Positions 1 to 64,000 are shown, numbered from the stretch's first letter. The stretch is DNA of 64,000 nt from Candidatus Multivorans sp. (GCA_965247095.1 OZ251997.1:1536001-1600000); one strand, 5' to 3'. Notes: generated by a model not told the origin, from the letters alone. Made by a program: numbers and translations.

Positions 1-2018
1 ATCCCGACCGGCGTCTTGATCCCGGTCGACAGCATGTCGATCCGGGTCTTGATCGGCATGGTCCAGGAGTTCGTGACCCCCGGGAACTGAAGCGCCCGAT
101 CGAGTTCCGCGATCAGGTCGTCGCGGCTCAAGCCGGGGCGCCACTCGTCCTGGTCCTTGAGCACGATCGTCGTCTCGAGCATGGACAGCGGCGCCGGATC
201 CGTCGCCGTCTCCGCCCGGCCGACCTTGCCGAACACGGACTCGACCTCCGGGAAGCTGCGGATGATCCGGTCCGTCTGCTGGACGATCTCCCTCGCCTTG
301 CCAATCGACACGCCCGGCAAGGTGGTCGGCATGTAGAGGAGATCGCCCTCCCACAGCGGCGGCATGAACTCCGAGCCGATTCGCCGCAGCGGTACCGTGG
401 TCGAGCCCAGCACGACGATCAGCAGCACGACGACCAGCCAGCGGAATCGCACGGCGCCGGCCACCAGCGGGCGGTAGACGAAGCGCAGGAACCGGGACAC
501 CGGATTGCGTCGCTCCGAGACGATCCGACCGCGCACGAGCCAGAACATCAGCACCGGCACGACGGTCACCGCGACCACCGAAGCCATCGCCATCGAGTAG
601 GTCTTGGTCAGGGCCAGCGGTTTGAACAACCGCCCCTCCTGGGCCTCCAGCGTGAACACCGGCAGGAACGACACCGTGATCACGAGCAGGCTGAAGAACA
701 GCGTCGGCCCGACTTCCTGCGCGGCGCGCAGAACGATCTCGAAGTGGGATCGCTTCCCCTTGTCCGCCTCGAGGTGGCGATGGACGTTCTCGACCAGGAC
801 GATCGAAGCGTCGACGAGCACGCCGATCGAGATCGCGATGCCCCCGAGCGACATGATGTTCGAGCCGAGGCCTTGAACACGCATAACCACGAACGCGAGC
901 AGAACCGAAACCGGAATCGCCAGGATCGGCACCAGCGCCGACCGGAAGTGGAACAGAAAGACGAGGCACACCAGCGCGACGACGATGGACTCCTCGATCA
1001 GAGTGTCGGAGAGCGTAGCGATGGAGCGTTCGATCAGGCCGCTGCGGTCGTAGGCGACCGAGATCTCGACATCGTCCGGCATGCCGCCGGCCAGATCGGC
1101 CAGGCGCTCCTTCACGCGCTCGATCGTGGACCGGGTGTCGGCGCCCGAGCGAACGACGACGATGCCCCCCACCGTCTCGCCCTCGCCGTTCCAGTCGGCC
1201 AGGCCGCGCCGGATCTCCGGTCCGATCGTCACATTGGCGACATCGCGGAGCAGGATGGGTACGCCGCCTGGGCCGGCCGAGAGGACGATCGTCTCCAGGT
1301 CCCGCACTTCTCGCACGTAGCCGCGCCCCCTCACCATGTACTCGCGCTCCGCCATCTCGATCAGGCGTCCCCCGACATCCGCGTTCGACTCCTGGATCGC
1401 CCGCCGCACGACCGGTAGAGACAGACCGTAGGCCCGGAGGCGAATGGGATCCACCTCGACCTGGTACTGGCGCACGAAGCCTCCGATCGAGGCGACTTCG
1501 GACACCCCTTCGACCGCCAGCAGGCTGTACTTCAGGTACCAGTCCTGGAGCGAGCGGAGTTCCGCCAGCGACCGCGAGTCCGAGTTGAGCACGTACATGA
1601 AGGCCCAGCCCACGCCGGTGGCGTCCGGACCGAGCTGCGGCGACACGCCTTGCGGCAACCTGTTCCCGAGCCCCGCCACGGACTCGAGCACCCGCGAGCG
1701 CGCCCAGTAGAGGTCCGTCCCGTCCTCGAAGATCACGTAGACGAAGGAGAAGCCGAAGAACGAGTAGCCGCGGACGACCTTGGCGTAGGGCACCGACAGC
1801 ATCGTCGAGGTGATCGGGTACGTCACCTGGTCCTCGACGACCTGGGGCGCCTGCCCCGGGAACTCGGTGTAGAGGATCACCTGCACGTCCGAGAGGTCGG
1901 GAATCGCGTCGATGCGCGTCGTCCTCACCGACCACACGCCTGCGGCCACGGCCAGCACCAGCCCCGCCGCAACCAGCAACTGGTTGCGGAGCGACCACTC
2001 GATGACGCGGTTCAGCAT
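1..2018 (-). CDS. cusA: CusA/CzcA-family heavy-metal efflux RND permease (3' end runs off window)
   Basis: Manual translation from ATG 2018: MLNRVIEWSLRNQ...DAIPDLSDVQVI...GQAPQVVEDQVTYP...YWARSRVLE...GIKTPVGI; frame is consistent to position 1. Confidence 0.95.
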   Translation of the reverse strand, partial: MLNRVIEWSLRNQLLVAAGLVLAVAAGVWSVRTTRIDAIPDLSDVQVILYTEFPGQAPQVVEDQVTYPITSTMLSVPYAKVVRGYSFFGFSFVYVIFEDGTDLYWARSRVLESVAGLGNRLPQGVSPQLGPDATGVGWAFMYVLNSDSRSLAELRSLQDWYLKYSLLAVEGVSEVASIGGFVRQYQVEVDPIRLRAYGLSLPVVRRAIQESNADVGGRLIEMAEREYMVRGRGYVREVRDLETIVLSAGPGGVPILLRDVANVTIGPEIRRGLADWNGEGETVGGIVVVRSGADTRSTIERVKERLADLAGGMPDDVEISVAYDRSGLIERSIATLSDTLIEESIVVALVCLVFLFHFRSALVPILAIPVSVLLAFVVMRVQGLGSNIMSLGGIAISIGVLVDASIVLVENVHRHLEADKGKRSHFEIVLRAAQEVGPTLFFSLLVITVSFLPVFTLEAQEGRLFKPLALTKTYSMAMASVVAVTVVPVLMFWLVRGRIVSERRNPVSRFLRFVYRPLVAGAVRFRWLVVVLLIVVLGSTTVPLRRIGSEFMPPLWEGDLLYMPTTLPGVSIGKAREIVQQTDRIIRSFPEVESVFGKVGRAETATDPAPLSMLETTIVLKDQDEWRPGLSRDDLIAELDRALQFPGVTNSWTMPIKTRIDMLSTGIKTPVG

Positions 2019-2022
2019 CGGA

Positions 2023-3468
2023 TCACCCGCCGTCGTCCCCGTGGCTCATATCGCCGCCCTCTTGGCCCATCTCACCCATGTCGTTGCCCTCGTGGGCGCC
2101 GCCTGACGCCGCCGCCGCGTCGACCATCTTCTGCACCGCCGCCCGCAGTCTGGACTCCGAGTCGAGCAGAAACTGCGACGAGGTGACGACTTCGTCTCCG
2201 GCCGAAAGACCCGAACGGACCTCAGCGAGCCCTTCCGAGGTCTGGCCCAGCTCGACTTCGCGGGGCTCGAACCGGCCGCCGCCCAGCGCCACGATGACGA
2301 CGTTCCGGCGGCCGGTCCGCAGCACCGATTCGGTCGGTACGGTCAACGCCCCCCTGACCAGGACCGGGTCGAAGATGACGGTCGCGAACATCCCCTTCCG
2401 CAAGCGGCCCTCCGGATTGGGCACCGCGATCTTCACCGTCAGGGTCCGCGTCTGTTCCGACATCTCGGGCTCGATGAACTCGACCGTGCCGCGGATCGTC
2501 TCGCCCGGGAAGTAGGTGAAAGCCACCTCCGCCTCGACGCCCGGACGGATCCAGACCACCTGATCCTCGAACACCTCGACCGATAGCCACAGGGACGTGA
2601 TGTCGGCGATGTGGTACGCCTCCATGCCGGGCGTCACCGCCATCCCCTCGAGCCCCGGCATGCGTCTCATCACCAAACCCCCCGCCGGTGCGGTCACCGT
2701 CAGCGTCCGGAAGATCTCGCCCGTCTCCTCCAGGCGCGCGATCTGATCGGGCGAGATGTCCCAGAAGGCGAGCCGCGCCCGCGCCGCCGCCACCAGCGCC
2801 TCGGCCCGAAGCCGGGCATCATCCGCACCGTCCCCGAACCTGGACGCGTAGCGAATAGCCGAGAGCAACTCCTGTTCGGTCTGGACCAGCTCCGGCGAGT
2901 AGACCTCGAACAGCCCGGCGCCCTCGGCCACCGGCTCGCCGACGTGGTTCACGTAGACCTTCTCGATCCACCCGTCGTACTTCGTGGTCACGGTGACCAT
3001 CCGCTCCTGGTCGTACTCGAGATAGCCGACCGTCCGGATCTCGTGCCGGAGGTCCCGCCGCGTCGCCGTCTCTGTCCGGACGTTCATGTTCTGGACCACG
3101 ACCGGATCGATCACCACCGTCGCTCCCGCACCGATCGCACGCTCCGCCTCGTCCGCATAGACCGGCAGGTAGTCCATTCCCATCTCGTCCCTGGCCGGCA
3201 CCGGCGAGCTGATCGTCGGATCCATCGGATTGCGGTAGAAGAGAATCTCCCGCTCACCTCCGACAGCCGACCGCTCCTCGCCCGAGGCGGCGCTCGCCAT
3301 CGGCCCCGCGTGGTAGCCGACCGTCCGCTGCAGCCAGGTGTCCACCGGGTGAACGCCCAGCGGATCGAAGAACAGGACGTAGAAGGCCGCGAAACTCCCC
3401 GCGACCCAGGCGGCGCCGCGCACCAGCGCCTGAAACGACACGCCGGAACCGTTCGTCTTGTTCGTCAT
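2023..3468 (-). CDS. cusB: CusB-like efflux RND periplasmic adaptor with heavy-metal-binding domain
   Basis: YRNPMDP...RDEMGMDYLPVY motif, YSPELVQTEQELL, SSQFLLDSES; His/Met-rich tail. Confidence 0.92.
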   Translation of the reverse strand: MTNKTNGSGVSFQALVRGAAWVAGSFAAFYVLFFDPLGVHPVDTWLQRTVGYHAGPMASAASGEERSAVGGEREILFYRNPMDPTISSPVPARDEMGMDYLPVYADEAERAIGAGATVVIDPVVVQNMNVRTETATRRDLRHEIRTVGYLEYDQERMVTVTTKYDGWIEKVYVNHVGEPVAEGAGLFEVYSPELVQTEQELLSAIRYASRFGDGADDARLRAEALVAAARARLAFWDISPDQIARLEETGEIFRTLTVTAPAGGLVMRRMPGLEGMAVTPGMEAYHIADITSLWLSVEVFEDQVVWIRPGVEAEVAFTYFPGETIRGTVEFIEPEMSEQTRTLTVKIAVPNPEGRLRKGMFATVIFDPVLVRGALTVPTESVLRTGRRNVVIVALGGGRFEPREVELGQTSEGLAEVRSGLSAGDEVVTSSQFLLDSESRLRAAVQKMVDAAAASGGAHEGNDMGEMGQEGGDMSHGDDGG

Positions 3469-4847
3469 CTCGCTGCCCCTCCGTTCCTTGCCAGCGCCGG
3501 CAGGGGCCTCCCGACCGCCCCCTCCAGCTCCGCGAGACCGATCAGGTAGTCCGCCCTCGCCCTGTCGGCCGCCGTCCGCGCCTCGAACAGAACATGCACG
3601 GCGTCGAACAGGTCGAGCGTGTTCAGGGCGCCGGCGATGTAGCCCCCCTCCGCCGATTGGAGAGCCTCCTCCGCCTGGACGATCAGCAGATCCTCGAGCA
3701 GACGCAGGCGCCTCCAGGCTAGAGGCAGCCGCTGCACCAGCTCGCCCACCTCTGTTTCGATCGCAAGCTCCGCACCGCGCCTCTCATCGACCGCGTGGGA
3801 CCGCAGGTCGAGAGCTTCCTGCACCGCCGCGGCCCGGCGCCGGCGGCGGACCGGCAGCGTGACGCCGCCGCGAACCCCGAACACGTCGTTGCCGTTGCCT
3901 GCCGGGGCCAGGAGTCGTGCAGCCTCGTCGCCCCGTGGCGTCACCAGCGTGTAGGTGACCCCGACGGTGAAGTCGGGTCTGCGCGCCATCCGCGCCAGCC
4001 GCTCCAGCACCTCAGCCTGGGCAAGTCCGGCGCCGGCGGCCCGCAACTCGGGCCGCGACGACCGCGCGAGAGCCAGCAGTCCCTCAGTCGCCGGCCTGAG
4101 TTCTTCGATTGTTCGCGCCATGCGCCCTCTGGCCACCGGCGCAACGGCCGGCCGGTCGCGTAGGGAGTTCAGCCGAGCGCGGAGAGCGGCCTCGCGGAGA
4201 TCCAGGTCCACCAGGGCCCGCTCCGCGCGGGTGATCTCTGCCTGCAGCTTGAGGACCGCCTGGGTCGAACCCACGCCGGTCGCGTACCGGGACTGGGCGA
4301 TCTCCTCGTGCTGGATCAGATGCTCCAGGAAGGTCGCCGCAACCTCCCGCGACCGGTCCAGGAAGGCCAACTCGTGGTAGAGCCGCCTGACTTCGGTGAC
4401 CAGGCGGAGCCGTCCCGCCTCCACCTCGTGTTCCAGGACGACCGCACCTTCGACGGCCGCGGCCTCCAGCAGATCGAGCTTTGCCAGCCACGGCAGGGCC
4501 TGGCTGAAGCTGAGCATGAGACGCTGAGAGCCGACGCGGGTCTCAGGCGGCAGCAGAAAGGCCGTCGCTTCGGCCGTCGGATCCGGCAGCGAGGCGACCT
4601 GGGGCGCCTTCTGCGCCGCCGCCCGCGCCCGGGCGAAGCCGGCTCGAATAGCCGGATTTCGGTCCAGCGCCTCCGCGACCAGGGCACGCAGCAGCGGTTC
4701 CCGGATCCCCTCCGCGACCAGGTCGGCCGCTGTCGGCGCCGGAGCTTCGGTCAGGTGGCGCTGCTGATCGGTTTCGGCCGCCAATGGTCGCGCGGTCGCC
4801 GCCGCGATCAGAACGACGGCAAGCAGGCAAGGCGTTGATCGATGCAT
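3465..4847 (-). CDS. TolC/CusC-family outer membrane efflux protein
   Basis: Signal peptide, ALDRNP, LPDP, RPEL motifs; 4-bp overlap with cusB. Confidence 0.9.
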   Translation of the reverse strand: MHRSTPCLLAVVLIAAATARPLAAETDQQRHLTEAPAPTAADLVAEGIREPLLRALVAEALDRNPAIRAGFARARAAAQKAPQVASLPDPTAEATAFLLPPETRVGSQRLMLSFSQALPWLAKLDLLEAAAVEGAVVLEHEVEAGRLRLVTEVRRLYHELAFLDRSREVAATFLEHLIQHEEIAQSRYATGVGSTQAVLKLQAEITRAERALVDLDLREAALRARLNSLRDRPAVAPVARGRMARTIEELRPATEGLLALARSSRPELRAAGAGLAQAEVLERLARMARRPDFTVGVTYTLVTPRGDEAARLLAPAGNGNDVFGVRGGVTLPVRRRRRAAAVQEALDLRSHAVDERRGAELAIETEVGELVQRLPLAWRRLRLLEDLLIVQAEEALQSAEGGYIAGALNTLDLFDAVHVLFEARTAADRARADYLIGLAELEGAVGRPLPALARNGGAAR

Positions 4848-4925
4848 CTGAATCCCCCGCAGAAACGTGTTCCCTGCGACCGCCTTCCCTCAGAAGACGA
4901 CCGCTCGACTCGCTTCAGCGGAGGA

Positions 4926-5291
4926 TCAGAGCAACAGCGCCGAGAACAGCGTGTAGCGCGGAACGGTCGGCGGCGGATCGGCGTCGCAGGCGTGGACCGC
5001 GGCCTCGAGACTGTCGGCGGCAGGCGTGTCCAACCCGCAATGGGACAGCGCAGGCGGGTCGATGTCGCCGGCAGAGCCGGACAGGATCGCCTTGGCTGAC
5101 GGAGGCGCCGATTCGGCGCTGCAGCAGGCCGACATCAGCATCTTGCCGTGCCCGCAGGACGCCATCTCGTGCGTCTGCTGCATCTCGCACGGATCCTCCG
5201 GCGCAACGAGCGAGACGCACATTCCCGCCACCGGGGCGGCCAGGACCGCCAGTGCCAGGAACGCCGAGATGAGCCGGAAAGCGCTGCGCAT
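4926..5291 (-). CDS. Small Cys/His/Met-rich protein upstream of cus operon (121 aa)
   Basis: ATG 5291; hydrophobic N-terminus, several Cys/His, C-terminal DPPPTVPRYTLFSALLL; co-oriented 78 bp before the TolC gene. Confidence 0.7.
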   Translation of the reverse strand: MRSAFRLISAFLALAVLAAPVAGMCVSLVAPEDPCEMQQTHEMASCGHGKMLMSACCSAESAPPSAKAILSGSAGDIDPPALSHCGLDTPAADSLEAAVHACDADPPPTVPRYTLFSALLL

Positions 5292-5390
5292 CGTGACCAC
5301 TCTACACCCCCAACCCTTCCGCGGCCTGAAATACTCCGGCAATCCGCTCCAACCCCTAAGCCCCGTTCACAACGCAACGCCGGAGATCAG

Positions 5391-6479
5391 ATGATCCGCT
5401 TCCCCGCCTTTTCCCGCCGCAGCTTCCTGCAAACGACGACCGGCCTGGCCGGTGCCCTGGCCCTGCCCCGCATCGCCCTGGGCGCCGAAGTCCGGCCGGC
5501 GCCCGGCATGCCCGCGCCCCGCTTCGTGCTGACGAACGGCATCCGCATGGCGGTCTACGAGCAGGGCTCGGGCGTCCCCGTGGTGTTCTGCCACGGCTTC
5601 CCCGAGCTCGCCTTCTCCTGGCGCTTCCAGCTTCCGGCGCTCGCCGACGCCGGGTTCCGCGCCATCGCCCCCGATCAACGCGGCTACGGACTGACCGACC
5701 GGCCCGACGACGTGACGGACTACAGCCTGAGGCACCTCTGCGACGACATGGCGGGGATGCTCGACGCACTCGAGATCGAAAAGGCGGTCTTCTGCGGCCA
5801 CGACTGGGGCGGCGGCGTGGTGTGGATGATGGCGCGCCTGCACCCGGACCGCTGCCTCGGCATCGTCGGCGTGAACACTCCGGGCGGACGACCCCCGGGC
5901 ATGCCGCGCAGCCAACCGCCCGAGGAACCGATCATCGTGAGGAGTGAGAACTACTACACGATCCAGTTCCAGGAACCGGGCCGGGCCGAGAAGGCGCTGT
6001 CTGCCGACGTGCGCAAGTCGTTCCAGATGCTCCTGCGCCGCGGCTACATATGGGACGTCGAGGCCTTCAAGGCGATGCCGGAGGACTCTCCCGAGCGGCA
6101 GATGGATCTGCTCCGCATGCTCGAGCGAGACGACTACCCCGGCGAGGTGTTCCTGTCGGAGGAGGCCCTGGACTACTTCACCGAGACTTTCGAGACCACC
6201 GGCTTCACCGGCGGCCTGAACTGGTACCGCATGGCGGGCCGTGCCTTGCCGGGGATCGAGAACGCCAAGTGGGAGATCGACGTGCCGTGCCTCTACGTCG
6301 GCGCCGAGAACGACGTCATCCTGCGGCCCTCCTCAGCCGACGGCATGGAGGACTTCATCGACGACTTCGAGAAGTACACGGTTGCGGACTGCGGCCACTG
6401 GACGCAGCAGGAGAAGCCCGAGGAGACGAACCGGGTGCTGATCGACTGGCTGCGACGGAAGATCGCTAAGACCGCGTAG
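5391..6479 (+). CDS. Alpha/beta hydrolase, epoxide-hydrolase-like, with Tat signal
   Basis: SRRSFL twin-Arg, HGFP, GHDWGG nucleophile, GGLNWYR, GHWTQQE; ATG 5391 after GGAG. Confidence 0.88.
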   Translation: MIRFPAFSRRSFLQTTTGLAGALALPRIALGAEVRPAPGMPAPRFVLTNGIRMAVYEQGSGVPVVFCHGFPELAFSWRFQLPALADAGFRAIAPDQRGYGLTDRPDDVTDYSLRHLCDDMAGMLDALEIEKAVFCGHDWGGGVVWMMARLHPDRCLGIVGVNTPGGRPPGMPRSQPPEEPIIVRSENYYTIQFQEPGRAEKALSADVRKSFQMLLRRGYIWDVEAFKAMPEDSPERQMDLLRMLERDDYPGEVFLSEEALDYFTETFETTGFTGGLNWYRMAGRALPGIENAKWEIDVPCLYVGAENDVILRPSSADGMEDFIDDFEKYTVADCGHWTQQEKPEETNRVLIDWLRRKIAKTA

Positions 6480-6503
6480 CGCCCACTCGAGCGGCGGCCG
6501 CCG

Positions 6504-7472
6504 TTACTCCCCGATCCGCTCCCAGACCAGCGAGTCCTGGACCATGCGTCCGTCCACTTCCCGGGCCGGTGGCTGGAGCGTCAGCGTTCGCTCTCCGAAC
6601 TCGTAGGAGCGCTGAGCATCCGTGTCCATGCAGCTCGGGAACCAGCAGCCCAGCCGGTGGTGAACGATGTAGCCGTCGTCGGCGTGGATCGTGTACGGAC
6701 CGAAGTAGCTGATGTAGGTGCGGATCGAGGAGGCCGCCTCCTCGGCGGTCGGGCGCGGGCCGGCGAAGGGCTGACGCTCCGGCCGCACCAGGTGCACGGC
6801 CATGTGCCCGGACGCTGTGTAGATGATGAAGCCGTCCTCAAAGGTCCGTTCAACAGTCTCTGCTTCTCCCGCTTCGTCCCGCCGTTCCAGCCGGTCGAAA
6901 TGCCAGAAGCCGATGAAGCGCCGGTGTTCGTCGGTGAGTTCGGCGAGGTCCGGCAGCTTTCGCCAGGTCAGCCGAACCGTCCCGCCGTCCGTGCCGGCAG
7001 GCGGCTGCAGCGTCAGCAGGTCCTCGGCGAACTCGTAGTTGCGAACGTAGTCCGAGCCCGCGGCGTTCGGATTCATGCTCGACCGTAGGTGGTGGGTGAC
7101 GGCGCCTGCTTCCGGATCCACCGTGAAGGCCCCGAAGTACGCCGTGTAAGACCGGTAGGCGGCAAGCCGTTCTTCCGGCGTCGCACGAGTTCCCGGGGTG
7201 GCGGCCTGACGGTCGGCGCCCTGGATCACGACCCCCATGGCGCCCGCCGGGTCGTACATGATGAAGCCGGTCGACTCCTCGTTGCGCGACAACTCCTCGC
7301 CGTCCGCCGAGTGGCGCACGATCGATACGAGTTCCCAGGCGCCGTGGAGCGCCGTGGCCGGATCTTCGGCACCAGACGAGGCCGGCGTTCCCTCTTCGTT
7401 CGCGGCCGAGCCGCCGCAGGCTGAGAGCAGCAGCAGGCACGCACCGGCGAAAGCAGTCAGAGTCGAAGGTAT
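6504..7472 (-). CDS. Tandem lipocalin-like domain lipoprotein (start uncertain)
   Basis: Two repeats (GAWELVS/GFWHFD...YTAYFGAFT/YISYFGPYT...LTWRK/LVWER); frame stays open upstream of GTG 7319 through a lipobox LSAC. Confidence 0.7.
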   Translation of the reverse strand: MPSTLTAFAGACLLLLSACGGSAANEEGTPASSGAEDPATALHGAWELVSIVRHSADGEELSRNEESTGFIMYDPAGAMGVVIQGADRQAATPGTRATPEERLAAYRSYTAYFGAFTVDPEAGAVTHHLRSSMNPNAAGSDYVRNYEFAEDLLTLQPPAGTDGGTVRLTWRKLPDLAELTDEHRRFIGFWHFDRLERRDEAGEAETVERTFEDGFIIYTASGHMAVHLVRPERQPFAGPRPTAEEAASSIRTYISYFGPYTIHADDGYIVHHRLGCWFPSCMDTDAQRSYEFGERTLTLQPPAREVDGRMVQDSLVWERIGE

Positions 7473-7577
7473 CTCCGTTCTCCTCGATTCAAGGGCTCCA
7501 GGTTGGGGGGGCCACCGCTTCAGCTCCGGCGGTCCTAAACGAGCAATTTCCGGCCAGATTCCTTCGTCGACCAGAGA

Positions 7578-8939
7578 CTACCCGCAAAATAGCGGGTCCA
7601 TGGCGCCCTCAAGAGCTGCCTTCGCGGCGGCCTCTTCCTCCGTCATGCCTTCCCCGGCGAGCGGCCTCTGCTCCTGCACGTCGTTTGCGAAATCGAAGAA
7701 ACGACCATCGTCATACAGCTTGTAGCGGCGGTCGTGGACGAAGGTCACTTCCGGGATGGTCATGAAGCGCGGCCGGAAATCGGTGAAAATCCAGTCCCGG
7801 GCGGAGTTCGCCTCGCCCCGCAGCACCGGGAGGAAGCTCCGGCCGTCGATCACCCGATCGCCGGGCAGCGTAGCTCCAGCCGCCTCGACGATCGAGGGCA
7901 GAAAGTCGGCGAAGTCGATCAGGGCGTCTGACAGCCTGCCACTCTCGACAGCAGCCGGCCAGGAGGCGATGAAGGGGACGTGTACGCCGTAGTCGATCGT
8001 CGTGCCTTTGCCGCCGGGGATCACGGCGCCGTCCCGCATCTTGCTCGTGATCTGTGTCGGCGTACCGTTGTCCGCAGTGAGCAAGATCAGCGTGTTGTCG
8101 CGGACTCCCAGGTCCTCGAGCCCGTCCACCATCTGGCCGATCAGCTTGTCCGTGTAGGCGACCATGTCGGCGAAGTAGGCCGGGTCTTCGGCGTTGCGGT
8201 CCCCGATCCAGTCCGCACTGTCCGGAGTCGGCACGAACGGGGCGTGGACGAGCGCCATGGCGTGGTAGGCGAAGAACGGCCGGTCCGAGTCCTCAGCAAC
8301 CTGCGACTCGATCCGGTCGAGCAGAAAGTCCGCAAACAGATCGGGGCCGTACCGGCCCTCGTAGGTCCCGCCTTCCCCGCCAGGACCCCATAGCAGCGGA
8401 TCGGCATAGCGGCCGCCCTTCTCGTGGTAGTGCCAGACCAGGTAGTCGTCGAAACCGGCCTCCTCCGGCGTTTGCCCCAAACCCTCGCAGCAGTCCTTCT
8501 CCGGCGCCCAGACCTGTTCGAAGCCCGACATTTGCCACTTCCCGGCCAGGAAGGTGGCGTAGCCGGCGTCCTGGAGCAGGTTGGCCAAGGTGACCTCGTC
8601 GGGCGGCAGAACCCCCCACTCCCTGTAGTTGCGGCTGTTGTAGCGCCCGGTCATCAACTTGAGCCGCGAGGGCGCGCACAGCGGCATCGCGTAGGCGTGG
8701 CTGAAGCGGACACCTTCCGCGGCCAGACGATCGATGTTCGGCGTCTCGTAGGACGCGCCGCCGTAGGAGCCGATCGCCTCAAAGCCCAGGTCGTCGATCA
8801 GGATGAGGAGGATGTTCGGCTGCTGCGGCGACTCGGGGCCGGCGTTCTCCTCCGCGTCCGGCGCCGCTGCGCAGCCAGCCGCCAGCACCACCAGGATCGG
8901 GAACCAACGCCAGGATCTGCCCATCACTTCTCCCATCAC
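7578..8939 (-). CDS. Cys-type sulfatase, lipoprotein
   Basis: PNILLILIDDLG, CAPSR (CxPxR), GKW, lipobox AAGC. Confidence 0.92.
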   Translation of the reverse strand: MMGEVMGRSWRWFPILVVLAAGCAAAPDAEENAGPESPQQPNILLILIDDLGFEAIGSYGGASYETPNIDRLAAEGVRFSHAYAMPLCAPSRLKLMTGRYNSRNYREWGVLPPDEVTLANLLQDAGYATFLAGKWQMSGFEQVWAPEKDCCEGLGQTPEEAGFDDYLVWHYHEKGGRYADPLLWGPGGEGGTYEGRYGPDLFADFLLDRIESQVAEDSDRPFFAYHAMALVHAPFVPTPDSADWIGDRNAEDPAYFADMVAYTDKLIGQMVDGLEDLGVRDNTLILLTADNGTPTQITSKMRDGAVIPGGKGTTIDYGVHVPFIASWPAAVESGRLSDALIDFADFLPSIVEAAGATLPGDRVIDGRSFLPVLRGEANSARDWIFTDFRPRFMTIPEVTFVHDRRYKLYDDGRFFDFANDVQEQRPLAGEGMTEEEAAAKAALEGAMDPLFCG

Positions 8940-10456
8940 TCCTCCTCCGCGAACTGCCAGTTCGGCGGCGGCTGGAAGTCTTCGCGGCCGGTGAAGAACG
9001 GCGCCACCGGATTCGGGGGCTGCAGGGCGCGGAACGCGGTGGCCTTCTCAAGCAGGCGGGCCACCAGATCGGGCTGTTCGGCCGCAACGTCCCGCTCTTC
9101 GAGCGGATCCTCGTCGAGCCGGAAGAGCAGCTTGCGCGATGCCTCGGCAGAGCCCTCCCGAACCAGCGGCGGCCCGACGACGACGAGCTTCCACTCACCC
9201 TCCGTCACCGAGACCTGCTCGCGCTCCGGGTCGAGTTGGGCGATGAAGGAGTAGAGATCACGCTCCGGACCGGCCTCGGCCTCACCCGTCAGCAGATCGC
9301 CGACATCCTGTCCGTCGAGCGGTTTGCCGCCGTGATCGTCGATGCCGGCGATGCCCATCAGAGTCGGCAGCACGTCGATGTAGGACACCGGCGCCTCGAT
9401 CCGGCCGCCACCCGAGATGTTCCCCACCGGCCAGCGCGCCGCTGCTGCGACCCGGGTGCCGCCCTCGAAGACGCTGCCCTTGGCGCCCCGGTACGGGCCG
9501 TTGTCGCCGATGCCGACGGAGCCGCCGTTGTCGCTGAAGAACAGCACGAGCGTGTTGTCCACGATGCCGTGCTCGTCGAGTGCATCGAGGATGCGGCCGA
9601 CGCCGTTATCGAGCGCGTGGACCATCGCGGCGTGGATGCGGCGGCCGTCGCGGCGCCGGCCGTCGGCGGCGAGCGGCCGTCCGGCGGTCGATTCCTCCCA
9701 GCCCCGCGGCGGCTCGATTGCTTCCAAATCAGCGTAGCGCTGCAGATCCTCGTCCTTCGCCTGCAGCGGCGAGTGCGGAGCGCTGAACGGGACGTACAGG
9801 AAGAACGGCGCCTCGCCACTGGCGTGCTTATCGATGAACCGCACAGCGTGCTCGGCCAGCAGGTCCGTCACGTAGCCCTCTTCGTCCACCGACTCGTAGT
9901 CGTGGCTCCAGTCCCGCTCGCCGATGCGCTCCTTCGTGAAGTAGTCGACCGCCGTGTTGTGGCCCACGAACTCCGTGAAGCCCCGGCGCAGCGGGTGGTA
10001 CTTGCGGTCGAAGTGACCCAGGTGCCACTTGCCGAAGATGCCGCGGTGCTCGTAACCGGCACGAGCCAGCACTTCCGGCAGGGCGACCTCCGACGTGTCG
10101 AGACCGTAGTCCCGCCACGGCGCGATCACCGCCCGCATCAGACCGAAACGGATCGGATAGCGGCCGGTCATCAGCCCCGCCCGCGTCGGCGAGCAGACGG
10201 GAGCGCTGTAGAAGCGCTCGATCAGCACCCCTGCGGCCGCGATGCGGTCGATGTTCGGGGTCGCGATCTCGCCGCCGTGGAAGCTGACGTCGTGGCGTCC
10301 GAGATCGTCCGGAACGATGAGGACGATGTTGGGGAGGGGTTGCGGCGCGGTAGCCGAGTCCGGGGCGGGGCCGTCGGCGCAGGCGGCGAGTAGAAGGGCC
10401 GGCGCGACGAGCGCGAACGCGTGGAAGAGAGGAAGACGGACCGGAAGCTGGGGCAC
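8936..10456 (-). CDS. Arylsulfatase (Cys-type), lipoprotein
   Basis: PNIVLIVPDDLG, CSPTRAGLMTGR, GKWHLG, SDNGG, lipobox LAAC. Confidence 0.93.
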   Translation of the reverse strand: MPQLPVRLPLFHAFALVAPALLLAACADGPAPDSATAPQPLPNIVLIVPDDLGRHDVSFHGGEIATPNIDRIAAAGVLIERFYSAPVCSPTRAGLMTGRYPIRFGLMRAVIAPWRDYGLDTSEVALPEVLARAGYEHRGIFGKWHLGHFDRKYHPLRRGFTEFVGHNTAVDYFTKERIGERDWSHDYESVDEEGYVTDLLAEHAVRFIDKHASGEAPFFLYVPFSAPHSPLQAKDEDLQRYADLEAIEPPRGWEESTAGRPLAADGRRRDGRRIHAAMVHALDNGVGRILDALDEHGIVDNTLVLFFSDNGGSVGIGDNGPYRGAKGSVFEGGTRVAAAARWPVGNISGGGRIEAPVSYIDVLPTLMGIAGIDDHGGKPLDGQDVGDLLTGEAEAGPERDLYSFIAQLDPEREQVSVTEGEWKLVVVGPPLVREGSAEASRKLLFRLDEDPLEERDVAAEQPDLVARLLEKATAFRALQPPNPVAPFFTGREDFQPPPNWQFAEEE

Positions 10457-10559
10457 GATCCGCCTAGGTTACACGCGAGTGTTCGCTCGCCGCTTCCCGA
10501 CTCCGTAGGCAATGCATGGTAGCGAATGGAACCACTGAAGCTCCGCCCGACTCCACTCC

Positions 10560-10588
10560 TTGACAGCCGCCATTTTTCCGGGCATAAC
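10560..10588 (+). promoter_or_regulatory. Sigma70-like promoter for the small-ORF/ATPase cassette
   Basis: TTGACA (10560-65), 17-bp spacer, CATAAC (10583-88). Confidence 0.6.
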
Positions 10589-10746
10589 TCGGGTTCCTAT
10601 TCAGACCCGCTTCAGGTGTCGCCCGCCCGAGAGGATCAGACGACAAGAAAGTCTGAACTGACTCCTGCAGCCCGCCTAGAAGGCGATGGGACGTGGGAGG
10701 ACACTGTGAAGATCGTACGGACTAGATCGATCGGAGGAGACAGCGA

Positions 10747-10923
10747 ATGGCTAGGGTGCTAGATGAGATTCTTGAGACGTTCTACGCCAAGCTCTCGGAG
10801 TCGGACAGCGTGAACGAGGCAGCAGTACAGGAGTTGCGCACCCTCTTCGCTTCGGAGAAGAAGCTGAAGGCCGACGATTTCGTCGAGGTCCTCAAGAAGG
10901 CAGCGCGGGAGGGGCAGCGGTGA
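10747..10923 (+). CDS. 58-aa charged helical protein, not in ORF track
   Basis: GGAGGAG RBS; MARVLDEILETFYAKLSESDSVNEAAVQELRTLFASEKKLKADDFVEVLKKAAREGQR; its TGA overlaps the ATPase GTG (GTGA). Confidence 0.8.
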   Translation: MARVLDEILETFYAKLSESDSVNEAAVQELRTLFASEKKLKADDFVEVLKKAAREGQR

Positions 10924-13367
10924 TTCACATCGAATCGGTGGCCATACGTGAACTCAGGGGAATCCGCGAGCTTGAGATCGAGCCCCGCCGGAAGAACTTC
11001 GTCGTATCCGGGCCGAACGGCTCGGGGAAGAGTGGCGTGGTGGATGCCATTCAGTTCGCCTTAACCGGCGAGATGTCACGGCTTGCCGGTAAGGGAACCG
11101 GCGGACTCAGCGTCAGTCGCCACGGTCCCCACGTGGACCGTCGGGATGACCCTGCGTCAGCTGAGGTCTCGCTTCGGTTCTACGCCCCGGACTTCAAGAA
11201 ATCGGCCGTCCTGACCAGGAACGTCAAGAATGCCAAGAACTTCAACCTCGAACCTGACGAGCCCGAGATTAGGGCCCTCATCGAGGAGGTAGCGGATCAT
11301 CCGGAGCTGACGCTCTCGCGACGCGAGGTCATCAAGTACATCATCGTCGAGGCTGGGCAGCGGTCAAGGGAGGTTCAGGCCCTCCTGAAACTGGAGGCCA
11401 TCGGCCAGACCCGTGGTGTCTTGAAGACCGCGTCAAACAAACTCTCCAACGCTGCGGGTCAGGCACGGAGTGCCCTCCAGAGTGCAGACGACGCGCTCCG
11501 CCGCCATCTCGACGTAGAGATACTGGCACCAGAGGATGTCCTCGCAGCGATCAATCCGCACCGGCGGACCCTGGATCTGGGCCCGATCAGGGACCTGGAA
11601 GCGGATACCGATTTCAGGACCGGCATCTTGGAAGCCCTAACCGACACAAGCTTCAACAAAGGCGCCGCGCTCCGGGACGTGGAGGCGCTCAAGCGGGCCC
11701 ACATTGGCCTGCCCGCATTGGCCCACGAGGAAGTGGAATGTGTAGTGCGCGACCTCGCCACTCTGGACGGTGAGCCGGCGCTCCTTCAAGCGATCGCGCG
11801 CCAATCCTTCGTCGAGCGCGGTCTACGACTGATCGACGGAGACCATTGTCCGCTCTGCGATTCCGACTGGGAGAGCGAGGAAGCGTTGAAAGCACACTTG
11901 AGGGAAAAACTCTCCAAGGCGGACGAAGCGGATGCACTCCAGACACGGCTACTCGACAACGGGGCCAAGATCGCCAACCAAGCGCGGCGGATCGCGGGCT
12001 TGGTAGATACCGTGCAGCCTCTGGCGAAGCACTTCGGTCCGGACGGCTTCGGCGAGATGCTCGACAGATGGTCGTCAGACTTAAAGGCCTTTGCCGCGGC
12101 ACTGAGGACCGTCGAGTCGATCGTTGAACAACGCCCTCGGCTCGATCAAAGTTGGAGCCTGACTCCAAGGTCATTCGAGGATCTCTTGGAAGCCCTCAGA
12201 CTCGCGATCCAGGACAAACCCGACCAGAGTGCTTCAGTCGCCGCGCAGACTTTCTTGACGCTTGCCCAAGACCGCTTCTCCACCTGGCAGGACGCGCAGC
12301 GTCAAAAGAAGCGTGCCGAACTCGCGGCAGAGGCCGGGAGGGCCACCTACAACACGTACTGCGAGGTGGCCGATGGGTATCTGAGTGCGCTCTACGAGGC
12401 GGTTGAAGACGGGTTCGGCGCGTACTACCGGCAGATTAACGCGGAGGACGAAGACGGGTTCAGAGCGAAGCTGGAGCCTGCTGAAGGCGGCCTGGATCTG
12501 GAGGTGGCTTTCTACGATAAGGGAATGTACCCGCCGGGGGCCTACCACAGCGAGGGACACCAAGACGGGATGGGAGTCTGCCTCTACCTCGCACTCATGA
12601 AGCGGCTACTCGGCGATCGGTTCCACTTTGCATTACTCGACGACGTAGTGATGTCGGTCGATCGAGGTCACCGAAAAGAACTCTGCCGTCTGCTGAAGGA
12701 ACACTTCCCCGAAACGCAATTCATCATCACGACGCACGACAAAGTCTGGGCGAAGCAGATGCAGACAGAGGGTCTTGTCGAGTCGAGGGGAGGCGTCGCC
12801 TTCCACAGTTGGAGCGTGCAAACCGGGCCGGTCGTGGAACAGGCGGCCGGAGTTTGGGATGACATTGAATCAGATGTTGCCAAGGGTGACACGGGTGTTG
12901 CGGCGAGCCGGTTGCGCCGGCACATGGAGTACGTGGCTGGCGAGCTGGCGGACCAGCTCGGAGCGAGGCCGCCCTTCCGAGGCGACAACGCTTACGATCT
13001 GGGCGACCTCCTACCTGCGGTCATCGGGCGGCACGGAGAGCTACTGAAACTTGCCGCGAAGGCAGCGAACACGTGGAACGATGAGGATGGCAAGGCGAAG
13101 GTCGAGGACCTGAAGGGCAAGAGGGCCGAAGCGCTATCCGCATATGGCGGCGAAGCATGGGTCGTCAACAAGGCCGTCCACTTCAACGAATCGGTGAACT
13201 TCACGGGCGATGAGTTTCGGGAGGTAGTCGATGCCTTCAAGAGCTTGCTTGCGCAGCTGCGGTGTTCGTCATGTGAGTCGTGGTTTTACGTCATGCCTAG
13301 GAAGGGCGATCCTGAGAGCCTACGGTGTCGATGTGGGTCTGTGGTACTGAATCTGAACACGAAGTAA
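10920..13367 (+). CDS. SMC/Rad50/RloC-like ABC ATPase with zinc hook and C-terminal extension
   Basis: Walker A GPNGSGKS, coiled coil with CPLC, signature HSEGH, Walker B LLDDVVMSVD, H-loop ITTHD; C-terminal CSSC..CRCG. Confidence 0.85.
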   Translation: MIHIESVAIRELRGIRELEIEPRRKNFVVSGPNGSGKSGVVDAIQFALTGEMSRLAGKGTGGLSVSRHGPHVDRRDDPASAEVSLRFYAPDFKKSAVLTRNVKNAKNFNLEPDEPEIRALIEEVADHPELTLSRREVIKYIIVEAGQRSREVQALLKLEAIGQTRGVLKTASNKLSNAAGQARSALQSADDALRRHLDVEILAPEDVLAAINPHRRTLDLGPIRDLEADTDFRTGILEALTDTSFNKGAALRDVEALKRAHIGLPALAHEEVECVVRDLATLDGEPALLQAIARQSFVERGLRLIDGDHCPLCDSDWESEEALKAHLREKLSKADEADALQTRLLDNGAKIANQARRIAGLVDTVQPLAKHFGPDGFGEMLDRWSSDLKAFAAALRTVESIVEQRPRLDQSWSLTPRSFEDLLEALRLAIQDKPDQSASVAAQTFLTLAQDRFSTWQDAQRQKKRAELAAEAGRATYNTYCEVADGYLSALYEAVEDGFGAYYRQINAEDEDGFRAKLEPAEGGLDLEVAFYDKGMYPPGAYHSEGHQDGMGVCLYLALMKRLLGDRFHFALLDDVVMSVDRGHRKELCRLLKEHFPETQFIITTHDKVWAKQMQTEGLVESRGGVAFHSWSVQTGPVVEQAAGVWDDIESDVAKGDTGVAASRLRRHMEYVAGELADQLGARPPFRGDNAYDLGDLLPAVIGRHGELLKLAAKAANTWNDEDGKAKVEDLKGKRAEALSAYGGEAWVVNKAVHFNESVNFTGDEFREVVDAFKSLLAQLRCSSCESWFYVMPRKGDPESLRCRCGSVVLNLNTK

Positions 13368-13453
13368 AGAGGCGGGCCTTTCTCTGCCGCAATCGTCACT
13401 CCCTCACTACCAGCGACCGGCCAGAAGGCCGGCCCAATGACTCTCGGACTACG

Positions 13454-13520
13454 GCCGGATGCGGGCGGGACGCCCGCGTTCCCAGGTCCGGATGCCGGCG
13501 GGGACGCCGACGCACCCAGG
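13454..13520. repeat. REP-like palindromic repeats (one full and one degenerate copy)
   Basis: GCCGGATGCGGGCGGGACGCCCGCGTTCCCAGGTC between convergent genes; near-identical copy at 47106. Confidence 0.75.
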
Positions 13521-13524
13521 CCCG

Positions 13525-14679
13525 CTACGCTTCGCGCAACAGGTCGGTGATCTTCTGCCGCGAGGCGCCGAAGGCGGGCAGCAGGCCGCCGATGACGCCG
13601 GTGATCGTCGCCAGGAAGATGCCGGAGAACATCGCGAATGGGGTCGTACGCAGTTGGAAGGTGATCTCGCTGAACGTGACCTGGTTCATCGTGCCGGTCT
13701 GGATCGCGTTCAGAGGCAGGGCGAGGAGAGCGCCGAAGCCGCCGGCGACCAGGCCCAGGAGCACCGCTTCCAGGAAGAAGCTGCCCATGATCGAGCGCCG
13801 CCGGAAGCCGAGCGCGCGAAGGGTGCCGATCTCGCGGGCGCGGGCGGCGACCTGGGCGTACATCGTGTTGGCGGCGGCAAAGCAGGCGCCGACCGCCATC
13901 AGGACCGCGAGCACATTGCCGAGGACGATGAACTGGCCCGAAGCGGCATCCGTCTGCTGCTCGTAGTACTCCGTCTCCGGCACAGCGGACACCTGGAGCC
14001 GCTGATCGTCCTTGATCGCCGCGATCAGATCCCGGGTCGCGGCCGGTGACGCCGTCTTGAGCCGCGTCGAGGAGTAGTAACCACTGCGCCGGAACGAGTC
14101 GCCGAGATCGCGGGCATCGCCCCAGATCTCGGAGCCGTGTGCACCAACACCCATGAACGTGCCGACCACACAGAACGTGGTACGACCCATCTTGCGCTCG
14201 TCGCCGATCCGCAGCCCGAGTCTCCCGGCGAGGCTGCGGCCAACGATGATCTCGCCGCGCCCCGGCTCGAAGACCCTGCCCTCTACGATTTCGAAGGTCG
14301 GCCGGATCGCAAACGCCGCCGGCTCGACGCCGCGGACCATCACGTTCGTCTCGGTTCCGTCCACCCGTTTGAAGATCTGAATCGTCACCGTCTCGCCCGA
14401 CGCCAGCACCGACTCGTCGCCGCGCTCCACCCCCGGCATCGCCGCCAGCAGACGATGGCTCTCCTGACCGTAGGAGCTCTCCATCTCGCTGCGCGTCCCG
14501 TCCCTCATCACGATGACGATCGAAGGGTCGCCGGTCTCCGCGAAGGCTGCCCGCAGCCCGCCGGCGAGAGCGAGAACGCCGATGTAGACGAGAACGACGA
14601 AGCCAATCGAGGCCAGGGTCATGAAGGCCACGCCCCGGCGTTCGAACAGGTTGCGGTAGGTGTACTTGATCGGGATCAT
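13525..14679 (-). CDS. ABC transporter permease (MacB/FtsX family)
   Basis: N-terminal TM, periplasmic domain, RAREIGTLRALGF motif. Confidence 0.9.
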   Translation of the reverse strand: MIPIKYTYRNLFERRGVAFMTLASIGFVVLVYIGVLALAGGLRAAFAETGDPSIVIVMRDGTRSEMESSYGQESHRLLAAMPGVERGDESVLASGETVTIQIFKRVDGTETNVMVRGVEPAAFAIRPTFEIVEGRVFEPGRGEIIVGRSLAGRLGLRIGDERKMGRTTFCVVGTFMGVGAHGSEIWGDARDLGDSFRRSGYYSSTRLKTASPAATRDLIAAIKDDQRLQVSAVPETEYYEQQTDAASGQFIVLGNVLAVLMAVGACFAAANTMYAQVAARAREIGTLRALGFRRRSIMGSFFLEAVLLGLVAGGFGALLALPLNAIQTGTMNQVTFSEITFQLRTTPFAMFSGIFLATITGVIGGLLPAFGASRQKITDLLREA

Positions 14680-14710
14680 GCCGTCTCCTTATGCGCCCAG
14701 CCGTTCACCG

Positions 14711-15856
14711 TCAGAGCCTCCGCAAGCCGTCGACGATCTTGAGGCGGGCCGCGGCTACCGCGGGGAAGACGCCGCTCAGCAGGCCGATCGCGATGCCGAT
14801 CGCGACGGCGGTGGCCGCCGTCTGGCGGTCGAGACCGAAGCCCCCGAACCCGAAACCAAACCCGTCCAGGACCGGCGCCAGAGCCTGGAGGGCGCCCGCC
14901 GCGAAGGCGATGCCCAACAGCGAACCGAACACGCCCACCGCCAGCGACTCGCCGATCACCATGCCGATCACCTGGTTGCGGCGGAAACCCAGGGTACGGA
15001 GCACCGAGACCTCGGTGGTCCGCTCGCGCGCCGCCATCGCCATCGTGTTCGCGGTGATCAGGAAGATCGAGACGACGATCGCCAACCCGATCGCGGAGAA
15101 GAAGAACTGGACGTTGCCGAGCATCTCCGTGAAGGAAGCGGCGAACGCCTCCGCGGTCTCCGCCCGCACCTGGTTGTCCGAGTTCTCGAACATCGCCTCG
15201 GCGGCCGCAATCACCGCCGGCGACGCGTCCGGGTCGTCGAGGAGCAGCCAGTAGGTGCCGTTCTGACCCGGGTTGTTCATCGCCTCTTCGACGTAGCGCC
15301 GATGGAAGAAGATCTGCCGCTCCTGCGCCTCTTCCTCCACATCGAAGATCGCGCGCAGTTCGAGTTCAACGTTGATCGGGAAGATGTCGCCCTGGATTGC
15401 GATCACATCGCCGATCGCCCAGCCCTGGGTCTCGGCCAGCGTGCGGCCGGCGGCAAAGGCGGTCCGCTGCGCCGCGAAGGCCTCCCACTCCTCCTCGTTG
15501 AACTCGATGTCGTAGAACACGTCCCGGAAGGTCTCCGGATCGATCGTGAAGCGGGGGAAGAAGTTCTCGGGTCTCTGATCCTTGTAGACGCCCTGGAACC
15601 AGTTCTGCGGCGTCACCGCCTCGACATGATCGATCGTCCGCAGCCGCGCCTCGTACGCCTCGGGCAGCGGGAAGGTGAGCGAGATCGCGTTACGGACGAC
15701 CAGGCGGTCCGGAATCGACGACTCGTCGGCGAAGCTCAGCGCGTCGTTGACCACGCCGAGCAGCGCCAGGATGAACAGCGCCATCGCCAGGCTGGCCATG
15801 GTCAGGAAGGTGCGCCGCTTGTTGCGCAGCAGGTTGCGCCGGATCAGCTTGATCAT
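14711..15856 (-). CDS. ABC transporter permease (MacB/FtsX family)
   Basis: RNLLRNKRRTFLT, RERTTEVSVLRTLGF motif. Confidence 0.9.
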   Translation of the reverse strand: MIKLIRRNLLRNKRRTFLTMASLAMALFILALLGVVNDALSFADESSIPDRLVVRNAISLTFPLPEAYEARLRTIDHVEAVTPQNWFQGVYKDQRPENFFPRFTIDPETFRDVFYDIEFNEEEWEAFAAQRTAFAAGRTLAETQGWAIGDVIAIQGDIFPINVELELRAIFDVEEEAQERQIFFHRRYVEEAMNNPGQNGTYWLLLDDPDASPAVIAAAEAMFENSDNQVRAETAEAFAASFTEMLGNVQFFFSAIGLAIVVSIFLITANTMAMAARERTTEVSVLRTLGFRRNQVIGMVIGESLAVGVFGSLLGIAFAAGALQALAPVLDGFGFGFGGFGLDRQTAATAVAIGIAIGLLSGVFPAVAAARLKIVDGLRRL

Positions 15857-16576
15857 CCGCCCGCCCCCGTTTCCGATGAAACCAGTTGGCCCTTGTCGAG
15901 ACGCAGCAGGCGCTTCGCGCGCGCCGCCGCGGTCGGGTCGTGGGTCACCATGATGATCGTCTTGTTGAACTGCTGGTTCAGTTGCACGAGCAGGTCGAGC
16001 ACTTCGCGGCCCGAGTCGGCGTCCAGGTCGCCGGTCGGCTCGTCGGCGAGCAGCAGGGTCGGATCGGTGACGATGGCCCGGGCAATCGCCACCCGCTGTT
16101 CCTGGCCGCCCGAGAGCTGCCGCGGATAGTGCTTCATCCGGTTCTGCAGGCCCACCACGGAGAGCGCGGTCTGGACCCTCTTGCGGCGCGCCGCCTTGGA
16201 AGACCGACGCAACGTCAGCGGCAGTTCCACGTTCTCATAGGCGGTCAGCACGGGAATCAGGTTGTAGAACTGGAAGATGAAGCCGATGTTCCGCTGACGC
16301 CACCGCGCCAGCTTGCTCTCGTTCAGACGGTTGACGCGCTCGCCGGCGACGTTCAGCTCGCCGCTGCTCGGCCGGTCGATGCCGGCGAGCAGGTTGAGCA
16401 GCGTGCTCTTGCCTGAGCCTGAAGGCCCCATCAGCGCCACGAAGTCGCCCTGTTCGACGTCCAGGGTGATCCCCTGCAGCACCTTCAACTCGAAGGCGTC
16501 GCCCTCTCTGCCAACGTACGTGACACAGCGGCCATCCCGTTGAATAGTGGAGGGCACACGTTGGCAAGGAGGATCA

Positions 16577-17062
16577 ATGTCAAGACGAGAGCAGAGGTTT
16601 GGCGGCGGCTCGGAGCTCCCGGTCGCGGGTGTTGAGGAGCGTAGCGACGAGGCCCCCGCGGCCGGCGCGGCGCCCGCCGGGGCGGTTCCCGACCCGGAAG
16701 TGCTGGCGAGACCGACCAGGCGGCAGTTCACGGCGGAGTACCGGCTGCGGATTCTGGAGGAAGCGGACCGATGCACCCACCGCGGCGAGGTGGGTCGGCT
16801 GCTGCGGCGAGAGGGTCTGTACAGCTCCCATCTGGCCAACTGGCGCAAGGCGCGGCGCGAGGGCGCGCTTTCCGGTCTGAGGCCGAAGAAGCGGGGCCGC
16901 AAGCCGAACGAGGCCAACCCTCTGATGCCGAAGGTGAAGCGGCTGGAAGCGAAGGTCAAGCGTCTCGAGAGGGAAGTCGCCGCCGCGCACACGATCCTGG
17001 ACGTCCAGGGAAAAGTTGCAGGGCTGCTGGGATTCAGCCTCGAAGACGGGAAGGACTGCTGA
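16577..17062 (+). CDS. IS3 transposase OrfA (HTH)
   Basis: RBS AAGGAGG; RRQFTAEYRLRILEEAD..LLRREGLYSSHL; slippery G GGA AAA at 17008-17014. Confidence 0.88.
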   Translation: MSRREQRFGGGSELPVAGVEERSDEAPAAGAAPAGAVPDPEVLARPTRRQFTAEYRLRILEEADRCTHRGEVGRLLRREGLYSSHLANWRKARREGALSGLRPKKRGRKPNEANPLMPKVKRLEAKVKRLEREVAAAHTILDVQGKVAGLLGFSLEDGKDC

Positions 17063-18060
17063 TGGCGGCAAGGTCCCTGGCCCGGCAGGTCGGCGTCGCG
17101 CCGGCGTGCCGGGCGCTGGGCGTATCGCGATCGACCTTCTATCGTCGTGCGAGGCCCGCTCCCGGGCGACGGCAGCCCCGCCCCACGCCTGCCCGGGCAC
17201 TGAGCCAGATCGAGCGGAAACGGGTCGAGGCCACGCTTGCGTCGCCGCGTTTCGTCGATCGTTCGCCGGGAGAAGTGGTGGCCACCCTGCTCGACGAGGG
17301 CCGCTACCTGTGCTCGGAGCGCACGATGTACCGCATCCTCGAAGCGAACCACCCCGTGAGGGACCGCCGCAACCAGCGCGTCCATCCGTCGTACGCCAAG
17401 CCGGAGCTGGTCGCTGTCGCGCCCAACCAGGTCTGGTCGTGGGACATCACCAGGCTGCTCGGACCGCAGACCTGGACCTACTACTACCTCTACGTCCTGC
17501 TTGACCTCCTAAGCCGCTACGCGGTCGGCTGGATGGTCGCCGACCGCGAGAACTCCGCGCTCGCCCAAAGGCTCATCGAGGAGACCTGCCTCAAGCACGG
17601 CGTCAAGCCCCATGTCCTGACCCTGCATTCCGATCGAGGCGCCCCCATGACCAGCCAGGGTACCGCCCAACTGCTCGCCCGCCTCGGCGTGAACCGGTCC
17701 CTGGGCCGCCCGCGGGTCAGCGACGACAACCCCTACTCCGAAGCACAGTTCAAGACCCTCAAGTACCACCCCGACTTCCCCAGCCGCTTCCCCAACCAGG
17801 ACGCCGCGACCGACTACTGCAGGTCCTTCTTCCCCTGGTACAACACGGAACACCGCCATGCCGGCATCGCCATGCTGACCCCCGAGACCGTCCACTACGG
17901 CCGGGCGCAAGCCGTGATCGAGCAGCGCCAACGCACGCTGAGCGCCGCCTGGGAAAGCTCCCCCGAACGATTCGTCGGCGGCCAACCGATGCATACGCCA
18001 CTGCCCCAGGCCGTCTGGATCAACAAGCCCGACTACGAGACTGCAGAGACGACTCAGTAA
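17062..18060 (+). CDS. IS3 transposase OrfB (DDE integrase core)
   Basis: WSWDIT, HSDRG, SEAQFKTLK; -1 frame relative to OrfA, TGATG overlap. Confidence 0.92.
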   Translation: MAARSLARQVGVAPACRALGVSRSTFYRRARPAPGRRQPRPTPARALSQIERKRVEATLASPRFVDRSPGEVVATLLDEGRYLCSERTMYRILEANHPVRDRRNQRVHPSYAKPELVAVAPNQVWSWDITRLLGPQTWTYYYLYVLLDLLSRYAVGWMVADRENSALAQRLIEETCLKHGVKPHVLTLHSDRGAPMTSQGTAQLLARLGVNRSLGRPRVSDDNPYSEAQFKTLKYHPDFPSRFPNQDAATDYCRSFFPWYNTEHRHAGIAMLTPETVHYGRAQAVIEQRQRTLSAAWESSPERFVGGQPMHTPLPQAVWINKPDYETAETTQ

Positions 18061-18145
18061 ATCCAGAACCCCGCTGTGTCAATGTCGTTGACAGGTTCCG
18101 TCGCGCCGGTAGTTCTTCGTCACGTCCCGTAGTTGGACGACGGGT

Positions 18146-18257
18146 TCAGCCATGGAACAAAGCCTCCATGGCGCCGTGTGTACGCTCGCCTCTTCGCTCC
18201 GCTTCAGTCATGGATCAGATCCTCCATGGCGCTGTGTGTATGCGCACTTCTCTTGCT
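18146..18257. repeat. Degenerate 58-bp tandem duplication of the ATPase translation-start region
   Basis: TCAGCCATGGAACAAAGCCTCCATGGCGCCGTGTGTACGC at 18146 vs TCAGTCATGGATCAGATCCTCCATGGCGCTGTGTGTATGC at 18204. Confidence 0.8.
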
Positions 18258-18280
18258 GTGCCGGTCATCGTCCATTGGCG

Positions 18281-19510
18281 TCACGAGACCTCGCGCACCC
18301 GCATCCCATCGACGAGCTCCGCCGACGGCCGCCGCACAACCGTCTCGCCGCCGCTCAGTCCCGACAGCACTTCGAACTCGTTGTCCTGCTCCAGGCCCAA
18401 CTCGATCGGCGAGCGCACCAACGCGCCATCCCGAACCACCCAGGCGTAGCTCCGACCGCCCTCGGTCAGGACCGCCGTCGCCGGAATCAGGACCTTCGGC
18501 GCCGCCTCCAATGCCGCCTGGTCCGTGCCCTCCTGCAGGAAGGTGACGGTGCAGCTCATGTCCGGCACCAGACGTTCGTCGCGGTCGTCGATCGTCACCT
18601 TGACCTGAACCACGGCCCGTTGGCGGTCCGCGGTCGGCACGATCTGCCGGAGGCTGCCGGTGTACTCGTGGTCGGGGACGGCATCGACCCGGATCGAGGC
18701 CGGCTGGCCGAGTTCGATGCGGGCGATGTAGCTCTCGTTGATGTCCGCCTCGACCTCGAGCGAGGTCGGATCGGCGATCCGCACCAGCGCCCCGGTCGAC
18801 TGCTGGCTGGTGAACCCGCCCGGCGCCACCATCTCGCCCACTTCGACCGTGCGCTCGATGACCACGCCGTCGACCGGTGAGCGGATCACCGTGTACTCCA
18901 ACTGGGCCCGGACCGAGTCGAGGTTGGCGCGCGCCGTGCCGACCTGGGCCTTCGCCACCTGGAGCGTCGTGATCGCGGCGTCGTGGTCGGCGCTGGGGGC
19001 CACGCCCGCCTCGACGACTCGCCGCTGACGACCCTCCTCGCGCACCGCGTCGGCAAGCCGCGCCGTCGACTCGATCAGGGCCGCCTCGGCCCGGCGCACC
19101 GCAGCCTCCAGATCGTCGCTGTCCAGCACGGCGATCAGATCCCCGGCCGCCACCGCGTCCCCCTCGTCGACATGGAGCTCCGTGATCCGACCGGTGATCT
19201 TCGACCCCACCGCGGCCCGCACCCGCGCATACGTATAGCCGGTCGCGTTGAGCACCGCCGACGCCTGCTCCGCCGTCAGCCGCTGCACGGTCGCCGTCTC
19301 CACCTCGGGCATGAGCCACGGGGCGTACTGCTCGAACGGCACCGTCCGCCAGGCGTAGACGGCCGCTACCGCGAGCACCAGGAAGATGCCCCACTTGACG
19401 TAGCGGCCCCTTCGCGGACGGTACTCGTACTCATCGTCGTCGCGCAGGATGGATAGATCGGGGCGCGGCGGTTCAGACGCACCGCCGCCGGGGCTCGCGA
19501 GGGCGCTCAC
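18281..19510 (-). CDS. Efflux periplasmic adaptor subunit (MacA-like)
   Basis: TM anchor, VGSKITGRI, IRSPVDGVV, LEVEADINE, GLSGGETVV. Confidence 0.9.
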   Translation of the reverse strand: MSALASPGGGASEPPRPDLSILRDDDEYEYRPRRGRYVKWGIFLVLAVAAVYAWRTVPFEQYAPWLMPEVETATVQRLTAEQASAVLNATGYTYARVRAAVGSKITGRITELHVDEGDAVAAGDLIAVLDSDDLEAAVRRAEAALIESTARLADAVREEGRQRRVVEAGVAPSADHDAAITTLQVAKAQVGTARANLDSVRAQLEYTVIRSPVDGVVIERTVEVGEMVAPGGFTSQQSTGALVRIADPTSLEVEADINESYIARIELGQPASIRVDAVPDHEYTGSLRQIVPTADRQRAVVQVKVTIDDRDERLVPDMSCTVTFLQEGTDQAALEAAPKVLIPATAVLTEGGRSYAWVVRDGALVRSPIELGLEQDNEFEVLSGLSGGETVVRRPSAELVDGMRVREVS

Positions 19511-19644
19511 CGGCGCACCGCCACCCCCGGCGGACGTACTCCACCGGCCGATCGTTTCATCCGCGGCATTCTATGGTTCTAACCTACGCGCGGCTGGCGC
19601 GAGGGTTTCGGGCCGCACCGAGACGACCGGCAAAGTGGCGCTCG

Positions 19645-20028
19645 CTAGCTCGTCGCCTCATCCACCGACATCAGGAGGTCGAAGTCTGAATCGGCGGTCT
19701 CGATAGCAGCGCCATGATGCGCCGCGCACGCAGCGATGAGGATGTCGGTTACCGGCACCGTGATCCCTCGGGCTCGTGAGCGAGACGCCAACTCGTAGGC
19801 CGTTTGCCAGACATCGCCTTCGATTGGCAGTTCCGGGAGCGTATCGGCGAAGCGCCGCAGCACCTTCCGCTCCCGACCGCCGCGGGCGCCATTCCAGAGT
19901 TCAAGCTGCACCACCGGACACCAGCAGGCCTGTCCGGACGTCAGCGCGGCTTCGACCCGAGCGCGAACGGCCGGGTCGCCATCCGGACGCAGCAGGTGGA
20001 TCCAAGACGATGTGTCAACGAGAATCAC
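19645..20028 (-). CDS. vapC: VapC PIN-domain toxin
   Basis: VILVDTSSWI, ELWNG, DILIAA, TADSDF; GTG 20028. Confidence 0.9.
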   Translation of the reverse strand: MILVDTSSWIHLLRPDGDPAVRARVEAALTSGQACWCPVVQLELWNGARGGRERKVLRRFADTLPELPIEGDVWQTAYELASRSRARGITVPVTDILIAACAAHHGAAIETADSDFDLLMSVDEATS

Positions 20029-20033
20029 CCGTT

Positions 20034-20237
20034 CTAACCACGGCGGCGAAGCGCCTGGAGCTCTTCGGGCGTCATCAGGTCGTCGCACGTTCCAGCGTAT
20101 CGAGCCAGCTCCGCCATCCGCATCCGGCGGTTGAAGTCGGAAACGGCCCCGACGATGGCCTCGCGCTTCGTCTTCGCATTCGTGAACTTGATCGCATCCT
20201 CAAGCTCACGACGAGGAATATCAACCGTGGTCTTCAT
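20034..20237 (-). CDS. vapB: VapB antitoxin
   Basis: MKTTVDIP..TKREAI; directly upstream of PIN toxin. Confidence 0.85.
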   Translation of the reverse strand: MKTTVDIPRRELEDAIKFTNAKTKREAIVGAVSDFNRRMRMAELARYAGTCDDLMTPEELQALRRRG

Positions 20238-20334
20238 GATCCCAGACTAGCCCCTCGTCGGAATCTCCGTCAACGCCTGAGGGAATCTCCTCGACCTGCT
20301 CCTCCTCGATCAGAGCACCCAGCGGCGTTGCGGC

Positions 20335-21489
20335 CTACTCCCGGCGCACCTCTTCGTCCGTCATGAACAGATACTCCGTAACCTGTCGATAGGTCTCACC
20401 GGGCCGCAGAACCGTACTGGGAAACCCGGGCTGGTTCGGAGAGTCGGGGAAGTGCTGCGTCTCGAGGCAGAGGCCACCTCGGTGGACGTAGGGCCGGCCG
20501 CTCTTGCCGACCAGGGTGCCGTCGAGGAAGTTGCCGGTGTAGAGCTGCAACCCGGGGGCGGTGCTCGTGACAAGGAGCAGCCGGCCACTCACCGGTTCGT
20601 AGAGCCGCGCCACGAATTCCGGTTCGGCACCAGCGGCGCCAGACTGCTGTACCACCCAGTTGTGGTCGTAGCCGCCACCGAAGCGAAGCTGTTCGAAGTC
20701 GTCGTCGATCCGGTCGCCGACCCGCGCTGGAGGAACGAAGCTCATCGGTGTCCCCTGGACAGACGCGATCTCGCCGGTCGGTATCAAGTTGGCATCAACC
20801 GGCGTGTAGGACGAACCCAGCAGTGTGAGTTCATGATCCAGAATGTCTCCTTCGCCTTCCCCTTTGAGGTTGAAGTACGAGTGGAAGGACAGATTCACTA
20901 CGGTGGGCTTGTCGGTCACGGCCGCCGCTTCGATGCGGAGATCGCTGACACCCAGCACATACCGGACCTCGAAGTCGACGTTGCCCGGATAGCCCTCTTC
21001 GCCGTCCGGACTTCGGTAGCGAAGCGCCACGCCCCTGCCGTGCTCGGTCCGGATCGGCTCGCCGTCCCAGACGACTCGGGTCAGACCACGGACGCCGCCG
21101 TGGAGGCTGTTCTGCCCATCGTTCTGCGGCAGGTTGTAGGTCTCCCCGTCGAGCCTGAACCGGCCCCCGGCAATCCGGTTCGCGTACCGACCGACGATGG
21201 CGCCGAAGTACGGGTTCGTGTCCGCGACGTAGGACTCGAGAGCGTTGAACCCCAGCACGACATCGGCGAACTCGCCGTCGCGGTCCGCGGCCGTCAACGA
21301 CACGATCGCGCCGCCCAGCTCGGAGATCTCGACACTGGCGCCTGAACGCGACTCGAGGCGGAACAGTTCGACCTCCTTGCCGTCGACTTCGCCCCATGGG
21401 CGCCGGGTCACCTCCACGAAGCGCCCCGGGTCAAGGCAACCGCCCGCAGCAGCGCCGGCGAGCAGGAGCAGTGGAATGAAGGGCCGCAT
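20335..21489 (-). CDS. galM: Aldose 1-epimerase (galactose mutarotase) with lipoprotein-like signal
   Basis: GRYANRI, LHGG, HSYFNL, GYDHN, CLETQHFPDSPN. Confidence 0.93.
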   Translation of the reverse strand: MRPFIPLLLLAGAAAGGCLDPGRFVEVTRRPWGEVDGKEVELFRLESRSGASVEISELGGAIVSLTAADRDGEFADVVLGFNALESYVADTNPYFGAIVGRYANRIAGGRFRLDGETYNLPQNDGQNSLHGGVRGLTRVVWDGEPIRTEHGRGVALRYRSPDGEEGYPGNVDFEVRYVLGVSDLRIEAAAVTDKPTVVNLSFHSYFNLKGEGEGDILDHELTLLGSSYTPVDANLIPTGEIASVQGTPMSFVPPARVGDRIDDDFEQLRFGGGYDHNWVVQQSGAAGAEPEFVARLYEPVSGRLLLVTSTAPGLQLYTGNFLDGTLVGKSGRPYVHRGGLCLETQHFPDSPNQPGFPSTVLRPGETYRQVTEYLFMTDEEVRRE

Positions 21490-21527
21490 GGAACACAACG
21501 CAGACTACGCTATCCGCCCCGCGCGCG

Positions 21528-22094
21528 GCCTACGGCGCCGAAGCGAGCTTCTCGGTAACGCTGGCCGAGATCGTTCAGTTCGCCGGCTGGAAGCAATGGC
21601 GCGAGCGCGAGCACCTGGAGCCGCTTCACGATGCCCTAGCCGGCCTGTACGACATGGCGATCAACTGGCGGAACACCGAATGGCGCATGGTCTCGGTTAC
21701 CAATCCGCCCGGCCGCGGCGTTACCCCCGACACGCCGATCGTCTTCCATGTCCACGTGCCGCCCGGCAGCCGCCACGGTCCCCAGATCCACCGGCCGACT
21801 CTTCGCAAGCTCTACCGACACGCTCCGAAAGCCCCCGCACTCCTGGCCCCGTCGGCGTATTGGGACCGCTACGGCCGCGGCCTGGGCGGCGCTGACGCGC
21901 TGGCGACGTCGCCCAGGGCGAACGCCTGGCCGGTACTCACGAAGGAATCGCTGCGGTTGATGATGTTCCCGGACAAGGAGCACCAGGAGTACCGACGGCG
22001 GGCCGTCAACCACGCACAGGCCATGCACAAAGCCGGCATCATCGACATGATGGAGAACGGCGGCGGTTGGCGCATCTACCGGCCGGCGCGGTGA
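21528..22094 (+). pseudogene. Probable 5'-truncated gene remnant, hypothetical protein
   Basis: Frame of 21654..22094 continues upstream with protein-like sequence (SVTLAEIVQFAGWKQWREREHLEPLHDAL) but has no start codon before galM. Confidence 0.45.
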
Positions 22095-22154
22095 CGTGGA
22101 ATCAAAGGCGTCGGTCGAGCGTTTTGCGTAACGCAGAGCGAAAGGAGTCCTTCG

Positions 22155-23180
22155 GTGATCTGGAAGTGGAAGGCCTTGCTACTCGTGGCCTCAGCGGCAA
22201 TGCCGGCAGCGACCGCCCAAGAGGACGGCGGATCCAAGCCGCCCCCAGTGGATCGCTTCGAGGAAGAGATCCTGGTCATGGGAAAGCTCCCTGGGCCGCC
22301 CCTTTGGAAGGTCACCAAGGATGACCATGTCTTGTGGATCCTTGGTATTCCAAACCTGGTGCCGGACAATCTTCTCTGGCGCTCGGACTCCGTCGAACAC
22401 GCGCTGGCCCACTCCAGCGAGTACCTGACGTCCAGAGACCTGCTCATCAAGGCGTCGAACCCGGTGAACATTATGCGGGGGCTTAAGAAGATCCAGCGCA
22501 CACGACGAATCCCGGACCACGAAACCCTGGAGGACCTGCTGCCAGAGGACCTGTACCAGCTCTTCCTGGAAACCAGACTCAGATACGCCCCGAAGCGAGA
22601 CGATCTCGAGAGATTGCGGCCTAGCGTCGCGGCCAAGGAACTCTTCGATTCCGCGGCGCAATCCGCAGGCCTGGAGCGAGGCCATACGATCCATCGGGTA
22701 GTCGAGAAAAGAGCCAGGAAGCACAACGTCAAGAAGGTGCCAACGGTACTCGTCCAGCGCTACAAGGATTCGACTCTCCTCGATGAGATGGAGGAAATAT
22801 CGGCTGCTGCGGAGCAAACCTGTCTCCAGGCACGTCTTGAAGGGCTTGATGCCCAGCTCGAGGCGTTCACGCGTCTTGCATCTGCCTGGGCCGAAGGCGA
22901 TTTGGCCTCGCTTAGAGCCCATCCAGGCGATTCGGCCACAGAGGCCTGCGATCCCAGGCGACTCGCCCCCCACCCAGAGGCGCTGAGCCAGATGGAGTCG
23001 CGTCTCTGGGTGCTCTGGCTCGAGAACGCCGATCGCGCATTGAGCAACAACGACTCCACTTTCGCCATCCTGCCTCTCAAGGACTTGCTCCGGCCCGACG
23101 GACCCCTGTCGCGGCTCCGACAGAGAGGCTATGAAGTCCTGGAGCCAGACGAAACTCCTCCGGAGGAGCAGCAAGACTGA
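22155..23180 (+). CDS. TraB/GumN family exported protein
   Basis: Signal peptide, [34 protein letters not shown]; RBS AAGGAG. Confidence 0.8.
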
Positions 23181-23418
23181 GGCCTTCTGCGGCGGCGCGG
23201 GAGGAACGCCGACCCTTCACGGGTTCGACTTGGACGGCCGTACCCACCCCACCGAGGGCGCCGCGGCCGCCAGCGGACTTTCACCGCCACCGGCCATCCC
23301 GCTCGCCGCCGGACGCCTCGCGGCCTCTGAGTCTCGCCCCAGCCCACGCCGAACCGTGGAATCCCGCGACCGGAACTTGCTTCACAGCGTTCTGTCGCGC
23401 AGACTCGCCTTGCGCGCC

Positions 23419-25071
<1,653 letters not shown>

Positions 25072-25182
25072 CCGGAAATTCCTGACAGGGAAATAGAAAA
25101 CCATCTTTGGCTGGCAATTTCCTAGGAATTTTCCGTGAACTTCTTCTCCCTCCCGCCAGAAACCGAAAGAAATGCCCAGGAT

Positions 25183-26538
25183 ATGAGAAATTCTCGCCCA
25201 ATTCGGGCTTGGGGCGCGATTCTTCTTCTCCTTCTCTGCCTCGCTGCGGGCAGCGCCAGCGCTCAGCGTGCGACCTACCCGCCGGAGGAGTTCGCCGAGC
25301 GCCGGGCCCGCCTGTGCGACCGCCTGGAGGGCGGGGCCGTGCTCATGTTCTCGGAGACGATGCCCCGCTACGGCGTCCGCTTCCGGCAGGACCACGACTT
25401 CTACTACCTGACCGGCTACGAGGGCCGGAACGCGGCGCTGCTGCTGGAGGCCGACAGTTGCGAGGCGCGGCTCTACCTGCCCCACCAGGGTGACCGCGAG
25501 AAGTTCATCGACGGCCCCAACTGGCTCTACGCGCCCGAGAAGGCAGAGGACCGCGGTTTCGTGGTCGACCACCTGGCGTACCTGCCCGAACACCTTGCAC
25601 GGCGGCGCGGGCGGATGCCCGGAGAGACCGGCAAGCTGCTGTGGATGCGCCTCGGAGAACGCGACGAGGTCGACCTCGCCCGCAACGAGAAGGGCCTCTA
25701 CCTGGGCCGGCGCGAGCAGAACCCCTGGGGCGGTCAGCCCAGCGAGCAGGCCCAGCAGGTCGAGACGATCCGCAGCCGCTATCCGTACATCGAGCTACGC
25801 GATCTGACACCGCACCTCGATCGCCTGCGGATGATCAAGACGCCGCGCGAGATCGAGATCCTGCGCCGCGCCGGCAAGGTCAGCGCCGAGGGCATCACGG
25901 CAGCGATCCGCGCCACGGAGGCCGGCACCTGGGAGTACGAGTTGGAGGCCGCCGCCAAGCACATCTTCCTCCGGCACGGCGCCGAGATGGAGGCCTACCC
26001 CGCCATCGTCGGTTCGGGACCGAACGGCCTGATCTGGCACTGGGTCAAGAACGACCGGCAGCTCGAGGACGGCGACCTGGTGGTCATGGACTACGGCGCC
26101 TCCTTCGCCTACCTGACTATGGACATCACCCGCACCTGGCCCGTCAACGGGAAGTTCGACGAGGTCCAGGAACGCGCCTACCGCGCCGTCCTCGAAGCGC
26201 AGAAGGCGATCATCGCCGCCATGCGACCCGGCGCCACCCGCGCCGAAACGACCGAGATCTGCCGCGCGATCTACGACCGCTGGGGCTTCGAGGACAAACC
26301 CGCCCACGGCGCCGGCCATTTCGTCGGCCTCTCCGTCCACGACGTCGGCGACGGCGCCCTGCCATTCGAGCCCGGCATGGTGATCGCGGTCGAACCGATC
26401 ATCGAAATCCCCGAAAGGAACATCCACATCCGCATCGAGGACACCGTGCTCGTCACCGAGGGCGCGCCCGAGATCCTGAGCGCCGCGGTGCCCAAGGAAG
26501 TCAACGCGCTGCTGGGGCTGGTTGGGTCTGCGAAGTAG
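25183..26538 (+). CDS. Xaa-Pro aminopeptidase (M24) with signal peptide
   Basis: FRQDHDFYYLTG, MDYGA..DITRTWP, GHFVGLSVHD, IEDTVLVT. Confidence 0.9.
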   Translation: MRNSRPIRAWGAILLLLLCLAAGSASAQRATYPPEEFAERRARLCDRLEGGAVLMFSETMPRYGVRFRQDHDFYYLTGYEGRNAALLLEADSCEARLYLPHQGDREKFIDGPNWLYAPEKAEDRGFVVDHLAYLPEHLARRRGRMPGETGKLLWMRLGERDEVDLARNEKGLYLGRREQNPWGGQPSEQAQQVETIRSRYPYIELRDLTPHLDRLRMIKTPREIEILRRAGKVSAEGITAAIRATEAGTWEYELEAAAKHIFLRHGAEMEAYPAIVGSGPNGLIWHWVKNDRQLEDGDLVVMDYGASFAYLTMDITRTWPVNGKFDEVQERAYRAVLEAQKAIIAAMRPGATRAETTEICRAIYDRWGFEDKPAHGAGHFVGLSVHDVGDGALPFEPGMVIAVEPIIEIPERNIHIRIEDTVLVTEGAPEILSAAVPKEVNALLGLVGSAK

Positions 26539-26551
26539 CAACCACAGCTAT

Positions 26552-26582
26552 GATTGCAATGAATGCGCTGTCATTGTAATCT
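26552..26582 (+). promoter_or_regulatory. Operator inverted repeat overlapping probable leaderless promoter of fitAB-like TA
   Basis: GATTGCAATGA-N8-TCATTGTAATC; TTGCAA-17-TAATCT, 8 nt before ATG. Confidence 0.6.
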
Positions 26583-26590
26583 CTCGGCCC

Positions 26591-26842
26591 ATGGGCCAAC
26601 TCACCATTCGTAACGTCGACGAAGCAGTAGTGCAGGCCTTGCGGCGCCGCGCAGCGGCCGCAGGCACGTCAACCGAGGAAGAAGCGCGCCGGTCGCTGGC
26701 GATGGCCTTGGGCATCGACCGGGAAGCAACGCGGGCTCGGCTCAACGCCGTCCGTGCGGCGATAGCCCACGACGACGACGAGCCCGTCGAGCAGTTGATT
26801 CGGAAACTGCGGGACGGAAGAGCCCACGACCTCTCGGGCTGA
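26591..26842 (+). CDS. FitA-like ribbon-helix-helix antitoxin
   Basis: MGQLTIRNVDEAVVQALRRRAA..STEEEAR. Confidence 0.88.
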   Translation: MGQLTIRNVDEAVVQALRRRAAAAGTSTEEEARRSLAMALGIDREATRARLNAVRAAIAHDDDEPVEQLIRKLRDGRAHDLSG

Positions 26843-26848
26843 CCCGCC

Positions 26849-27265
26849 TTGCCGCTCCAACGCGTCGTCGTTGACGCCAGTGCCGCCCTGAAGTGGGTTC
26901 TCGAAGAGGAAAGCAGCCCTGTTGCCCTCGAACTCCTGGACCGAGATGTCCTTCACGCCCCGGACTTCTTGCTGCTGGAAGCCGCGAACGTTCTCTGGAC
27001 GAAGGTCCGCCGGGGCGCTCTGTCACGACCCGATGCCGACGCCGCGTTTCAGACGCTAGCCGCCGTGCCGATGGTGCTGACACCACTGGCCGAACTCATC
27101 CCACCGGCCCGTAGCTTGGCTTTCGCCTTGGATCTCACCGTGTACGACGCCGTCTACGCGGCGCTGGCCCAACAACTCGACTGCCCGCTCGCAACCGCCG
27201 ATGCGGCACTCGCACGCGCCATGACTGCGGCAGCACTCACCGGTTCGGCGCAGCTCATCCGCTAG
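26849..27265 (+). CDS. vapC: VapC PIN-domain toxin
   Basis: VVDASAALKW, EAANVL, YDAVYAALA, LATAD. Confidence 0.9.
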   Translation: MPLQRVVVDASAALKWVLEEESSPVALELLDRDVLHAPDFLLLEAANVLWTKVRRGALSRPDADAAFQTLAAVPMVLTPLAELIPPARSLAFALDLTVYDAVYAALAQQLDCPLATADAALARAMTAAALTGSAQLIR

Positions 27266-29273
27266 AGCCGCCGACGCGGTCGGCCAGCGCATCCAGCGGC
27301 TCCCTGCCCTGCCGGACCTCCGCGAGCCGCTCGAGCCAGCGGCCCGAAATCGCGTTCAAGCCGAAGCGGGCGCCTAGCACCGCACCGGCGACCGCCCCGT
27401 TCGTGTCCGTGTCTCCGCCTGCGCTGACGACGGCCACAAGCGCTTCTTCGAAGTCGGAGGCCTGGGTCGCGCACCAGAGTGCTACCTGCATCGCCTTCAG
27501 CGTGTAACCCATGTCGCTCCCGTCGAGGACCAGGTCCGCCGGCGCAATACCGCTCGGGATGGAACAGGCTTCCACGACGGTTTCCGACACGGCTCCCGCG
27601 ACTCCGAACTCCGCGAGGGAGTCACCAAGTCGCTCCGCCGTTTGCTGGGTGCGGCCAACCACATCCGGCACTTCGAGCGCAGCGCCCCGAAGGAGCCTTG
27701 CAATCGCCAGGTTCACCGTGACCGACGACCAGATGCAACGCGGATCCGCGTGGGTCACGACCGCGCTCAATGCCGTGTTCCTGACCAGGGCAACTTCGTC
27801 CCGCTTCCACCGGATCGCCAGTGGCGCACAGCGCATCACGGCGCCGTTGCCGGCGGAGTACCGGCCCGACTCCTCCCAAACCTGCCGCGCGGCCTCCAAC
27901 GCCGGTTGGCCGCTGGGCTCGCGCGCCCGAACTCCGGCGCCGCCAGCGCAACGAGGCATGTCGCCGCCGATCCGGGACAGGACGTCCGCGGTTTGAATCC
28001 CGATGCCGCGGCCGTTCTCCTCGGCCCAGACCCAGAATCGGCGACCAGTCTCCTCCACGTGGAGTTCGCCGGACCCGGCGTCGATGGACAACTCAGCCAG
28101 GATGATCGCTTGCGCCAGGTCGTCGTCGTCCGGCTCGCCGGGTTCGATTTCGATGTCGCGGATTCCGTTCGGGTAGGAAGCCTCAACCGCGTGACGTGGC
28201 CAGCCCTCCTGGGGGACGCCGAGCAGATTCCCGACGGCTAGGCCGACCATGAGGCCGCGGCTGCGGTCTTGAAGCTCCGCTTTCTGCAAGAACCACTCCT
28301 TCTTGTTGGCAAACGGGGCTTTGCCAAGACCAGCGTTCTTCCAGGCCTTCTTGACTTCGAGAGCGGAGTTCTTGTCCCACTTGGCGAAAGCAGAATTGGC
28401 GCCTCCCGCTTTCTTCTCGCGAAGCAACTCCTGAAACCGCCCATCTTCTCGCTGCTTGGCCCTCCAAGCGTCACTCACATGGTGTGGTCGTGCTTCACAC
28501 TCGGCGCGGCCCGGCAGCGCCGCCAAACCTCCCCGAACCTTGAAGAGGTCAGGAAAGTCGGGGTAATGCTCCTCGTGTCGCCCCGTGTAGTTCGTCATGC
28601 CCGGCGCCGTCAGTGTGCCCTTCGGCAAAGCAACGCTCCCAATCTTGTGTCGAGGATCCTCGACCCGAGATCTTCCCGGCTCCGCCGCACACTGACGCCA
28701 AGTGAGATTCACGGCTGCATTCTTAGGGTAGAACACCATCTCCGAGTACGGCAGATTGTCATGAATGAACCACGCGAGGGCGCGCCAATCGCGGTCCTTG
28801 TCCTCCTTCAGCCAGTCGACGAACCAGGGAATGACGACACAAGCGGTAGCACCGATCCAACCATCGGCGTCCTCGTGATCCCAGATGTGGCGAGCGTAGT
28901 TGTTCTGGTTCGAGGCACATCCCATCGCATTGGCATTGCAGAAACCGTTCACATTGGCGCTCCGGAAGGCGGAGCGGATCGTCACATGGCCGAAGATCGC
29001 GTGGAGCGGCTCCAACAGGTTCTTGCACAGGCCCCGTCCAGCCTTGATCGCCAGCTCGGCGTCATCCGGAACGTTCGCGATGCCGTGGGCTGCAGCTACT
29101 TCCGAGTACAGGAAGTCTCGCATGAAGAAATGCTCCGACATGCGGACACGACCGAGTGCATCGAGAGCTCCAAGGACCTTGTTCGGCGCTAGACCGGGTA
29201 GTAGCCCCTTCCGCTGCTTAGCTGCGAAGTCCTTCAGCGTCTTCGCGTCGGCTTTGGTAGTTCCGTCATTCAC
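27255..29273 (-). CDS. Fusion: peptidase-M15-like N-terminal domain + ADP-ribosylglycohydrolase
   Basis: N-term RMSEHFFMRDFLYSE..LLEPL..IRSAFRS..VN; C-term GLAVGNLLG, DDDDLAQ, AGNGAVMRCAP, TH, GGDTDTNGAVAG. Confidence 0.85.
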   Translation of the reverse strand: MNDGTTKADAKTLKDFAAKQRKGLLPGLAPNKVLGALDALGRVRMSEHFFMRDFLYSEVAAAHGIANVPDDAELAIKAGRGLCKNLLEPLHAIFGHVTIRSAFRSANVNGFCNANAMGCASNQNNYARHIWDHEDADGWIGATACVVIPWFVDWLKEDKDRDWRALAWFIHDNLPYSEMVFYPKNAAVNLTWRQCAAEPGRSRVEDPRHKIGSVALPKGTLTAPGMTNYTGRHEEHYPDFPDLFKVRGGLAALPGRAECEARPHHVSDAWRAKQREDGRFQELLREKKAGGANSAFAKWDKNSALEVKKAWKNAGLGKAPFANKKEWFLQKAELQDRSRGLMVGLAVGNLLGVPQEGWPRHAVEASYPNGIRDIEIEPGEPDDDDLAQAIILAELSIDAGSGELHVEETGRRFWVWAEENGRGIGIQTADVLSRIGGDMPRCAGGAGVRAREPSGQPALEAARQVWEESGRYSAGNGAVMRCAPLAIRWKRDEVALVRNTALSAVVTHADPRCIWSSVTVNLAIARLLRGAALEVPDVVGRTQQTAERLGDSLAEFGVAGAVSETVVEACSIPSGIAPADLVLDGSDMGYTLKAMQVALWCATQASDFEEALVAVVSAGGDTDTNGAVAGAVLGARFGLNAISGRWLERLAEVRQGREPLDALADRVGGSSG

Positions 29274-29365
29274 TTGTGCTGTCTCCGCTTGTTCTTCTCA
29301 AGAGCAACCGGTCAGTGCTCTCCCTTGCTACGTCAGCCCGCTCGGCACCGACGTCCAGCCCAGGC

Positions 29366-29526
29366 GGGTCAGGAGGGGTCAGCTCCCAGGTGCCTCTGAA
29401 CGAGCGACGCCCAACGACATTGAACTAACCGACGCCGAACCGGAGCGAGTGAGGCGGAGTGAGCGCCACCCCCTCCCATCTCCTCTCAAGCGCTCACGTC
29501 ACCTGGGAGCTGACCCCTCCTGACCC
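29366..29526. repeat. Perfect 27-bp inverted repeat pair around a 107-bp core (MITE/REP-like)
   Basis: GGGTCAGGAGGGGTCAGCTCCCAGGTG at 29366-92 and its exact reverse complement at 29500-26. Confidence 0.85.
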
Positions 29527-29576
29527 AAGACGGGCGGGTGCCACCGACGCCGTACCGGCTCCGTCGCGCCGACGAC

Positions 29577-30680
29577 CTATTCGCCGCCGGTGCTCTCTCC
29601 GCTCAGCGCGTCCGCCTCGAGGACCCGAGCCCCGCGAAGCGTGCCGCCCATGGAGTAGTTGCCCTCGTGGCACGCGTACTCGTAGACACGATCGTCGCTC
29701 GCCTGCCACAGGTACTCGCCGGTCCAGGGTGCGGTCCACACCGTGTCGTCCTCGACGGTGAAGTTGTAGATCACGCTGCCGTCGCGCTGCACAGCGAAGC
29801 GCTCGACGACGTGCGTGTTCTCCGAGCCCCCACGGAATGCCGGTTCGGTACGGAAGTTGGTTGTATCGACGACGAGCGTGTCGCCCTCCCACCAGCCGAT
29901 CGAGTCGCCCAACCACTTCGTGACCTCGGGGCCCGGATGCTCAGAATCGATGCGCACGATACGGGCGTCATGGATCATCTCGAGGAGGATGACGACGTGC
30001 GTGTCGGTCTGGACGATCCTCTTGAAGTTGTTGTACAGACTCGGAAGGGTGGGCGCGGCGCCGGTGAAGCCGGCAAGACACCGCTCACTCACAGGGAGCG
30101 TCTCGGGCCCATCGTAGGGGCCGGGCCCGTCCTGTCCGATCCACCACGCGCTCCCATCGTTGGGGCGCAGGAAACTCGCGAAGGCGGTCATCATCTTCTT
30201 CATCGCCGCCGGAGTCATGGCCGGCATCCGGCCGTTCGGGGGATCGAGGATGATCGACGTCGGGATCTGGCCGTCGACCCTGTAGGTGTCGGTTCCCCGA
30301 TCGATCCAGAACAGGTTGTAGCCGCCCACGTTGCCGGCGCCGAACTCGTTGCCGCCGCCCGCCGTGTGCTCCAGGCCGACCACCTTGGCGCCTCCCTCAG
30401 GCGGCGCCTCACGGTCCGCGTCCGACCGCTCGACTGCGCCTTCCTGAATCGCGCGCTCCTCGTCGGCGATCGCCTGGGCTTCCTCGGGCGTCAGATAGGC
30501 CCGATCGCCAAGGTGCGCTGGCCGCTCGAGTGGGGTCAGGGTCGCGGCGTCGTAGCTCCCGTTCAGATCGGGTCTGCCGCTCGCGGTTCGCGGAATCCCG
30601 TCGTCCTGAGCGGCGAGGGCCGGGGCACAGACGAGAACGAGGACGGCTACCGACAGCAAGCTTGCGATGCGCTTCGTCAT
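29577..30680 (-). CDS. Exported hypothetical protein, 'EYACHEGNY' family
   Basis: Signal peptide, PRTASGRPDLNG, ERC, WLGDSIGWWEGDTLVV, EYACHEGNY. Confidence 0.85.
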   Translation of the reverse strand: MTKRIASLLSVAVLVLVCAPALAAQDDGIPRTASGRPDLNGSYDAATLTPLERPAHLGDRAYLTPEEAQAIADEERAIQEGAVERSDADREAPPEGGAKVVGLEHTAGGGNEFGAGNVGGYNLFWIDRGTDTYRVDGQIPTSIILDPPNGRMPAMTPAAMKKMMTAFASFLRPNDGSAWWIGQDGPGPYDGPETLPVSERCLAGFTGAAPTLPSLYNNFKRIVQTDTHVVILLEMIHDARIVRIDSEHPGPEVTKWLGDSIGWWEGDTLVVDTTNFRTEPAFRGGSENTHVVERFAVQRDGSVIYNFTVEDDTVWTAPWTGEYLWQASDDRVYEYACHEGNYSMGGTLRGARVLEADALSGESTGGE

Positions 30681-30746
30681 TCGGGACCTCCAATCGGAAC
30701 TGAATCGATCGAACTAGTCTAGCGCCACTGCGCTTCGGGGAGCCAG

Positions 30747-32039
30747 CTACTCGGCCGGACTCCTCAGGCTCTCCGCCGCGCGGAGGACACGGAGGAAGTT
30801 GCCGCCCCAGATCTTCGCGATGTCCTCCTCGCTGTAGCCGCGCTCGAGCAGGCCCGCGGTCACGCCCAAGGCCTCGCTGGCATCCGCGAAGCCTTCGACG
30901 CCGCCTCCGTGGTTGAAGTCCGTTCCGATGCCGACGTGGTCCACGCCGATACGCCCGACGACGTAGTCGAGGTGGTCGAGCATCGAGTCCACGCTGCCGG
31001 GCCCGAGGAGTTCGCTGATCGACTGCACGAAGGCCCCGCGCGCAGCGGGGTCGTCGATCTCCCAGTACAGCTCGAACGGATAGAGGTAGTCCTCCAGGAC
31101 GCCGGCGGCTCGCCGCGCCTCCCGGATCGCCTCGTCCAACGACGGATCGGCCGAGTCGAAGAGGTAGCCCCGGAACGGGCAGACATGGATCACGCCGCCG
31201 ATCTCGCCGATGCGATCGATCTCCTCGTCGCTCAGGTTGCGGCTAGCGTCGGTGAGCTGCCGTACGTTGGAATGGCTGGCGATCACCGGGGCCGTCGAGA
31301 TCTCGAGCACTCGCAAGGCCGCCGACCGGGACAACTGGGACACGTCGACCACGCCGCCCAGGGCATTGATTCGCTCGATGGCGGCGACACCGAGGCCGGA
31401 CAGCCCTCCATGCTCAACCGGTTCGTGAGTGCCCGTCGCCGCGTCGAAGACGGGTCGCGACGAGTCGGCGAAGTCGTTGTGACCCATGTGGGTGAGCGCG
31501 AACACCCGCGCACCCGCAGCGTAGAACTCGTCCAGCGCCGAGACGTCCGTGCCGAGGGTCAGCGCATTCTGGAAGCCGAGAACAAGCGCCGCCTTGCCCT
31601 GCTCGTGGGCATCGACCAACTCGTCGGCCGAACGGGCGACCACCGCGTTGTTCGCCGGGTCGGCCGCCAGCGCGAGAACGGCCGCTATCTCTTCGTCCGC
31701 CCTTGCCCGCGCCACCGCAAAGCCTTCCGGTGTTCGCGGCCCGGGGCCGACCGCGACGGACATGACGACCGCATCGACACCGCCCGCGTGGAGCTTGGCG
31801 GGGTCGACCTGCGAGAGTCCATCGTCGCCGACGTAGGGGGAAGGCGCGTCCGGAAGCTCGATGTCCGCGTGGGCGTCGAGGACCAGCACGCGCTCATGGA
31901 TGGATCGAGCGCGTTCGAGCAGCGCATCGGGCGACTGGTCCGCATCGGAGGTGCTCTCACCGGGAGGACCAGCGCACGCCGATGCCATGACGGCGACAAG
32001 CGCCAGGGTCGCCTGGGTCCAGACCGTCGTTCGGCTCAT
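30747..32039 (-). CDS. Membrane dipeptidase (M19), lipoprotein
   Basis: DAHAD, LTH, IASHS, RNLSDE, IGTDF, KIWGGNFLRV. Confidence 0.9.
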   Translation of the reverse strand: MSRTTVWTQATLALVAVMASACAGPPGESTSDADQSPDALLERARSIHERVLVLDAHADIELPDAPSPYVGDDGLSQVDPAKLHAGGVDAVVMSVAVGPGPRTPEGFAVARARADEEIAAVLALAADPANNAVVARSADELVDAHEQGKAALVLGFQNALTLGTDVSALDEFYAAGARVFALTHMGHNDFADSSRPVFDAATGTHEPVEHGGLSGLGVAAIERINALGGVVDVSQLSRSAALRVLEISTAPVIASHSNVRQLTDASRNLSDEEIDRIGEIGGVIHVCPFRGYLFDSADPSLDEAIREARRAAGVLEDYLYPFELYWEIDDPAARGAFVQSISELLGPGSVDSMLDHLDYVVGRIGVDHVGIGTDFNHGGGVEGFADASEALGVTAGLLERGYSEEDIAKIWGGNFLRVLRAAESLRSPAE

Positions 32040-32101
32040 CGCGCTACTCCCCTCTTGAAGTGAATCCGACTTCCAGGGACGGCGCGATCCACGACCGTCC
32101 G

Positions 32102-33121
32102 TCACGAGGCGACCCGCACGATCCGCGTGCCGACGTTGCCGCCTGCCAGCAGGTCGACGAAGGCCTCCGGCGCACGCTCGAGTCCTTCGAACACGTCCTG
32201 CTTAGGGACCAGCCTGCCGGCCTCGACCCACTCGCGCATCTGCGCTCTCCCCTCGTCGTAGCGGTCGGCGTAGTCGAAGACGAGGAAGCCCTCCATCCGG
32301 ATGCGGTTGTTGATCAAGAGCCCCGGGACGCCGCGCGGGCCCGGTGCCGGGCTCGACGTGTCGTACTGGGAGACGACGCCGCAGCACACGATGCGGCCAT
32401 GGGTCTTCATGCGCCGCAGGGCGCCGCCCAGGACCTCGCCGCCGGTGTTGTCGAAGTAGATGTCGATGCGGTCGGGCAACGCTTCCTTGAACTCGAGCCG
32501 GAAGTTGGGGCTCTTGTAGTCGACGGCGGCGTCGAAGCCGAGTTCTTCCGTGAGCAGGCGGCACTTCGCCTCGCCGCCGGCCACGCCGACGACCCGGCAG
32601 CCGGCGATTCCCGCCATCTGGCCGACCAGGTGGCCGACCGAGCCGGCGGCCGCCGAAACGAGGACGGTCTGCCCCTCCTTCGGCTCGCCGACATCGAACA
32701 GCCCGAAGTAGGCCGTCAGTCCGTTCGTGCCGTAGACGCCGAGGTGATGCGCCGGATCGTCGTCATCGCCGTCGCCGCCGTCATCGACGACGCGCACCTT
32801 CGCCGCGGCATGGACCGAGTAGTCCTGCCAGCCGGCGGGACAGACCACGAGCGCGCCCACCGGCACGGCGTCGTCGTTCGACGCCTCGACCCGGGCCACC
32901 GCGCTGCCGCCCATGACGATTCCGGCGCGCGGCGCCCCCGCGTAGCTTGCGCTGCCCTGGAGACCCGCCCGCTGGCCGGCGCCGATCGTGACCGCGAGGG
33001 TGCGGCACAGCACTTCGCCGTCGCCCGGCGCCGGCGCCTCCACGGACCGCAGTGCGTAGTTGCCGGGCTCTAGCTTGCCCGCGGGCAACGAGTCGATGAT
33101 GATCTGGCGGTTCTCGGTCAT
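32102..33121 (-). CDS. NADP-dependent oxidoreductase (CurA/prostaglandin reductase-like)
   Basis: GLTAYFGL, VSAAAGSVG, YFDNTGG, CGVVSQYD. Confidence 0.92.
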   Translation of the reverse strand: MTENRQIIIDSLPAGKLEPGNYALRSVEAPAPGDGEVLCRTLAVTIGAGQRAGLQGSASYAGAPRAGIVMGGSAVARVEASNDDAVPVGALVVCPAGWQDYSVHAAAKVRVVDDGGDGDDDDPAHHLGVYGTNGLTAYFGLFDVGEPKEGQTVLVSAAAGSVGHLVGQMAGIAGCRVVGVAGGEAKCRLLTEELGFDAAVDYKSPNFRLEFKEALPDRIDIYFDNTGGEVLGGALRRMKTHGRIVCCGVVSQYDTSSPAPGPRGVPGLLINNRIRMEGFLVFDYADRYDEGRAQMREWVEAGRLVPKQDVFEGLERAPEAFVDLLAGGNVGTRIVRVAS

Positions 33122-33173
33122 GGTCGGCTCCGGGTTCGCTCCACGTCACCGGCGTGGCGCCGGTCGCGGCACC

Positions 33174-33773
33174 CTATCCTCCGGAGTCTGCGTCCAGCCG
33201 CCGTTCGATCCGCAGCAGCGTGTCCCTGATCTCGGCGAGGACCTTCCCCGATTCCGCCGCCGCTTCGCCCGCCGCCGCGCCGGCAGGTGACGTGGACGAC
33301 GATGCCCCGCCCGATCCCGCGACTCGTTCACGCTGCGCCAGGACGGCCGCGCGGAACTCCTCGGTTCCCTCGATGCCGACCAGCTTGATCAGGCTGCCGG
33401 GGCCGGACTGGCCGGCCGTCTCCACCGAGAGCCCGCGCAGGCCGAGGCGCCGCATGATCGGGCCGTGGGACATCGCCAGGTCCGTGATCTTGTCCAGCGG
33501 AACCGTCTTCTCCTGCCGGATCAGGACGCCCCGCGCGACGTGGAGGTTCTTCTCGGTCAGCACACAGCGGAGGCGCGCCAGGTAGCGGCCGGTGAGGACG
33601 TAGCCGATGGGAAACCAGAAGATGAGGAGCGGGATCCCGACGATGGTGCTCGTCAAGATCAGCGCGCCCGACAGCAACCAGTAGGTGCGCACCTTCGGGT
33701 TGAAGGTGGCTTGGAGCAGGACCTGCTCGCCGCGGGTGTGCAGTTCCGGATCGGCTACAACGACATCCGTCAT
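33174..33773 (-). CDS. Bacterial PH-domain (bPH_2-like) membrane protein
   Basis: Two TMs then VARGVLIRQEKTVPLDKITD..GPIMRRLGL..VETAG; ATG 33773 with GGAG RBS. Confidence 0.82.
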   Translation of the reverse strand: MTDVVVADPELHTRGEQVLLQATFNPKVRTYWLLSGALILTSTIVGIPLLIFWFPIGYVLTGRYLARLRCVLTEKNLHVARGVLIRQEKTVPLDKITDLAMSHGPIMRRLGLRGLSVETAGQSGPGSLIKLVGIEGTEEFRAAVLAQRERVAGSGGASSSTSPAGAAAGEAAAESGKVLAEIRDTLLRIERRLDADSGG

Positions 33774-33985
33774 TTCGACTCCTCTGTGATGGCGACTCGT
33801 AGGATTGGGACGAAGACGACCCGGACAACATAGCTCATGAAGAACGTAGCGCCGCTCGTGGCCACGATCGTCGTGCTCGCAGCGGGCAGACTCTCGGCCA
33901 GACGTCCGACGATCTCCCACCAGTAGCCACGAACCGTGCCGGCACCTGCGCCGGTGGAGTGCGACTACACCTTCGCGCTCAGAGC

Positions 33986-34014
33986 TTGCCAACGGGTATA
34001 ACCAGGGTCATACT
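33986..34014 (+). promoter_or_regulatory. Probable leaderless promoter with operator palindrome for mazEF-like TA
   Basis: TTGCCA-17-CATACT, 6 nt before ATG; overlapping imperfect inverted repeat GTATAACC..GGTCATAC. Confidence 0.65.
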
Positions 34015-34020
34015 CAGGGC

Positions 34021-34269
34021 ATGAAGACGGCAATCTCCATTCGCGACGATGTGTTCGAGTCTGCTGAGCGCGTGGCGCGGAGGCTGGGGGTCTCGAGGAG
34101 CGAGCTCTATACCCGGGCCGTGCGGGAGTACCTGTCGCGACTCCCAGGGGAGCAGGTGACCGAGCGCCTCAATGCCGTGTACGAGGGGGCGGACGAATCA
34201 GCTTCCCCGCTAGATGACACTCTCGCCGCCCTCCAGCTTCGTTCGCTAGGCGACGAGGACTGGCGGTGA
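34021..34269 (+). CDS. RHH/ChpI-like antitoxin
   Basis: MKTAISI..LGVSRSELY; overlaps toxin start. Confidence 0.87.
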   Translation: MKTAISIRDDVFESAERVARRLGVSRSELYTRAVREYLSRLPGEQVTERLNAVYEGADESASPLDDTLAALQLRSLGDEDWR

Positions 34270-34616
34270 GGCGGGGCGAGATCTGGTGGGCCAACCTGCC
34301 AGTTCCCGGTGGATCTGAACCCGGCTACCGCAGACCCGTTCTGGTCGTTCAGTCCGACGATTTCAATCGCAGTCGGATTCAGACCGTCGTCGTGTTGGCA
34401 ATCACCTCGAACCTCAAGCTGGCGGAGGCGCCGGGCAACGTGCCCTTGTCGCCGGCTGGGACAGGCCTTTCGCGCCGATCGGTGGCGAACGTGTCGCAGA
34501 TCATCACGCTGGACAAGCGATTCCTCACCGAGAGGGCAGGCCGGGCGTCTGCTGCAGTTCTGCGGCGTGTGGAGAATGGACTGCGTCTTGTTCTCTCGCT
34601 TCAGAGCCTCACGTAG
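34266..34616 (+). CDS. mazF: MazF/PemK toxin
   Basis: RGEIWWANL..GSEPGYRRPVLVVQSDDFN..SQIITLDK. Confidence 0.93.
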   Translation: MRRGEIWWANLPVPGGSEPGYRRPVLVVQSDDFNRSRIQTVVVLAITSNLKLAEAPGNVPLSPAGTGLSRRSVANVSQIITLDKRFLTERAGRASAAVLRRVENGLRLVLSLQSLT

Positions 34617-34690
34617 GCCGGTACCGAACAGCGCCTAGAAGGTCACGGCTACATACAGCGACGCGTTTGGGGGCCGTCAGGCGCTCGCGC

Positions 34691-34917
34691 CTACCGCCGG
34701 TGGGCGATGAACTCGTGGATGGTCAAGCCGACGTCGCGGGCGATACGGCGGAGCAGCACCGGCGAGAGGTCGCGGCCCTGGTGGACCGGAACTGTCGTGG
34801 TGCGACCATCCGGATGGCGAAACCGTTGTGCGAACCCCGCTGGCGGACCTCCTCAAAGCCAAGTGCGACGAGGATGCCGACGGTCTCGCGCGGCTTCAGT
34901 ACGGGAATCGATGACAC
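34691..34917 (-). pseudogene. hicA: HicA toxin with 1-nt frameshift
   Basis: GFEEVRQRGSH then frameshift near 34826; restoring one base gives RFRHPDGRTTTVPVHQGRDLSPVLLRRIARD. Confidence 0.85.
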
Positions 34918-34924
34918 GCCACCC

Positions 34925-35161
34925 TTAGGCGACCACGACGATCTGGGTGCCAACGAACTCGCCCGTGACAGGAGGCGGTCCGTCCTCGAGGATCAGACTG
35001 ACGACCTCACGGAGATTCGCGTTGAGTTCTTCTAGTGTCTCGGCCTGACTGTGGGCGCCGGACAGACCCGGCACATAGCCAACGTAGAAGCCGGTGTCGG
35101 GACAGCGCTTTACGACGGCAGTGTAGGCGGAACCTCGGCTGGCGAGTCGGCGTTGCGTCAT
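34925..35161 (-). CDS. hicB: Short HicB antitoxin
   Basis: YVGYVPGLSGAHSQAETLEELNANLREVV. Confidence 0.88.
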   Translation of the reverse strand: MTQRRLASRGSAYTAVVKRCPDTGFYVGYVPGLSGAHSQAETLEELNANLREVVSLILEDGPPPVTGEFVGTQIVVVA

Positions 35162-35328
35162 GGACCTGATGGTACATCCCGGACGCGGATTCCCATGGCC
35201 GAACAGCGCCTACCGCCCGCACCAGTGGTACGCTCCTGCAGACCAGTTCTGCAGAGATCGAACTGCCGCCTTTTGAGTGCGCCCCCGACGAGGAGCAACG
35301 ACCGACCGAGAACCGCAGGAGACCGCTG

Positions 35329-36213
35329 ATGTGCAGATCGTCTTGGCGACGCCTCGCCACCGGGGTCGCGCTGGTTGTGCTCCTGCCTGGTCTTGGTGTG
35401 GCTCAGAGGGGAAGAGGCAGCGGGCCCGTAGAGTTGCCCGAGCCGCCCGCGGGCTGGAGCGTAGCCCGCACCGTGGACGGCCACCCCGATCTGCGGGGGG
35501 TGTGGGTGGAGATCGGCGGCACCCGCGGCGGCGCCAGACTGTCTGAACTGGTCATCGACCCGCCGGACGGCGGGATTCCGGCTCTCACCGAGAAGGCGCA
35601 GAAGGACTGGGATGCACTCCAGCAATACCTGGAGGAGCATCCGGCCGACACCTGGAAGGATCGCTCCCTGGGCGAACGCTGTGTGACCCTGGGGGCGCCC
35701 GTCCGGGCAAACTTCAACCAGTTCTACAAGATCGTCCAGAACAAGGACCATGTGGTCATCCTCATGGAGTGGATTCACGAGGCGCGTGTCATCCCCCTCG
35801 ATGGTTGGCCCCACCCCGATCGTCGGATCGAGCTATGGCTCGGCGACTCGCGCGGCCGCTGGGAAGGCGACTCGCTAGTCGTCGAGACCACGAACTACTT
35901 GCGCAAGGGGTACGCCGGCAACCACCAGCGAGGGACCCCGCAGTCCTGGTTTCACTCCCTTAATTCGGAAGAGCTGGTGGTAACCGAGCGCTTCACGCGG
36001 GTCGGCCCTGAATCGATGCACTACGAGGTGACGATCGACGATCCGCCGATCTGGGTCAGGCCGTGGACGGTGAGGATGCCGATGGGGAAGCGCAACGAGC
36101 CGCTCTTCGAGTTCGCCTGCCACGAGGGCAACTACAACATGGAGAACATCCTGCGCGCCGCTCGTGTCGGCGAGCAGGAGGCCGCTGCAGCCGCGGAAAC
36201 CGACCCCGAATGA
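35329..36213 (+). CDS. Exported hypothetical protein, 'EFACHEGNY' family
   Basis: RTVDGHPDLRGVW, ERC, WLGDSRGRWEGDSLVV, EFACHEGNY. Confidence 0.85.
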   Translation: MCRSSWRRLATGVALVVLLPGLGVAQRGRGSGPVELPEPPAGWSVARTVDGHPDLRGVWVEIGGTRGGARLSELVIDPPDGGIPALTEKAQKDWDALQQYLEEHPADTWKDRSLGERCVTLGAPVRANFNQFYKIVQNKDHVVILMEWIHEARVIPLDGWPHPDRRIELWLGDSRGRWEGDSLVVETTNYLRKGYAGNHQRGTPQSWFHSLNSEELVVTERFTRVGPESMHYEVTIDDPPIWVRPWTVRMPMGKRNEPLFEFACHEGNYNMENILRAARVGEQEAAAAAETDPE

Positions 36214-37052
36214 GAGGCGAGAAAGTGCGGAACCGAAGGCGGGGAGGAAGACTCGTTGCCACCGTCGCGACCTTGGTTGTGGTGACCGCGGCGGCGGTCC
36301 ATGCGCAGGACTACCGAGCCCCGCGCACGAGCGATGGCGAGCCGGACTTAGGCGGTATCTGGCAGGCGTTGAGCTCGGCGCACTGGGACATCGAGGGCCA
36401 CGCCGCCCGCATGGGTCCGATCGTCGAGCTGGGAGCGCTCGGCGCCATCCCGGGGGGCCTGGGCATCGTCGAGGGCGGCGAGATCCCCTACACCCCGGCG
36501 GCGAGAGCGAAGCAGCAGGAGAACCTCGCGCAGTGGTGGAAGCTGGACCCGGCGATCAAGTGCTTCATGCCCGGCATCCCCCGCGCCAACTACATGCCCT
36601 TCCCGTTCCAGATCGTGCAGACCCCCGAGAACGTCATCTTCGCCTACGAGTTCGCCAGCGCCAGCCGTATCGTCTACATGAACCGACCCGATTTCGAGAG
36701 CCCCGGCGACAACTGGATGGGGCACTCCCGCGGTCACTGGGAGGGAGAGACCCTGGTGATCGATGTCTCCGCCCAGGTAGGCGACACCTGGCTGGACAGT
36801 TCCGGCAACCACCACAGCGAGGAGATCCACGTCCTGGAGCGCTACACCGCGACCGGGCCGGACCATCTCCTCTACGAGGCGACGATCACTGATCCCAAGA
36901 CCTACACCCGCCCGTGGAAGGTGAGCTTTCCGCTCTATCGACGCATCGACGAGAACATGCAGCTCCTCGACTTCAAGTGCGTGGTGTTCGCGGAAGAGCT
37001 GATGTACAGCCACTTGAGCAAGGGCGTCTGGAAAGGCGGAGATAGCGAATGA
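36210..37052 (+). CDS. Exported hypothetical protein, divergent member of same family
   Basis: ATG 36210; PRTSDGEPDLGGIW, KCFMPG, WMGHSRGHWEGETLVID, LLDFKC. Confidence 0.83.
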   Translation: MRGEKVRNRRRGGRLVATVATLVVVTAAAVHAQDYRAPRTSDGEPDLGGIWQALSSAHWDIEGHAARMGPIVELGALGAIPGGLGIVEGGEIPYTPAARAKQQENLAQWWKLDPAIKCFMPGIPRANYMPFPFQIVQTPENVIFAYEFASASRIVYMNRPDFESPGDNWMGHSRGHWEGETLVIDVSAQVGDTWLDSSGNHHSEEIHVLERYTATGPDHLLYEATITDPKTYTRPWKVSFPLYRRIDENMQLLDFKCVVFAEELMYSHLSKGVWKGGDSE

Positions 37053-37507
37053 CGGAGAAGGTAGTCAACACAATGCACACCAAAGCCCTCATTGCCGCAA
37101 CCGCTCTCATCCTCGCCGTGGGCGCCGTGCCGGCGATGGGGCACCATGCCTTCGCGGCCGAGTTCGATGCCGACAGCCCGGTCAAGCTCACCGGGAAGGT
37201 GACCAGGATGGAGTGGATCAATCCGCATGCGTGGATTCACATCGAGGTCACGAAAGAAGACGGCTCGATAGAGACCTGGATGGTCGAGAGCGGCAGCCCC
37301 CCCTCCCTGTTTCGTCGCGGCTTCACCAAGAACTCGCTGCTGCCGGGAACCGAGATCGTCGTCGAGGGTTTCCAAGCCAAGGATCGCTCGAACAAGTGCG
37401 CGGGACGCACCGTGACCTACGCCAGCGGGGAGAGGCTGTTCCTGGGATCTTCCGGTACCGGCGCGCCGAGGGACTCAGCCGACCCGACGGAGCCACCGAA
37501 CCGGTGA
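37049..37507 (+). CDS. DUF6152-like exported protein
   Basis: Signal peptide then HHAFAAEFD..LTGKVT..WINPH. Confidence 0.8.
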   Translation: MTEKVVNTMHTKALIAATALILAVGAVPAMGHHAFAAEFDADSPVKLTGKVTRMEWINPHAWIHIEVTKEDGSIETWMVESGSPPSLFRRGFTKNSLLPGTEIVVEGFQAKDRSNKCAGRTVTYASGERLFLGSSGTGAPRDSADPTEPPNR

Positions 37508-39498
37508 GGGCTGCATACGCCATGCTGGCGGCTCTGGCAGCCGCATCGTCTGGCCCCGCTGCCCTCGGCGAATCCGGCGCCCAGGACGTCGAGTGGCCTC
37601 ACCATGGCCGCGACCACGCCTTCAGCCGCTACTCGCCGCTCGAGGACATCGACGCGGAGAACTTCTCGCAGCTAGAGGTGGCCTGGCGCTGGAAATCCGC
37701 CGACCACCGCGTAAGGGACGAGCCGGGCGCCTTCACCGGCTCGGCGCTCATGATCGGCGGCCGCGTCTACATGATGACCACGCTGTGGCAACTCGCGGCA
37801 CTCGACGCCGCAACCGGCGAAGAGCTCTGGGTGTTCGACTCCAAGGCGCACGAGGCGCCCAGGGCCGCCTACTCGAATCCACGTGGAATCGAATACTGGA
37901 CCGACGGCGAGCAGGAGCGCATTCTCTTCGCCACCTCCGGCAAGCTGCTGATCTCGATCGATCTCGAGACCGGGCGACCCGATCCCGACTTCGGCGAGGA
38001 AGGCTTCGTCTACATGTCGCTCGACGACCTCGGACGCCCCGGGATCCGGTTGCGCGACATCAGCGCCGGCTCGCCCGGAATAGTGGTCGGCGACACCTAC
38101 GTCATCGGCTCGAGGATCTTCGACGTGCCGTTCCGAAAGAAGGGCATCCCGCCGGGCCACGTGCGCGCCTACGACGTCCGCACCGGCGAGCAGAAGTGGC
38201 GCTTCCACACGATCCCCCAGGAGGGCGAGGACTTCACCGAGACCTGGGGCAACGACTCCTGGAAGTGGATGGGCAACACAAACGTGTGGGCGCCGCTCGC
38301 CGCCGACGAAGAGCTCGGCTACGTCTACTTCGCCACTTCGACACCGTCGAGCGACTACTACGCCGGCGACCGGCACGGCGACAACGTGTACGGCGAGAGC
38401 CTGGTATGCGTCGACGCGGAGACCGGTGAGCGCGTCTGGCACTTCCAGGCCGTGCATCACGGCATCTGGGACTACGACAATGCCTCGGCCCCGAACCTGC
38501 TCGATGTGGTCGTGGAAGGCCGGCTGCGCAAAGCCGTGGCCATGGCGGCGAAGACCGCCTTCCTCTACGTCTTCGATCGGGTCACCGGCGAGCCCCTGTG
38601 GCCGATCGAGGAGCGGCCGGTCGCCCAGTCCACGGTGCCCGGCGAGAAGCTCTCTCCGACCCAGCCGTTTCCGACCAAGCCGCCAGCGTTCGATCTACAG
38701 GGCTTGACCGTCGACGATCTGGTGGACTTCACTCCGGAGATGCGTCAGGAGGCGCTCGAGGTCCTCGAGTCGTATGTCATAGGGCCGATCTTCACGCCCA
38801 CCATCGTCGTCGGCGAAGGAGGAAAGCTCGGCACCATCGTTTCGCCCGGCGCCGGCGGCGGGGCCAATCATCCGGGCGCGTCGGTCGATCCAGCGACCGG
38901 TGTCGTGTACGTCCAATCGACGACCCAGATCGGCTCGTGGGGGCTGGAGAAGCCGGATCCCGAGCGCAGCGAGTTTCGCTACGTGAAGAAGTCGACGGGA
39001 GGCGGGGGAGGGCTCAAGATCTCGAACGGGTTGCCGCTGATAAAGCCCCCCTACCGGCGCATCACGGCGATCGATCTGAAGACGGGCGAGCACGCCTGGC
39101 AGGCGCCGCTGGGAGAAGGCCCGACCGATCACCCCGCAATACGCCATCTCGATCTCGGGCCCCTGGGCAGCCGCCCTTCGAGCGGCACCCGCGAGGGCGG
39201 GCTTCTGGTCACCAGGACGCTCCTCATCACCCACTCGCCCAAACGAGAGAGCTGGGACTCCCCGACGGCGACAGCCAGCTACCTGACCGCCTACGACAAG
39301 GCCACCGGCAAGGTGCTGGCGCAGGTGGAGACCGACACCGCGTTGCACGGAGTGCCGATCACCTACCGCTACCAGGGTCGCCAGTACATCGTGGTCCCGG
39401 CAGGCGGCAAGCCCGGCGGCAGGGCCGTGGGCAGAGACGCGAAAACCCAAGCGGCGACGGCCGAGCTGGTGGCTTTCGCTCTACCGCAAAGGCAATGA
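37504..39498 (+). CDS. PQQ-dependent quinoprotein dehydrogenase (glucose-DH-like), copy 1
   Basis: RYSPL..LEVAW, PGHVRAYDVRTG, WHFQAVHHGIWDYD, SPTQPFP, GRQYIVV; GTG 37504. Confidence 0.9.
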   Translation: MRAAYAMLAALAAASSGPAALGESGAQDVEWPHHGRDHAFSRYSPLEDIDAENFSQLEVAWRWKSADHRVRDEPGAFTGSALMIGGRVYMMTTLWQLAALDAATGEELWVFDSKAHEAPRAAYSNPRGIEYWTDGEQERILFATSGKLLISIDLETGRPDPDFGEEGFVYMSLDDLGRPGIRLRDISAGSPGIVVGDTYVIGSRIFDVPFRKKGIPPGHVRAYDVRTGEQKWRFHTIPQEGEDFTETWGNDSWKWMGNTNVWAPLAADEELGYVYFATSTPSSDYYAGDRHGDNVYGESLVCVDAETGERVWHFQAVHHGIWDYDNASAPNLLDVVVEGRLRKAVAMAAKTAFLYVFDRVTGEPLWPIEERPVAQSTVPGEKLSPTQPFPTKPPAFDLQGLTVDDLVDFTPEMRQEALEVLESYVIGPIFTPTIVVGEGGKLGTIVSPGAGGGANHPGASVDPATGVVYVQSTTQIGSWGLEKPDPERSEFRYVKKSTGGGGGLKISNGLPLIKPPYRRITAIDLKTGEHAWQAPLGEGPTDHPAIRHLDLGPLGSRPSSGTREGGLLVTRTLLITHSPKRESWDSPTATASYLTAYDKATGKVLAQVETDTALHGVPITYRYQGRQYIVVPAGGKPGGRAVGRDAKTQAATAELVAFALPQRQ

Positions 39499-39532
39499 CG
39501 ACTTCCCTCGACGGGATGAGGAGGGCGACGCG

Positions 39533-41743
39533 ATGATCAGGAGAACCCCACGCGCAGCCTCCCAGGGGCCGGGCGCGCTGATCCTCGGCCTCCTGGCCTG
39601 CGGCTGCGCGGCGCCTTCGGGCGAGGAAGCCGGGTCACCGTCGATTCCGCCGCGGCCGAACATCATTCTCATGATGAGCGACGATCAGGGCTGGGGCGAC
39701 GTCGAGTACGCCCAGCAACGCGCTCCCGGCGATGTCTTTCCGGGCCACAGCGAAGTCAAGACCCCCAACCTGCGCGAGATGGCGGCGGCCGGCCTCCAGT
39801 TTCACCGCATGTACTCGCATGGTTCGAACTGCAGTCCGACCCGGTCGTCGTTCGTCACTGGCCGCTCTCCACGCCGCAACCACATCGACATGGCCTACAA
39901 CGACGGTCTCCGCAATCATGAGTTGACGATTGCCGAACTGGCCCAGACCCAGGGCTACATGACCGGACACTTCGGCAAGTGGCACCTCGGCAACCTCAAC
40001 AGGACACCCGAGGCCGACGCGGACGATCTCGCGCGATGCGGCGGCAGGTGCTTCGGCAGGAGCGGCGGCGACTTCTACTCGGCGCCGTGGCATCACGGCT
40101 ACGAGCGCAGTTGGGCGTCCCCACAGGCGTTACCGACCTTCGAGCCGATGCGCATCGACCCAGCAGGTCCGCTCCCCAGCGAAGGCAATCACATCGGCGC
40201 GCACTACTGGACCGGCCACGAGCAGCACGTCGACATCGACTCCCCCACTCTCGCCGGCGACGCCTCCGCGATCATCGTCAGGGAAACGACTCGATTCATC
40301 GACGACGCCGTTGCCGCCGAGCGCCCCTTCCTCGCCGTCATCTGGTTCCATCCTCCGCACAGCCCCCATCGCCTCGACCAGGCGACCCTCGACGAGTTCT
40401 ACTCGGCCGAGGAGCAGGCCGAGATGAACGACTACGAGGCGCCCTACTACTCCGGCATCACGGCGATGGACAAGGAGATCGGTCGCCTGCGCGCGCACCT
40501 GCGCACTCTCGGCATCGAAGACGACACGCTCGTGACCTTCACCTCCGACAATGGGCTTTCGGGATCGGTGAGACTCGACGATCCGGAGGAGGCGAAGGGC
40601 GGCTTGCGGGGATTCAAGGCCTCCATCTGGGAGGGTGGGGTCCGGGTGCCGGGCATCGTCGAGTGGCCCGGACGGGTCGCTCCCGGAGAGACCGCTACAC
40701 CGATGATCACCAGCGACTACCTGCCGACGCTCCTGGACATCTGGGGACTCGACCTGCCCGACTCGCGGCCGCTCGACGGCGAGTCGATGTCTGAGGTTCT
40801 TTTCGGCGATCGCTCGGCGCCGCGCCGGGGCCGCCTCCGGTTCGACAACTGTGGGGACCCCGTTCCCACCCGCGCCGCGGGCGAGCCCGAAGACTGCGAC
40901 AGCGCCGGCCGGGGCCGCGGCGGCCGAGGATTGAAGAGGGTGGGCGGCGAGCGCTCCATCCTCGACGACCGCCACAAGCTGATCTCCGTTACCAGCGGCC
41001 GGGAATGGGAACTTTACGACCTGCTCGAAGACCCGCGCGAAGAGACCCCGCTCGCCACCAGCGCCGACATCGACTCGAAGCCGCCGGAGATCCAGGCGAT
41101 CTACACCTCTCTCCTGGACGAGATCACCACCTGGTACGAAGTCGAAACGGCAGCCAGCCGCGAGGGCGCCGACTACGACACGCGCATCGCCGGCGCCGAC
41201 AGCGTCGACATTCTCGGCGACGTCGGCGACGAGACCGTTCCCGACGATCTGTCGGCCGCTCGCCGGACCTCCGTCGATCGTCCGGAGCTGGTCGTCGAGC
41301 GGCAATTCGCCACCCTCGACGAGGACCTGGCAGTCGAGAGCGACGGCGCCCCCGCCTCCTACGACGCCGACAACCTGCCGCCGGGTGCGACCGTACCCGC
41401 CGGCACGGTCGTCCACAGCTTCCTGCTGCACTTCGCCCCTACCGCCGCGACCAGCCTCAGCGGCGTCGAGATCGCGTTCGACGACCCCATCCTGGGCGTC
41501 GCCGCCAGCTCGGCGAGCCTCACCGCCAGCGACTTCCTCGCCTTCGCCAACCCCGAGTTCGGCGCCGCGGCCGATCGCGGCGCCCTGGTCGGCGAGTCCG
41601 ACTCCGACGGCTGGGAGATCCTCGCCGACGGGACCACGATCGTCATCGACGTGGACGCCGGCGCCGAAGGCGTGGATCAGTTGCGGATCCTCACCAAAGC
41701 GGCGTTGCAGCCAAGCCCAGTGAACCAGAACGAAGATCATTGA
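39533..41743 (+). CDS. Cys-type sulfatase with extra C-terminal domain, copy 1
   Basis: PNIILMMSDDQG, CSPTR, GKWHLG, SDNG; lipoprotein-like signal. Confidence 0.9.
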   Translation: MIRRTPRAASQGPGALILGLLACGCAAPSGEEAGSPSIPPRPNIILMMSDDQGWGDVEYAQQRAPGDVFPGHSEVKTPNLREMAAAGLQFHRMYSHGSNCSPTRSSFVTGRSPRRNHIDMAYNDGLRNHELTIAELAQTQGYMTGHFGKWHLGNLNRTPEADADDLARCGGRCFGRSGGDFYSAPWHHGYERSWASPQALPTFEPMRIDPAGPLPSEGNHIGAHYWTGHEQHVDIDSPTLAGDASAIIVRETTRFIDDAVAAERPFLAVIWFHPPHSPHRLDQATLDEFYSAEEQAEMNDYEAPYYSGITAMDKEIGRLRAHLRTLGIEDDTLVTFTSDNGLSGSVRLDDPEEAKGGLRGFKASIWEGGVRVPGIVEWPGRVAPGETATPMITSDYLPTLLDIWGLDLPDSRPLDGESMSEVLFGDRSAPRRGRLRFDNCGDPVPTRAAGEPEDCDSAGRGRGGRGLKRVGGERSILDDRHKLISVTSGREWELYDLLEDPREETPLATSADIDSKPPEIQAIYTSLLDEITTWYEVETAASREGADYDTRIAGADSVDILGDVGDETVPDDLSAARRTSVDRPELVVERQFATLDEDLAVESDGAPASYDADNLPPGATVPAGTVVHSFLLHFAPTAATSLSGVEIAFDDPILGVAASSASLTASDFLAFANPEFGAAADRGALVGESDSDGWEILADGTTIVIDVDAGAEGVDQLRILTKAALQPSPVNQNEDH

Positions 41744-43743
41744 TGCGTCCTCACGTTTGCCGGCGCTCCACGGTCCGGCCGGCTCGCCTTGCTCTGGCAC
41801 TGCTGGCAGCCGCCTCGATGGCACCCGAAGCCTTCGCCGAGTCACGTGCGGAAAACGCCGAGTGGCGGCACCATGGCCGCGACCACGCCTTTACCCGCTA
41901 CTCGCCGCTCGACCAGATCGATGCTGCGAACTTCGAGCAGCTCGAGGTGGCCTGGCGCTGGAAGTCGGCCGATCACCACCTGAGGGAGGAGCCGGGAACC
42001 TTCCGCGGGTCGGCGCTCATGATCGGCGGCCGTGTCTACATGGCGACCAACCTCTGGCAGATCGCGGCCCTTGACGCCGCGTCTGGCGAGGAGCTCTGGA
42101 TCTACGATCCCGGGAGCTACGAGCTCCCGCAAGGCTACGGCGCCACTCCCCGAGGCCTCGAGTACTGGACCGACGGCGAAGCGGAGCGCATTCTCTTCAT
42201 TACCAGCGGAAAGCAACTGATTTCGCTGGATCTAGCGACCGGACGCCCCGACCCCGCCTTCGGAGAAGACGGCATCGTCGACCTGTCAGATGACAGGCTG
42301 GGCCGCGAGGAGGTCTTCCAGCGGGACATCAGCGCCGGCTCGCCCGGAATCGTGATTCGAGACACGTTCGTCGTGGGCTCGCGAATCGCCGACGCACCGG
42401 CGACGAAGCAGGGTCTTCCGCCGGGCCACGTACGGGCCTACGACGTGCGTACCGGCGAGCCGAAGTGGCGCTTCCACACCATCCCGCAGGAGGGCGAGGA
42501 GTTCACCGAGACGTGGGAGAACGACTCCTGGAAGTGGATTGGCGGCGCCAACGTCTGGGGAGCGATGGCCGGCGACGAGGAGCTCGGCTACATCTACATC
42601 CCCACCACCACGCCGACCGGCAACCTCTGGGGCGGTCACCGGCCCGGCGACAACGTCTACGCCGAGAGCCTGCTCTGCGTCAACGCCAACACCGGCGAGC
42701 GCGTCTGGCACTTCCAGGCCGTTCATCACGGCATCTGGGACTGGGACATCGCCTCCGCCCCCGTTCTCGCCGACGTCGTGATCGACGGCCGGTTACGGAA
42801 GATCGTCGCCCAGGTGTCCAAGACGGCCTTCGCCTACGTCTTCGACCGGGTCACGGGCGAGCCCATCTGGCCGATCGAAGAGCGTCCGGTGCCGCAGACC
42901 ACGGTGCCCGGGGAGTGGACGGCGCCGACCCAGCCCTTTCCGACCAGACCGGCTGCCTTCGATCTCCAGGGCGTGACGATCGACGATCTCATCGACTTCA
43001 CGCCTGAACTGCGAAAGGAGGCGCTCGAGATTGCCGGGGAGTTCCTCCTGGGACCGATGTTCACGCCTCCTATCGTCCTGGGTGAGGGAGGGAAACAGGC
43101 GACGCTCGCGGTGCCGGGGATGGCGGGTGGAGCGAATCATCCCGGCGCCTCGCTCGATCCCATGACCGGCGTCCTCTACGTCCAGTCGCGAACGCAGCCG
43201 ACCGCGGTGGCGGTCGCGCCGCCGGACCCGGCGCGCAGCGAGTGGAGATGGGTAAGCCGTGGCGGTCGTGTCGGAAGTCCCCAGGGACTGCCGCTCGTCA
43301 AGCCTCCGTATCAGCGCATCACGGCCATCGATCTGGGCACCGGCGAGCATGCCTGGATGGCGCCGTTCGGCGAGGGACCGACCGACCACCCTGCCATCGA
43401 GCATCTCGAACTCGGCCCTCTCGGCAGCCGCCCCTCGAGCGGCAACCGCGAAGGCGGGCTTCTCATCACCAGGACCCTGCTCATCACCTATGTGCCGAAC
43501 TGGCCGAGTTGGGACGCTCGCGCCGCCAAGGGCAGCCACCTCCAGGCCTACGACAAAGCCACCGGCAAGCTCCTGGCGGAGGTGGAGACCGAGGCCACCC
43601 TGCACGGAGTACCGATGACCTACCTGCAGCAGGGCCGCCAGTACATCGTCGTGCCTGCCGGCGGCAAGGTGGTCTCGAGAAGCGCGCGCAGCGGCCCGGA
43701 GACGGCTCAGCTCGTGGCCTTCGCCCTGCCGGCCGCGCGTTGA
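41743..43743 (+). CDS. PQQ-dependent quinoprotein dehydrogenase, copy 2
   Basis: ATG 41743 (TGATG coupling); same motifs as copy 1. Confidence 0.9.
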   Translation: MRPHVCRRSTVRPARLALALLAAASMAPEAFAESRAENAEWRHHGRDHAFTRYSPLDQIDAANFEQLEVAWRWKSADHHLREEPGTFRGSALMIGGRVYMATNLWQIAALDAASGEELWIYDPGSYELPQGYGATPRGLEYWTDGEAERILFITSGKQLISLDLATGRPDPAFGEDGIVDLSDDRLGREEVFQRDISAGSPGIVIRDTFVVGSRIADAPATKQGLPPGHVRAYDVRTGEPKWRFHTIPQEGEEFTETWENDSWKWIGGANVWGAMAGDEELGYIYIPTTTPTGNLWGGHRPGDNVYAESLLCVNANTGERVWHFQAVHHGIWDWDIASAPVLADVVIDGRLRKIVAQVSKTAFAYVFDRVTGEPIWPIEERPVPQTTVPGEWTAPTQPFPTRPAAFDLQGVTIDDLIDFTPELRKEALEIAGEFLLGPMFTPPIVLGEGGKQATLAVPGMAGGANHPGASLDPMTGVLYVQSRTQPTAVAVAPPDPARSEWRWVSRGGRVGSPQGLPLVKPPYQRITAIDLGTGEHAWMAPFGEGPTDHPAIEHLELGPLGSRPSSGNREGGLLITRTLLITYVPNWPSWDARAAKGSHLQAYDKATGKLLAEVETEATLHGVPMTYLQQGRQYIVVPAGGKVVSRSARSGPETAQLVAFALPAAR

Positions 43744-43772
43744 CCAACGCCAGAGAGCCGGAAAGGAGCGAC

Positions 43773-45911
43773 ATGAGTGGCGGACCCGAATCGTTTCGAT
43801 GGGCGATGCTCTCCCTCGGTGTCGCGGCCTGCGGCTGCGCGACACCCGCGCCGGACGAAGCGGCAGCGCCGGCGCCGTCTCCGTCGCGGCCCAACGTCAT
43901 TCTGATGATGAGCGACGACCAGGGATGGGGCGCCGTCGAGTACTCACAGCAACTCGCACCCGGAAACGTCTTTCCGGGCCATCCCGAGATCAAGACGCCC
44001 AGCCTGCGAGCGATGGCCGAGGAAGGGCTCCAGTTTCATCGCATGTATTCGGGCGGCTCGGTGTGCAGCCCGACACGGGCCTCCTTCGTCACCGGCCGGG
44101 CGCCGCGCCGCAACACCGTCGACTGGGCGTACAACGACGGTCTCCGCAACCTCGAGCTGACGCTGGCCGAGCTCGCCAGGACCCAGGGCTACACGACCGG
44201 ACACTTCGGCAAGTGGCACCTTGGCGATCTCACCAGGACGCTGCAGGACAGGAACGGCGGCGAGTTCTACTCGCCGCCCTGGAGCCACGGCTACGACCGC
44301 GTCTGGGCGAGCGAGCAGGCACTGCCGACCTTCGAGCCGATGAAGGTGGATCCCCTGGGACCGCTCCCCAGCGAGGGCAACTTCCACGGCGGCCGCTACT
44401 ACACCGGCCCCGGGGAGCACGTGGATCCCGACTCGCCGGAGCTGCGCGGCGACGCCTCGGCGATCATCATCCGCGAGACGCTGCGGTTCGTCGACGACGC
44501 GGTCGCGGCAGAGCGTCCCTTCCTCGCCGTCGTCTGGCTCCATGCGCCCCATGGCCCGCACCGTCTCAACCAGGCGACGCTCGACGAGTTCTACACGCCG
44601 GAGGAGCAGGCGCAGTGGAACGAGTACGAGGCGCGCTACTACTCCAGCATCACGGCGATGGATAGAGAGATCGGCCGCCTGCGGACGCATCTTCGCGAGC
44701 TCGGCATCGAAAGCGAAACGCTGGTGGCCTTCACGTCCGACAACGGCCAGTCGGGCTCGGTGAGGATGGAGTTCGAGAGCGAGGGCAAGGGTGGCCTGCG
44801 GGGTTCCAAGGGCAACCTCTGGGAAGGCGGAGTCCGGGTGCCGGGCATCGTCGAGTGGCCGGGACGGATCGCCCCGGGCGAAACCTCGACACCGATGACA
44901 ACCAGCGACTACCTGCCGACGCTCCTGGACATCTGGGGAATCGAGCTGCCAGACGCGCGTCCGCTCGACGGTGAGTCGATGACCGAGGTCCTCTTCGGTG
45001 ATCGCTCGGCGCCGCGCAGGGGCCGTATCGAGTGGGAGGACTGTGGAGACCCGACTCCCACACGCGACGACGATGAAGACACCGACTGCGACAGCCGGCG
45101 TACCCAGCTTCTGCAGAGGGTCGGCGGCGAACGGTCGATCATCGACGACCGCTACAAGCTGATCTCCGGAACCAGCGGTAGAGAGTGGGAGCTCTACGAT
45201 CTGATCGAGGACCCGCGCGAAGAGACGCCGGTCGCCACCAGCGCCGATGTCGACTCGAAGCCGCCGGAGATCCAGAGCATCTTCCAGTCGTTGCGGGACG
45301 ACCTCACCACCTGGTTCGAAGTGGAAGCGGCCCGAAGCCGCGACGGCGCCGACTACGACACGCGCATCGCCTCGGCCGACGGCGTTTCGATCCTCGGCGA
45401 CGTCGGCGACGACACGGTCCCCGACGATCTCTCCGCCAGCCGCCGCACGGAGAACGATCGGCCCGAGCTGGTGGTCGAGCGCCAGTTCGTCACCCTCGAG
45501 GAGGATCTGAAAGTCGAAAGCGACGGCACGCCCGCCGCCTACGATGCGAACCACCTGCCGGCAGGAGCGACGATCGCGCGCGGCACGGTGGTCCACAGCT
45601 TCCTCCTGCACTTCGCCCCTGCCGCGACCGCCGGAATCACCGGCGTCGAGATCGAGCTCGACGATCCGATTCTCGGCGTTGTCGCAAGCTCGGCCGGCCT
45701 CGCCGCCAGCGACTTCCTCGCCTTTGCCGACCCCGAATTCGGCGCCTCGGCCGATCGCGGCGCCCTCGTCGGCGAGTCCGACTCAGACGGCTGGAAGGTC
45801 CTCGCCGACGGGACCACGATCGTCATCGACGTCCACGCCGGCGCCGAAGGCGTGGATCAGTTGCGGATCCTCACCAAAGCCGCGCTGCAGCGCACCGAAC
45901 TCGAGGGATAA
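43773..45911 (+). CDS. Cys-type sulfatase with extra C-terminal domain, copy 2
   Basis: ATG 43773 with AAGGAG RBS; CSPTR, GKWHLG; paralog of 39533. Confidence 0.9.
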   Translation: MSGGPESFRWAMLSLGVAACGCATPAPDEAAAPAPSPSRPNVILMMSDDQGWGAVEYSQQLAPGNVFPGHPEIKTPSLRAMAEEGLQFHRMYSGGSVCSPTRASFVTGRAPRRNTVDWAYNDGLRNLELTLAELARTQGYTTGHFGKWHLGDLTRTLQDRNGGEFYSPPWSHGYDRVWASEQALPTFEPMKVDPLGPLPSEGNFHGGRYYTGPGEHVDPDSPELRGDASAIIIRETLRFVDDAVAAERPFLAVVWLHAPHGPHRLNQATLDEFYTPEEQAQWNEYEARYYSSITAMDREIGRLRTHLRELGIESETLVAFTSDNGQSGSVRMEFESEGKGGLRGSKGNLWEGGVRVPGIVEWPGRIAPGETSTPMTTSDYLPTLLDIWGIELPDARPLDGESMTEVLFGDRSAPRRGRIEWEDCGDPTPTRDDDEDTDCDSRRTQLLQRVGGERSIIDDRYKLISGTSGREWELYDLIEDPREETPVATSADVDSKPPEIQSIFQSLRDDLTTWFEVEAARSRDGADYDTRIASADGVSILGDVGDDTVPDDLSASRRTENDRPELVVERQFVTLEEDLKVESDGTPAAYDANHLPAGATIARGTVVHSFLLHFAPAATAGITGVEIELDDPILGVVASSAGLAASDFLAFADPEFGASADRGALVGESDSDGWKVLADGTTIVIDVHAGAEGVDQLRILTKAALQRTELEG

Positions 45912-45921
45912 AGGGAGGACG

Positions 45922-47073
45922 ATGCGGCGACTCATCCCAGAGACTCGTTGGCTGACCAGGGCAGCGGTAGTGCTCGCCGCCAGCATCGTTGCAGCGGCCG
46001 CGCCGGCCAGGGAGAGCGACGTTCCGCGAATGCCCAGCGGCGCGCCGGATCTCTCCGGCACGTACACCATCAACACGCTGACGCCTTTCGTGCGCAATCC
46101 GGAGTACGGCAACGACCCGTACATGAGCACGGACGACGCCAGGAGAATCGAGCAGGCAATGGCCGCAAGGGTCGCCCAACAAGGCATCCCTGGCGACCCG
46201 GATCGTCCTCCGCCTCCGGCCGGCGGCTACGCCGGCGGCAGGGTCACCGGCGGCAATGGGCTCAGCCTTCTCGACATGGGCACGATCGTCTTTACCGTTG
46301 ACGGCAGGTACCGGAACTCGGTCCTCACCGACCCGCCGAACGGTCGCGTGCCGGCGGTCACCGAGGCCGGAAAGAAGCGCCGCCCGGCTTTCACCACTGC
46401 CGATCGCATGGGCCCCCCGAATCCCGACGGCGCCTGGTGGATGGCGGCGGATGAAGTCGCCGGGTCGCGAGGTCGGGGCATCCCGACTACCGATGGGAAA
46501 CACCGGATCTTCGACGATCCGGAGCTGCTCGGCCTCTGGGAGCGCTGCATCTATTACGACCGGGCGACCATCCCTACCCTGCGAAGGGGCTACGGGGCCT
46601 ATTACGGCATCACCCAGACCGCGACCCATGTCGTGATCCTCGCGGAGCTGATGCACGAGGCGCGCATCGTCCGCCTCGACTCGAAGCACCCACCGGAAGA
46701 GGTTCTCTCCTACGCCGGCGACTCGATCGGTTGGTGGGAGGGCGACACCCTGGTCGTCGACACGACGAACTTCCGTCGCCAGGGCGTGGCAAAGGCCGCG
46801 ACCGAACGACGCAAGAACGTCGGAGCTCATTCGGGCGTGTCGCACGAGGGTCTCCACATCGTCGAGCGCTTCACTCCGCAGGAAGACGGCAGCCTGTTCT
46901 ATGAGTTCAGCGTCGACGATCCCGACTACGCGGCGACCTGGGGCGGTTCGTCCCCGTGGCTGCGCACCGACCAGCGCATCTACGAGTACGCCTGTCACGA
47001 AGGCAACTACTCGATGGGAATGACGATGCGCGGGGCGCGGCAACTCGAGAAGGAGTGGTCCAAAGGGCGCTAG
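45922..47073 (+). CDS. Exported hypothetical protein, 'EYACHEGNY' family
   Basis: ATG 45922 with GGAGG RBS; PRMPSGAPDLSG, ERC, GDSIGWWEGDTLVV, EYACHEGNY. Confidence 0.85.
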   Translation: MRRLIPETRWLTRAAVVLAASIVAAAAPARESDVPRMPSGAPDLSGTYTINTLTPFVRNPEYGNDPYMSTDDARRIEQAMAARVAQQGIPGDPDRPPPPAGGYAGGRVTGGNGLSLLDMGTIVFTVDGRYRNSVLTDPPNGRVPAVTEAGKKRRPAFTTADRMGPPNPDGAWWMAADEVAGSRGRGIPTTDGKHRIFDDPELLGLWERCIYYDRATIPTLRRGYGAYYGITQTATHVVILAELMHEARIVRLDSKHPPEEVLSYAGDSIGWWEGDTLVVDTTNFRRQGVAKAATERRKNVGAHSGVSHEGLHIVERFTPQEDGSLFYEFSVDDPDYAATWGGSSPWLRTDQRIYEYACHEGNYSMGMTMRGARQLEKEWSKGR

Positions 47074-47093
47074 CGCGGCAGAACTCCCGGAAG

Positions 47094-47140
47094 CCGGCGC
47101 TTCGCGCCGGATGCGGGCAGGATGCCCGCGTTCCCAGGTC
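47094..47140. repeat. Hairpin plus REP-like repeat between convergent operons
   Basis: CCGGCGC-TTC-GCGCCGG then GCCGGATGCGGGCAGGATGCCCGCGTTCCCAGGTC (33/35 identical to 13454 copy). Confidence 0.75.
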
Positions 47141-47164
47141 AGATCGTTCTGCCGCGCTAGCGCC

Positions 47165-48448
47165 CTACCAGCTCAGCGCGCCGGTGCTCTGGCCGAACGA
47201 CTCGGTTTCCAGCCCCATGTGATTCAGCATGGTGACGTAGAGGTTGGAGAGCGGCGCGTTGTCGTCGTTGTCAAGAGCGACGTAGCGACCGTGCTCGAAG
47301 CCGCCGCCGGCGAGGAAGACCGGGAGGTTGCGGGTGTCGTGAGAGTTCGCGTTGCCGAGGTTGCTGCCGAAGAGGACCGCGGTCTGATCCAGCAGCGTGC
47401 CGTCTCCCTCGCTGCATCCCTTGAGCTGCCCGAGAAGGCTGCCGAAGCACTTGACGATCTCCCTCTCGACCTTCCTCAGTTGCGCGATCTTGTCCGGATC
47501 CTGACCGTGGTGCGAGAGGTTGTGGTGCGTCCCCGAGACGCCCGGAATCTTCGGCACTTCCCGCAGCTCTTGAATCATTACGGCGACGACGCGCGTCGAA
47601 TCGGTCTGCAGAATCAGCGGTATGAGGTCCATCAGCAACTGGACGCGGCCAATGAGGTCGCGGCGTTCCCGGATGTCGACAGGGGGCTCGCGGTCCACCC
47701 GCGGCTTGGGCCGCTCGAGCCAGGCCTGGGCCTCGGTGATGCCTTCTTCGGCCGCGCGCACAGCCTCGAAGTACGAGTCCAGCCGGCCTCGATCGGCGGC
47801 GCTGGCGCGCCGGTCGAGCGCCTTTCTCTGCGACCTCAGGCCGTCGAGGATGCTGCGTCCGTCGCCGAGATCCCGCTTCTGCCGCTCGACCTCGTCGGCA
47901 TCCCCCGTGAGGAACATCCGGGCGAAGAGATTGGCGGGACTGGTCTCTGAAGGCACCATGACGCCCCGCCTCGTGAACGACTGGCTCTGCGTGCCCTTGG
48001 CACTCCTCTGAAGGGTGGTGTCGGTACCCAGCACAAGCGAGGGAAAGCGGGTCACGTAGCCGAGCTCCGCGGCGGCATACTGATCGGCGGAGATACTGTT
48101 GCGAAAGCCGGCGAGCTCCGGGTGGCGAGCCCCGGTCAGCCAGGTGACTTCGCTGCTATGGGCCTGACGGCCGGTCTGGTCGTCGTGGGAGAGCCCCGAG
48201 AACAGGGTGTAGTCGCGCCGATGGTCCCGAAGCAGCTCCAGATACTCGGTTGTTTCGTAGTCCCGACCCGGTGTGGCGGGAAAGAGCGCCGGCGGGTGCA
48301 GGCCGAGTGCGTTGCAGAGGGTCACCATCCGCCGGGGCGCCGGGATCGCCGCTCGGGCCAGGGCCGGGCTCATCGCTTCGAGCAGCGGCAGCGCCAGGGC
48401 GACTCCGCAGGTCCGGAGGAGGGTGCGTCGATCGAGGGGCTGGTTCAT
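47165..48448 (-). CDS. DUF1552-like protein with twin-Arg leader
   Basis: DRRTLLRTCGVALALPLLEAM, HHNLSHHG, LGNANSH..NLP..LAGG; ATG 48448. Confidence 0.88.
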   Translation of the reverse strand: MNQPLDRRTLLRTCGVALALPLLEAMSPALARAAIPAPRRMVTLCNALGLHPPALFPATPGRDYETTEYLELLRDHRRDYTLFSGLSHDDQTGRQAHSSEVTWLTGARHPELAGFRNSISADQYAAAELGYVTRFPSLVLGTDTTLQRSAKGTQSQSFTRRGVMVPSETSPANLFARMFLTGDADEVERQKRDLGDGRSILDGLRSQRKALDRRASAADRGRLDSYFEAVRAAEEGITEAQAWLERPKPRVDREPPVDIRERRDLIGRVQLLMDLIPLILQTDSTRVVAVMIQELREVPKIPGVSGTHHNLSHHGQDPDKIAQLRKVEREIVKCFGSLLGQLKGCSEGDGTLLDQTAVLFGSNLGNANSHDTRNLPVFLAGGGFEHGRYVALDNDDNAPLSNLYVTMLNHMGLETESFGQSTGALSW

Positions 48449-50982
48449 CGCTGCCTTTCCCTGAAGAGTGGGCTTTGGGTGACATTGTGGATGATCGTGC
48501 GCACGCCGTAGCCGCCCTCGCGGCTCTGCGCAACGAGCCGCGACAGCTCGTCGCGGTCGGCGAAGCCGATCTCGGCGCCGGTCGCATAGACGACAAGCTG
48601 CGAGATGAAGTGGCGCGCCACCTGGTCCTCGTCCTCGAGCAGGAGTCGCTTGTACTCGGCGATGCCCGAGAAGGACCTGCCGTCCGGGGTGACGCCGCCT
48701 GCATCCACGGGTGGCCCGTCCTTGTATTCCAGGATCGGGCGACCGTAGAGAGTCCTCGTGGGCGGTTCGCCTTCGCCGCTGGAGCGGTATCGCGTCCGGA
48801 AGCCGCCGGTGGGATCGAAGGCCTCCAAAGCGAATCCCGGCGGGTCGATGGCGCGGTGACAGACGTTGCACGTCGGGTCTCGGCGATGCTTGGCGAGGAT
48901 CTCGCGGATCGTCGTGGCGCCGCGGGTGTCGGGCTCGACCGAGCCGGCGTTCGCCGGCGGCGGGCTCGGCGCCCGGCCGAGCAGGTTCGTGAGCACGAAG
49001 CTGCCGCGGAAGACCGGCGAGGTCGTGGTGCCGTTGGCGGTGATCTTGAGCACGCTGGCCTGAGTCAGGACGCCGCCGCGCAAGCTGTCGTCGGGCAGCG
49101 ACACCTTCCGCATGGTCTGTCCCTCGACCCCGGGGATGCCGTAGTGCTCCGCCAGGCGGCGATTGAGAAAGGTGAAGTCGGAGTCGATCAGGTTCCGGAC
49201 GCCGAGGTCGCTTCTCACAAGCTCGGTGAAGAAGAGCCTGGTCTCCTCCTGGAGCGCGTGATGCAGCACCTCGTCGTACTCGGGATAGAGCCTCTCGTCA
49301 GGAGTCGTAAGCTCGATATCGTAGAGCCGCAGCCACTGGCCGACGAAGTCCGCGACGAAGCGCTGCGCCTTGTCGTCGTCGAGCATTCTCTCGACGTGCT
49401 GCGCCAGCACCTCCGGCGCCGACAGCGTGCCTTCTCCTGCCGCCGCGAAGAGTTCCTCGTCGGGCAGGCTCTTCCACAGGAAGTACGAGAGTCGGGTCGC
49501 CAGGGCCAAGTCGTCCAGCTCGCCGGGCTGGTCGTCGTGGTAGAGAAACTGCGGCGCGCTCAAGACAGCGCGCAGCGGAATGCGGACGGCATCGACGAAC
49601 TCCCGTCCGGCGGCGAGCGCGGGCCTGGCCAGGCTCGCGAACGCATCCACCTCACCTGCTTCGGCCGGCCGTCGAAACGCCAGCGGCACGAGGTGCGAGA
49701 CGACATCCACCACGTGCTCGTACGGGTCCTTCGTGAGCTTCAGATCGCCGGCGGGGTCGATGTCGATGCCGTCGAAGAGCCGGCGCGTCGACGGCGGCGG
49801 CCACCCATCGAGGAGCGGTCCAACGATTGTGAGCGACTTGACCGCCACGCCCTCGCCCTTGTAGGTCGCGGCCCCATCCACAAGGATCTCGCTGGGGTGG
49901 TAGAAGATCGGGTGATAGAGCCGGTTGTTGAGCAACCGCCGGCGTGCGCCTCGCCCCGTAGCCACGAGCTGGCTCTCTTCCGCCCAATCTTCGATGGGGG
50001 CGTAGAAATCCTCGACCTCCGTGTGCCACTCGAGGTCCCCCACTTCGGGGTAGAGATAGTCGGTCGGGTGGAGGAAGGTTGTGACTTCGAGGGTCCTGGA
50101 CTCCTCGTTCACGAGGTCGAAGGCGCCGAGCAACTTCGTGGCGCCACTCGGGTTCGCGCGAACGAGAAGGAGCGTCACCGGTGTCGACGCCTGGTAGGGA
50201 TAGGCGTCGACGGTGACCCTGTAGAGACCCGAATGCGCGACCGAGAAGCCGTTCTGGTCGCTCCTCGTCAACCTGGACGAAGCGGACCCGCTGGTGTTGT
50301 GGTGGTCGAGATCGATGAACATCACCACGGCGTCGTCGACCTTCTTGTTGACGCTCTGACGAATGACGCGGTACGAGTCGGGGAGATTCGGATAGTCGAT
50401 CACTTGCGCTGCGCTCGGCGGTGGCCCACCCAGCCGGATCGCCGCATCGAGCGCTCGGTCGGCAGCCTCGAGATAGCTGCGTAGATGAAGCGGTGAGATC
50501 CCCTGCTCGGCCGCCAGCGTGTCGAAGCCGGCGGACGCGCTCTCGGCTGGCAGCAAGCTCGCCAGATCCTCCTCGATCGAGAGCAGGTCCTCGAGGGTGT
50601 ACTCGTACTCGAGCCCCGTCAAACGGCGCGGCGCTGCCGGCCCGGCGGCCCGAGCCGCCACGTCCGCCGTCTCCAGATCTCTCTCGAGCGCACCGAGCGC
50701 CGCTTCGACGACCGCCCCCGGGGGGCGCTTCGTCCCACGAGGAGGCATCTCGCCCGCCTCGAGACGCTCGAAGATCCTCACCCACTTCCGAAAGGTCGCT
50801 CGATCCGCGAGGTCGTAGCCGAGGTTCTCGAGATCGAGCGGCGTCTCGGTGTCGGCATCGTGACAGCGAAGACACGAGACCTCGAGGAGACGCGCGACGT
50901 CGGCCTCGAGCGAACGGGCGGGAGCCGCACCGGGAAGGACGCAGAGCGCCGCGAGGAGGGCCGAAGAGGCCGCCTTCATCAT
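48445..50982 (-). CDS. DUF1592/DUF1588-like planctomycete-type cytochrome c protein
   Basis: CLRCH and CNVCH heme motifs, RRLTGLEY, RLSYFLWKSLPD, RGGVLTQAS, TSPVFRG. Confidence 0.9.
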   Translation of the reverse strand: MMKAASSALLAALCVLPGAAPARSLEADVARLLEVSCLRCHDADTETPLDLENLGYDLADRATFRKWVRIFERLEAGEMPPRGTKRPPGAVVEAALGALERDLETADVAARAAGPAAPRRLTGLEYEYTLEDLLSIEEDLASLLPAESASAGFDTLAAEQGISPLHLRSYLEAADRALDAAIRLGGPPPSAAQVIDYPNLPDSYRVIRQSVNKKVDDAVVMFIDLDHHNTSGSASSRLTRSDQNGFSVAHSGLYRVTVDAYPYQASTPVTLLLVRANPSGATKLLGAFDLVNEESRTLEVTTFLHPTDYLYPEVGDLEWHTEVEDFYAPIEDWAEESQLVATGRGARRRLLNNRLYHPIFYHPSEILVDGAATYKGEGVAVKSLTIVGPLLDGWPPPSTRRLFDGIDIDPAGDLKLTKDPYEHVVDVVSHLVPLAFRRPAEAGEVDAFASLARPALAAGREFVDAVRIPLRAVLSAPQFLYHDDQPGELDDLALATRLSYFLWKSLPDEELFAAAGEGTLSAPEVLAQHVERMLDDDKAQRFVADFVGQWLRLYDIELTTPDERLYPEYDEVLHHALQEETRLFFTELVRSDLGVRNLIDSDFTFLNRRLAEHYGIPGVEGQTMRKVSLPDDSLRGGVLTQASVLKITANGTTTSPVFRGSFVLTNLLGRAPSPPPANAGSVEPDTRGATTIREILAKHRRDPTCNVCHRAIDPPGFALEAFDPTGGFRTRYRSSGEGEPPTRTLYGRPILEYKDGPPVDAGGVTPDGRSFSGIAEYKRLLLEDEDQVARHFISQLVVYATGAEIGFADRDELSRLVAQSREGGYGVRTIIHNVTQSPLFRERQR

Positions 50983-53114
50983 CGACTCTCCGAAGGCAGC
51001 CGGTAGGCGACCAGCTCCGGCGCCCTGCCGCCGACCGTGAGTGCGATGTACTGGCGACCGTCGAGCAGGTAGGTCATCGGTGAGCCGAGCCCGCGGCCGG
51101 GCAGATCGACCGCTGCCAGCGGCTCTCCGGTGGCCTTGTCGTAGGCCACAAGCTGCGGACCGTCGTCGGTCCCGCCGCTCGTCAACGCGTGAATCAGCAA
51201 CGTCCTGGTCAGCAGCGAACCGGCACGGCTGTGATCGCCCCCCAACGGCGGCAGATCGAGATCGCGCAGTAGAGGATGGTCCTGATACCGGGCGCCCCTG
51301 CCGAGCGGGGTCGTCCACAGGTGCTCGCCCCGACTCATGTCGATGGCGACCATCGCCGAATAGGGCGGCTTCCACAGCGGCAGCCCCCGCGGCATATTCG
51401 GCTGCCGGGTCGGGTTGCCTCCGTCAAGAAACGAGGAACCCCGGGCGACGGGCTCGAACGGTCCCCAGGGCGCCGAGCGGCCGCGCATGATACCGCCAAC
51501 AGGATCGGTGCGGTCGGCGATGTAGCGCATGTCGGTCCTGGACCGTCCGTCGCGGAAGCGGATCACCGAGTGGCCGTTGGAGGAGGGAACGTACAGCACG
51601 CCGGTTTCGGGATCGACGGCGGCGCCCGACCAGTTCGCGCCGCCGCCCGCCTGCGGTCGGAAGATCGTGCCGCGCAGCGACAGCGGTGTGTAGAGCGGGC
51701 CGAGCCTGAACTCCCCGACGGCCTCGAGCGCCATCTGCCGGATCTCGGGGGTGAAGTCCGCCAGGTCCTCGATCCGGGCGCCCTGCACCGCGAACGGCGG
51801 CGGCTTGGTCGGGAAGGGCTGGGTGGGAGACATGACTTCGCCTTCGAGGTCGGTGTCGGTCGGCGCCGGGCGCTCCTCGATGGGCCAGACCGGCTCGCCG
51901 GTCACTCGATCGAACGTGTAGACGAACCCCTGCTTGGTGACCTGGGCTACAGCCTTCACCCGACGTCCATCGACGGTGATGTCGAGCAGATTCGGCGCCG
52001 TCGGGCTGTCGTAGTCCCAGACCTCGTGATGAATGAGCTGGTAGTGCCACACCCGCTCGCCGGTGCCTACGTCGAGACAGACGATGCTGTTGGCGAACAG
52101 ATTGTCACCCAGGCGATGGCCGCCGTAGTGATCCGGCGCCACCGCCGAGGTCGGAATGTAGACGTAGCCGAGCTCCGGGTCCGCGCTCAGATTGCCCCAG
52201 GCGTTGCCGTTGCCGGTGTAGCGCCACGATTCGTCTTCCCAGGTGTCGGCGCCGAACTCGTCGGCGCTCTGCGGCACGATGTGAAACTCCCACAGCCGCT
52301 TTCCGGTGCGCACGTCGTGGGCGAAGATGAAGCCGGGCGGCCCCTCCTTGGAGATGGTGAAGTCCGTGTGGTTGGTTCCGACGACGATCGTGTCGCCGAC
52401 GATGAGCGGCGCCGCCGACCGCGAGCCCACCGGCAACTGGAAGGGCTGCCCGCGGGGCGAGCGCGGCAGATCGGCGATGAGGTCGACCCGCCCGTTGTCT
52501 CCGAACTCCGGAACCGGTACTCCGGTCCTGGCATCGACGGCGATCAGGTAGCCGGCGCCGGTTCCCCAGACGATGCGGGCGTCGCCGTCGCCTTCCCAGT
52601 AGGCCGCCCCTCGATGGCCTCTGCTGGTCGGAAGCGCGGCGTCTTCGTAGGTGCGCGGGTCGTGAACCCAGAGCATCTCGCCGGTGCGCCCGTCGATCGC
52701 CGCCGCCTGCTCGACGTTCGTGGTCAGGTACAGCACGCCGTCGATCGCGAGCGGGGTCGAAGACATCGCGCCGATCCCCGGACGCCGCAGCCACAGGTCG
52801 GGCTGCTGTTGTGCCACTCGGTCGAACACCACCTGCGACGGCGCCAGCGACGCGCCGCTCTCGTCCGCCACGACGAGATGGGTGTCCGCCGTCTTCCAAC
52901 GCCAGGCGATCTCCAGATCGCCGAAGTTGTCGGCCTTGATCTGGTCCAGGGGCGAGTACTTGCTGGCCCAGGTGTCGCCGGCGTGGGTGCGCCAGTCGCC
53001 GTCGGTAGCGCCCGGCTGCGCCGAGCCGGAGGCGGACGTGAATCCACAAACCAGAACCAGGCGCAGCGTGAGGCGCGTGAGGCGAAGGGATCCTTGCATC
53101 GTAGGAAACACCAT
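50979..53114 (-). CDS. PQQ-dependent quinoprotein dehydrogenase, copy 3 (divergent)
   Basis: KYSPLDQI, WHYQLIHHEVWDYD, SPTQPFP, GGANWSG, GRQYIA. Confidence 0.9.
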   Translation of the reverse strand: MVFPTMQGSLRLTRLTLRLVLVCGFTSASGSAQPGATDGDWRTHAGDTWASKYSPLDQIKADNFGDLEIAWRWKTADTHLVVADESGASLAPSQVVFDRVAQQQPDLWLRRPGIGAMSSTPLAIDGVLYLTTNVEQAAAIDGRTGEMLWVHDPRTYEDAALPTSRGHRGAAYWEGDGDARIVWGTGAGYLIAVDARTGVPVPEFGDNGRVDLIADLPRSPRGQPFQLPVGSRSAAPLIVGDTIVVGTNHTDFTISKEGPPGFIFAHDVRTGKRLWEFHIVPQSADEFGADTWEDESWRYTGNGNAWGNLSADPELGYVYIPTSAVAPDHYGGHRLGDNLFANSIVCLDVGTGERVWHYQLIHHEVWDYDSPTAPNLLDITVDGRRVKAVAQVTKQGFVYTFDRVTGEPVWPIEERPAPTDTDLEGEVMSPTQPFPTKPPPFAVQGARIEDLADFTPEIRQMALEAVGEFRLGPLYTPLSLRGTIFRPQAGGGANWSGAAVDPETGVLYVPSSNGHSVIRFRDGRSRTDMRYIADRTDPVGGIMRGRSAPWGPFEPVARGSSFLDGGNPTRQPNMPRGLPLWKPPYSAMVAIDMSRGEHLWTTPLGRGARYQDHPLLRDLDLPPLGGDHSRAGSLLTRTLLIHALTSGGTDDGPQLVAYDKATGEPLAAVDLPGRGLGSPMTYLLDGRQYIALTVGGRAPELVAYRLPSESR

Positions 53115-53249
53115 GTTACCCTAGTTCATCCCAACGACGTTGGAACAACATCTGCAAGATGGATGTTGAAATCGAGGGCTCCGCCGGCCTTCGGCAAGGA
53201 CTAGCCCCCCTTGCCTATCATCGGGGTCGGACATCATGGAGGTGGAACC

Positions 53250-56039
53250 ATGAAGATCACCACCCTTAAGTCCTGCATCTGGGGACTCGCCATCATCGCC
53301 TGCGCAAACCTGCCGCTGTGGGCCGACGGTCCGGGGACCGGAATCATCGAAGGCCGCGTGCTCGACGCCCAGGGAGGCCCACTGCCGGGCGCCAGCGTGA
53401 AGCTCGTCGGACCGCAGAACACCAAGGACGCGGTCAGCGACGAGGCCGGCGAGTTTCGCTTCAGTCTGCTGCTCGATGGCGTCTTCACCGTCAGCGCCGA
53501 GCTCGAAGGCCTGGGCTCGAGCGACGAAGTCGCGGTCACTCTCGATCCCGGTAAGCGCCGCGCCATCGACCTCACCTTGCGGGGAGGCGAATCCGAGGAG
53601 ATCCGCGTTGTCGCCGAAGCGCCCATGATCAACAAGTACGAGCCCGGGGCGACCGCGAGGATCGACGCCGAGACCGCCGAGTTGACGACGTTCATCAGCC
53701 GTCACCACGTCAACAGCCTGGCGGTTCTGCCGGCCAATTCCGGCTCCAAGCAACAGGATTGGCTCAACAGCTTCATGGGCGGCCCTCGAGACGGAGGCAC
53801 GGTGAACATCGACGGCGTAGATGTCAGTCAAGTCACGGGCAACTACGGAGTGTTCAAGTTCAGAATGGCGACCACGCAGGTTGCCGCGACGGAGGTTCAT
53901 ACCCAGGGGCGGGGCGCCGAGTACGGGCGCACCCAGACGGCGACCATCAACACGGTGGTCAAGTCGGGCACCAACCTGTTCCACGGCGACTTCTTCTACG
54001 TCGCTCAGAACCAGGCGTGGGTCGGTGAGTTTCGGGATTACCCCGATCTCAACGGTCCCGACAAGATCATCAACAACTTCGAGACCGCTCTCGGTGGCCC
54101 GATCTACCGCAATCGTGCGTGGTTCTTCGCAGCCCACGCCGAACTGTCCGACAACAGGATCCGAGGCGCCAGTACCAACTCCAGCTCGGACGTCATCGCG
54201 GACCCGGTTTTCGATTGGAGCTACAAAGGGAGTTCGACGGTCGCCAAGGTCAACTTTCAGCCTGGCGATGACCATCAGCTCGCCGCGACCTATGTGCGCA
54301 CGCCGGGCTACCGCGAGGGCGGGGGCAACCGAACGGGGGACCTCTTCACCCTCAACGGGCGCGAGGAGACGGCCGAGTTGAACACAGCGTTGTGGAACTG
54401 GGCCGCCACCCCGAAGATCTTTACGGAACTCAAGGTTGGCGACAGTACGGATGTTCGCGCCGACAACTGCCTCAATTTCAAATCGAGTCTCTCCGGCGGA
54501 GACCCAAACACCCCGAATAGCAACAACTTCCGTTACTACGACCTCGACCGCCTGCTCTACTTCAATGGCTGCACCGTTGGCGGCACGTCTGGTCGGTTTA
54601 CGGACGGTCCCCGCCAGCAGATCAACGCCTACGCGACGATCTTCCTGGGCAACAACCACGAACTCAGGGTCGGCGCCGAGCGCCACGTCATGGGGCTCCA
54701 TACCCGAAACTGGCCCGAGAAGGAGTACAGCGGGCGCGGCTTCGGCGAAGGCCTTCCGGGTGGCTTCATGACTCCCGAGACCGTTACGATCTATGCGCCG
54801 CCGGATGGAGGCCTGTTCCGCCGCGAGAGCGAGCTGAACACCCTCTTCATCCAGGACCGAATCGATATCGGAGACAAGTGGGTCCTTACCGCGGGACTGC
54901 GGCTCGAGGGCCAGTCGATGAACAACAACATAGGGCAACAGGTCAACGACTACGATGAGCTGGCGCCCAGGCTGAGTGTCGTCTACGACGTGAACGCTGA
55001 CGGCAAGCTCCTCGTCCGCGCTACCGCCGGGCGTTACCTCAACCTCTTCAACATGAGTCTTACCCAGAACTTCGACCAGGGCTCGAACGGCACCAACACC
55101 CGCATGGTCTTCGATTGGAATCCCCTGACCCAGGACTACGACATCCTGGGCAGCTCCATCGTGGCCAGCGCCGGCAGGGAGGCGACAAGGAACCTGGCCC
55201 CCGAGTACTCGGACGCGTACAGCATCGGTGTCGACTGGCAGTTCAACCGCAACTGGGTCGCCAAGGCCATGTACACCCAGAGCGAGAACGACAATATCTG
55301 GGATACGAGCATCCAGTTCGACGCGGCCGGGAATCGGGTCTTCGCACTCGCCAACTGGACCCAGGCCGAGGTCGACCGGTTGTCCGCCATGCATGGAGTC
55401 CCCTCGCGCCTGGGCCTGACCCGCGAGCACGAGGGCATCATCCTTGAGCTCAACCGGAACTTCTCCAACAACTGGACGGTGCGCGCCAACCTGTACGTAG
55501 GCGAGGCGAGCGGCACTGAGGATTTCGAAGATGCCATCGAAGCCATCGGCGGCCTCGGCTCCGACGGGAGTAGCGATGTGAACTCCCGCAACAGAGGGAA
55601 CCGTCCTATCGGCAACAACTCGGAGTTCCCGGAGATCTTCAATGTCCTCGCTGCCAAGCGCTGGCCGATCGGCGAACACACGCTGACCACGGGCGCCCAC
55701 TACCGCACTCGGACGGGCCGACTCTGGGAGCGTCAACGGAACGTCTTCGTAACCCACCCGCTGTCGGGCCAGAGGGAAAGAGTCGCGGAGTTTCTCGATC
55801 CCCAAGCTTCCCGACAGCTCGACACCGCGACGGAGCTCAACCTCAACGCAAGCTGGATCTTCCCGCCGGTCAAGGGTAAGTACGAGATCAAGGTAGGCGC
55901 GGAACTTGCCAACGCACTCAACGGGGACGCCCAGTTGTTCGTGAATCCGGTGTCGGGCCGGCCCACCGGTAGGGGCGGCGGCGACATTGCCTACCAGAGG
56001 CCGTCCGAGTACCGGTTCAACGTCGGGCTCAGCTTCTAG
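53250..56039 (+). CDS. TonB-dependent receptor (Oar-like, carboxypeptidase-regulatory N-domain)
   Basis: IEGRVLDAQGGPLPGASV, GAEYG..INTVVKSGTN, APRLSVVYD, C-terminal ...VGLSF. Confidence 0.92.
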   Translation: MKITTLKSCIWGLAIIACANLPLWADGPGTGIIEGRVLDAQGGPLPGASVKLVGPQNTKDAVSDEAGEFRFSLLLDGVFTVSAELEGLGSSDEVAVTLDPGKRRAIDLTLRGGESEEIRVVAEAPMINKYEPGATARIDAETAELTTFISRHHVNSLAVLPANSGSKQQDWLNSFMGGPRDGGTVNIDGVDVSQVTGNYGVFKFRMATTQVAATEVHTQGRGAEYGRTQTATINTVVKSGTNLFHGDFFYVAQNQAWVGEFRDYPDLNGPDKIINNFETALGGPIYRNRAWFFAAHAELSDNRIRGASTNSSSDVIADPVFDWSYKGSSTVAKVNFQPGDDHQLAATYVRTPGYREGGGNRTGDLFTLNGREETAELNTALWNWAATPKIFTELKVGDSTDVRADNCLNFKSSLSGGDPNTPNSNNFRYYDLDRLLYFNGCTVGGTSGRFTDGPRQQINAYATIFLGNNHELRVGAERHVMGLHTRNWPEKEYSGRGFGEGLPGGFMTPETVTIYAPPDGGLFRRESELNTLFIQDRIDIGDKWVLTAGLRLEGQSMNNNIGQQVNDYDELAPRLSVVYDVNADGKLLVRATAGRYLNLFNMSLTQNFDQGSNGTNTRMVFDWNPLTQDYDILGSSIVASAGREATRNLAPEYSDAYSIGVDWQFNRNWVAKAMYTQSENDNIWDTSIQFDAAGNRVFALANWTQAEVDRLSAMHGVPSRLGLTREHEGIILELNRNFSNNWTVRANLYVGEASGTEDFEDAIEAIGGLGSDGSSDVNSRNRGNRPIGNNSEFPEIFNVLAAKRWPIGEHTLTTGAHYRTRTGRLWERQRNVFVTHPLSGQRERVAEFLDPQASRQLDTATELNLNASWIFPPVKGKYEIKVGAELANALNGDAQLFVNPVSGRPTGRGGGDIAYQRPSEYRFNVGLSF

Positions 56040-56063
56040 GAAGCCCTCACGCACTAGCTGGCG

Positions 56064-58220
56064 CTACGAGTTCGTCGTAGCACAACTGACACTCTCCAGG
56101 GTTTCGTACATCGACGGCAGCGATGCTCCTGGCGGGTGCTCGAAGTACGTCACGTACAGGTGCCGGTTGCAGTGCCACAGCATCGCCGAGATCGTCTCGC
56201 CTCGGGTCAGGTATCGAGTCTGTCCCTCGACTTCGATCGTGCCGAGAACACTCGATCCCAGGGAACTCGCGATCCTCGCGAACTCCTCGATCGGCGGCTC
56301 CGTTTCTCGTGGGTGTCCACGGATGACCAGCAGCTTCTGTCCGTCGGTGAAGATGACGTGCTTCGTCAGCTCGAGCGCCAGACTGAGTTGCGTGGGATCC
56401 TCGCCACGAGTCGTGTATTCGTAGGCGTACTCGATCTCCGCCACGGGCATGTCGATGCTCGCGCGAAGACCCAGAAAAGACAACGCGTCACCCGAGACGG
56501 GATCGGTTACAGGAGGTGAGATCGCCGTCGACGTGCCGCCGCCGCCCGCATGGTCGAGGATGGCGCCCAGGCTGCTCGTGGTGCGCCCCACTCGGTTTCT
56601 CGCGGTCCTGAACTCGATGATCGGACGGTTGTCGGTGTTGACCGGCGCGCCCGAGGCGAAGGAGTCGAGAGCCCTATCGTCCGCGACGAAGAACGAGAAG
56701 AAGACGTCCGGGCCGGTGAACGGCGCTCGGCTCGACAAGACGGAGATCGTCTCGATGTCGGACCCTATGATCGGGTCCTGCATTGCGGCCGCGATCCCTT
56801 CGTAGTCCCTGGAGATGGGCTCTTTCGATGCGAGAAGGAAGAAGTCCACGCCTCTCGCGTCGGCCCACGCCTGGACATGGGGAAATGCGGTTTCGAGAGT
56901 CCGGAGGGAGATCTTGAGATCCTCTGGGCTGAAGTCGTAGGCGCCGATCCACTGCAGGAACAGTCCTCCCTCGTTGAGGCGCTCGGCTACAACCGAGTAG
57001 AACTCTCTGGTGAAGAGGAAGACCTCGCCTTCGATCCACGGGTTCGAAGGCTCGGAAATGACGATGTCGTACGTTCGCTTGGTAGTGGAGAGATAGTCCC
57101 TCGCGTCGCCTACGGTGAGTTCGACTCGCTCATCGTCGAGGGCGTTTCGGTTCTCGGGCTCGAAGAGCTCGGCCGCCTCGACGACGGTCGGGTTGAGCTC
57201 GAGCACGTCGATCCTCTCCACCGGGAAGCTCTCCACCGCCGCCAGGGTGATCCCACTGCCGAGGCCGATGATGGCCACGTCTTTCGGGTCGGTGTGCATG
57301 AGGGTCGGGATGTACCCCAAGAGAAGTTGGGTAGGTACGTCGAGGCCGGTTCCGGCATCGACCTTGCCGTTGATCATGAGTACTTTGACCGGGCCCTCTT
57401 CCTTAACCACGACGGATCCATACAGTCCGTAGTCGGAGAACGTGATTGTGGCGGCGCCTCTCTCTCGCGCGAGAGCCTGTCGGTACTCGCTCCGGTTATC
57501 GAACCTCCCATGCTGGTGGTAGACGCCGGAGCGGTAGGGATCGACCTCTGCGTCGAACAGGCCCGCCGCAAGAAGAAGCACGAGGGCGAGGGCGACACCG
57601 TAGGCGATGCGGCTGCCCTTGCCGGCAGCAATGAAAACCACGGCAGAAATGAGGACGTTGACTGCGACCGCCACAAGGATCGCTCTTTCAAGGCCAATTC
57701 CTGGAAGCAGAACGAAGCCTCCCACAAAGGCGCCGACAACCCCTCCCAGGGTATTGACCGAAAACAACCTTCCGACATCCGTGCCGATCTTCTCGGTACG
57801 GGTGATCGACCGGCTCACCACGGGAAAGGTCAACCCCATGAGTAGAGTCGGAACGAGGAGGACAAGGTAGGAGAGAAGGAGGAGAAGCGAGTGGAACATG
57901 ACGAAGCTGCCGTTTGAGATGTTGTAGATCTCGAGGTACGCGACATCCAGGTTGTTCAAGATCGGAACGAAGAGGAGCCCGTAGGCGCCGATTCCCAGTT
58001 GAACGTACGCGAAAAGCGTAGCGAGATCCGTCTTCTGGAAGCGCTTCGCCAACAGGCTGCCGAATCCCATTCCCGTGAGGAAGGCGGTCAGGATCAGGCT
58101 GTAGGCGAAGACAGTCCCGCCGACGAAGAGAATCATCCCCTTGGTGAACATGACTTCGTACACGAGTGCGGCGAAGCCCGAGAAGAAGAAGGCACTCAGG
58201 AGCAGGGCCCTCAGCTTCAT
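56064..58220 (-). CDS. Fused membrane/spermidine-synthase-like SAM-binding protein
   Basis: N-terminal TMs (SGFAALVYEV, MGLTFP, NTLGG); IGLGSGIT, GDARDYL, YDIVISEPSNPW. Confidence 0.88.
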   Translation of the reverse strand: MKLRALLLSAFFFSGFAALVYEVMFTKGMILFVGGTVFAYSLILTAFLTGMGFGSLLAKRFQKTDLATLFAYVQLGIGAYGLLFVPILNNLDVAYLEIYNISNGSFVMFHSLLLLLSYLVLLVPTLLMGLTFPVVSRSITRTEKIGTDVGRLFSVNTLGGVVGAFVGGFVLLPGIGLERAILVAVAVNVLISAVVFIAAGKGSRIAYGVALALVLLLAAGLFDAEVDPYRSGVYHQHGRFDNRSEYRQALARERGAATITFSDYGLYGSVVVKEEGPVKVLMINGKVDAGTGLDVPTQLLLGYIPTLMHTDPKDVAIIGLGSGITLAAVESFPVERIDVLELNPTVVEAAELFEPENRNALDDERVELTVGDARDYLSTTKRTYDIVISEPSNPWIEGEVFLFTREFYSVVAERLNEGGLFLQWIGAYDFSPEDLKISLRTLETAFPHVQAWADARGVDFFLLASKEPISRDYEGIAAAMQDPIIGSDIETISVLSSRAPFTGPDVFFSFFVADDRALDSFASGAPVNTDNRPIIEFRTARNRVGRTTSSLGAILDHAGGGGTSTAISPPVTDPVSGDALSFLGLRASIDMPVAEIEYAYEYTTRGEDPTQLSLALELTKHVIFTDGQKLLVIRGHPRETEPPIEEFARIASSLGSSVLGTIEVEGQTRYLTRGETISAMLWHCNRHLYVTYFEHPPGASLPSMYETLESVSCATTNS

Positions 58221-58954
58221 CGTTCACGCCTCTGGTAGAGCACGAGGCCGACCATCAGGTTGAGTACGGCGGCCAGCACGATCGTTTGAGAGAGGCCCAG
58301 GTACGGCAAGAAGAGGAATCCGCCACACAGGGCGCCGGCGCCACCGGAGATCGTGTCTACTGCATACACGTCTGAAATATCGCGGCCGAAGTTCTTGGAG
58401 TATATCTTCGTCATGAGAGGGAATGTGGCGCCCATGATTCCCGCCGGCACGATGAGAAGAAAGAAAACGATGATGAACATGATGAACAGCATCGTGGAAG
58501 AGCCCTGGAGCTGGCTGAATAGAGCTAAGCGGACTCGGTAGGTGAGCTCGAAGAGAGGTATGAGGAGAACACCACAGGCGGCGAGGACGAACTCGAGCTT
58601 CGCGAAGAGAAGGAGGGGTTTCTTCGTCCTGTCGGCGATTCTCCCGAAGCAGTATGAACCGAGGGCCAGGCCCGCCATGAACACCGTGAGGACCGCAGTG
58701 AAGGCGTAGATCGTCGTCCCGAACACGAGAGACAGCGAGCGCGACCAGGCAACCTCGTACACGAGGGAGGAGAACATGGAGAGGCCGAACACCAGAAGGA
58801 GAATCGGTCTCCTTGCGCGGAGGGGGAGGGCAGTGGTTCTCAGGGCTGTACGATAGCTGGAGCGCTGCGAGTTAGTCCAGAACGGGTCCAGCACCGCGCC
58901 GGCAGCGCATGGGCGTCGTCCCGAAGCTCGCTTCACTTTGTTTGCGCGGCGCAA
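58217..58954 (-). CDS. Stand-alone membrane half of MFS/spermidine-synthase-type protein (start uncertain)
   Basis: SSLVYEVAWSRSLSLVFGTT, FMAGLALGS, MGATFP; paralogous to N-terminus of next gene; 4-bp overlap. Confidence 0.78.
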   Translation of the reverse strand: MRRANKVKRASGRRPCAAGAVLDPFWTNSQRSSYRTALRTTALPLRARRPILLLVFGLSMFSSLVYEVAWSRSLSLVFGTTIYAFTAVLTVFMAGLALGSYCFGRIADRTKKPLLLFAKLEFVLAACGVLLIPLFELTYRVRLALFSQLQGSSTMLFIMFIIVFFLLIVPAGIMGATFPLMTKIYSKNFGRDISDVYAVDTISGGAGALCGGFLFLPYLGLSQTIVLAAVLNLMVGLVLYQRRER

Positions 58955-59044
58955 GCTCCTGGCGGAACGATAGGATGCCCGCTTGCATCCACCACAGGCG
59001 TTTCGCGTTCCAGGGAGGCCTTATGTCCCAGGAAAGGGGCGGGC

Positions 59045-62000
59045 ATGAGAGTTCCGGCCAAGTCGGCATTGGCACTAGTAGTAGTCCTGGCGGCCCTCGG
59101 CGCCGGTTGCACCCAAAGCACAGGCGCCGATGAGGCGGAGGCCCAGGAGTCCGAGAACGTGGTTCCGCTACGGGCGGTCCAGGACGCTGAAACCGGCTCG
59201 ATCGCCATCTACCGGGAGGGTGAAGAGGCGCCGATCGTCACCCAGAACGCGGGCGCCGAGCACCGGCCGTTCCTGCACCCGATCGCCGCTCCGGACGGCA
59301 AGGGGCTGGCGACGCAGTACAGCCCGGGGCATCACCCCCACCAGACGGGGCTCTACTGGGGCTTCACCCGCGTGAACGGCGAGCCGATGGACGAGGACAC
59401 GCTCAAGCAGTGGTTCTACCGGCGCGACAAGCCGGAGGACATCGCCCGGGCCGTCGGCCGGGACTACTTCCACAACCCGGGCGGAGAGTACTGGCGCCGC
59501 GAGTCGGCCTCCCTGGTGACCGATTCCGGGCCCGAGGTGAAGTGGCAGACGGTCTACGGCATGTTGGACGCGGACGGCAAGGCGTTCATGACCGAGACCC
59601 AGAACTGGACGATGCGGGCCGAGGAAGACCGCTTCATCCTCGACCTCGAGTGGGCCGGCGAGGCCCACACCGACGTCTCGATCAACGAGATGTCCTACGG
59701 CGGCATGTTCCTGCGCATGCCCTGGCACAAGGACATCAAGGGCGAAGCCGTCAACGCGGCGCGCCAACGCAACGCCCAGGCCGAGGGCCAGCGCGCGATG
59801 TGGGTCGACGTCGGGATGCAGGTCGAGGGCCGCGACGACTTCCTGCACGTCGCCATCTTCGATCACCCGATGAACGCGGGCTTCCCGCAGACCTGGCGCG
59901 TCGACGGTCAGCTCGGCGTCGGGCCGACGCGGGCAAGGATGGGCGACTGGCACATCCCCGAAGGGACGACCGAGGTCATCCGTCACCGGCTCGTCGTCTA
60001 CACCGGCGAACTCAACGATCTCGAGCTGACGGAAGACTGGCAGGAGTACACGGGCGCAGCCGAAGGCGCCTACTCCACCGCGGCACTCTGGGGCGTCGCC
60101 CAGCAGGAGGCGCTGCAGGAGAAGTTCCTGACTGCGGACGAGGCGGTCGAGGCAATGACCGTACGCGACGGTTTCAAGGTCAACGCCTGGGCCTCCGAGC
60201 CCATGATCACCCAGCCCATGGCCTTCGCCTGGGACGATCGCGGCCGGATGTGGATCGCCGAGAACCGCGACTATGAGACCCGCGGCAGAGGCTTCTCGGG
60301 CGCGGGCGACAGCCGCATTCTGATCCTGGAGGACACCGATCGCGACGGCGAGGCCGACAGCAAGAAGGTCTTCGCGGAGGGCATCCCGTTCCCGGCGGCG
60401 CTGGCGGTCGGCTTCGACGGCGTCTTCGTCGGCGCACCGCCCCACCTCCTCTACCTCCCCGACCGCGACGGCGACGACGTGGCCGAGATGGACGACGCCG
60501 AGATCCTGCTGACCGGCTGGGGCATCCGGGACCGTCACGAGACGATCAACAGCTTCCACTGGGGACCCGACGGCTGGCTCTATGGCCTGGAGGGATTCGC
60601 GACCCCCTCGAAGATCAGGAAGCCGGGGCCCGACGAGACGATCTACGGCCACAACGATCCGTTCCCGGCGGATCTCCTCGAGGCCGACGGCGTGGACATC
60701 AACGGCGGCGTCTGGCGCTACCACCCGACGAAGAAGCGGTTCGAAGTCGTGGCTCACGGCTTCAGCAACCCATGGGGCATCGACTACGACGCCAAGGGCC
60801 AGATCTTCATCACCGCCTGCGTGATCCCCCACCTCTTCCACGTCGTACCCGGAGGCATCTACCACCGGCAGGGCGGCTCGCACTTCAACCCGTACGTCTA
60901 CGGCGACATCCGCACGATCGTCGACCACCGGCACCGGTCCGCGCACGGCGGCGCCCGCGTCTACCTCTCGGACGCCTTCCCCGAAGAGCACTACGGCCGG
61001 CTGTTCATGGCGAACATCCACGAGCACGCGGTGCTCTCCGACGAACTCGAGCCCAAGGGCTCCAGCTTCGTCGCCCGCCACGGCGAGGACTTCCTGCTCG
61101 CCAACAACAAGCAGTGGGTCGGCTTCAGCATGGAGATCGGGCCGGACGGCGACGTCTACGTCCTCGACTGGCACGACGCGGAAATCTGCGGCAATGACGT
61201 CAAGCACAAGGAGACGGGACGGATCTTCCGCATCACACCTGAGCAGTCCCAGGCGGATAACTGGGAGGGCCGATTCGACGACATCAAGGCGATGTCGAAC
61301 GGCGAACTGGTCGAACTCCAACTCTCGAAGAGCGCCTGGCATGCCCGCCGTGCGCGGGTCGTTCTGCAGGGCCGCGCGGCGAAGGGCGAGGTCGACGCAT
61401 CCGTTCACGCTTCGCTGCACGAGATGTTCTCGTCCAACCCGGACAAGGACCTCCGCCTGCGGGCGATGTGGGCGCTCCACGTCACCGGCGGCTTCACGCC
61501 CGACCAGTTGACCGACGCCCTCGACGACCCGGACGCCCACGTCCGCGCCTGGGCGGTTCAGCTCCTGACCGAGGATCACCACGCGCCCGCGGCCGCCGTC
61601 GGCCAGTTCGCCGCCATGGCGGACAGCGATGACTCCGCCGTCGTCCGGCTCTACCTCGCGGCGGCCCTCCAGCGTCTTGAGCACGACGACCGCTGGCCGA
61701 TCGCCGAAGGTCTGGTGAAGCACGGCGAGGACGCGGACGATCACAACATCCCGAAGATGATCTGGTTCGGCATCGAACCCCTGGTCGCCGAGGATCCCGA
61801 ACGCGCGCTAGAGCTCGCCCGGAACTCCGAGATTCCGATGCTCACGGAGAACATCGGACGCCGGCTCGTCGACGCGCACCGGCTCGAGACCCTCGTCACG
61901 TCGCTCGGCGATAGTTCGGACGCCCGCAAGGACCTCCTGAAGGGGATGCGCGCCGGGCTTGAGGGCCAGTTCGAGGTCGAGCGGCCGGACAACTGGGCCG

Positions 62001-62983
62001 GCGTCTACCGGAAACTGAAGAGAGACCGTTCCCTGACCGACCTCGCCCAGGAAGTGGACCAACAGTTCGGCGGCGTCGAGGCCGCGCGTCAGTTCATCGC
62101 GACACTCGAGGACGAGAGCGCACCGGCCGAAGATCGGCGGCGGGCCATCCAAGGCCTCGCCGGCCAGCAACATGAGGCCCTCGCCGAACGGCTCCCGGCC
62201 CTGCTGGACGAACCGGAGCTGCGGATCGCCGTGATCCGCGCGTTCGCCGCCTTCGATGGGGGCTGGGAACTGGGATTGCTGATGCGGGGACGCTACGACA
62301 CCTTCAACTCGGACGAGAAGCTCGCCGCTGTGCAGACGTTGTCGTCGCGCCCCATCTACGGCCGCGTGCTCACCGGAGCGATCAAGAGCGGGAGCATTCC
62401 CCGGCGCGACGTGCCGGCCTACGTCGCCCGCCAGCTCCACCGGGTCGTCGGCAGCGGCTTTCTCGAGGTCTGGGGACCGATCACCCGGGTCTCCAGCGAG
62501 AAGACCGCGGCCATCGCGAAGTACACGACGATCCTGGGCAACGACGCAATCGCGGGCGCCGACCCGAGCCACGGCGAGGCGATGTTCAACGAACTCTGCG
62601 GCGTCTGCCACCAGATGTTCGGAACGGGGGCTTTGATCGGTCCCGACCTCACGGGCTCCAACCGCACGGAACTCGACTACCTGCTGACGAACATCATCGA
62701 CCCCAGCGGCGACATCCAGGACGACTACCGGACGCTGATGGTGACGACCCGCGACGGCCGCACCTACTCCGGCACCGTCGCCGCCGAGAGCGACCGCGCG
62801 CTGACGCTGCGCGTCGTCGGCGAGGACGAGGTGGTCATCGCCCAGTCGGACATCCAGTCGCGCGACCTGTTCCCGCTCTCGATGATGCCCGAGGGTCTGC
62901 TCGATGGGTACGAGGACGCCGAGGTGCGGAACCTCGTGGCGTATCTCATGACCGCCGAAGAGGCCACGTCTCAGGGCCCCTAG
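59045..62983 (+). CDS. PVC-type heme-binding CxxCH protein with N-terminal PmoA/DUF6807-like domain
   Basis: Lipobox GAGC; HRPFLHPI..HPHQTGLYWG; WASEPMITQP, WGPDGWLY, HEAT-like repeats, CGVCH, SMMPEGL. Confidence 0.88.
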   Translation: MRVPAKSALALVVVLAALGAGCTQSTGADEAEAQESENVVPLRAVQDAETGSIAIYREGEEAPIVTQNAGAEHRPFLHPIAAPDGKGLATQYSPGHHPHQTGLYWGFTRVNGEPMDEDTLKQWFYRRDKPEDIARAVGRDYFHNPGGEYWRRESASLVTDSGPEVKWQTVYGMLDADGKAFMTETQNWTMRAEEDRFILDLEWAGEAHTDVSINEMSYGGMFLRMPWHKDIKGEAVNAARQRNAQAEGQRAMWVDVGMQVEGRDDFLHVAIFDHPMNAGFPQTWRVDGQLGVGPTRARMGDWHIPEGTTEVIRHRLVVYTGELNDLELTEDWQEYTGAAEGAYSTAALWGVAQQEALQEKFLTADEAVEAMTVRDGFKVNAWASEPMITQPMAFAWDDRGRMWIAENRDYETRGRGFSGAGDSRILILEDTDRDGEADSKKVFAEGIPFPAALAVGFDGVFVGAPPHLLYLPDRDGDDVAEMDDAEILLTGWGIRDRHETINSFHWGPDGWLYGLEGFATPSKIRKPGPDETIYGHNDPFPADLLEADGVDINGGVWRYHPTKKRFEVVAHGFSNPWGIDYDAKGQIFITACVIPHLFHVVPGGIYHRQGGSHFNPYVYGDIRTIVDHRHRSAHGGARVYLSDAFPEEHYGRLFMANIHEHAVLSDELEPKGSSFVARHGEDFLLANNKQWVGFSMEIGPDGDVYVLDWHDAEICGNDVKHKETGRIFRITPEQSQADNWEGRFDDIKAMSNGELVELQLSKSAWHARRARVVLQGRAAKGEVDASVHASLHEMFSSNPDKDLRLRAMWALHVTGGFTPDQLTDALDDPDAHVRAWAVQLLTEDHHAPAAAVGQFAAMADSDDSAVVRLYLAAALQRLEHDDRWPIAEGLVKHGEDADDHNIPKMIWFGIEPLVAEDPERALELARNSEIPMLTENIGRRLVDAHRLETLVTSLGDSSDARKDLLKGMRAGLEGQFEVERPDNWAGVYRKLKRDRSLTDLAQEVDQQFGGVEAARQFIATLEDESAPAEDRRRAIQGLAGQQHEALAERLPALLDEPELRIAVIRAFAAFDGGWELGLLMRGRYDTFNSDEKLAAVQTLSSRPIYGRVLTGAIKSGSIPRRDVPAYVARQLHRVVGSGFLEVWGPITRVSSEKTAAIAKYTTILGNDAIAGADPSHGEAMFNELCGVCHQMFGTGALIGPDLTGSNRTELDYLLTNIIDPSGDIQDDYRTLMVTTRDGRTYSGTVAAESDRALTLRVVGEDEVVIAQSDIQSRDLFPLSMMPEGLLDGYEDAEVRNLVAYLMTAEEATSQGP

Positions 62984-63006
62984 GGACGCCCTGAGGACAC
63001 GGAGAA

Positions 63007-64000
63007 ATGACGAACGTCGCCATGATCGGCCTCGGCTTCGGCGCCGAGTTCATCCCCATCTACCAGGCTCACCCGAACGCCAACGTCCACGCGATCTGCC
63101 GGCGCGACGAGGCGGAGCTTCACCGCGTCGGCGACCAGTTCGGCATCGACAGGCGCTACACGGACTACGACGACGTGCTCGCCGACTCGGGAGTCGACTT
63201 CGTCCACATCAACACGCCGATCCCGGACCACGCCTGGATGTCCCTGGCCGCTCTCGACGCGGGCAAGCACGTCATGTGCACCGTGCCCATGGCGACCACG
63301 ATCGACGACTGCCGGAAGATCGTCCAGAAGGTCGAGGAGACGGGCCTCAGGTACATGATGGCCGAGACCGTCGTCTACAGCCGGGAGTTCCTGTTCATCA
63401 AGGAGCTCTACGAGAAGGGCGAACTGGGCGAGATCCAGCACCTCGCGGCCTCCCATCCGCAGGACATGGACGGCTGGCCGTCGTACTGGGAGCGGATGAT
63501 CCCGATGCACTACGCGACCCACGTCGTGAGCCCCTGCCTCGGGCTGGTTGACGGCCTGGCCGAGTACGTGAGCTGCTTCGGCTCAGGCAGGGTGCGCGAC
63601 GACATCGCCGCGAAGTCCGGCAACCGCTTCGCCGTCGAGACCTGCCACATCAAGGTCAAGGACCGCGAGCTTGTGGCCCACACCTGGCGGTTCCTCTACG
63701 ACGTGGCACGCCAGTACCGCGAGAGCTTCGACGTCTACGGCACGAAGAAGAGCTTCGAGTGGACGCTCGTCGAGGACGAACTCCACGTTCTCCATACCGC
63801 GAAGAAGCCTGAGCCCGAGATCCCGGAGAAGATCGAAGTACCCGACTACGCGCACCTGCTGCCGGAAGAGGTCCGGAAGTTCACGCTGCCGCAGGAGATC
63901 CAGGACGCAGAGCACCTCTCGTTCATCCAGGGCGGCGGCCACGGCGGCTCGCACCCCCACCTCGCGAACGAGTTCCTGAGCGCGCTGCGCGAAGACCGGG
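63007..64000 (+). CDS. Gfo/Idh/MocA oxidoreductase (runs off window)
   Basis: MTNVAMIGLGFGAEFIPIY..HINTPIPDH..GKHVMCTVP..MAET..PMHYATH..GHGGSHPHL. Confidence 0.92.
   Translation, partial: MTNVAMIGLGFGAEFIPIYQAHPNANVHAICRRDEAELHRVGDQFGIDRRYTDYDDVLADSGVDFVHINTPIPDHAWMSLAALDAGKHVMCTVPMATTIDDCRKIVQKVEETGLRYMMAETVVYSREFLFIKELYEKGELGEIQHLAASHPQDMDGWPSYWERMIPMHYATHVVSPCLGLVDGLAEYVSCFGSGRVRDDIAAKSGNRFAVETCHIKVKDRELVAHTWRFLYDVARQYRESFDVYGTKKSFEWTLVEDELHVLHTAKKPEPEIPEKIEVPDYAHLLPEEVRKFTLPQEIQDAEHLSFIQGGGHGGSHPHLANEFLSALREDR

Follow-up and report, generated by a model that had tools for sequence, protein, structure and literature searches.

Does a gene pair that sits alone among housekeeping genes of Candidatus Multivorans sp. 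encode an anti-phage system, an addiction module or a repair machine, and how closely is it related to the Rad50-like nuclease RloC? ABC-ATPase-coupled nucleases (RloC/PrrC, PARIS, Septu/retron PtuAB, OLD, and Lamassu) recur in anti-phage immunity. The window analyzed here is a stretch of 64,000 nucleotides (GCA_965247095.1, OZ251997.1:1536001-1600000), for which the original prediction proposed a candidate defence cassette consisting of a small partner gene and a zinc-hook ATPase with a HEPN-like tail.

Organization and Insertion Site of the Cassette

Both predicted open reading frames, encoding 58 and 815 aa, are present and coupled (Table 1). They overlap by 4 nt, the stop codon of the first lying on the start codon of the second (GTGA). 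The motifs quoted in the original prediction (GPNGSGKS, CPLC at residues 310-313, AYHSEGHQD, LLDDVVMSVD, TTHD, ASRLRRHME, WVVNKAVH, CSSC, and CRCG) all occur in the translation. They were also found to be kept in the family, where invariance was judged over 31 sequences of 30-86% identity and holds in members down to 30% identity.

The entire two-gene cassette is contained in an insert of 2,993 bp (10496..13488, + strand) that is missing in relatives. In the closest same-genus genome (G016), the site is empty, with the left flank extending to window position 10495 and the right flank starting from 13489, only 12 bp apart. The GC content of 10500-13499 is 0.58-0.63, versus 0.63-0.72 in 5000-10499 and 13500-19999; the original prediction had described the cassette as looking less GC-biased than its flanks. 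We looked for terminal inverted repeats or a target-site duplication at the insert ends and found none, while the right junction carries an imperfect 29-nt direct repeat. The genes flanking the cassette are sulfatase-like and ABC-permease-like, as judged from motifs.

The claim that the cassette has its own sigma70 promoter was not confirmed in a consensus scan of the + strand between 10400 and 13600, which gave no match. Inspection by eye revealed a weak promoter-like element, missed by the scan because its -10 box lacks the terminal T. The terminator-like hairpins past the stop codon were likewise seen by eye and were not reported by a terminator scan.

Table 1. Features of the two-gene cassette and its surroundings, in window coordinates. 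Invariance refers to the 31 family sequences; aa numbering is that of the ATPase.
Feature	Coordinates	Strand	Remarks
Promoter-like TTGACA-N17-CATAAC	10560..10588	+	by eye, weak; perfect -35 (10560-10565), -10 without final T
Shine-Dalgarno-like GGAGGAG	10733..10739	+	by eye; 7 nt 5' of ATG
Partner gene, 58 aa, ATG start	10747..10923	+	open reading frame; known family: none
ATPase gene, 815 aa, GTG start	10920..13367	+	Rad50/SMC type with zinc hook, helical tail, and zinc ribbon
Walker A, G31-S38, GPNGSGKS	11010..11033	+	invariant, 31/31 sequences
Coiled-coil insert, residues ~159-506	11394..12437	+	AF2 helices 159-197, 247-304, 320-372, 438-506
Zinc hook C310-P-L-C313	11847..11858	+	C310, P311, C313 invariant
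ABC signature variant H543-S-E-G-H-Q-D549	12546..12566	+	invariant
Walker B with Asp-Asp (D574, D575) and D-loop (S579, D581)	12639..12662	+	invariant
H-loop T604-T605-H606	12729..12737	+	invariant
Helical tail, residues 643-779	12846..13256	+	HEPN-like by fold neighbours, weak
R666-x3-E670 (LRRHME)	12915..12929	+	L665, R666, E670 invariant
N750-x3-H754 (VNKAVH)	13167..13181	+	N750, H754 invariant
C-terminal zinc ribbon C782-x2-C785...C803-x-C805	13263..13334	+	4 Cys invariant
Two GC-rich hairpins past the stop codon	13414..13477	+	by eye; terminator-like, without T run

The ATPase and Its Distinction From Lamassu and Rad50/SbcC

Pfam recognizes SMC_N (2.8e-18), AAA_23, and AAA_29 in the ATPase. 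In the AF2 model (mean pLDDT 84.6), the CPLC hook is placed in the loop joining two long antiparallel helices, and the zinc ribbon region shows short beta strands both in this model and in that of the tail. Foldseek matched the heads of SMC, Rad50, and LmuB. A sequence profile search of the PDB returned only the heads of Rad50, SMC, PtuA, and retron ATPases, the tail being without any match, and PHROGs gave N-terminal P-loop matches only.

In PADLOC and Foldseek, the ATPase is matched best by heads of the LmuB and SMC types (PADLOC LmuB model PDLC03859, residues 2-612, E 5.3e-17; LmuB structures 9hqx_B and 9hqu_A, at approximately E 3e-10). With LmuB of Lamassu, the protein shares an SMC/Rad50-like head and a short coiled coil. 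In contrast to Lamassu, neither LmuA nor LmuC is encoded nearby, the C-terminus of the ATPase itself carries the effector-like domain, and there is a CxxC hook. Membership in Lamassu was rejected since LmuA and LmuC are missing and since no cluster of flanking genes is shared by more than 7 of the 78 loci, i.e., there is no third conserved gene.

The window protein shares its head fold and a coiled coil with zinc hook with Rad50 and SbcC. Its coiled coil is much shorter, however, a tail is added, the gene is accessory and not core, and a gene for a nuclease partner is missing. The original prediction that the SbcD/Mre11 partner is missing extends to the family: no Mre11/SbcD neighbour was found in the window or among the 78 loci, and membership in this group was therefore rejected as well. 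The NCBIfam Rad50/SbcC scores of the ATPase are 12-26 bits, compared to cut-offs of 450-1420.

The original prediction did not recognise the layout as a named system, which still stands, as Pfam, PADLOC, NCBIfam, and public annotation (“AAA family ATPase” only, throughout the family) supply no name. No named system of such layout was found in word searches of the literature; the ABC ATPase classification of Krishnan et al. from 2020 (PMC7544218) may already include the clade.

The 58-aa Partner

A relative of the partner gene is located directly upstream of the ATPase gene in all 77 related loci (77/77), and the same is true for a distant branch that includes archaea (7/7 loci), confirming the small open reading frame as a conserved partner. 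The 4-nt overlap recurs in related loci, and two plasmids annotate the small gene and the ATPase gene in the same overlapping way. As judged from 465 pairs of 31 sequences, the variability of the three codon positions (0.42/0.31/0.61) is highest at the third, which is a coding signature of the 58-aa frame. No match above threshold was obtained for the partner in Pfam, PADLOC, NCBIfam, or PHROGs. The partner is a tiny helical protein, obligate and conserved upstream of the ATPase. Searches of the ESM Atlas with the tail and the partner returned only unnamed clusters, which probably represent their own family; one AAA_13-tagged cluster at 0.82 is a lead only.

Relationship to RloC and PrrC

The proposed kinship with RloC, an anticodon nuclease that excises the wobble nucleotide, was substantiated by hhalign, in which the family aligned with RloC-like (AAA_13) profiles over 576 columns (97.8%, E 9.3e-13; residues 27-676 versus 40-693). 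The alignment pairs CPLCD with CPFCG, HSEGHQD with LSxGD, DDVVMSVD with DDPFSSxD, and LRRxLE with IRPvLEG. On the strength of these profiles, with both the hook and R-x3-E aligned, the window ATPase is a distant homologue of RloC-like proteins. R666 and E670 are aligned with R685 and E689 of RloC-like proteins, which match the catalytic Arg and Glu of the RloC/PrrC triad (PMC2610378). The triad of RloC is given there as R-x3-E-x36-52-H, and mutation of any of the three residues leads to a loss of ACNase activity (PMC2610378). The tail has a single invariant His, H754, which is a candidate for the general acid/base; it is found 83 residues past E670, outside the RloC spacing of 36-52 residues. 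When only the tails were aligned by hhalign, the match to RloC tails was not significant (probability 1.8%, E 0.027, 22 columns) and stopped short of H754.

The window protein misses the gathering score of Pfam AAA_13 (PF13166), with 22.7 versus 36 bits over residues 288-406 only. The same genome encodes an RloC-like protein (L108 ORF) that passes this score and matches PADLOC PDC-S06, a candidate system, at 1.7e-71; for the window protein, PDC-S06 models are absent from the best 25 of 99 PADLOC rows (all E <= 1.5e-5). There was no solved structure of RloC among the PDB sequences searched.

Both RloC and the window protein are approximately 770-815 aa long, with an ABC head interrupted by a coiled coil that bears a CPxC hook, an Asp-Asp Walker B, an SxD D-loop, an H-loop, and a C-terminal helical domain. 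The first long helix of this domain carries the aligned R-x3-E, followed downstream by an invariant His, and both have a patchy, laterally transferred distribution. They differ in the tail, which is about 40 residues longer here and ends with a four-Cys zinc ribbon, and in the signature (HSEGHQD versus LSxGD in RloC-like proteins). In addition, the family is always accompanied by the ~58-aa partner, whereas a relative of the partner was found in 0/12 RloC-like loci.

PrrC, an anticodon nuclease for tRNA-Lys that the EcoprrI type I restriction-modification enzyme holds inactive, is similar in combining an ABC ATPase with a C-terminal R-x3-E...H nuclease domain that is silenced by a separate protein (PMC2610378); by analogy, the 58-aa protein may have such a silencing role here. 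Unlike the window protein, PrrC has neither a coiled coil nor a zinc hook. It is also embedded in hsd genes, while the putative silencer here is 58 aa long and linkage to restriction-modification genes is not conserved among the 78 loci.

The Helical Tail as a Putative HEPN-Like Domain

The tail was modelled with a pLDDT of 90.5 and a pTM of 0.85. In a VIA structure search against 48,161 representative chains, HEPN domains came out as its best neighbours. The list is headed by the C-terminus of AbiA (8oz7, Z 7.1), which we take to be a HEPN domain, and 6 of the top 25 rows are HEPN-titled (2hsb, Z 6.0; 4nqf, 5.6; 3o10, 5.5; 8xdj, 5.4; 1wol, 5.2; 7ae2, 4.8). A second VIA look was headed by 1wty (Z 6.8), 6m6u_G (5.6), and 5yep_C (5.6). 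The HEPN rows of both lists have Z-scores of 4.8-7.1 with 95-124 residues aligned, all below Z 8, and helical bundles with Z below approximately 13 may share only a common arrangement.

The HEPN superfamily is defined by features including a fold of four up-and-down helices, the Rx4-6H motif, and Ex3[KR] (PMC3710099). In the family, no conserved Arg precedes H754 by 4-6 residues, positions 748-750 being V, V/I, and N, and the motif around H754 reads E-x-W-x-V-N-x-x-V-H-Y-N-x-W. The second acidic residue of HEPN domains (typically in Ex3[KR]) may have a counterpart in the invariant E670, but the order is R-x3-E as in PrrC and RloC. The predicted HEPN-like tail is weakly supported by its fold neighbours (Z 5-7); Rx4-6H is absent, Foldseek against the PDB gave no match at E <= 0.001 (best E 0.96), and no Pfam family recurs among 54 tails (the commonest, IBR, was found in 8/54).

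As the nearest solved folds of the tail are HEPN domains of the HepT/SO_3166 type, and the small upstream gene could be an antidote, the cassette resembles HepT-MntA and RnlA-RnlB. It is unlike both in the absence of Rx4-6H and in the fusion of the candidate toxin to an ATPase of ~640 aa. Its partner, moreover, is no nucleotidyltransferase, and relatives of it could be detected only within this family.

The missing Rx4-6H motif and the weak fold matches in both Foldseek and VIA would also suit an ATPase that acts in defence or conflict with a tail that is no ribonuclease. Tail and ribbon would then serve as a sensor or DNA clamp by contacting nucleic acid or protein, and harm to phage or cell would be due either to DNA being bound or compacted at the expense of ATP, or to a host nuclease recruited in trans. 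Zinc ribbons commonly bind nucleic acids, which we count for this explanation, along with the lead of LmuB-like and SMC-like heads among the matches. Non-catalytic HEPN domains exist as well, e.g., MtlR (PMC3710099). Nevertheless, we regard a tail without ribonuclease activity as unlikely, because R, E, N, and H are invariant in a domain that is elsewhere only 30-45% conserved, because R-x3-E aligns with the catalytic pair of RloC, and because no conserved effector gene is found nearby in the 78 loci.

Distribution, Mobility, and Genomic Context of the Family

The family comprises 754 clusters at 50% identity (E <= 1e-30) and is found in more than 583 species genomes of bacteria and archaea, the latter including ANME/Methanophagales. 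Its members are very uniform in length and come from two domains of life and no fewer than 13 phyla. The distribution over 13 phyla is patchy, with transfers in the FastTree phylogeny, which gives good support to sister pairs from different phyla and from different domains. According to the original prediction, core and syntenic homologues would speak against a defence role; the ATPase was found in 0/24 same-genus and 0/16 same-order genomes, and relatives have an empty site. The cassette is a horizontally acquired, accessory two-gene module.

A check of the predicted defence neighbourhood revealed that 19/30 loci have genes of defence systems or mobile elements no farther than 5 kb away, a count without a matched control. 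The gene types near these loci are restriction-modification, SIR2-HerA, TIR, AbiU2, GmrSD, integrase, transposase, plasmid, and conjugation genes, whereas 7/30 loci, like the cassette in the window, sit among housekeeping genes. No phage record of INPHARED matched the family at E <= 1e-10, and in IMG/VR only 2 among 15 loci were full-length matches.

The family is also encoded on 24 plasmids, seven of which are conjugative, and in Roseobacteraceae identical proteins in four genera lie within a conjugative T4SS/relaxase region. Such locations would fit a toxin-antitoxin-like addiction module, in which the ATPase-nuclease is held in check by a labile small protein and cells that lose the element die, the main role being maintenance of the element on plasmids and islands, not defence against phage. 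The translationally coupled small gene, placed first and with a 4-nt overlap, corresponds to the order of type II toxin-antitoxin pairs, the cassette in the window is a lone insertion among housekeeping genes, and the ATPase is broken in 6/77 loci, as a costly toxin would predict. An 815-aa Rad50-like zinc-hook sensor far exceeds the needs of an addiction toxin, however, and many loci are located beside restriction-modification, SIR2-HerA, TIR, or Abi genes. Furthermore, RloC, the nearest characterised relative, responds to DNA breaks (PMC3458546), and we consider addiction distinctly unlikely. Addiction and defence roles can coexist.

A housekeeping function in double-strand-break repair or chromosome maintenance of the Rad50/SbcC/RecN kind, which the RefSeq label of plasmid homologues suggests (GO:0006302 double-strand break repair, IEA) and to which the SMC_N/Rad50-like head and zinc hook would be suited, is highly improbable for a plasmid-borne family with a patchy distribution, with the ATPase not found in 24/24 congeners and 16/16 same-order genomes, without an Mre11/SbcD neighbour, and with NCBIfam Rad50, SbcC, RecN, and RecF scores all far under the cut-offs.

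Proposed Mechanism

Our preferred reading, to which we give an even chance, is that of a self-contained, transferred two-gene module from a large sister family of RloC, which would encode an RloC-like variant, i.e., a predicted DNA-sensing ribonuclease gated by a small partner. A role in suicide-type defence or in addiction is probable for this large unnamed family. In analogy with RloC (PMC2610378; PMC3458546), two ATPase molecules would join via the zinc hook. Engagement of the heads in an ATP- and DNA-dependent manner, at phage DNA ends or at breaks, for instance, would turn the tail on. The latter may be a HEPN-like ribonuclease that needs no metal and most likely attacks tRNA anticodon loops, again by the RloC analogy, and cleavage of these loops would stop translation and abort the infection.

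In this module, the partner would most likely keep the putative nuclease off until the trigger arrives, comparable to an antitoxin; alternatively, it may be an adaptor at the head or at the base of the coiled coil. RloC is described as having its own internal switch (PMC3458546). It is somewhat short of an even chance, in our estimate, that the family constitutes a widespread abortive-infection system composed of a 58-aa gate, a Rad50-like DNA-end sensor, a non-canonical HEPN RNase (with R-x3-E and N-x3-H replacing Rx4-6H), and a zinc ribbon. The family would then be a lineage of RloC-like tRNases whose safety switch has moved to a separate protein.

Implications

This is a large family, yet its annotation does not go beyond “AAA family ATPase” and includes a DNA-repair GO term that misleads. 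Our analysis argues for dedicated models for both genes and against the transfer of the term ‘double-strand break repair’. The cassette also offers a compact two-gene system to ask how a Rad50-like head and a zinc hook control a fused nuclease; the switch of RloC is understood only in outline. Further questions are what a deviant HEPN active site looks like, and what the obligate 58-aa partner adds that RloC does without. If the proposal is true, this would be the founding description of a two-component abortive-infection system in bacteria and in ANME/Methanophagales archaea.

Cassette organization and insertion site

Both coupled genes of the original prediction were found on the + strand, with GTGA as the overlap of the partner stop with the ATPase start, and all quoted protein motifs are present in the translation. 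GGAGGAG lies 7 nt ahead of the partner ATG. The GC content is, as proposed, lower than in the surroundings (0.58-0.63 over 10500-13499 vs 0.63-0.72 in the flanks on both sides). The predicted sigma-70 promoter is weaker than stated: a promoter-like sequence is visible by eye, but a consensus scan of 10400-13600 reported no + strand promoter. Downstream of the ATPase stop codon are two GC-rich hairpins. No RNA run covers the locus.

Coordinates of the features (window positions unless a genome or locus is named)
Feature	Coordinates	Strand	Basis
Flanking genes, left	7578-10456	-	Motifs in translation
Insertion (2,993 bp)	10496-13488		Flank comparison
Promoter-like TTGACA-N17-CATAAC	10560-10588	+	By eye
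Partner gene, 58 aa, ATG start	10747-10923	+	ORF translation
ATPase gene, 815 aa, GTG start	10920-13367	+	ORF translation
Two GC-rich hairpins	inside 13414-13524
Direct repeat, first copy	13462-13490
Direct repeat, second copy	13496-13524
Flanking genes, right	13525-17385	-	Motifs in translation
Gap between flanks in congener G024	G024:C1:3000554-3002937		DNA search
RloC-like gene, 772 aa	G000:C1 ~1607844-1610162 (L108:1075-3393)	-	PF13166 search
ORF directly before an RloC-like gene	L112:143-1495		By eye

The cassette occurs once in the source genome. At E<=1e-30 the ATPase was not found in any of the 24 same-genus and 16 further same-order genomes (nearly all >=93% complete), in line with an accessory, not a core, gene. 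We searched the congeners with the DNA of window 8000-16500. In the closest one (G016), the left flank runs to 10495 and the right flank resumes at 13489 with a gap of 12 bp, and the junction alignment is consistent with these endpoints; the stretch between them is therefore a clean insertion, containing the upstream region, the two genes and the two hairpins. Among the matches listed, 18 of the 24 congeners have both flanks on one contig with 5-232 bp between them. In G024, where the ATPase family was not found, they are ~2.4 kb apart; this gap may hold another insert, in which case the site would look like an insertion hotspot. We saw neither inverted repeats at the ends of the insert nor a target duplication. 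An imperfect 29-nt direct repeat (76% identical) sits astride the right junction; its second copy is native sequence common to relatives, and the repeat may be a trace of the insertion mechanism. From motifs in their translations, we take the flanking genes to be sulfatase-like and ABC-permease-like, namely two sulfatases (CxPxR motifs LCAPSR and VCSPTR) and, beyond them, two permease genes of the FtsX/MacB type with an ABC ATP-binding gene.

Anatomy of the ATPase and its tail

Pfam assigns SMC_N (2.8e-18, residues 4-616), AAA_23 and AAA_29 to the ATPase, with AAA_13 sub-threshold in the hook region (22.7 vs 36 bits). The best PADLOC rows are generic heads (mad3, 3.8e-17; LmuB, 5.3e-17), and no NCBIfam model came near its cut-off. 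In the full-length AF2 model (mean pLDDT 84.6), the head is split, the CPLC loop tops long antiparallel helices, a helical tail begins near residue 643, and the chain closes with a small beta ribbon; Foldseek matches the model to SMC, Rad50 and Lamassu LmuB heads (E 3.5e-13 upwards). Invariant across 31 family members (30-86% identity) are Walker A, H543-S-E-G-H-Q-D549, D574-D575, S579 and D581; the hook C310-P311-x-C313; H584-R585, Q600 and T604-T605-H606; L665-R666, E670, N750 and H754 in the tail; and the ribbon cysteines C782, C785, C803 and C805.

The HEPN-like nature predicted for the tail is weakly supported. Residues 641-815 modeled alone (54 sequences; pLDDT 90.5, pTM 0.85) form six helices followed by three short strands. 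Foldseek gave no match to this model (best E 0.96), and Pfam nothing recurrent on the tails. A second, Foldseek-independent aligner run against 48,161 representative chains returned 20 at Z>=5 and 0 at Z>=8, headed by the AbiA C-terminal domain (8oz7, Z 7.1, 112 residues aligned, rmsd 3.4); six of the top 25 carry HEPN in their title (2hsb 6.0, 4nqf 5.6, 3o10 5.5, 8xdj 5.4, 1wol 5.2, 7ae2 4.8). We take the AbiA C-terminus, SO_3166 (5yep), TT1696 (1ufb), HI0074 (1jog), Csm6 (8jbc, 6tug), Roquin (4txa) and HepS (9oik) to be HEPN as well. When the top 709 Foldseek chains were re-examined, the first three were 1wty (Z 6.8), 6m6u_G (5.6, MntA-HepT complex by title) and 5yep_C (5.6), all three HEPN-type. 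Although the nearest folds are HEPN, at Z 4.8-7.1, such values for helical bundles may mean a common arrangement only, so the evidence for a HEPN-like fold is suggestive, not proof.

The HEPN Rx4-6H motif is absent from the 31-sequence conservation. The motif commonly takes the form R-N-x-x-x-H, of which the conserved tail block (E-x-W-x-V-N-x-x-V-H-Y-N-x-W) keeps the polar residue and the His, without the Arg; R666 in the first helix could be the source of the missing Arg. A non-catalytic tail is a rival reading that we consider unlikely.

The 58-aa partner

An HMM built from 56-59-aa ORFs upstream of the ATPase found a relative within 400 nt upstream in 77/77 loci, including seven where a simple ORF picker failed or took another frame, with circular matches for the many loci also used in training; three of 80 loci (L013, L056, L071) had been excluded beforehand for a partial ATPase match. 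Starting from P0242 (~30% identical to the window protein), we reached a distant branch that includes archaea (ANME-1 and Methanophagales), a cyanobacterium and Planctomycetota. All seven of its full-length loci have the upstream feature: a 58-85-aa ORF ending 4 nt into the ATPase in six, an HMM match in the seventh. The fractions of differing sites at codon positions 1/2/3 (0.42, 0.31 and 0.61 in 31 ungapped sequences) are a coding signature. No model in Pfam, PADLOC, NCBIfam or PHROGs matches the partner, and the Atlas gives only unnamed 58-aa clusters; on two plasmids RefSeq annotates it as a 'hypothetical protein' that overlaps the ATPase by the same 4 nt. No further gene is conserved: when all flanking ORFs of 78 loci were clustered, no cluster occurred in more than seven loci, and the seven-locus cluster is one shared Rhodobacterales element. 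That this constant gene pair, found also on plasmids, is an addiction module seems to us quite improbable.

Distribution and genomic context of the family

A word-indexed search gave, among the matches listed, at least 120 relatives at 60-86% identity, nearly all of 813-821 aa; their names go no further than 'AAA family ATPase', 'hypothetical protein' or 'RecF/RecN/SMC N terminal domain'. When the 50%-identity representatives were searched exhaustively, 3,320 proteins passed E<=0.001 and 754 passed E<=1e-30; nearly all of the best 150 align end to end (808-849 aa), the rest being fragments. In the species-representative genome collection, at least 583 of 599 pattern matches encode a relative (lower bounds). 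The ATPase is carried by 24 of 72,556 plasmid records, was not matched in phage records, and is full-length in only two IMG/VR contigs. Its plasmid annotation is 'AAA family ATPase' or 'ATP-binding protein', in two cases accompanied by an automatically assigned 'double-strand break repair' GO term; a role as a repair protein is very improbable.

In a FastTree phylogeny of 78 rows, the window protein falls in a 9-row Gemmatimonadota clade with support 100. The phylum labels need 17 changes (minimum possible 12). Sister pairs that cross phyla are well supported, and one pair crosses domains (Methanophagales and Dehalococcoidaceae, support 99); single pairs call for caution because bins can be contaminated. 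Identical proteins occur in four Roseobacteraceae genera.

ORFs within 5 kb were annotated with Pfam for 30 of 53 non-redundant loci (146 proteins from 17 loci plus one L061 ORF, and 122 proteins from 13 loci; a few ORFs touching locus ends were left out). By our own classing, 19/30 contain recognisable defence or mobile genes, four are ambiguous (L045, L050, L065, L086) and seven have housekeeping genes only (L041, L047, L051, L054, L059, L064, L082). Having no matched control, this count describes the surroundings of the homologs and is no statistical enrichment in defence islands.

Defence or mobile genes near related cassettes
Locus	Genes
L042	GmrSD_C + methylase
L043	PIN, RVT, rve
L044	helicase-REase + integrase
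L048	Eco57I + XhoI
L052	Z1, HNH, AlpA, integrase
L053	UvrD, SIR2, HerA
L055	MmeI, HipA
L057	AbiU2, N6_Mtase, transposase
L058	CAP12 TIR
L060	SIR2, NOV_C, transposase
L061	GmrSD_N, methylase, UvrD, SIR2
L066	Rep3, ParA
L067	integrase, serine recombinase
L068	methylase, ORF6N
L069	five transposase-type genes
L070	GmrSD_N, FRG
L072	PLDc_2, RAMA
L074	plasmid replication + partition genes, Phd, methylase
L083	T4SS and relaxase

Identical or near-identical cassettes lie between conjugative T4SS genes and the coupling protein/relaxase in L083 and L092-L099 (Ruegeria, Tropicibacter, Lutimaribacter, Pelagimonas, Roseovarius and other Rhodobacterales), which indicates that a conjugative element has recently spread them. 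In 6/77 loci (L031, L046, L062, L080, L091, L101) the ATPase frame is interrupted before it reaches 780 aa, and L022 (Palauibacter chromosome) matches as fragments only. These broken copies may reflect pseudogenes or errors of assembly; they would be compatible with a gene that carries a cost.

Relationship to RloC and proposed mechanism

The source genome also encodes, ~8 kb past the window end, a canonical AAA_13 protein found by PF13166 family search, so both lineages occur in one genome. This RloC-like protein has a CPFCG hook and R-x3-E-x51-H and matches the PADLOC candidate system PDC-S06 at 1.7e-71; PDC-S06 is not in the best 25 PADLOC rows for the window ATPase. The invariant residues of its alignment with 12 relatives from other genomes (A5) are the published RloC motif set, R-x3-E-x36-52-H, of which Geobacillus R692, E696 and H737 are each essential (PMC2610378).

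Profile-profile comparison of the window family with A5 (probability 97.8%, E 9.3e-13, 576 columns) is colinear, beginning at Walker A and stopping at the first tail helix. The hooks are paired, as are the signatures and the DD...SxD motifs, and LRRxLE is matched to IRPvLEG; by the last pairing, R666 and E670 correspond to the catalytic Arg and Glu of RloC. The tails alone show no significant similarity (probability 1.8%). Whereas the RloC His follows the Glu by 36-52 residues, the invariant His of the window family stands at 83. The family also always has its partner upstream, unlike the RloC-like loci, where the 500 nt before the gene gave an HMM match (E<=10) in 0/12 and no small ORF recurs consistently. 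The ORF directly before one RloC-like gene resembles, by eye, a type I R-M methylase subunit, an arrangement reminiscent of the PrrC/R-M linkage.

The layout, which the original prediction did not recognise as a named system, is nameless in Pfam, NCBIfam, PADLOC 2.0, PHROGs, RefSeq plasmid annotation and the literature searched; the clade may already be included in the ABC-ATPase classification of Krishnan et al. 2020. These results are consistent with a distinct lineage that is sister to RloC. Such a lineage has retained the Rad50-like sensor along with the hook and first catalytic helix; the remainder of its nuclease domain is remodelled, and a zinc ribbon and an obligate small partner have been gained. 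We file it under ABC-ATPase-HEPN-type anticodon-nuclease-like systems, not as RloC itself. In RloC, one study reports, a DNA-dependent ATPase activates the nuclease and hook mutations short-circuit the switch (PMC3458546). By analogy, DNA would trigger the ATP-dependent activation of a putative tail RNase, and the 58-aa partner would serve as an external safety catch.
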